A stretch of DNA of 30,657 bases, taken from Myxococcota bacterium. Its GTDB lineage: Bacteria; Myxococcota; SpSt-1050. A model generated the notes under the pieces. It ran no database searches. It saw only the letters and a list, made by a program, of their open reading frames with translations, and was not told the origin of the DNA. Position 1 is the first letter of the stretch, and every line of letters starts with the position of its first letter. The stretch covers positions 2,399-33,055 of the forward strand of contig JBMFOP010000028.1 in the NCBI GenBank assembly GCA_049969675.1, written 5' to 3'. The translations under genes and the position numbers were made by a program. Shown in pieces: positions 1 to 30,657 of this stretch.

Positions 1-8
1 TATAATTT

Positions 9-37
9 TTGCTTTTTTTCACAGTAAATGATATAAT
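9..37 (+). promoter_or_regulatory. Sigma70-type promoter for the VWA gene
   Basis: TTGCTT (9-14), 17-nt spacer, extended -10 TGaTATAAT (29-37). SD GGAGGT at 56-61 precedes ATG 67. Confidence 0.7.
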
Positions 38-732
38 TTAATTTATTAATACGCTGGAGGTTTCAGATGAGAAAGTTTTTAACTATTTTTCTTGGTATTG
101 TAATACTCCTACCTTCCATAGCAATGGCAGGGACAGACCCAAACTGTGAATATCCAAATGTCCTTCTGCTCGTAGATAAATCTGGCTCTATGGACGATAG
201 CATCTCTGGTGGTCGCAAATGGGATATTGAGTATAATGCGATTAAGACAATTTTAAACAATTTTTCAAACAGTATAAGATTTGGGTTGGCACTCTTTCCA
301 TGGACCAGCTCCTGTCAGACTGGCCAGGTCCTTGTAAATGTTGGAGACAATACTGGTTCTCAGATTCTGAGCACCTTATCAAATAATGGTCCGGGTGGTT
401 CAACTCCACTCGCATCTTCCCTTGAGGCTATGAATAATTATTCGGGGATACACGACCCTTCAAGGAGAAATTTTATCCTCCTTACCACAGATGGTATGGA
501 TACCTGCTCAAATGACCCAACCGGAGAGCCAGTTCAGGCAGTTCAACTGCTTTATAATTCAGGCATTGGCGTATTTGTGGTTGGATTTGGTTCGGGTGTT
601 GATGCAACCACATTGAATAATATGGCTGTTGCAGGAGGTTATCCAAGGAATGGAAATCCTAAATACTATCAGTGCGACAATGCACAGGAGCTCAATCAGG
701 CATTAAATGATATTCTGAAAATTATCTCTCAG

Positions 733-1251
733 GAGATCTGCGATGGGAAAGACAATGACTGCAATGGAGAGATTGATGACCATATTCAGCCACAACCCTG
801 CTCCGGTATGTGCAATAAGCAGGGATTTAGATATTGTGGTAATGGGCAGTGGGGACCGTGCAGGGATGCTCAGGGGAATGAAATTCCGGAGGCTGGAGAT
901 GAGGGGAAACCCTGCGACACAAAGAAGCAGGGAGTCTGTAAGGATGGTATCTGGAAGTGCGATGTAAACGGAAATCTTTTATGTGATCAGATTACCCAGC
1001 CCGGATCTGAGGTCTGTGATGGTAAGGATAATGACTGCGATGGCTTTACAGATGAGGATGAGCAGGGGAATGTCCTTAAAAGGCCCTGTGAGAATATATG
1101 TGGCTATGGAGATGAATATTGTGTAAATGGGCAATATGACCCAAAGACCTGCGATGGACCAAAACCCAACAATGCCTGTGGGGAGTGTGGGCCTACACCA
1201 ACCGAGATATGCGACGGGAAAGATAATGATTGCAATGGATTGATTGATGAC
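733..1251 (+). repeat. Three intragenic 16-aa CDGKDNDCxG repeats (733-780, 1009-1056, 1204-1251)
   Basis: EICDGKDNDCNGEIDD, EVCDGKDNDCDGFTDE and EICDGKDNDCNGLIDD read directly from the translation. Confidence 0.9.
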
Positions 1252-2151
1252 CTTGCCCCCTGTGAAAATAATAAGATATGTATCAGTGGCACCTGTATGT
1301 CCTACTGTGAATCAAATGAGTGCCCAAAAGGTTATACCTGTAAACAGCTGAATCAGGGCATGATATGTGTTCCGGATTCAATGCTTGATTGTGTAGGAGT
1401 GAGCTGTCCTGATGGTTTTGCCTGTAAGAACGGGACCTGCCAGCCAATTCCCTGTGAAGATGGCAATTCAAAGTGTGTAAATGGAGTAAGACAGATATGC
1501 AAAAATGGGGTATGGAGCGAATCTCCTTGCAAAAACGGATTTGAATGTAAAAATGGAGTATGTGTAGAGATATCCTGTTATACAAGGGGCTGTCCCTCCG
1601 GTTATATCTGTAAGGATGGCTCCTGTAATGCTACAGACCCCTGTGCTACTGTCAAATGTAAATCCGATGAATTCTGCCGTGATGGTATTTGTGTTAAGGC
1701 TTGTGGATTTGTAAATTGTAGCGATGGGTATTACTGTGATAGCTTCGGGAATTGCGTGCTTGATAAGTGCTACGGTATAAAGTGCAGGGCAAATCAGTAT
1801 TGTGAGGAAGGCAAATGCCTTGTGGATAAATGTTATATGGGGGGTTGTCCTTACAATAGAATGTGTGACCAGACTACAGGTGAGTGTGTGGATGACCAAT
1901 GCGTATATATTGATTGTCCGGAGGGGCTCAAGTGCTATAAGGGACAGTGTGTAAAACCCGAGGATATCCCCGTTGTAATATACGACCCGAATATTGGTGC
2001 AGATGCAGGTATAGATGTCTCAAAGCCAGATACGACTGGCGGTGCAGACAGTTCAAATGCTGGATATGATTATGGGAATTATGAGCCCGGTGAAGATGTC
2101 TCTGTCTCACTTGAAGGCGGATTTGACCCGAGGGCATTTGACAGAGAGAGT

Positions 2152-4805
<2,654 letters not shown>

Positions 4806-4873
4806 TTAAGACAGCGGTGAAAAGGATAGGTAATTTATTTGATATTTGAAAACATATGGATATAATAAGCGAT

Positions 4874-6085
4874 ATGAATCGCAGAGTCTTACTTCTGTAT
4901 ATTTCTACCATAACTTCTTTAACAACTATATTTTTTACCTCCTGTTCTTCTGTGGTAAATAGCTGCAAATACGATACTGATTGTAAAGGGGATAAGGTCT
5001 GTAGAGATGGGGTATGTGTAGGGCTTTACGAGAATCTGGATATAATCCATATAATTGATATAGAATCAGATATAAAGGATATTTCTATAAATGATGGTGA
5101 AGGGTATGACTCTCGGGATATCATTCTTAACAGAGATGAAGAGTCAGTTGATATCATCTCTATTGATAACCTGGAAGATATTGCTCTTATAGATATAACC
5201 TGTCCATCCTCCTGTGATTATGAAGGTAAGAGATTCTGTAAAGATAATGGGTATATAGAATGTAAGAGATTGGATAAAGAAGACAGATGCCTATCTGAGG
5301 TATATACTGCCTGTAATCCCGGTGAGTCGTGTAGAAACGGAGCCTGTGGGATTGATGAGTGCACAGAGGGTGATAGGAGTTGTATAGATACCGGAAATTT
5401 TCAAATCTGTGAGAGGGATGAGTTTGGGTTTTTGAGATATTCTGTAAAGAATTGCGATATCGGGACATTCTGTGAGAAAAGAATCTGTTGCCCTGCCGAT
5501 ATGGTAGAGGCGGATGGATTCTGTATTGATAAATATGAGGCGATTGTCTCGGATTCTCCTGAATGCAATGGAGTAATATATGGACAGAGCAGTGACAATT
5601 ATCCTCAAGAATTTCCAGATGATGTCTCTCTGCCAAACAACCCGCCATCCATACAACTATTCTCCTGCTCAAAGGTCGGTCTGCTTCCGTCCAGATTTAT
5701 TACCTATAATCAGGCAAAGACCGTCTGCCAGCTCTCAGGGAAGAGACTCTGCACAAAAGAGGAGTATATATCTGCATGTAAAGGGGGAAGAGAAGAATAT
5801 AACTATCCATACGGAACCTCCTGGCAACCTTATTGTAATGATAATCTATTCGGTGATATTAAAAATTGTGGGGCTATGAGTCAGTGTGTATCTGCTATCG
5901 GGGCATTTGATATGTCGGGAAATGCTGAAGAATGGGTGGAAGAGGTGAATGGTACTTATTCAGCTATGGGAGGAAAGGTCTCTTGCGGAGGAAATATCGG
6001 GGAAAAGTGTTCAATGTGTAGTACAGAGGCAGTTTACAATGCAAATACCGAAAATAATTCGCTCGGTTTTAGATGCTGCAGGTAA
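4874..6085 (+). CDS. Cys-rich lipoprotein with C-terminal formylglycine-generating-enzyme (SUMF1/EgtB/PvdO) fold domain
   Basis: MNRR followed by a hydrophobic stretch and FTS-C lipobox (start 4874 preferred to 4856). CPADMV...FCIDKYEA, GKRLCTKEEY, YPYG, DMSGNAEEW and GFRCC motifs. Asp/Ile-rich linker. Confidence 0.85.
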   Translation: MNRRVLLLYISTITSLTTIFFTSCSSVVNSCKYDTDCKGDKVCRDGVCVGLYENLDIIHIIDIESDIKDISINDGEGYDSRDIILNRDEESVDIISIDNLEDIALIDITCPSSCDYEGKRFCKDNGYIECKRLDKEDRCLSEVYTACNPGESCRNGACGIDECTEGDRSCIDTGNFQICERDEFGFLRYSVKNCDIGTFCEKRICCPADMVEADGFCIDKYEAIVSDSPECNGVIYGQSSDNYPQEFPDDVSLPNNPPSIQLFSCSKVGLLPSRFITYNQAKTVCQLSGKRLCTKEEYISACKGGREEYNYPYGTSWQPYCNDNLFGDIKNCGAMSQCVSAIGAFDMSGNAEEWVEEVNGTYSAMGGKVSCGGNIGEKCSMCSTEAVYNANTENNSLGFRCCR

Positions 6086-8029
6086 TTATTGACCTTTACT
6101 CTTATAATATTGTTCAAGAATCTGTCTTACCTGATTGGCATCAGGGGCATCGGGCTGGAGTTTTAAGTATGTCTCATATTCTTTTGCAGCCTTATCTACC
6201 TGCCCAATCTTGGTGTACGCCACCCCGAGGGAACGATGTGCAGCAGCCAGATTGGGTTTGAGCTTGATAGCCTTCTGATAGTTGGCAATTGCCTCTGCAA
6301 TCCTATTCTTCATAAGGAGCTTATTCCCCTCGGTGGTATAATCTTCAGCCGTTGGCTCGGCTGACTCTGTCTCTTTTGGTTGCTCCTTGCCCTTTGGTGA
6401 TGGTTGAGTCTCTGCCTTCGTAATGGCCTTCTGAACTTTAGATGGGCTCTGAGATGTCTTCTCTTCTTCCCTCTTTTCTACTCTTCTCTCTGCCTCTTTT
6501 ACATTTTGTGCCTCTTTCTGCTGCATTGCTATCTGTGGTTCTGTCTTGCTACCCTCACCTATCAGTCTTGCCTTCTCTTTTAATGCCATCTCGTTGCTCG
6601 GGTCAAGTTCAAGCACAAGATTGAATTCGGCCAGTGCCATATTCCTCTTCTTCTCTTTTGCAAATGCCATTCCCTGCCTCAAATGGTAGTCTATGTAATT
6701 TGATTTGAGAGAGGTCATCTCCTTAATCGCCAGTTGATAGTAGTAGCTATCTTTTGGAATGGAATTAAATCTCTTCCATGCATCATCCCAGTTTTTAAGT
6801 GAAAGCGAGGCAATGGCTTTATCATAATTCTCCTTCGTCTTCTCCTCCATAGTCGCCTTGCTCAAAAGTTGTTGAATATCTTTATCGTCTGGATACTGAT
6901 TTGCAAGTACAGAGAGTTGATTCTTCGCCTCTCCCCAGTTTGCAGCCAGCATATTCCTCTGTATATCTTCAAGTTTCTGCTTGTAGACCAGATCCGTCTC
7001 CTGCGTTGGCCCTTTCTCTCCTTTTGGCAGGAGAAAGATTATCGCCACCACGGCAACAATAGCGATTATTATACCGCCAATTATTAGACCTATGGGCTTC
7101 TTTTTTATTACTACCGGTTCAGTCTTTGAAAAATCATCGTAGAATGGCTCCTTTACCTCAACCTCCGCCTTCTCCTCTTTTGGTCTCTGGGGCATTCTGA
7201 CCACTGCAGTCTCCTGATAGACCTGTGGAGACCTTTCGTCAATGAATTTGAGTTTGAGATGTCCAAGCTCTATAATATCGCCATTTCTGAGTTCGGTCTT
7301 TGCATACTGTTCGCCATTTACAAGCACACCATTTGCACTCTTGAGGTCTATAATCTTGAACGAATTATTCTCATAGATTATCTGGGCATGTTCTCGTGAT
7401 ATAGATTTATGGTCAAGTACTATATCGTTTTCCTCCGTCCTTCCTATCTTCATTACTGTCTTATTCAGAGAGAACTCCTTCTCCGGTAGATGTCCCGCGA
7501 AGAGAACCAGCCTTGCGGTGCTATCAGGAATCTCCTGTGCCTCCTGATTTAGTGGGGTGGATATAGAAGGCATCCTTATCACAGCTGTTGATTCATACTG
7601 AGGCTCCGGTGCCTTCTTGATAGGTGTAATCTCCTCCTGCACCGGCGCCTGTGCTTGAGAGACAACCGGTGGCTGAAATGACTCCTCTATCTTCTTCTGA
7701 ACCGTAGGAGGTAATTCCTGAGTGATTTCGTCTCTATCCTGTTCATACTTAAGTATTATCTTATAATCACCGATATGGATTATATCTCCGTCTTTTATAA
7801 ATGCCTTTCCGTGAATCCTATCGCCATTTATCTTTACCCCGTTGTAACTATCAAGGTCCTGAATGACTATACCCTGATTCTCCTTGATAATCTTTGCGTG
7901 AAATCTGGAGACATTGCGCTCGGTCAATCTGATTACATTCCCCTCTTTTCTACCAATAGTAATCTCGGGCCACCTGAATGGGACCTGAGTTATTCTACCT
8001 TCATCATCTTCTATAATAATCTTATACAT
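6086..8029 (-). CDS. Tandem FHA-FHA, single TM, periplasmic TPR protein
   Basis: Two FHA domains with GR, SxxH and NG motifs (IGRKEGN...VSRFHA...SYNG and IGRTEEN...ISREHA...SANG). TM IGLIIGGIIIAIVAVVAIIFLL. TPR repeats such as AIANYQKAIKLKP. Confidence 0.9.
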   Translation of the reverse strand: MYKIIIEDDEGRITQVPFRWPEITIGRKEGNVIRLTERNVSRFHAKIIKENQGIVIQDLDSYNGVKINGDRIHGKAFIKDGDIIHIGDYKIILKYEQDRDEITQELPPTVQKKIEESFQPPVVSQAQAPVQEEITPIKKAPEPQYESTAVIRMPSISTPLNQEAQEIPDSTARLVLFAGHLPEKEFSLNKTVMKIGRTEENDIVLDHKSISREHAQIIYENNSFKIIDLKSANGVLVNGEQYAKTELRNGDIIELGHLKLKFIDERSPQVYQETAVVRMPQRPKEEKAEVEVKEPFYDDFSKTEPVVIKKKPIGLIIGGIIIAIVAVVAIIFLLPKGEKGPTQETDLVYKQKLEDIQRNMLAANWGEAKNQLSVLANQYPDDKDIQQLLSKATMEEKTKENYDKAIASLSLKNWDDAWKRFNSIPKDSYYYQLAIKEMTSLKSNYIDYHLRQGMAFAKEKKRNMALAEFNLVLELDPSNEMALKEKARLIGEGSKTEPQIAMQQKEAQNVKEAERRVEKREEEKTSQSPSKVQKAITKAETQPSPKGKEQPKETESAEPTAEDYTTEGNKLLMKNRIAEAIANYQKAIKLKPNLAAAHRSLGVAYTKIGQVDKAAKEYETYLKLQPDAPDANQVRQILEQYYKSKGQ

Positions 8030-8111
8030 CGCAAATACGGGATAATTGCCTGCTTAATTACATAACATAAAAATTCAATCTCTTCAAGAAAACCAGATAT
8101 CCCCCTTAATA

Positions 8112-8972
8112 CTAAAAGAGGTATGAGACATTAAAGCCAATGGTATTGAATAGATAAGTATTGAATCCACCCATCGTGTAGTTATAAGAGAGTTCAATAT
8201 TTAGATTCTCAATTGGGGAGTAGCCGATCCTCGGAATAAGATTGAATGAACCTATATCCTGAGGGACTGTCTCAAAAGGATTGGTATTGTCATCCATAGA
8301 AAATGGGATATACATACCGACTCCTATACCTGCATAGACCCCTTTTGTTATAATATAGGCGTAATTGATTTCAAGTTGATATTGATTCTCTGGCCTCTCA
8401 TCGTAAAATGCGAGACCGGTAAATCCATATATAAGATGAGAGTCAAAAGTCTTTTCAAATAGGTATCTAAGTTTGAAGGTAAACCTACCATCTCCAATGT
8501 TATATGGCTCCGGGTCAATCTTATTTGAGGTAGGAATAAGTATTGATGCGGAGATGGAGTGCTTGAAGAACAACTCTTTTACAGGGAGTCTAAAACCAAC
8601 CTCAAAGTCCTCAAGTCTTGTGATATCTGCTGATTTCTTGAGCTCTGGCTCTTTTAGATGAAACTTCTCCATCTGGACCCTGTCTGATGGGACCTCTCTA
8701 TTTGCCTGCCAGATTCTCAGGCCGAAATCAAAGTTAAGTTTCTCTAAGATACCGTAGGTAAGAGATAATTTGTAGTAATTTTCATAGTATTTTCTATCTA
8801 TGCCGGAGGGCATCGCATCTGAACTCCCATTGTAGTATGTACTGGTAGGGAGGCTAAAGTCCATAGATAGCTGAGTATATACCTCTTTATAATTTACCGA
8901 GACCGGTTCCTTTGCAGATGCAAAGGAAGTTAATAATAGAGAGACAAGTGATAGGATCACAAATCTTTTCAT
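8112..8972 (-). CDS. Outer-membrane beta-barrel protein, possibly a SphA/COG4313-like channel
   Basis: Signal peptide ending ASA, alternating aromatic beta-strands, C-terminal BAM-type signature GFNVSYLF, SD AGGAGG. Confidence 0.65.
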   Translation of the reverse strand: MKRFVILSLVSLLLTSFASAKEPVSVNYKEVYTQLSMDFSLPTSTYYNGSSDAMPSGIDRKYYENYYKLSLTYGILEKLNFDFGLRIWQANREVPSDRVQMEKFHLKEPELKKSADITRLEDFEVGFRLPVKELFFKHSISASILIPTSNKIDPEPYNIGDGRFTFKLRYLFEKTFDSHLIYGFTGLAFYDERPENQYQLEINYAYIITKGVYAGIGVGMYIPFSMDDNTNPFETVPQDIGSFNLIPRIGYSPIENLNIELSYNYTMGGFNTYLFNTIGFNVSYLF

Positions 8973-9008
8973 AAATACTCCTCCTGTAGTAAATACATAA
9001 GCAAAAAT

Positions 9009-9036
9009 ATATTACACAAAAGTTAATTATTGGCAA
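9009..9036 (-). promoter_or_regulatory. Candidate sigma70 promoter for the beta-barrel gene
   Basis: Minus-strand TTGCCA, 16 nt, TAATAT. Confidence 0.4.
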
Positions 9037-9090
9037 TAAAATAAGAGATGATAACAAATAGTGAACTCCAAACTATAATATGAATACCCC

Positions 9091-9858
9091 TCAAGGATTG
9101 GTCTCTGGTATACTGATAGTCTGCTTTATGAGAATAAAGTATTCCTGATTTCCTTTTGCCCCTTTGAGACGGGAAGGGAGAAAACCCACTATTTCGCAGC
9201 CCAGTTCTTTTATGAATTTCTGGATATCTACATTCAGCCTCTTTACAACCTCAACATCATTCATCATACCGCCGCGCATCACATCCTCTTTTGGTGCCTC
9301 AAATTGAGGTTTGAGTAAGATTAGAATCTTTCCATCCGGTTTTAAGAGAGAGAGTGCATTAGGTAAGATCTTCCTGACCGAGATAAATGAGACATCAATT
9401 AGAACAAGGTCCATCTTTTCTTTTATAGTTGAACAATCAAAATTCTTAAAATTACATCTCTCAAATAAAACTACTCTTTTATCTGTCCTTATTGAATAAT
9501 CCACTACGCCATATCCAACATCAAATCCATATACCTTCTTTGCACCATTTTTTAGGAGACAGTCTGTAAATCCACCTGTTGAAATCCCTATATCTGCACA
9601 TATAAAATCTTTTACATCAAGTCCAAAATCAGATAATGCTCCTTCAAGTTTTTCTCCGCCCCTGGATACATATTTTTTTGCTATAATCTCAATCTCTGAC
9701 TCAGGATTAACAAGTGTATCCGCCTTTCTAATCCTCTCTTTATTTACTATTATATCTCCAGACATTATGAGTGCTGATGCCTCTTTCTTATCTTCTGCCA
9801 GACCTTTCTTTATCAGGAGTTCGTCAAGCCTTATTCTATTTTCCTTTTTCTTCATCAA
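9091..9858 (-). CDS. tlyA: TlyA-family rRNA (cytidine-2'-O)-methyltransferase with S4 domain
   Basis: RLDELL S4 domain, YVSRGGEKL, DIGISTGGFTD SAM motif, DVSFIS, KPQFE and GNQEY (K-D-K-E tetrad intact). Confidence 0.95.
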   Translation of the reverse strand: MMKKKENRIRLDELLIKKGLAEDKKEASALIMSGDIIVNKERIRKADTLVNPESEIEIIAKKYVSRGGEKLEGALSDFGLDVKDFICADIGISTGGFTDCLLKNGAKKVYGFDVGYGVVDYSIRTDKRVVLFERCNFKNFDCSTIKEKMDLVLIDVSFISVRKILPNALSLLKPDGKILILLKPQFEAPKEDVMRGGMMNDVEVVKRLNVDIQKFIKELGCEIVGFLPSRLKGAKGNQEYFILIKQTISIPETNP

Positions 9859-9861
9859 TAA

Positions 9862-11187
9862 TCAAAATCTCTGCCACAGCTTACGGGATAGCTCAATTGA
9901 CCTTTTTGAGAGATCCTCTTCATCCACATCTATGGTAAGTCTCTTATTCTGCATCAATATTTTTCCACCGACTATGGTAGTATCGACTATCTCCTCAGAG
10001 ATTCCGTATATTATATGTCCAAGCGCCGTATTATCATCAAGCGGTGTGGGTGGATAGTAGTCAATCAATATTATATCTGCTGCCGCTCCCTCTGATATCT
10101 CACCGAGTTTTATACCAAAGTGTTTTGAAACAAATTCTGGGTTATTAAATAGTAAAGTATTTGCGACCTCTGTAAAGCAACAACCCGGATTATTCTGTCT
10201 TAAGTGCTGTCCAAAGAGTGCGACTCTCAGTTCCTCAAACATATTGACCGTCATCGCATCTGTGCCGAGTAGAACTTTTATCCCCTTCTTGCTCATTGAA
10301 AGTATATCGGCAATCCCAACGGCATTATTCAGATTTGACTGCGGGTTGTGTACCACAAAGGATTTACGTCTTGAGATGAGATTCATCTCACCTCTATCTA
10401 TATGAACACAGTGTGCGAGGATACTTTTATCATTTAATATCCCAAATTTATCAAGTCTATTGACAACTCTCATCTTATAATTCTTCAGAGAATGCTCCTC
10501 ATCAGATAATGCCTCTGCACAGTGTATATGAAATCCAGCACCGAGCCCATTTCCTTTTTCAGAGGCGATCCTCAGGGTCTCATCCTCAAGTGTAAATGAG
10601 GCGTGAAGTCCAAACATCGCCTTTATAAATTCTGAATTTCTCTTCCCAGTCCATTTTATAAAATCCTCATTCTCTCTGATGCCCTCATCTCTGATCGTTC
10701 TACCATCTCTATCTGAGACCTCGTAGCAACAGGAGACCCTCAGCCCAGCCACCTCAGCCGCCTTTGCGATCTCAAAGAGAGAACCTCTTATTGAATTTGG
10801 AGATGCGTGATGGTCTATAAGTGTGGTGGTCCCGTGTCTGATGGCGTTTATCATCATCATCAATGAAGAGTAATAGATATCTTTCAGATTTAACTTCTTA
10901 TCAAGTCTCCACCAGAGGTTCTTCAGGACCTCATTAAAGTCCTTTGATGGCTTTGCCTTTGAGAGCCCCCTTACCATCGTTGAATAAAAGTGCATATGAT
11001 TATTTATGAGACCGGGCATCACCACCTTATTTGTGGCATCAATTATCCTGTCATATTTCCCCCTGAATTGATTGACAGATGCGATCTCTCTAATTCTGCC
11101 ATCTTCAATAAGTATTGCACTATTTTTAAGAACACGATTCTTCTTCCCGAGCGTAATTATGGTTCCATTTTTAATTAACATCTTCAT
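9862..11187 (-). CDS. ssnA: SsnA-like metal-dependent amidohydrolase (purine/pyrimidine ring hydrolysis)
   Basis: PGLINNHMHFYS, LWWRLD, GTTTLIDHHASP, MFGLHASFTL, HIHCAE, HNPQSNLNNAVG and LGTD. Start 11187 follows SD GAGGAG. Confidence 0.88.
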   Translation of the reverse strand: MKMLIKNGTIITLGKKNRVLKNSAILIEDGRIREIASVNQFRGKYDRIIDATNKVVMPGLINNHMHFYSTMVRGLSKAKPSKDFNEVLKNLWWRLDKKLNLKDIYYSSLMMMINAIRHGTTTLIDHHASPNSIRGSLFEIAKAAEVAGLRVSCCYEVSDRDGRTIRDEGIRENEDFIKWTGKRNSEFIKAMFGLHASFTLEDETLRIASEKGNGLGAGFHIHCAEALSDEEHSLKNYKMRVVNRLDKFGILNDKSILAHCVHIDRGEMNLISRRKSFVVHNPQSNLNNAVGIADILSMSKKGIKVLLGTDAMTVNMFEELRVALFGQHLRQNNPGCCFTEVANTLLFNNPEFVSKHFGIKLGEISEGAAADIILIDYYPPTPLDDNTALGHIIYGISEEIVDTTIVGGKILMQNKRLTIDVDEEDLSKRSIELSRKLWQRF

Positions 11188-11206
11188 ATATTCTCTCCTC
11201 TTTACT

Positions 11207-13699
11207 TTATCCTTCATTCAGCATCCTGAGTTCTCCCTCTGTTCTCTCTCTCATATAAAGGGCACCGGCAAAGCACTTCTGTACACATATTGAACAACCA
11301 ATACATCTTGACGGGTCTGTCTCTGGAATCTTTTTATTATTTAATCTTATTGCCAGATACGGACATCTGGTGCAGTTTCCGCAGTGTTGACAGAGCCCCT
11401 CTCTCACCTGTGAAATCTTCTTGATCGGAGTCAGCTCCATAAAAGGTGTTATTGGGTCTGGGAGTGCAGCACCTCTCAATTCGGCTATTGAATTGAACCC
11501 CCGTGATTTCATCAGATAACTGACTCCCATCATCAGGTCGTCAATTATCCCATAGCCATATTTCATTACGATTGTACAGAATTGAACAGTATTTACACCG
11601 AGCGCAAGGAAATCGGCCGCCGCTTTATAGTCCATAGGCCCGCCATTGCCGGATACCTCAATGCTCATCTTTGATACATTTGCCAGTGTCAGATAACTAA
11701 TAGGCAGTACCCCTTCACCGCTCATACCAACAATTATCCCCTCTTCCCACCTCTCTTTCTTCCCTTTTCTAAATGCCAGTGTTGGGAATGTGTTTGCAAG
11801 TGTAATCCCTGCCATCTTATCGGGATATCTCTGAAAGACCTCTTTTATGGCACTTACAATCGGATAGATGGATGTGACTGCGGCTGTCAATTTAAATAGT
11901 TTTGGGATCTCTGGATCGGATACCTCCATAACCCAGCCAACTATCTTTGCAGTGAGATCTGGGTCCTGCGAGACAATATCCCCTTTTGTACCGTCTCCCC
12001 CCTGAGGGCAGCTGAGACTGTATTCAATCGCCTTAACCCCTGCATTTTCAAGCCTCTTTGTATTGGACTGCCAGACTCTACTATCTGATTCGTCATTCCC
12101 TGTAACCGGCCCACCGGTTGATACGATTGTAAGTCTATCTGGATACTCCCTGATTAATCTTTCAGCCTCGCGTGCCACTCTATCAAGTGGATGAGCTGAG
12201 ACATTGTCGCAATTTGCATAGGTAGACTTTCCAAACACAAACATATATTCTGAGGGGATGTGTATAGGGACATTGTCAAAAGTGGTCTTCATTACGCCAC
12301 CGGCCCAACCCATATCGTATGCCTTCTTCATCTGCTCATATCCATCTGATGGGGGGGCCGCCGAGAGAATAAATGGAGAGATAATATCCATATTAAAAAA
12401 TTTTGTAGTGAGCGGAATCGGTTGTTTTATCAGACCTTTTAAGATATAGAAGCTCTTAAAGTCCTTTTTAATTGAGATTGCCTTCTCTTTCTTTAGAAAA
12501 GAATCTATTCTCAGTGCTGCATTCTTTCCACTTGCAACTGCCTCCACCACGGTCGTTGGACCATTGACGAGGTCACCTGCATAGAAGACCCCCTTTTTAT
12601 TTACAATCCTGAATGACCCCCTTGCCCCTATAGATTGTACGATGATATCAAATCCATCCCTCCTCTGCTCGGTCCCTTTCAAATCCTTTACAAGAGATGG
12701 ATGAAACTTACATCCCTCTTTTAAAAAGACCTTTACTGTCTCAAGAGAAATCTTCCTCCCCTTCTTTGATATCCCTGTAATCCTTGTGCGATTGGTGAGG
12801 TGGATATTGTATTTAAGAAGCTCTTCAAACTCCTTTTTAGTAAGTGGTAGTTCAGATAATCTCTCCAATGTAAATAGTTCTACAAGATTTGCACCTCTCT
12901 CTTTAGCCACGATGGCACAATCAACTGCAACTGCCCCACCACCTATAATAGCAACATTTCTACCTTTAAGTGCAACCCCTTTCTGCTCACTCAAAAATTT
13001 AATCCAGTCAACAGTATGCTCAACCCCTTTAATATTCAGGCTATATGGCGAATTCAATCCTGTTGCAACAAGCACTGCATCATACTCTGCAAGTAGCTGT
13101 TCCGCATCTTCAACTTTACTCTTTGGTTTAAAATTGATGTTACCAAGTGAAAGTATAAATTCTATGTCAGATTTCAAGACATATTTATCAAGTCTTGAAT
13201 CTGGAATCAGATTGCACATCCCCCCGGGTTTATATCCCTCTTCATAGATTGTGATATTATAACCCATCTGTGCAAGAGAAGCCGCCGCACCAAGCCCTGC
13301 CGGGCCTCCGCCAACAATAGCCACATTAAATTCATTTGGTTCAGGAAGATTAAACCTCGGAAGCAGATTCATCTCTTTCGCCTTCTGTATGATAGTCGCC
13401 TGAACCGCTGGAATATTTATCGGATTATCAAATGTCTTCCTTGAACAGGCAGCCATACAGTGCCTATCCGGACAGACTGCCCCGCAGATGCCACCCATTG
13501 GATTTGCAGAGTATATAAGTGCCGCTGCCCTCTCAAAATCTGAGGGAAAGAATCTCTTCGCCGCCATCATAAAATCGGCCGGAGAGCAATGTGCAGGGCA
13601 CGCATCCCGACAGGGCTTCTCCTCACAAAATTCACACCTCTCAATCTCTGATTTGAGCTGCGCATCTGTGAGAAACTTTATCTCTTTTCTATTCTTCAT
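11207..13699 (-). CDS. Single-chain dihydropyrimidine-dehydrogenase-like Fe-S flavoenzyme (PreT-PreA fusion, DPYD domain order)
   Basis: N-terminal CxxCxxxxCxxxCP...CGAVCP Fe-S domain, GGGPAG FAD motif, GGGAVAVD NAD(P)H motif, FMN barrel (KT, SCPQG, NT, GNGG) and a C-terminal 8-Cys ferredoxin. Confidence 0.85.
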   Translation of the reverse strand: MKNRKEIKFLTDAQLKSEIERCEFCEEKPCRDACPAHCSPADFMMAAKRFFPSDFERAAALIYSANPMGGICGAVCPDRHCMAACSRKTFDNPINIPAVQATIIQKAKEMNLLPRFNLPEPNEFNVAIVGGGPAGLGAAASLAQMGYNITIYEEGYKPGGMCNLIPDSRLDKYVLKSDIEFILSLGNINFKPKSKVEDAEQLLAEYDAVLVATGLNSPYSLNIKGVEHTVDWIKFLSEQKGVALKGRNVAIIGGGAVAVDCAIVAKERGANLVELFTLERLSELPLTKKEFEELLKYNIHLTNRTRITGISKKGRKISLETVKVFLKEGCKFHPSLVKDLKGTEQRRDGFDIIVQSIGARGSFRIVNKKGVFYAGDLVNGPTTVVEAVASGKNAALRIDSFLKKEKAISIKKDFKSFYILKGLIKQPIPLTTKFFNMDIISPFILSAAPPSDGYEQMKKAYDMGWAGGVMKTTFDNVPIHIPSEYMFVFGKSTYANCDNVSAHPLDRVAREAERLIREYPDRLTIVSTGGPVTGNDESDSRVWQSNTKRLENAGVKAIEYSLSCPQGGDGTKGDIVSQDPDLTAKIVGWVMEVSDPEIPKLFKLTAAVTSIYPIVSAIKEVFQRYPDKMAGITLANTFPTLAFRKGKKERWEEGIIVGMSGEGVLPISYLTLANVSKMSIEVSGNGGPMDYKAAADFLALGVNTVQFCTIVMKYGYGIIDDLMMGVSYLMKSRGFNSIAELRGAALPDPITPFMELTPIKKISQVREGLCQHCGNCTRCPYLAIRLNNKKIPETDPSRCIGCSICVQKCFAGALYMRERTEGELRMLNEG

Positions 13700-13791
13700 A
13701 TTAACTCCTTATAGATTGGTTAGTCACCAAACATGAGTCCCGGATTTATTACAATAATTTCAAAAATGCAAAATTTTTGTATATTTTGTGT

Positions 13792-14252
13792 GACACATCT
13801 GTCCAGAATAAATATTTTTTGATATGGAAGCCTCAGCAGGATAAGATTATTCTGTCAATCAAAAAACCCTGAAAGGAGGTTTAAATATATCATTATCTCT
13901 GGACAGATCTATAATTGGCGTAAGCAAATTCTACAGGATTATTAGTTTTGTAAGGCGGTAGAGGAGACGATTATTATGAGACAAAACACCTGTGAGTTTT
14001 CTTATAGATTAAACATACAGGGAGTTATGGGAATGGATGAATAAACCCTGTGAAACCTTACCTGTTGTGCCAGATGTAGCCATTGTAGGGGCAGTTCTTA
14101 TTTAAAGATATTGAAGTTGGACAGCATTTCAATGGATAGTGTATTGAAGAAAGGAGGATAACCTGATTTTGAAAATATGCATTTATCTGTCTATAATTTT
14201 TATTTTACAAATTGTTAACATCTCAAATCAGATTATTTTGGACAGCAGTGTC
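13792..14252. mobile_element. Candidate non-autonomous element or structured region bounded by imperfect inverted repeats of about 35 bp
   Basis: 13792-13826 (GACACATCTGTCCAGAATAAATATTTTTTGATATG) matches the reverse complement of 14219-14252 (GACACTGCTGTCCAAAATAATCTGATTTGAGATG) at about 27/35 by hand. Extra TGGACAG copies lie inside. No target-site duplication seen. Confidence 0.35.
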
Positions 14253-15437
14253 TGAAAATATTATTTCACCGGGGCTACCGAATTCATCCTTGAACATAGT
14301 ATAAAATTCATCCAGAACCTGTTCAAAGTCTTCATATCTCTCATCAATTCTATCCCTCGTCATCTTATCAAATATCTTATCTATTGCCTCCGGGACCCCC
14401 TTTACAACAACAGATGGAAGCTGTGACCTTCTCCCTGGTATTGAACCAGTTAGCATCTCATATAAAATTATTCCGAGTGAGTAGATATCACTCTGTTTTA
14501 TAATATCTTCACTACCTGAAAGTATCTCTGGCGGTTGATACGCGATAGACTGTGCCCCAATGAAGACCTGCGGGACCTGAACTCCTGGTCTTGCCCTGAT
14601 AATCCTGTTCATCCCGAAGTCAGAGACCTTTATATTGTCTTGAGCGGTAAAGAGTATATTCTCCGGCTTTAAATTCTGATGGATGATTCCCTGTCTGTGT
14701 GCATAGTTTAGGGCGTAGCATATCTGTAAGAAGATCCTGATAGACCTTTTTATGTCCTCCTCATTTTTTACACCTATATACTGCCTGAGATTTCCCCTGG
14801 GGGCATATTCTGTAATAAAATATGGTGTGGAGGATTCAAGGTTTGCATCAATGATGTTCAGAATACAGGGGTGAGAGAGAGAGGCTGCAGAGGAGAGTTC
14901 ATCTTTAAGCCTTATTACCACCTCGCTCCGCTGGATGAAACTATAATAAGAGAACAGGTCCTTTATCTCCTTGATTGCCACAATCTGTGAGGTGATTGCA
15001 TGCTTCCCCTTAAATACGCTACCTATTATTCCCGAACCTATCTGCTCCATCCTGACATATCTTGGATCCAGTCTGATTGGAGTTGGGGTTGGTATCTCCT
15101 GTATCTCCTGAATATCCTCCTGCGCATCAATAATCACATTTCCAAAATAGCCCTCCACCTCTTCTATAATCCTTGTCCCGGCTGCATCGGCCGCTGCTGC
15201 AACGCCTTTATCAGACAATATAACCCTACCCTCTTTGAGTAAGACATAGTTGAATTTATTTAAGAACTTGAAGTACTCCTGAAATTCAAGTGCAAGATTG
15301 CCAGAGTATAGAGCCTTCATATCTGCAAGAGTGCGGCTCCTCCCCTCACGTTGATCCCGCATAATCTGCTTTAGAACCTGTGAGATGTCCTGAAGAAGCA
15401 CATCCTTTGAGACGGCAGTACTGTTTTCAGAAGACAT
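14223..15437 (-). CDS. Hanks-type Ser/Thr kinase-like protein, probable pseudokinase, with an N-terminal helical domain of about 110 aa
   Basis: GSGIIG loop, VAIK, DFG, PPE and SDIYSLG are present, but the catalytic loop reads HQNLKPEN. No TM segment. SD AAGGAG. Confidence 0.88.
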   Translation of the reverse strand: MSSENSTAVSKDVLLQDISQVLKQIMRDQREGRSRTLADMKALYSGNLALEFQEYFKFLNKFNYVLLKEGRVILSDKGVAAAADAAGTRIIEEVEGYFGNVIIDAQEDIQEIQEIPTPTPIRLDPRYVRMEQIGSGIIGSVFKGKHAITSQIVAIKEIKDLFSYYSFIQRSEVVIRLKDELSSAASLSHPCILNIIDANLESSTPYFITEYAPRGNLRQYIGVKNEEDIKRSIRIFLQICYALNYAHRQGIIHQNLKPENILFTAQDNIKVSDFGMNRIIRARPGVQVPQVFIGAQSIAYQPPEILSGSEDIIKQSDIYSLGIILYEMLTGSIPGRRSQLPSVVVKGVPEAIDKIFDKMTRDRIDERYEDFEQVLDEFYTMFKDEFGSPGEIIFSDTAVQNNLI

Positions 15438-15556
15438 AACTTAACTCCTTCAAAGGTTTACAATAGACTCATATCAGAGTATCTTCTATTTTTCAACAAT
15501 TAACAACGAGGATTTTTATTGTAAAAGTAGAAATTTTATGTAATAGTACCGCCATT

Positions 15557-15826
15557 ATGAAGAGGCTTTTCATATTTGGCATTCTGATCTCTCTCTGGTC
15601 CTGCAGCGAACCCTGTCTGGACCTTGCCAATCGTATATGCAATTGTGAGCCGACCGCAAACAGAAGAAATACCTGTAAAAATATATATGTAAAAAATAAT
15701 CCAGTCTCCATCTCCGATGATGATGAGAAGAGGTGTGAAGAGCTCCTCAAAAGCTGTGATTGTGCAACTCTGGACGCTGGAAATTTCTCAGCCTGCGGTC
15801 TCTCCAGACCAATTACTATAGAATAA
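15557..15826 (+). CDS. Small Cys-rich lipoprotein
   Basis: MKR, hydrophobic core and LWS-C lipobox. Eight further Cys in about 70 aa. Divergent from the pseudokinase. Confidence 0.8.
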   Translation: MKRLFIFGILISLWSCSEPCLDLANRICNCEPTANRRNTCKNIYVKNNPVSISDDDEKRCEELLKSCDCATLDAGNFSACGLSRPITIE

Positions 15827-15850
15827 TTATGTCCTCTTTGAATTCCATTG

Positions 15851-16281
15851 CTATCCAGAATACCCTAAACTTTCAGATTGTTTTTTTGTAAGATAAGGTC
15901 TACAATCCAGATTTGTCCTGAATCTCTTATTCTCTTCATTCCAACAATACCCCCCTTTAATGACACAATAATAAAAGGTATCTGGCTTATTAAATATTTT
16001 ATCACATTCTTTGTAATATGTCTCCTCTAAATTGCTCATACAACATATATCATCTATTATCGCATCTGATGGCTGAGTAAAACTATAACACTCTTCTGGA
16101 ATTGGAATCTTATAATCCATATTGTATGTCCAGTTATCTGCTAATAACAGCTATATACAAAATTTAACAGTGTAGTACAATCTGCTACATGCACATGCTC
16201 CTCTCCAATAAACTCTAATATACAGGATTCTATGATGATAATTGCTAAAATAATAGAAATAATTCCTTTTTTTCTCTTTAT
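15851..16281 (-). pseudogene. Frameshifted Cys-rich lipoprotein gene (ORF 15851-16120 is its 3' part)
   Basis: An upstream frame (16281-16141) encodes IKRKKGIISIILAIIIIES-C...VYSCY then TAG. A one-base shift gives ADNWTYN-MDYKIPIP. No in-frame ATG at the signal peptide (ATA instead). Confidence 0.55.
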
Positions 16282-16415
16282 ATCCAGATTGATAGGAACA
16301 TAAAATAACAGCGGGAAATCTTTTCACTTAGTACCTTCTATCATCTTTTTTATATTACCTAACTTCTTATGTAGAATGTCAGGCACTTCATAAACATTTT
16401 TATAATCGCCCGGTT

Positions 16416-16471
16416 GTGGGTCGGTTTTTTGAAGTCATTTAAGCGGTGGTCCAATTTTTGAGGCGTTTAAA
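16416..16471 (+). mobile_element. Possible IS21-family terminal (right-end) remnant
   Basis: Tandem motifs GTGGGTCGGTTTTTT (16416-16430) and GTGGTCCAATTTTT (16446-16459), followed by GGCGTTTAAA. This resembles IS21-type repeated transposase-binding ends, with the terminal CA decayed. No istA/istB nearby. Confidence 0.4.
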
Positions 16472-16555
16472 AATTCAATATTGCTCTGAACACTACAGCG
16501 CGATGTTATGAATAGAGAAACCAACTATGGTATATTAAAAGAAGGGTTGAAAGAC

Positions 16556-18115
16556 TTAACTCTTCTCACCGAATAAAAAATCTTTGACCCTTTTCATCAG
16601 TGCATCTTTTGTAATGGGTTTCTGGATAAAGATTGAGTTTTCAAATCTGAGTATCTCTCCATCATTGTCTGGATAACCAGAGATAAAGACCACCTTCAGG
16701 TCCCTGTATTTCTCCCTCACCGTTCGGGCGAGTTCCAGCCCTCCCATCTTTGGCATAATTACATCTGTTATAAGGGCGATAAGATTGGTCGGTTTATTCC
16801 TCGTGAGCATCACCAGTGCACCCAACCCATCAATCGCATCCATAATATTATAACCTTCCTCCATAAATATTCTAATCAGTATATCCTTTACCTCCTCATC
16901 GTCCTCTACAATCAGTACTGTACCTTCGGGTTTAGAAATATATTCTGAAACACGGGGAAGGAGTATCTCCTTTGAATCTCTCTTAAAGGTGGGGAGATAA
17001 AAATAATAAAAATTCCCTCTCCCTTCTATACTTTCAAAATCCATTATCCCGTTGTGTTCCCAGATAATTCCATAACTGACAGCCATACCTATATTATCTG
17101 ACTTCTCCTTAGAAGAGCCAGAGAAGTATGGCTCAAATATATGTCTTGCCAATTCCCTATCAATCGCCTTTGCTGAATCCGCGAGCGTAAATCTGACATA
17201 CTCTCCTTTTTTGAGCCCGCTCGCCTTTAAGAATTCATCTCCCTCCTCAAATGAAAGGAGATCTGCTCCAAGATTGATTACACCCCCATCTGGCATCAAT
17301 CTCTTGCAGTTTTCAACAACCTTCCTGAATGCCTCTATCAGAAGACGCTCATCACCCTTAATCTCACAGGGGGTCTGTGAGCGAACTACATTGATATGAA
17401 TATTCATACCAGAAACTGCCTTTAGATTATCCGCCAATTTATAGAGAAAGGAGTTTACCTCAATCAACTGGCTATTTAGGACTACTCCACCTGCAACACA
17501 CAATAACATCCTTACAAACTCTTCACCCCTTCCTGCCACCTTTATCAACTGCTCTACATCATCCTTCAGATGGGGAAGTAGCCCCTTATCCGCGGATAGA
17601 AATGCCGCATTGTTTAAGACCACCATTATCAAATTATTGATTTTGTGAGAGACATTTCCAGCAAACCTCCTAATCAACTCATACTTCTCCACATTCTCTC
17701 TTATTTGATTATATCGCTCATTCTTTCTCTTCAGTTGAGCCAGTCTCAACTCATCAAGGGCTACCTCAAAGAGCCTTTCAGGGTCATCCTTTTTTAAAAA
17801 ATTGGTAGCCCCACTTCTAATTACCTCTGCGGATTTTATGCTATCAATAACATTTGAATAGACAAGCAAAGGTAAAAATCTGTCATATTCATCTCTCTTC
17901 TTTATAATAAATTCAAGCGGAATTCTACACTCATCTAAATCATAAAATATCAGATTCCAGCCATTTTCTCCCATTGCCCTATTGAGTTCATTCTCATCTC
18001 CTATATGTCTGAAGGTAGGGTAAATTGACCTTTTCTCAAATAATCTCTGAATCCTATCCAAATCTTCTCCGCTACTACCACAGAAAAGGTAGTTAAAACT
18101 TTTGATAGGCTCCAT
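16556..18115 (-). CDS. Hybrid REC-HisKA-HATPase-REC protein (CckA-like) with degenerate ATP-binding boxes
   Basis: H-box GNVSHKINNL, F-box IFEPYFS and an intact C-terminal receiver (VEDD, TDVIMP, ISGY, QKP). N, G1 and G2 boxes are degenerate. SD GAGGAGG. Confidence 0.85.
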   Translation of the reverse strand: MEPIKSFNYLFCGSSGEDLDRIQRLFEKRSIYPTFRHIGDENELNRAMGENGWNLIFYDLDECRIPLEFIIKKRDEYDRFLPLLVYSNVIDSIKSAEVIRSGATNFLKKDDPERLFEVALDELRLAQLKRKNERYNQIRENVEKYELIRRFAGNVSHKINNLIMVVLNNAAFLSADKGLLPHLKDDVEQLIKVAGRGEEFVRMLLCVAGGVVLNSQLIEVNSFLYKLADNLKAVSGMNIHINVVRSQTPCEIKGDERLLIEAFRKVVENCKRLMPDGGVINLGADLLSFEEGDEFLKASGLKKGEYVRFTLADSAKAIDRELARHIFEPYFSGSSKEKSDNIGMAVSYGIIWEHNGIMDFESIEGRGNFYYFYLPTFKRDSKEILLPRVSEYISKPEGTVLIVEDDEEVKDILIRIFMEEGYNIMDAIDGLGALVMLTRNKPTNLIALITDVIMPKMGGLELARTVREKYRDLKVVFISGYPDNDGEILRFENSIFIQKPITKDALMKRVKDFLFGEKS

Positions 18116-18158
18116 CTCAACCCTCCTCTTGAAGTAGATTCAGGTAAATATTATGAAT

Positions 18159-18186
18159 TGTATGAATATATATGTATGAATATATA
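18159..18186. repeat. Perfect 14-bp tandem duplication (TGTATGAATATATA x2) upstream of the hybrid kinase
   Basis: Copies at 18159-18172 and 18173-18186. Confidence 0.85.
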
Positions 18187-18323
18187 TCATCTGTTAGGTA
18201 ATAAATTACATATTTTCAGGATTTGTCAAGTTTATTACACACCACCAATTGAGTAAAATTTATCCCCCTCTCTTAATTCCACCGCTGTCCAAAATTTTCT
18301 AAATTAACAGGCTAATGTAAAAA

Positions 18324-19436
18324 TTACATTACATCTTTTAATGGAGTATATTCAAGCCCTAAAGAGTCTGCCACGGCTTTATATACGAGTGCGCCCCTGT
18401 AGCAATTTACACCGAGTTCAAGTGGTTTATATTTCTTTATCGCCTTCTCAACACCTAAATTTGCGAGTATTACACCCCAGCCTGTCGTCTCATTTGTGAG
18501 TGCAAATGTAGAGGTTCTTGCAACCGCACCGGGCATATTTGCCACACAATAATGAACAACACCGTACTTCTTAAATGTGGGATTCTCGTGTGTTGTTGGT
18601 TTGACAGTCTCAATGCAACCACCCTGATCCACCGCCACATCCACTATAACCGAACCCTCGCTCATCTTCTTTACCATTGACTCTGGAACCAGAATTGGTG
18701 CCCTTGCACCGGGGACGAGCACTGCGCCTACCACAAGGTCAGATGTAAGGACCGACTCCTCAATATTTGTTGAATTTGAATATAGAGTCTGAACACGGGA
18801 GCCAAATATATCGTCAAGGTAGTTGAGTCTCGGGATACTCACATCCAGAATTGTAACCTCGGCGCCAAGCCCAACCGCCATCTTTGCAGCATTTGTGCCA
18901 ACTGTGCCACCGCCGATGATGGTGACCTTCCCCTTCTTAACTCCGGGAACACCACCCAGAAGGACGCCCTTTCCTTCATGCTCTTTCTGAAGTGCCATGG
19001 CCCCTACCTGAATTGACATCCTGCCAGCGATCTCACTCATAGGTCTTAAGAGTGGAAGGCTATGGTCCTCAAGCTCAATAGTCTCATAGGCAACTGCAAT
19101 CACCTTGGATTTGAGCAGTGCCTTTGTAAGTGTAGGTTCTGCCGCAAGATGAAAATATGTATAAATCACAAGCCCTTCTCTAAAAAATTTGTATTCGCTC
19201 TCCTGAGGCTCCTTGACCTTTACTATCATCTCAGCCTTCTCCCATACCTCTCTGGCGGTATTTAGAATCTTCGCACCCGCTGCTACATACTGCTCATCAG
19301 ATATTCCACTCCCTTCTCCAGCCCCTTTCTCTATAAATACAATGTGTCCAGCCTCTACAAATTGTTTGACTCCCGCTGGCACCATCCCCACTCTGAACTC
19401 CTTTACCTTGATCTCCTTTGGTACTCCTATAATCAT
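18324..19436 (-). CDS. ald: Alanine dehydrogenase
   Basis: [41 protein letters not shown] and YCVANMPG. Start 19436 follows SD AAGGAGGT. Confidence 0.97.
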
Positions 19437-19494
19437 TGAAACCTCCTTTGAAATAGGCAAAGAGAGATAAGCATACTAAAATTTTGTAGTCAAT

Positions 19495-19716
19495 CTAAAT
19501 AGACGATTTTTTAATTCTGCCCAGATACAAGAATATCTGACCGACGATCAGCATTATCATCCCCCACCAGAGATTGGGATTTGTCCACTTTGCTGCATAA
19601 CTTTGAGGTGGCAAGAAGAGATAATAGACCCCTGCACCGGTTATAATTAGGCCATATATGAGCATCATACAACCGACCCAGAACCATACGGATATCATCT
19701 GCTTTGTATCTTCCAT
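19495..19716 (-). CDS. Small 2-TM membrane protein associated with the SSS transporter
   Basis: Two hydrophobic helices (ISVWFWVG...GVYYL and NLWWGMIMLIVG). Start 19716 follows GAGGTGG. An alternative start at 19728 overlaps the SSS stop. Confidence 0.75.
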   Translation of the reverse strand: MEDTKQMISVWFWVGCMMLIYGLIITGAGVYYLFLPPQSYAAKWTNPNLWWGMIMLIVGQIFLYLGRIKKSSI

Positions 19717-19724
19717 AGTCCACC

Positions 19725-21419
19725 TCACCAGAAATAGATATTCAAAAATATTAAGACTGCAAGGGATACCAATGCCCAGGTAAATGGCTTTTTATAAAAT
19801 GGCACCTTTTCAAGGTCGGGATTCGGGGTAAGCCCCTTCACCAACCCCTGTAGCTCCTCATCAGTCTTTGGCTTTGTAAATAGTGAGATAATTATTGTCA
19901 AAAGAAAACATACTATCCACGCCCACGACGCCTGCCAGAGATTTAATGTCATATCAGATGGGACAGACGGACAGAGCGAACGGGAGGAGGGCATAAATGT
20001 GAGATAGTAATACCAATCGCAGGAGAGCCATTTGAACTTAAATGCAAGAAAGAGTAAAAAGGATGTGAGCATACCTGCAATAAGCCCCCAGAATGCACCA
20101 GCAGATGTCGTCCTCTTCCAGAACATCCCGAGTAGCATCGTGGCAAATAGCGGTGCATTCACCCAGCTGAATATAGCCTGAATATAATCCATTATCGTAG
20201 GAAATGATTTTGCCACATATGCGGTCACCACACTCAATAAAATTCCTATAATTGTAAACAATCTTCCCACGAATACGAGGTGACTATCGCCTGCATCTTT
20301 CTTTATTGCTGCTTTATAGATGTCGTAAGTAAAAACAGTGTTAAATGCTGAGGTATTCCCAGCCTGCCCCGCCATAAAACCTGCAAGCAGAGCGGTTATC
20401 CCAAGTCCCACAAGTCCAGATGGATAATATCGGGCGATCAGCAGTGGGAGCGCAGAGTCTGCATTTGTGATATTTCCTGCTGCGTCTCTCTCAAGCGGGA
20501 GTATTCCGATGGAAGACAATTTATATGCAACGAGTCCAGCCACCACTACAATAAAGGGTAATGCCATCTTAAAAAATGATGCAATGATTGGTGTAAGTCT
20601 CGCAGTCTGCAGATTCTTTGCGGTAAATGCCCTCTGTACAATAAGAAAGTCGGTGGTCCAGTATCCAAATGAGAGGACAAATCCAAGCCCGATAGCGATT
20701 CCATACCAGGTCACTCCCATTGGATTATTTCCCGGATCTCCAGCGGTAGCCCACAGAGAGGTCATTCGCTCTGGAAGTCCTTCAAAGAGCCCACCGAAAC
20801 CACCTACATCAATTATCCCAAGGATAGATACCAGAAAGAGCCCAAACCATATTAGAAAGAACTGCAGTGTCTCTGTAAGTATTGCGGAGAGCAATCCACC
20901 AAGTGCGATATATGATGCCACGGCCGCAGCAGAGACCCACATACATAGATCCCAGTTCCATCCAAGTATCGTGTGAAATACGAGAGCCATAAGGTATAGA
21001 TTTATTCCAGACATCAAGACTGTCATTATCGCAAAGGAGATTGCATTCAAAAGCCTCGTCCTCTCGTCAAATCTTAAAAGCAGATAACCGGGGATAGAGT
21101 GTATTCTGGAGGAGTAATAAAACGGCATCATATAAAGCCCCAGAAATATCATCGCTGGAATGGCACCTATCCAGTAAAAATGGGAGACAAACATCCCATA
21201 TTTTACAGTTCCACCGGTCCACCCCAGAATCTCCAGTGCCCCGAGATTTGCTGAGACGAAGGCAATTGCACAGACCCATAACGAGTTCTTCCTCCCCGCA
21301 AGGAAGAAGTCCTCCTTTGTATCTGCAAATCTCTTAAGATACCATCCGAGACCGATGACGAAGCCGAAATAGAGGATGATTATTATCCAGTCCAGAACTC
21401 CAAGATGAATCACTGCCAT
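19725..21419 (-). CDS. Sodium:solute symporter (SSS/SLC5), probably sugar or polyol
   Basis: LDWIII, FFLAGR, YIALGGL, GYWTTDFLIVQR, FTYDIY and LGMFWKR motifs. About 14 TM segments. SD AAGGAG. Confidence 0.93.
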   Translation of the reverse strand: MAVIHLGVLDWIIIILYFGFVIGLGWYLKRFADTKEDFFLAGRKNSLWVCAIAFVSANLGALEILGWTGGTVKYGMFVSHFYWIGAIPAMIFLGLYMMPFYYSSRIHSIPGYLLLRFDERTRLLNAISFAIMTVLMSGINLYLMALVFHTILGWNWDLCMWVSAAAVASYIALGGLLSAILTETLQFFLIWFGLFLVSILGIIDVGGFGGLFEGLPERMTSLWATAGDPGNNPMGVTWYGIAIGLGFVLSFGYWTTDFLIVQRAFTAKNLQTARLTPIIASFFKMALPFIVVVAGLVAYKLSSIGILPLERDAAGNITNADSALPLLIARYYPSGLVGLGITALLAGFMAGQAGNTSAFNTVFTYDIYKAAIKKDAGDSHLVFVGRLFTIIGILLSVVTAYVAKSFPTIMDYIQAIFSWVNAPLFATMLLGMFWKRTTSAGAFWGLIAGMLTSFLLFLAFKFKWLSCDWYYYLTFMPSSRSLCPSVPSDMTLNLWQASWAWIVCFLLTIIISLFTKPKTDEELQGLVKGLTPNPDLEKVPFYKKPFTWALVSLAVLIFLNIYFW

Positions 21420-21441
21420 AAAATACTCCTTTCCACGATAA

Positions 21442-22758
21442 TTAATATCTGTAATTTATATGAATCTCTCCAAGATATTGAGTCTCTGTCTGGTTTATAT
21501 CATACATATTAATATAAGAGGATGCCGCCTTCCCCGGAAACAGCATACCAAATACCCCTGTGATATCCCACCCTTTTGAGAACTCAACACCGAGTATAAG
21601 ATCAGTCTCAAGACCTACAAATGAGCCACCATTCGCATTTCCGGAATTTGTTACAAATGCAGTGCCTACAACGAAGGCTGGCTTTAAGATACCAGCCTCT
21701 GTATACTCCGCCTTTATATCAAAGAGCATCAGCCCCGGGCGCATCACATAAAATGGACCATCAGATACCGAGAGCCTCTCATCAACATTATTGTATTGGT
21801 CTCTAAACTCATCCTCTGAGAGAAGGATTGTACTGGACCTGTTCTTGCCGGAGTAGTAGAATCCACCGTTGAATTTATTGTTGATGTATCTATCATCTGC
21901 AGAGAGGTATAATCCGTTTAAGGTTAGAGAGAATGCCTTTAACCTCTCAATAAGATTCAGATTTAGTCCAAATGAGAGCTCCCTTACATCTTCACCGCCT
22001 ATTGCGGCATTCTGCATTGCGCCAAACTGAAGTATTACATCAAATATCAGTTTAAGTGATTCATAAAAATACATATATGAGAGGAGTGGAGAGTGAATCA
22101 GGTTTGACCTGTTTATCACAGAATCATCGTAGTATGAATACCAGCCCAATGTAAGGGCATCTCTCCCCGTTATACCAAAGCTACTTGAGAGGGCAAAGAG
22201 CCATCTATCATTTGCAAAGTTATTGGTACGGGCTGTGAGCCCTTCATAATTTGAATCGGGGAGCTGTGCAATCAGAAGATAATTTTTGGTCATAGAGATA
22301 TCAAATCCGAGTTGAAATGCACCTATCCAGTGATTGATAAAGAGGCCGGTTGGGTCAATTATTCGCATATATCCCGACCTGATGCGCACTGAATTCTCTA
22401 AAAATTCTGCACTCCCATAAATCTCCCTGTGCCTCAGGACGAATATGTCATCTGATACAGGGTCAATAATGTCCGGGTTGTTCTTGCTCCAGATATTTGA
22501 GCCGAGTTCAGCCTCATAAAAGATATAGACATCATTTGTAATATTTAATGTCAGACGCGAATTGAGATAGGTGGCAAAGAGGCCTTCAGAATCACCCTGT
22601 GGTTGATACAACCTTGTAGAGTTGTCAAAGTCAGAATCGTTCTTGTAATAAAAGAAGTTGTCCAGATTCATATCCAGATTTAATGCCCTTGATATCTGCT
22701 CTGAACTCACGCTCGCAGAAACCAGAGAGAAAAAAAATAATATAATTATCTGCTTCAT
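21442..22758 (-). CDS. Outer-membrane beta-barrel porin-like protein (alginate-export-like size)
   Basis: Signal peptide from MKQII (start 22758 after SD AAGGAG), amphipathic strands, GLETDL motif and C-terminal HINYRY. Confidence 0.7.
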   Translation of the reverse strand: MKQIIILFFFSLVSASVSSEQISRALNLDMNLDNFFYYKNDSDFDNSTRLYQPQGDSEGLFATYLNSRLTLNITNDVYIFYEAELGSNIWSKNNPDIIDPVSDDIFVLRHREIYGSAEFLENSVRIRSGYMRIIDPTGLFINHWIGAFQLGFDISMTKNYLLIAQLPDSNYEGLTARTNNFANDRWLFALSSSFGITGRDALTLGWYSYYDDSVINRSNLIHSPLLSYMYFYESLKLIFDVILQFGAMQNAAIGGEDVRELSFGLNLNLIERLKAFSLTLNGLYLSADDRYINNKFNGGFYYSGKNRSSTILLSEDEFRDQYNNVDERLSVSDGPFYVMRPGLMLFDIKAEYTEAGILKPAFVVGTAFVTNSGNANGGSFVGLETDLILGVEFSKGWDITGVFGMLFPGKAASSYINMYDINQTETQYLGEIHINYRY

Positions 22759-22768
22759 ACTAATCTCC

Positions 22769-25171
22769 TTATCTTGCAATTACTTTATAATTATCACCTT
22801 CCACAATGATGTGGTATCTATACCCATCCGGGTCAAATCCCTTAATGGGTGGTCTGATGATAACTGAGTGTACCCATTCTGGTTCATCTCTGAAAGGATA
22901 ATAATAAATCCTGTTCTCCTCCCTTGAATAGTAGATACTTCCATCCGAAATGTAGACATAAAACTCATATCTAAAACTCTTACTCCCATCCTCGCAGGGT
23001 CTGCATTCATCTGTATGTGTAAAACAGATTACATCCCCGCACAACTTATATTGTTCAGGCGGAACGAAGATCTCTGTGGGTGCATCGGTCTCTTTTGATT
23101 TGAATCTCAACAAGAATTCGTGTCGCATATCACAAACCCCCTTATCCGGGTCAAAGTAATGATAGCTTGAATAAAAATGAGTCTCAACTGGCTTTCCACT
23201 TATTGCAATCGCTGTTGGCCTTGAGAATGCCGATTCCCCTCTGAGTCTCTGCTCGGGGTCAAGGACCGAGAAATCCTCTTTATTCCATCTATCTCCATAT
23301 CTATAATCATTATCTGCGGTAAAGCACCATTGAATCTTACCCAGAAAGAGATTTTCAAATGCCTCATAATAGTTGTCCAGAATCTCTGTAGATATTCTAT
23401 ACTTTGATTCTCTTGATACATCAATGCCACCAAAATTAAAATATGTGCCAAACTCCCCAAAGACCACCGGTACATTGTCAAGAGAACGTTTAGCAATATC
23501 CACCTTCTTCTTTAATTCCGGTGTATAATCTTTGTATCTCACCTCTGATAACTTTAAATCTCTCGGATTTACATTTATACCCGGGAAAGGATAAATATCG
23601 GGGTACCAGTGTGGAGTAAAGACCACCTGACTTATTCCCTCTGGTTTTAACATCTCCAGAGCGTACTGTCCTCCTATCCCAGCCGAACCCAATAGTGAAT
23701 CTATGGATACTGACTCCTCCACCCAGATAATTGCATCCGGATCCACCTCTAAAATCCCCTTCCCGATCTTTTCATAGAGGGGTTGTAGATAATTCCTGCC
23801 AAATCCTACATTAAGAGAGATTGCAGATAACATATCCATATCAGCGAGCCCCCACTCAGCAATTATCTTATCTCTTTCATCTCTAATATTATTGCACTCA
23901 TTTTTATGCTCTTCATCTGGCTTATCACAGTACTCCGGAAGTTCGGGGAGATTAGGTATTATTCTGAGTTTAGTAAGAATATTTGAAATCTGTTTTGCCT
24001 TTGTAGGACCAAGTAAGTCTGAGAGCATCTTATTCAACCCATTGTCAAGCCCCAGCTCTACATATGCCCCGAGTGCGGGGAGAACCAGATATGCCCCGAC
24101 TGGCTCATTCAAGAGGTCATAACCGATTATATTCCTGTGGTTCCTTCCCTTCTCTGCGACCTTCTTCCAGACATTTACAAGGGAATCCTGTAGATAGTCT
24201 TTGATATTATATTCCAGCCCATTATAAATTACCTTCATCTTTGGGAAGACCCTGTCTCCGGCAAAGAGAGCGGCATATGCCCTCTGTATATCCAGTGATA
24301 GTGCTATATTTAATCCCCAGTTGCTCCAGGGAAGTAAATCGGAACTTTCCTTTACAGATTGAGGGGTAAAACCACACTGATTGGAATATGCAATAGAATT
24401 TAATAATTTTGTAATCTCCTCATCCGAGAGTCCACCACCACCACCATCTCCTAAAAGTCCTGCCAGATCCCCTGCGACATCTGGAATAAATTTTAAAGAC
24501 TTAAATGTCCCCCAGCTCTTACCTCCGATATAAGGGGCCTTCTCCGGCAGCACCGCCTTTACTGCCCAGAGTGGAGCACCATCTCCAGTTACAATATCAG
24601 AGAATGGATTCATCTCACACGGATTCGTGGCTTTACTGAAGTCCCGCGGGAAGAGAGAGCCAATCATCCCCATCAGTTCCCCCTTTTCCCCTATAATCGG
24701 AACCTCATTGTATTTTACAAAGAGATGTCTTGAGAAGCCGTTCTCATGCATATTTATCAGGACATATATTCCATGCTCCTCTGCCTTTGCAATGATCTTA
24801 TCAAAGTAATCAAGAAACTCTTCATCATATACGCCCTTCTCATTCGGTTCAACTGCCTCCCACATAAAGAGCAACCTTATAGTATTAAACCCAGCGTCTT
24901 TAATAATCCTGAAATACCTATCTGCCTCTTCAAGAGGAAAGGGCCTTCCAATATAAGTGTATGTCCCATCCTCTCTCTTTATAGGGACCTTGGTGCTACC
25001 TCCCAGATTCACTCCAGTAAAATTCAGATATCTCCCGTATCCATCCCTGATATATGTAAGGTCAACATAAGGTCGGGTCATTGAAGGCGGCTTAAATTCC
25101 GGTCTCTCTTCAATGCAACTACACATTAGAATCAATAAACCAAAAGTTGTAAATAAAGAATTATATTTCAT
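22769..25171 (-). CDS. GH5 glycoside hydrolase lipoprotein, endoglycoceramidase-related / steryl-glucosidase-like
   Basis: LMCS-C lipobox. GVNLGGSTKVP, GRPFPLEEAD, RLLFMWEAVEP and DGAPLW motifs. Acid/base LLNEP, PHWY, nucleophile GEFG, and GDRWNKEDFS. SD GGAGG. Confidence 0.88.
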   Translation of the reverse strand: MKYNSLFTTFGLLILMCSCIEERPEFKPPSMTRPYVDLTYIRDGYGRYLNFTGVNLGGSTKVPIKREDGTYTYIGRPFPLEEADRYFRIIKDAGFNTIRLLFMWEAVEPNEKGVYDEEFLDYFDKIIAKAEEHGIYVLINMHENGFSRHLFVKYNEVPIIGEKGELMGMIGSLFPRDFSKATNPCEMNPFSDIVTGDGAPLWAVKAVLPEKAPYIGGKSWGTFKSLKFIPDVAGDLAGLLGDGGGGGLSDEEITKLLNSIAYSNQCGFTPQSVKESSDLLPWSNWGLNIALSLDIQRAYAALFAGDRVFPKMKVIYNGLEYNIKDYLQDSLVNVWKKVAEKGRNHRNIIGYDLLNEPVGAYLVLPALGAYVELGLDNGLNKMLSDLLGPTKAKQISNILTKLRIIPNLPELPEYCDKPDEEHKNECNNIRDERDKIIAEWGLADMDMLSAISLNVGFGRNYLQPLYEKIGKGILEVDPDAIIWVEESVSIDSLLGSAGIGGQYALEMLKPEGISQVVFTPHWYPDIYPFPGINVNPRDLKLSEVRYKDYTPELKKKVDIAKRSLDNVPVVFGEFGTYFNFGGIDVSRESKYRISTEILDNYYEAFENLFLGKIQWCFTADNDYRYGDRWNKEDFSVLDPEQRLRGESAFSRPTAIAISGKPVETHFYSSYHYFDPDKGVCDMRHEFLLRFKSKETDAPTEIFVPPEQYKLCGDVICFTHTDECRPCEDGSKSFRYEFYVYISDGSIYYSREENRIYYYPFRDEPEWVHSVIIRPPIKGFDPDGYRYHIIVEGDNYKVIAR

Positions 25172-25362
25172 CTGAATCCTCCGGTATTGTTAAAATTATT
25201 CTATAGAACCTAATATTTGAAGGTGGTGGTATCATTTACAAATTGCTCAAAGGAACATTTAATCCCTGATTGTTTAAATTTATATCCTATTTATTTGTTA
25301 TTAATCAATAAAAAAAATACTCATTCTCAATTAAAGCCCTTTGCTGTCATTCGCTTTCTTCC

Positions 25363-25742
25363 AACTTAAATATTACACATTTCCAACAGGTTTATGAGAA
25401 TTTACCTTATACCTATCTTTCATATAAGTCTGATAATTTAGTAATGATTCGGATGTCTGGACAAGATACAAATTTACAAATAATGGTTATTACAGGGGAT
25501 GCTTTTAACAAGGATATAAATATTATTCACAATATTCACGATAAAATGAGAGATAAACCAATTGAAATTATAAAAAAACAAGACCGTTCCTTCTCCTTGA
25601 CGAGCCACAAAAGATTATTATTGAACTACAAATGGAAGAACAGTTTGAGATCCAGAGTGCTAAAAATAGGTTTGAATTAATGGAAGAATTAAAATTTATA
25701 GCGCCTGTAAAGGATTGTGATAGTTTTGAAAAGGAGTGGTGA
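25363..25742 (+). pseudogene. Collapsed remnant of a type III restriction-modification Res subunit
   Basis: First frame: NLNITHFQQVYENLPY...LQIMVITGDAFNKDINII...KPIEIIKK. A -1 shift at the A7 run (25572-25578) gives TRPFLLLDEPQK, the Res helicase motif II, followed by a tail resembling Res C-termini, to TGA 25742. Confidence 0.75.
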
Positions 25743-25817
25743 ATTGACTGATATATCTTCCTCCCTGAATTAGATTCTCCATATTTGTAGGGGTGAACAT
25801 CCGTTAGAAGTTGGGAT

Positions 25818-28800
25818 TTAATTCAATTCTTTAAGTGTGTAATGCCCTTTTGAGAATTCGGTTTCATCTTTGTATAGCAGTTCTTTTGCCCCCTTTACCA
25901 TAAGATAGAGTCTATTAAAAATGTTAACTTCGCTCGTGCAGGAATCAAAATCCAGAAACAATAGATTGAGCTCGGGGTAATATCTCTTTAATACCTTCTC
26001 CACCCCTTTTGAGACAATATGATTGGCAATACATCCAAATGGCTGAAGGCTAACCACATTCCTGATTCCGCTCTCTGCATACGAGCATACCTCTGCCGGA
26101 ATCAACCACCCCTCTCCAAACTGATTTACAAGATCAACTATCTTCTGAGCCTTATATGCCTTTGTAAATATGTCGTGAGATGGTGAATAAAATTTATATG
26201 CAGAAATAATCTTTTCAACCCTATTTATATATTCTGAGGCAACTACCTCAAGCACTGCTGCAAAGAGGTGTTTGACAGATGCCCTCTCCATAAAGGATTT
26301 TGTATTTACCTTAACATTTACGAAGAACTGCATGAAGAAGTCTGCTATCTGCGGGGCAATCACCTCTATCCCCTGCTCTACAAGCCATTCACAAATATTA
26401 TTATTGCTGAAGTCGTTATATTTTAAGAATATCTCTCCTACAATTCCAATTTTTGGTACATCCTCGGATATAACCTTAATTCTGTTAAAAGAATCCACAG
26501 CGTTATTTAAGAGTGCCATCATCCCATCGTAGTTTGACCTCTCTACATACATCCTGGCTGCATCAATAAATCTATTCAGAACCGTGCGGGATTCACCTCT
26601 GTTCTTCTCCCTTGCAACGGAGGCATAATACATCCTTGCAAGGGCATCCGCATAAAGCCCACTAATAAATGCAATCTTGATGAGCCTCTTCCATTCTATA
26701 TAAAATCCGGGCTGATCATTATTTACATCGCCATCAAAACCAATAGATACTACCGGCACATCCTTAAAACCAGCCGCAATGACTGCCTTTTTCAGAAGTG
26801 GGACATAATTTGATGCCCTGCACTGCCCTCCAGTCTGTGTGAGAGCAACCGCTATCTTATCTCTCTCATACCTCCCCTCTGAAAGTGCCTTTATAATGTC
26901 CCCTATAACTATAGTCGCTGGATAACAGACCTCGTTATTCACATATTTGAGGCCATACTCTACAGATTTATAATCTGGCGGTGGCAGGACCTCCACATCT
27001 ATTCCGGCATTTTTGAAGACCCACGGAATAAATGGTGAATATATATCTGAGAAGTGCGGTACTATAATCTTTCTATATCTATCCCGTCTGGTATATCTCT
27101 TTGAACTCACAAACTCCCTCTTTCTGGGCACTTTTGTGTTTTTCAATGTCTCTTTAAGAGATAGGAGCCTCAACTTTATTGCCCCAGGGTTGGAAAACTC
27201 ATCTACTCTGATAAGCAGATAGTAATGGCCACCTCTATTTACAATCTCTCTGGCTTCATCTACAATAAATGAGTCGGGTCCGCAACCAAATGAATTTATC
27301 TGTACAAGACTGGTCTTCATTGATTGGGCATTTACCCATCGGGCTGCCTTTATTATCCTGTTTATAAATGCCCATTGTGGAATTGCAAATATCTCTTCAA
27401 AACTTAATTCCTCTCTCTCAAGGGCATCCTCTGTAATTGAATCTATCCCTATATCAGAGACTATCTTTGCCACTCCCTGATTTATCAGAGGGTCAATATG
27501 ATACGGTCTCTGGGCAAAGACAAATAACGGCTTATTATTCTCCCGGCAGTCTCTGATAATCTCCTCAGCCTTCTTTATTACCTGCGTCCTGTATTCAAGG
27601 TATGATATCTGCGCTGCATCAAATGCCCTGTTGAATGTCTCATAATCTATACCGAGTGTACTCAGATAACTGAAACAGGAGGATTTGAGCAAAAATTCAT
27701 CCTTGAAATTAATCGGAGGGGAATCAAAAGGTATCTGATATTTATTATATGGGTCTATTGAACTTCTCAACACATCCGCATACGAGGCAACTATAGGACA
27801 GTTGTAGGTATTGATTGCCCCATCAATATTATTTCGCTCATAAATAATTATAGGATAAAATATCCTATCCACCCGCTTTTCAATAAGATTCATTATATGC
27901 CCGTGGGCGAGTTTTGCCGGGAAGCAGATATTATCTGCCATCACAGTTCCAAGACCTTTGGCATATATAGCATCGGTAGAGACATCAGAGAGGACCACCT
28001 CAAATCCACACTGTTCAAACAACTCTCTAAAGAATGGGAAATTCTCATACATACTCAATATGCGAGGTATCCCTATCTTTTTATCAAAATTTCTATTGTT
28101 ACTCTCTCTCTCAAAGAGCAGTTTATTCTTATATTCTACAAAATTAAACCCTTTTGTCTCAGACTCCGCCCTGTTTGAATATATCCTCTCACATCTATTC
28201 CCATTGTAGTATTTATTCCCATTTTCAAAGGTATACCTTGTAATCTCACATCTGTTTTCACAGGCGGCACAACGAATATTATCAATCCTGTAATTGATTG
28301 TAGCGATATCCTTAAAATCAAATCCACTTCTCTTCCCTGTGCTCTCAGATAATTCCTTTGCATAGAGTGCCGCTCCAAATGCCCCCATAAGTTCCGGCAC
28401 ATCCGAGATATATACCTTCTTTCCGATCTCCTTCTCAAATGCCCTTAAAATTGCAAGATTCTTAAATGTACCGCCCTGAACCACAATATTCTCTCCGAGC
28501 TCACTCACATCTTTCAGTCTCAGCATCTTATAAAGACAATTCTTGATAACTGAATATGCAAGACCGGCGGTAATATCCGATATAGTAGCCCCTTCCTTTA
28601 ATGCCTGTTTTATCTTTGAGCCCATAAAGACTGTACATCTCGTCCCGAGGTCACAGGGGGCATCCGATCTTGCACATATCTTTGCAAAGTCCTTTATATC
28701 TATAGAGAGTGAATCCGAGAAAGAACTCAAAAATGAACCACAGCCAGAGGAACAGGCTTCATTGATGATTAGATTATTCAAAAATCCGTCTACAATAAAC

Positions 28801-30104
28801 ATAGCCTTCATATCCTGACCGCCTATGTCCAGAATAAAACTTACATCTGGATTGAGCATTGAGGCACCCTTAAAATGCGCCATAGTCTCCACAATCCCGC
28901 TATCAATACCAAACGCCTTCCTGATGAGTTCCTCTCCATATCCGGTCACTGCACTAAAAAGTATCTTCGGCTCCTCTTTAATCTTACTCCTGATATCTAT
29001 CAATACATAATCCAGCCCATTTCTGACTGTCTGAATGGGGTTGCCATTATTTCTGACATAATAATATGATACGATCTTCCCTGTTCTATCTATCAATACC
29101 ACCTTTGTTGTGGTAGAGCCAGAATCTATCCCGAGGTATACCCCATCTCTTGCATTCTCATAATCCAAAGCCATAAGAGATACAACATTAAGATTTTCAG
29201 AATATAAACTGAGTTCCTCTTCCTGAGAGAAGAGAGGTTCAAGCCTTCTACCAATATTGTAATTGTAAGTAGAGGCGCCCCTTATATTCTCAATCAAGTC
29301 AAGAAGACTTATATCAATTGAGTCAGAATCAATGAGAGCAGCACCCTGAGCCACAACAAGTTCCGGGTGCACCGGAAGGATAATCTCTTTATCTTTTAAT
29401 TTAAGAACCCTTTTGAAGGCATCTCTTAATGCGCTCAAAAATGAGAGTGGGCCACCAGAAAATAATATTATCGGCTCTATATCACAACCTCTTGCAAGGG
29501 CATTTACTGTCTGAATGGCAACTGCCTGAAAGATAGATGCACATATATCCTCAATATCATATCGTCGGCTCACCATATTCTGGATATCTGTCCTGGCGAA
29601 CACCCCACACCTTGAGGAGATAGGATAGAGCCTTTTGTATTTCAGGGCAAATTCATTCATCTCCTGGTGTGATATATTCAGAATCCTGCTCATCTGGTCA
29701 ATAAATGCCCCTGTCCCACCTGCACAATTTCCATTCATCCTGATATCAGGTTGACTCCTATTAAACAGGATCAGTTTTGAATCCTCTCCTCCTATATCAA
29801 TCAATGTCCTGACATCCTTATAGAGCCTGTTTACTGTCTCACAGGACGCCACAACCTCCTGAACAAATGGAATCTGAAATCTCTCACTTATACCCATACC
29901 AGCAGTGCCAGTTACCCTCACAGATACATCTCTATCACCAACCTGATTATAAAGTGACATCAATATATCGCTTAATGTCCTTAAGATTTCAGTATTATGT
30001 CTTCTATAATCAGAGAATATAATTCTCCCCCCTTTATCAAGGACCACTACCTTCGCAGTAGTAGAACCCAGGTCCAGACCGACATATAATCTATTTTTGT
30101 CCAT
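25818..30104 (-). CDS. Fused CoA-substrate-specific enzyme activase / 2-hydroxyacyl-CoA dehydratase-like protein (two BadF/BcrAD ATPase domains, DUF2229-like and dehydratase domains)
   Basis: Two ASKHA motif sets (GLDLGSTT/DIGGED/CAGGTG and GIDSGSTT/DIGGQD/CSSGCG), plus CxxCENRC, ICFPAK, FGCGPD, VCYPA, GQCRASNY and PFGCIANH. Confidence 0.9.
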   Translation of the reverse strand: MDKNRLYVGLDLGSTTAKVVVLDKGGRIIFSDYRRHNTEILRTLSDILMSLYNQVGDRDVSVRVTGTAGMGISERFQIPFVQEVVASCETVNRLYKDVRTLIDIGGEDSKLILFNRSQPDIRMNGNCAGGTGAFIDQMSRILNISHQEMNEFALKYKRLYPISSRCGVFARTDIQNMVSRRYDIEDICASIFQAVAIQTVNALARGCDIEPIILFSGGPLSFLSALRDAFKRVLKLKDKEIILPVHPELVVAQGAALIDSDSIDISLLDLIENIRGASTYNYNIGRRLEPLFSQEEELSLYSENLNVVSLMALDYENARDGVYLGIDSGSTTTKVVLIDRTGKIVSYYYVRNNGNPIQTVRNGLDYVLIDIRSKIKEEPKILFSAVTGYGEELIRKAFGIDSGIVETMAHFKGASMLNPDVSFILDIGGQDMKAMFIVDGFLNNLIINEACSSGCGSFLSSFSDSLSIDIKDFAKICARSDAPCDLGTRCTVFMGSKIKQALKEGATISDITAGLAYSVIKNCLYKMLRLKDVSELGENIVVQGGTFKNLAILRAFEKEIGKKVYISDVPELMGAFGAALYAKELSESTGKRSGFDFKDIATINYRIDNIRCAACENRCEITRYTFENGNKYYNGNRCERIYSNRAESETKGFNFVEYKNKLLFERESNNRNFDKKIGIPRILSMYENFPFFRELFEQCGFEVVLSDVSTDAIYAKGLGTVMADNICFPAKLAHGHIMNLIEKRVDRIFYPIIIYERNNIDGAINTYNCPIVASYADVLRSSIDPYNKYQIPFDSPPINFKDEFLLKSSCFSYLSTLGIDYETFNRAFDAAQISYLEYRTQVIKKAEEIIRDCRENNKPLFVFAQRPYHIDPLINQGVAKIVSDIGIDSITEDALEREELSFEEIFAIPQWAFINRIIKAARWVNAQSMKTSLVQINSFGCGPDSFIVDEAREIVNRGGHYYLLIRVDEFSNPGAIKLRLLSLKETLKNTKVPRKREFVSSKRYTRRDRYRKIIVPHFSDIYSPFIPWVFKNAGIDVEVLPPPDYKSVEYGLKYVNNEVCYPATIVIGDIIKALSEGRYERDKIAVALTQTGGQCRASNYVPLLKKAVIAAGFKDVPVVSIGFDGDVNNDQPGFYIEWKRLIKIAFISGLYADALARMYYASVAREKNRGESRTVLNRFIDAARMYVERSNYDGMMALLNNAVDSFNRIKVISEDVPKIGIVGEIFLKYNDFSNNNICEWLVEQGIEVIAPQIADFFMQFFVNVKVNTKSFMERASVKHLFAAVLEVVASEYINRVEKIISAYKFYSPSHDIFTKAYKAQKIVDLVNQFGEGWLIPAEVCSYAESGIRNVVSLQPFGCIANHIVSKGVEKVLKRYYPELNLLFLDFDSCTSEVNIFNRLYLMVKGAKELLYKDETEFSKGHYTLKELN

Positions 30105-30110
30105 CTCGTT

Positions 30111-30155
30111 TTCCTCAATAAAAATACCTATTCATTACCTTCCTCAATAAAAATA
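30111..30155. repeat. 16-bp direct repeat (TTCCTCAATAAAAATA x2, 29-bp period) containing the activase SD
   Basis: Copies at 30111-30126 and 30140-30155. Confidence 0.9.
30115..30135 (-). other. Candidate leader micro-ORF MNRYFY
   Basis: Minus strand reads GAGGAAGGTA ATG AAT AGG TAT TTT TAT TGA GGAAAACGAG ATG. The stop overlaps the activase SD. Confidence 0.35.
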
Positions 30156-30256
30156 TTGAATAACAAAGTTCCTTAACAATTACAGAGTATTTTTAGATTG
30201 TCAAGGGGAAGAAATCCAGATATCTCTTAAAGTACTTAATTGCCTTACAGGAAAAT

Positions 30257-30469
30257 ATGGAGTGGAAAGGAAAATTTTTAGGGGTAATTTTCTCTATGAA
30301 TGCCATCAAATATACACACTCCGGAATTGCACGGACACTCTTATCAATGACTCCTATTACAATCATCCCTTTCTCCGTTCTGGTCTGTAAGGAGAAGATT
30401 GGCGTCCGGTCAATAATTGGAACTCTTATAGCACTACAGGGAGTAGTTGTATTAATCCAGTTCAAATAG
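30257..30469 (+). pseudogene. 5'-truncated DMT/EamA transporter remnant (last two to three helices)
   Basis: FLGV...AIKYTHSGIARTLLSMTPITIIP...KEKIGVRSIIGTLIALQGV is the C-terminal EamA pattern. The upstream sequence is not EamA-like. Confidence 0.75.
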
Positions 30470-30537
30470 CCCTTGTATTTTTGTAAAAATTATATTATAC
30501 ATTCTCTACAACAGATATTAATCCGAGGTGATTCTTG

Positions 30538-30657
30538 ATGGATAGATCTTTTTTGCAATCAGGTGCCCTTGACTTCATTATTAATAGTATACCTGCACAG
30601 ATATATTACAAAGATAAGGATTTGAAATATAGGTGGGTAAATAAGAGATTTTTGCAG
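30538..30657 (+). CDS. PAS-domain protein, N-terminal part (runs off the window; not in the ORF track)
   Basis: SD GAGGTG, then MDRSFLQSGALDFIINSIPAQIYYKDKDLKYRWVNKRFLQ, a typical PAS_4 start (I.DS.P..IYYKD...RY..VN..F). Confidence 0.8.
   Translation, partial: MDRSFLQSGALDFIINSIPAQIYYKDKDLKYRWVNKRFLQ

Follow-up and report, generated by a model that had tools for sequence, protein, structure and literature searches.

The window analysed here, a stretch of 30,657 nucleotides from a Myxococcota bacterium, carries two closely spaced genes on its minus strand. The first (11207..13699) runs from 13699 down to 11207 with no stop inside and encodes an 830-amino-acid (aa) flavoenzyme, a PreT-PreA fusion in DPYD order that we predict to be a 2,8-dioxopurine reductase. 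An RBS-like AAGGAG (13705..13710, minus strand) lies 5 nt 5' of its ATG. The second, ssnA (9862..11187, minus strand), encodes a 441-aa metal-dependent amidohydrolase that scores over the cut-offs of both NF005540 (546.9 bits; cut-off, 444) and TIGR03314 (500.3 bits; cut-off, 455.5). Its HxH, HxH, and GTD metal-binding motifs align with those of E. coli SsnA, to which it is 34% identical, and it is predicted to open the ring of the substrate once that ring has been reduced. How far apart are the two genes? The first-pass annotation, made from the sequence alone, put the gap at 19 nt, which is right if ssnA begins with the ATG at 11187. We take this as the start because a second RBS-like element, GAGGAG (11195..11200, minus strand), lies within the gap 7 nt upstream and the product then has 441 aa, as in most relatives; the first in-frame ATG, at 11217, would produce an 11-nt overlap with the stop of the fusion gene. 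A scan for promoters and terminators gave chance-level results (23 versus 17.1 +/- 4.8 and 3 versus 3.6). The tlyA gene, 3 nt past ssnA, was rejected as a member of the system, since it does not appear among the 40 neighbour clusters found most often at the loci. Its placement after ssnA is kept in 3/3 same-genus genomes.

The modules of the 830-aa chain are readily followed with Pfam. A two-cluster Fe-S domain (Fer4_20, aa 9-111; 13367..13675) precedes the FAD and NAD(P)H domains (Pyr_redox_2, aa 124-391; 12527..13330), which carry GGGPAG and GGGAVAVD motifs. Next come the FMN barrel with the substrate pocket (DHO_dh, aa 430-727; 11519..12412), aligned to pig DPD 474-857, and a C-terminal 2x[4Fe-4S] ferredoxin with eight Cys (Fer4 families, aa 765-815; 11255..11407), all encoded on the minus strand. 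Pfam and the pig DPD alignment agree that this FeS-FAD-NAD(P)H-FMN barrel-ferredoxin order is that of DPYD, and the uninterrupted frame bears out the single chain first described. Pig DPD is also the closest solved relative (E 4.8e-48), with the modules matched in the same order. The N-terminal Fe-S residues C22, C25, C30, C34, C76, C81, C85, and Q100 are each invariant in 120/120 close relatives, as are all eight Cys of the ferredoxin domain. Gln100, in the motif INIPAVQ, aligns with pig DPD Gln156, which we take to be an Fe-S ligand; presumably the ligand roles of the Fe-S Cys and Gln residues and the catalytic role of the SCP Cys are likewise as in DPD. The cofactor-selecting loop holds L278-E279. 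While the protein matches PF01180 (34.7 bits; cut-off, 27), it falls under every NCBIfam cut-off shown, scoring 197.1 against 335 for PreA (NF006183) and 143.9 against 835 for YgfK (TIGR03315), the latter match covering model positions 421-840 only. Single-chain bacterial forms have been noted before (29 of 3419 candidates; PMC7332683).

The protein belongs to a large, conserved family of 2382 matches in many phyla, whose members the databases label PreA or dihydrouracil dehydrogenase; we found no assay of any of them in the literature. Hosts include Elusimicrobiota, Ignavibacteria, Verrucomicrobiota, Acidobacteriota, Chloroflexota, and deltaproteobacterial MAGs. The linkage to ssnA noted at the outset is conserved: ssnA adjoins in 61/80 family loci, no more than 1.3 kb downstream on the same strand, with a median gap of 30 nt. 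In the remaining loci, ssnA is divergent (1), the locus is too short (8), or ssnA is absent (10), and all 18 genomes behind the short or ssnA-less loci have an SsnA-family match elsewhere, over cut-off in 14. Some hosts (L032, L033, and L036) have two ssnA-like genes, and some (G028, G036, G037, and G083) retain a second PreA-like gene. In one protein, P0252, a fused-family barrel is joined to an SsnA-like domain; this single sequence may be an assembly or gene-calling artefact, and 7998 scored candidates held no further barrel-SsnA fusion. A search for shorter homologues returned mostly matches on short contigs, likely fragments, and gives no support for split forms.

Does the fused family take the place of YgfK? 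The first-pass annotation had raised the possibilities of a canonical ygfK elsewhere in the genome and of mutual exclusion between the two genes. No YgfK barrel was found in the source genome, which is 99.9% complete, and across genomes the genes do exclude each other. Among 79 family host genomes, which are MAGs related to one another and of unstated completeness, the YgfK N-terminal barrel was not found in 74. The other five, all Verrucomicrobia, have only a short, FAD-less YgfK-barrel protein directly beside the fusion gene; coexistence of the two barrels is thus possible, and their substrates may differ. A phylum sample of 151 genomes contains 25 with SsnA (threshold of 430 bits, plus one truncated gene), and every one of these has exactly one of three reductase types, namely the fused family (9), a sister fused clade (8), or full-length YgfK (8). 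The Fisher test on these 25 gives a p of 9e-7, to which we attach no weight because the genomes are kin and the SsnA threshold was set after the scores were seen.

The reaction in question is known from other bacteria, as the oxygen-free pathway of uric acid breakdown was solved in 2025 (Li et al., PMC12507026; Liu et al., bioRxiv 10.1101/2025.04.24.650524). In those studies, E. coli YgfK is DOPOR, an NAD(P)H:2,8-dioxopurine oxidoreductase that acts with SsnA; in vitro, YgfK or UacX together with SsnA converts yanthine (2,8-dioxopurine) to UMH (PMC12507026, Fig. 2 legend), whereas YgfK without SsnA yielded no product (Li et al.). The fusion resembles YgfK in its place beside ssnA, its FMN barrel, FAD/NAD(P)H, and Fe-S modules, its one-for-one exclusion, and its predicted reaction. 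It differs in that the barrel is N-terminal in YgfK but C-terminal in the fusion, and in that NADPH-using YgfK has Arg-Arg whereas the cofactor loop here is acidic. Of the two kinds of YgfK replacement first suggested, the non-orthologous one is upheld by linkage and exclusion. The other, a domain-permuted YgfK, was rejected: in the tree, the FAD half joins PreT/PydX with a support of 96, and three YgfK rows stand elsewhere; this half retains the Gln ligand, which is missing from E. coli YgfK; and the barrel match to YgfK is weak (17% identity; HHalign probability, 92%).

Like the pathway itself, a DPD-like YgfK replacement is already in print, and the novelty of the replacement idea is lower than was first thought. 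C. difficile UacX is a PydA homolog that replaces YgfK and is active with SsnA (Li et al. 2025, PMC12507026); it is probably also the "dehydrogenase X1" of Barba et al. (PMC4016543). UacX has no FAD domain, and the electron donor in the assay was reduced methyl viologen (PMC12507026). By the working definition of Li et al., a PF01180 protein no more than 15 genes from ssnA (PMC12507026), the fused family would count as UacX, yet it carries an FAD/NAD(P)H half. Is it then clostridial UacX with that half gained or kept, one family in two layouts with the same chemistry? We regard this as unlikely. Both have a DHOD/DPD-type PF01180 barrel and C-terminal ferredoxin beside ssnA in a urate cluster, both have Ser at pig position 668, and an AU test in which the family and the UacX rows were held together did not reject the joint tree (p 0.41), these rows being stand-ins from matching C. 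butyricum and C. novyi clusters rather than the assayed C. difficile protein. The stand-ins, however, have 362 aa and no SCP loop, and the fused family is only 20% identical to them over the barrel, under its identity to PreA/PydA (29%) or to the sister clade (31-33%). Moreover, in each of the two best trees the family falls inside the sister clade, fully supported, and UacX branches far outside. The fused family thus probably arose apart from clostridial UacX, as judged from these alignments and trees.

The sister clade, annotated PreA and occurring in split or fused form, groups with the fused family at 100/100. The two share D611 and S668 (the sister motifs read LGNIDLIS and ECSFSCPQG), but the sister clade passes the PreA cut-off (426-430 bits) and keeps L612/I613, and its split forms, unlike the fused family, mostly lack the Gln ligand. 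At sister-clade loci, xdh genes adjoin in 15/23 and ssnA in 3/23, and YgfK is excluded in 8 genomes. We found no characterised sister-clade enzyme in the literature.

The fusion departs from DPD in its pocket. In pig DPD, N609, T737, N736, and G764 bind uracil N1/O2/N3, N668 binds O4, and L612/I613 line the 5-position (PMC10970046). The motif ANCDNVS (aa 495-501; 12197..12217, minus strand) aligns with pig LNIELIS, keeping N609 as N496 and placing D498, N499, and V500 where pig has E611, L612, and I613; its N, C, D, N, and V are conserved in 120/120 close relatives. The catalytic loop EYSLSCPQG (aa 559-567; 11999..12025, minus strand) aligns with pig ELNLSCPHG, keeping S670 and C671 as S563 and C564 and placing S561 at N668. 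The pair N636-T637 (11789..11794, minus strand) is kept from pig N736-T737, with N in 120/120 close relatives and T in 118 (S in 2). Overall, the 830-aa protein, which is shorter than DPYD (1025 aa), retains K574/T575, N609, S670, C671, K709, N736, T737, and G764 but not the full uracil-binding set (N668S, E611D, L612N, I613V): the contacts to the N1/O2/N3 edge are kept, and the O4 contact and the 5-position wall are altered. Position 668 is Ser in 25/25 family rows, 16/16 sister-clade rows, and both clostridial UacX-type rows, and Asn in 33/33 PreA/PydA-like rows outside the clade. The motifs reported earlier, including the INIPAVQ Gln and the SCP, are all there in the pig DPD alignment, and their differences from DPD are real, except that His673 to Gln is no mark of specificity, since Gln is also found in E. 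coli PreA and a C. butyricum PydAc-type protein. We do not claim Ser668 for YgfK as well, because the loop is ambiguously placed in the profile alignment.

Could the enzyme nevertheless be an ordinary or dual-use uracil/thymine DPD that sits within purine clusters and partners a HyuA-like enzyme? The DPYD order, the Gln ligand, the catalytic Cys, and the four kept uracil contacts would suit such an enzyme, as would the labels of its relatives and the fact that it is the sole PreA-like gene of the source genome. We nonetheless hold this to be highly improbable: no family row has Asn668 and all the outside rows do, the PreA score is 197 against a cut-off of 335, and in the trees Burkholderia PydA, E. 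coli PreA, and the PydAc-type protein all lie away from the family. Furthermore, where Pyd clusters have dihydropyrimidinase and ureidopropionase, the fusion is linked to ssnA and purine genes instead. No ureidopropionase-type enzyme over the TIGR01879 cut-off was found in the source genome or in 33 of the 38 hosts given handles (5/38 have such a match), and a second PreA-like gene is present in G028, G036, G037, and G083. A nitrilase-family gene on another source-genome contig, C108, is a possible ureidopropionase, which would favor an ordinary DPD.

The observed architecture, motifs, gene linkage, exclusion of full-length YgfK, and presence of other pathway genes lead us to propose, with a probability of roughly 80%, that the 830-aa protein is a single-chain reductase of 2,8-dioxopurine that stands in YgfK's place and feeds the adjacent SsnA. 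The substrate, the cofactor, and all of its catalytic steps are what we infer. The purine-derived or modified base first suggested as the substrate is narrowed, as a prediction, to 2,8-dioxopurine. By DPD homology, NADH (likely here; NADPH in some relatives) would reduce FAD, and electrons would pass across four Fe-S clusters to FMN. The kept pocket residues would read the N1-C2(O)-N3 edge common to uracil and 2,8-dioxopurine, and Ser at the O4-binding Asn668 together with Asn-Val at the Leu-Ile wall would leave space for the fused imidazolone. Judged by alignment, the altered side of the pocket would fit 2,8-dioxopurine, whose second ring would sit there. Hydride from FMN and a proton from Cys564 would saturate C5=C6 of the six-membered ring, and SsnA would hydrolyse the reduced product to ureidomethyl-hydantoin, pulling the reaction forward. 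In the anaerobic, reductive breakdown of urate, fusion and SsnA would thus take the two central steps, between an upstream Xdh step and downstream HyuA-like, YgeW, and YgeY steps.

Candidate genes for these flanking steps are found on other contigs of the source genome, as the first-pass annotation had thought worth checking. YgeW (697.8 bits; cut-off, 453) and YgeY (575.2 bits; cut-off, 321) are over their cut-offs and 66% and 56% identical to the E. coli proteins. There are also a hyuA-like gene, two xdh sets, and xdhC- and mocA-like genes; the HyuA-like and Xdh proteins do not reach the cut-offs of their families and are 42% and 67% identical to products of the clustered form in L043. At family loci, ygeY is present in 29/80, and xdh is recurrent, as are genes for 8-oxoguanine deaminase (11) and adenine deaminase (8). 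A YgeW-family match exists in 36 of the 38 hosts given handles, over cut-off in only 19, compared with the 5 that have a TIGR01879 ureidopropionase-type match. Counting against the 2,8-dioxopurine reading, YgeX, SelD, and YqeC have no match over cut-off in the source genome, while the urate pathway of C. sporogenes requires selenium, and SsnA shares only 34% identity with the E. coli enzyme that was assayed. YgeX is found in 0/80 family loci; two PLP enzymes probably stand in for it.

Might the enzyme instead reduce a different substrate, whether 6,8-dioxopurine, a methylated dioxopurine, urate itself, or some other oxidised purine or modified base, for a related SsnA branch ending in the two PLP enzymes? 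The long family stem (0.97 changes per column in one tree and 1.7 in the other), an Asn499 that is family-specific and differs from the sister clade, the lack of YgeX, SelD, and YqeC matches, the short YgfK barrel beside the fusion gene in five genomes, and the hosts with two ssnA-like genes all speak for it. It is still quite doubtful, as the YgfK slot is filled one-for-one across genomes; YgeW and YgeY, whose substrates are compounds derived from diureidopropionate, are well conserved; and xanthine, urate, and 6,8-dioxopurine keep an O4-equivalent oxygen and would be expected to need Asn668.

Beyond the proposed 2,8-dioxopurine reductase, a broader history has even odds, in our estimation. 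A DPD branch would have been re-tooled from pyrimidines to a purine: in a large clade linked to purine genes, whose members now bear PreA annotations, the one change of Asn668 to Ser would have opened the pocket, and the single-chain family would have gone further. 2,8-Dioxopurine reduction would then have an origin separate from YgfK and UacX, with Ser668 reached twice, and would serve a urate pathway that needs neither selenium nor YgeX and that surveys based on ygfK miss in many environmental phyla. If the proposed reductase reading is right, the missing reductase slot of the anaerobic urate pathway would be filled in the listed phyla where ygfK counts show a gap, and many "PreA" annotations would be corrected. 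With a well-solved structure for reference, the family would also allow a sharp test of how a DPD pocket changes over from uracil to a bicyclic base. Finally, the best enzyme mix for urate-lowering probiotics is still open (Li et al., PMC12507026), and a one-gene, likely NADH-using reductase is a candidate part for such strains.

The fusion gene lies on the minus strand of the window (13699-11207) and encodes a single 830-aa chain in which a Pfam search finds Fer4_20, Pyr_redox_2, DHO_dh, and Fer4, in that order. Its best solved relative is pig dihydropyrimidine dehydrogenase (DPD), and the match runs from front to back, bearing out the FeS-FAD-NAD(P)H-FMN barrel-ferredoxin order proposed in the first-pass annotation. 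Escherichia coli PreT is 32% identical to the N half and PreA 28% to the C half, and the protein scores below all NCBIfam cut-offs shown (197 of 335 for PreA, 144 of 835 for YgfK). Its neighbor, an amidohydrolase ORF on the same strand ending at 9862, is over the cut-offs of both SsnA models. If ssnA starts at the ATG at 11187, the gap between them is indeed 19 nt. In the accessible text of Li et al., YgfK or Clostridioides difficile UacX acts with SsnA to convert 2,8-dioxopurine to ureidomethyl-hydantoin (bioRxiv 10.1101/2025.05.19.654654; PMC12507026).

Elsewhere in the window, a tlyA-like gene (S4 plus FtsJ methyltransferase; 9091-9858, minus) lies 3 nt past ssnA, a linkage conserved only in three same-genus genomes. 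A 705-aa vWA protein that looks secreted and has a long tail of cysteine-rich repeats (67-2184, plus; Pfam VWA, Cu-binding_MopE) has counterparts flanking the reductase in loci L201 and L202. A single minus-strand run (19725-25171) encodes a GH5-like glycoside hydrolase, an unknown 445-aa protein, and a sodium:solute symporter, and a BadF/BadG-type CoA-enzyme activase occupies 25818-30104.

How widespread is the pairing with ssnA? Among 8000 candidates scored, 2382 homologs were found at E <= 1e-50; the best 120 are 61-100% identical to the fusion, and almost all have a length near 830 aa. When 50%-identity representatives were searched without a profile, the family formed a tier at 45-70% identity, with the next matches at 39% and lower. 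Of 236 GTDB loci, the best 80 were kept, and the titles of their records name Elusimicrobia, Ignavibacteriae/Bacteroidota, Verrucomicrobia, Acidobacteriota, Chloroflexota, Deltaproteobacteria, Planctomycetota, KSB1, Caldiserica, and others. Counted at >=40% identity to the window's own gene, ssnA lies <=1.3 kb downstream in 61 of the 80 (one with an intervening gene, one partial). One locus has it in divergent orientation, 10 lack it, and 8 are too short. In all 18 genomes behind these last two groups, an SsnA-family match turned up elsewhere, over the cut-off in 14, slightly below it in 2, and truncated in 2, and the linkage suspected from the window alone is conserved. Two further architectures were noted: an SsnA extended at its N-terminus by 537 aa that lack any Pfam match (L174:6966-9896, minus), and P0252, a 955-aa protein from one ENA contig in which the family's barrel plus ferredoxin, minus the FAD half, is fused to an SsnA-like domain scoring 378 bits against a cut-off of 444. 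The latter, a single sequence, could be an artefact.

If these enzymes stand in for YgfK, the two should exclude each other, as the first-pass annotation anticipated. No YgfK barrel was found in the window's own genome (99.91% complete), where TIGR03315 matches are limited to the FAD half, nor in 74 of the 79 genomes from which the loci come. The other five, all Verrucomicrobia, carry a short, ~670-aa YgfK-like barrel-plus-ferredoxin form adjoining the family gene. This short protein (~670-720 aa, no FAD domain) is encoded divergently to the fusion in these five (L024, L040, L077, L079, and L083; about 7500-9700, minus) and elsewhere (L114-L118, L182) behind a thrC-like gene and a second ssnA type, with which it possibly forms a further reductase-hydrolase module. 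Among 151 genomes of the window's own phylum, a set partly overlapping the locus genomes, the family occurs in 10 and a fused sister clade in 8, none with a YgfK barrel. The 25 with a strong SsnA each carry one, and no more than one, of the three: the family in 9, the sister clade in 8, and full-length YgfK in 8. In both genome sets most members are incomplete MAGs, and related genomes do not count as independent. The exceptions are G107 (81% complete), which has the family gene although the genome search found no SsnA-family match, and two genomes with a long YgfK but no strong ssnA.

What might the enzyme reduce? In the accessible text of PMC10970046, pig DPD contacts 5-fluorouracil at N1 and O2 through N609, at O2 through T737 and (via water) G764, at N3 through N736, and at O4 through N668, S670, and N736, with L612 and I613 close to the 5-substituent. 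By alignment, the fusion keeps the equivalents of N609, S670, N736, T737, and G764. The motifs originally listed are present as claimed, and the altered pyrimidine-contact residues are confirmed: N668 is replaced by Ser, L612 by Asn, I613 by Val, and E611 by Asp. We take DPD Q156 to be an Fe-S ligand and C671 the catalytic Cys. Uracil and the six-membered ring of 2,8-dioxopurine share an N1-C2(O)-N3 edge, and the two nitrogens of the purine's second ring occupy the positions of uracil O4 and C5. Judged from sequence, the pocket changes fall on this second-ring edge. Position 668 is Ser in 25/25 family, 16/16 sister, 3/5 other in-clade, and 2/2 UacX-type rows, and Asn in all 33 outside the clade. 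The unusual pocket is fixed rather than drifting, because N-C-D-N-V (496-500), S561, C564, and Q566 are identical in 120/120 relatives. NADH is the likely cofactor, since the cofactor loop reads Leu-Glu, versus Arg-Arg in YgfK and Arg-Glu in NADH-using PreT of E. coli; Arg-Arg or Arg-Lys occurs in 19 of 79 locus members. YgfK is NADPH specific, and the first pathway step selenium dependent, in the available portion of Liu et al. (bioRxiv 10.1101/2025.04.24.650524).

Where did the family come from? In barrel trees of 82 rows (quick method) and 43 of these (mixture model), with animal DPYD left out, it forms a single long-stemmed clade (100/100) nested with the sister clade (100/100); the two then join Burkholderia PydA, E. 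coli PreA, and a C. butyricum PydAc-type protein. The sister clade (LGNIDLIS/ECSFSCPQG proteins, annotated PreA) is purine linked, with xdh genes in 15 of 23 loci and ssnA in 3. Its members, split and fused (L119-L141, L152-L159, L199-L201), adjoin xdh and 8-oxoguanine deaminase genes, have Ser668 in common, and are probably also purine reductases. The FAD half clusters with PreT/PydX, apart from YgfK. Of the two forms of YgfK replacement first envisaged, the non-orthologous one is supported, with ssnA linkage and ygfK exclusion upholding a YgfK-like role; domain permutation is not supported. Could these proteins instead be UacX? The network of Li et al., Elusimicrobiota included, colors every PF01180 neighbor of ssnA as UacX, which in their accessible text lacks the FAD domain (PMC12507026; bioRxiv 10.1101/2025.05.19.654654). 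A 362-aa barrel protein that matches how UacX is described occurs in clostridial clusters alongside D-aminoacylase, ygeY, ssnA-like, and xdh genes; it is 20% identical to the family over the barrel and placed far outside it. A separate origin is favored but not shown, because an AU test did not reject a joint clade (p 0.41).

Other pathway genes recur around the family. ygeY adjoins it in 29 of 80 loci, with cysK-like (21) and thrC-like (19) PLP-enzyme genes, xdh, ygeW, hyuA-like (11), 8-oxoguanine deaminase (11), and adenine deaminase (8) genes; in Ignavibacteria (e.g., L043) they are united in one operon. In the window's genome they are dispersed over small units, at 42-74% identity to the operon forms: ygeW with a cysK-like gene (contig C20), ygeY with a thrC-like gene (C37), hyuA-like with xdh (C62), a second xdh set (C142), and xdhC-like with mocA-like genes (C33). 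The threonine-synthase-like (C37:493-1686) and cysteine-synthase-like (C20:11402-12859) enzymes, which also accompany the cluster in loci such as L043 and L037, are candidates for the last step of the pathway; YgeX is missing from all 80 loci. Of 38 host handles (37 genomes, picked by the author among the phylum hits and the 79 locus genomes), 36 have a YgeW-family match, 19 of them over the cut-off, and 5 have a TIGR01879 match. Roughly half the hosts (L014, L017, L032, L037, and others) have a ~335-aa YgeW-like carbamoyltransferase (150-239 bits; cut-off, 500) replacing typical YgeW. The Xdh enzymes of the window's genome may be selenium-free, because neither selD nor yqeC had a match over the cut-off in the whole genome.

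The accessible parts of earlier papers describe an uncharacterized "dehydrogenase X1" adjoining ssnA, ygeW, and xdh (Barba et al., PMC4016543) and single-chain bacterial PydA in 29 of 3419 candidates (Wang et al., PMC7332683); those of PMC12990295 and PMC12547972 hold nothing further on the DPYD-order family. The literature searched, which covered few subscription papers, yielded no description or assay of this form. Overall, the family comprises real, conserved, and widespread reductases that are YgfK-like in role by every genomic test available, yet belong neither to YgfK nor to uracil DPD, and probably not to UacX. They represent a new version of a pathway step already described, with 2,8-dioxopurine as predicted substrate and NADH as predicted cofactor.
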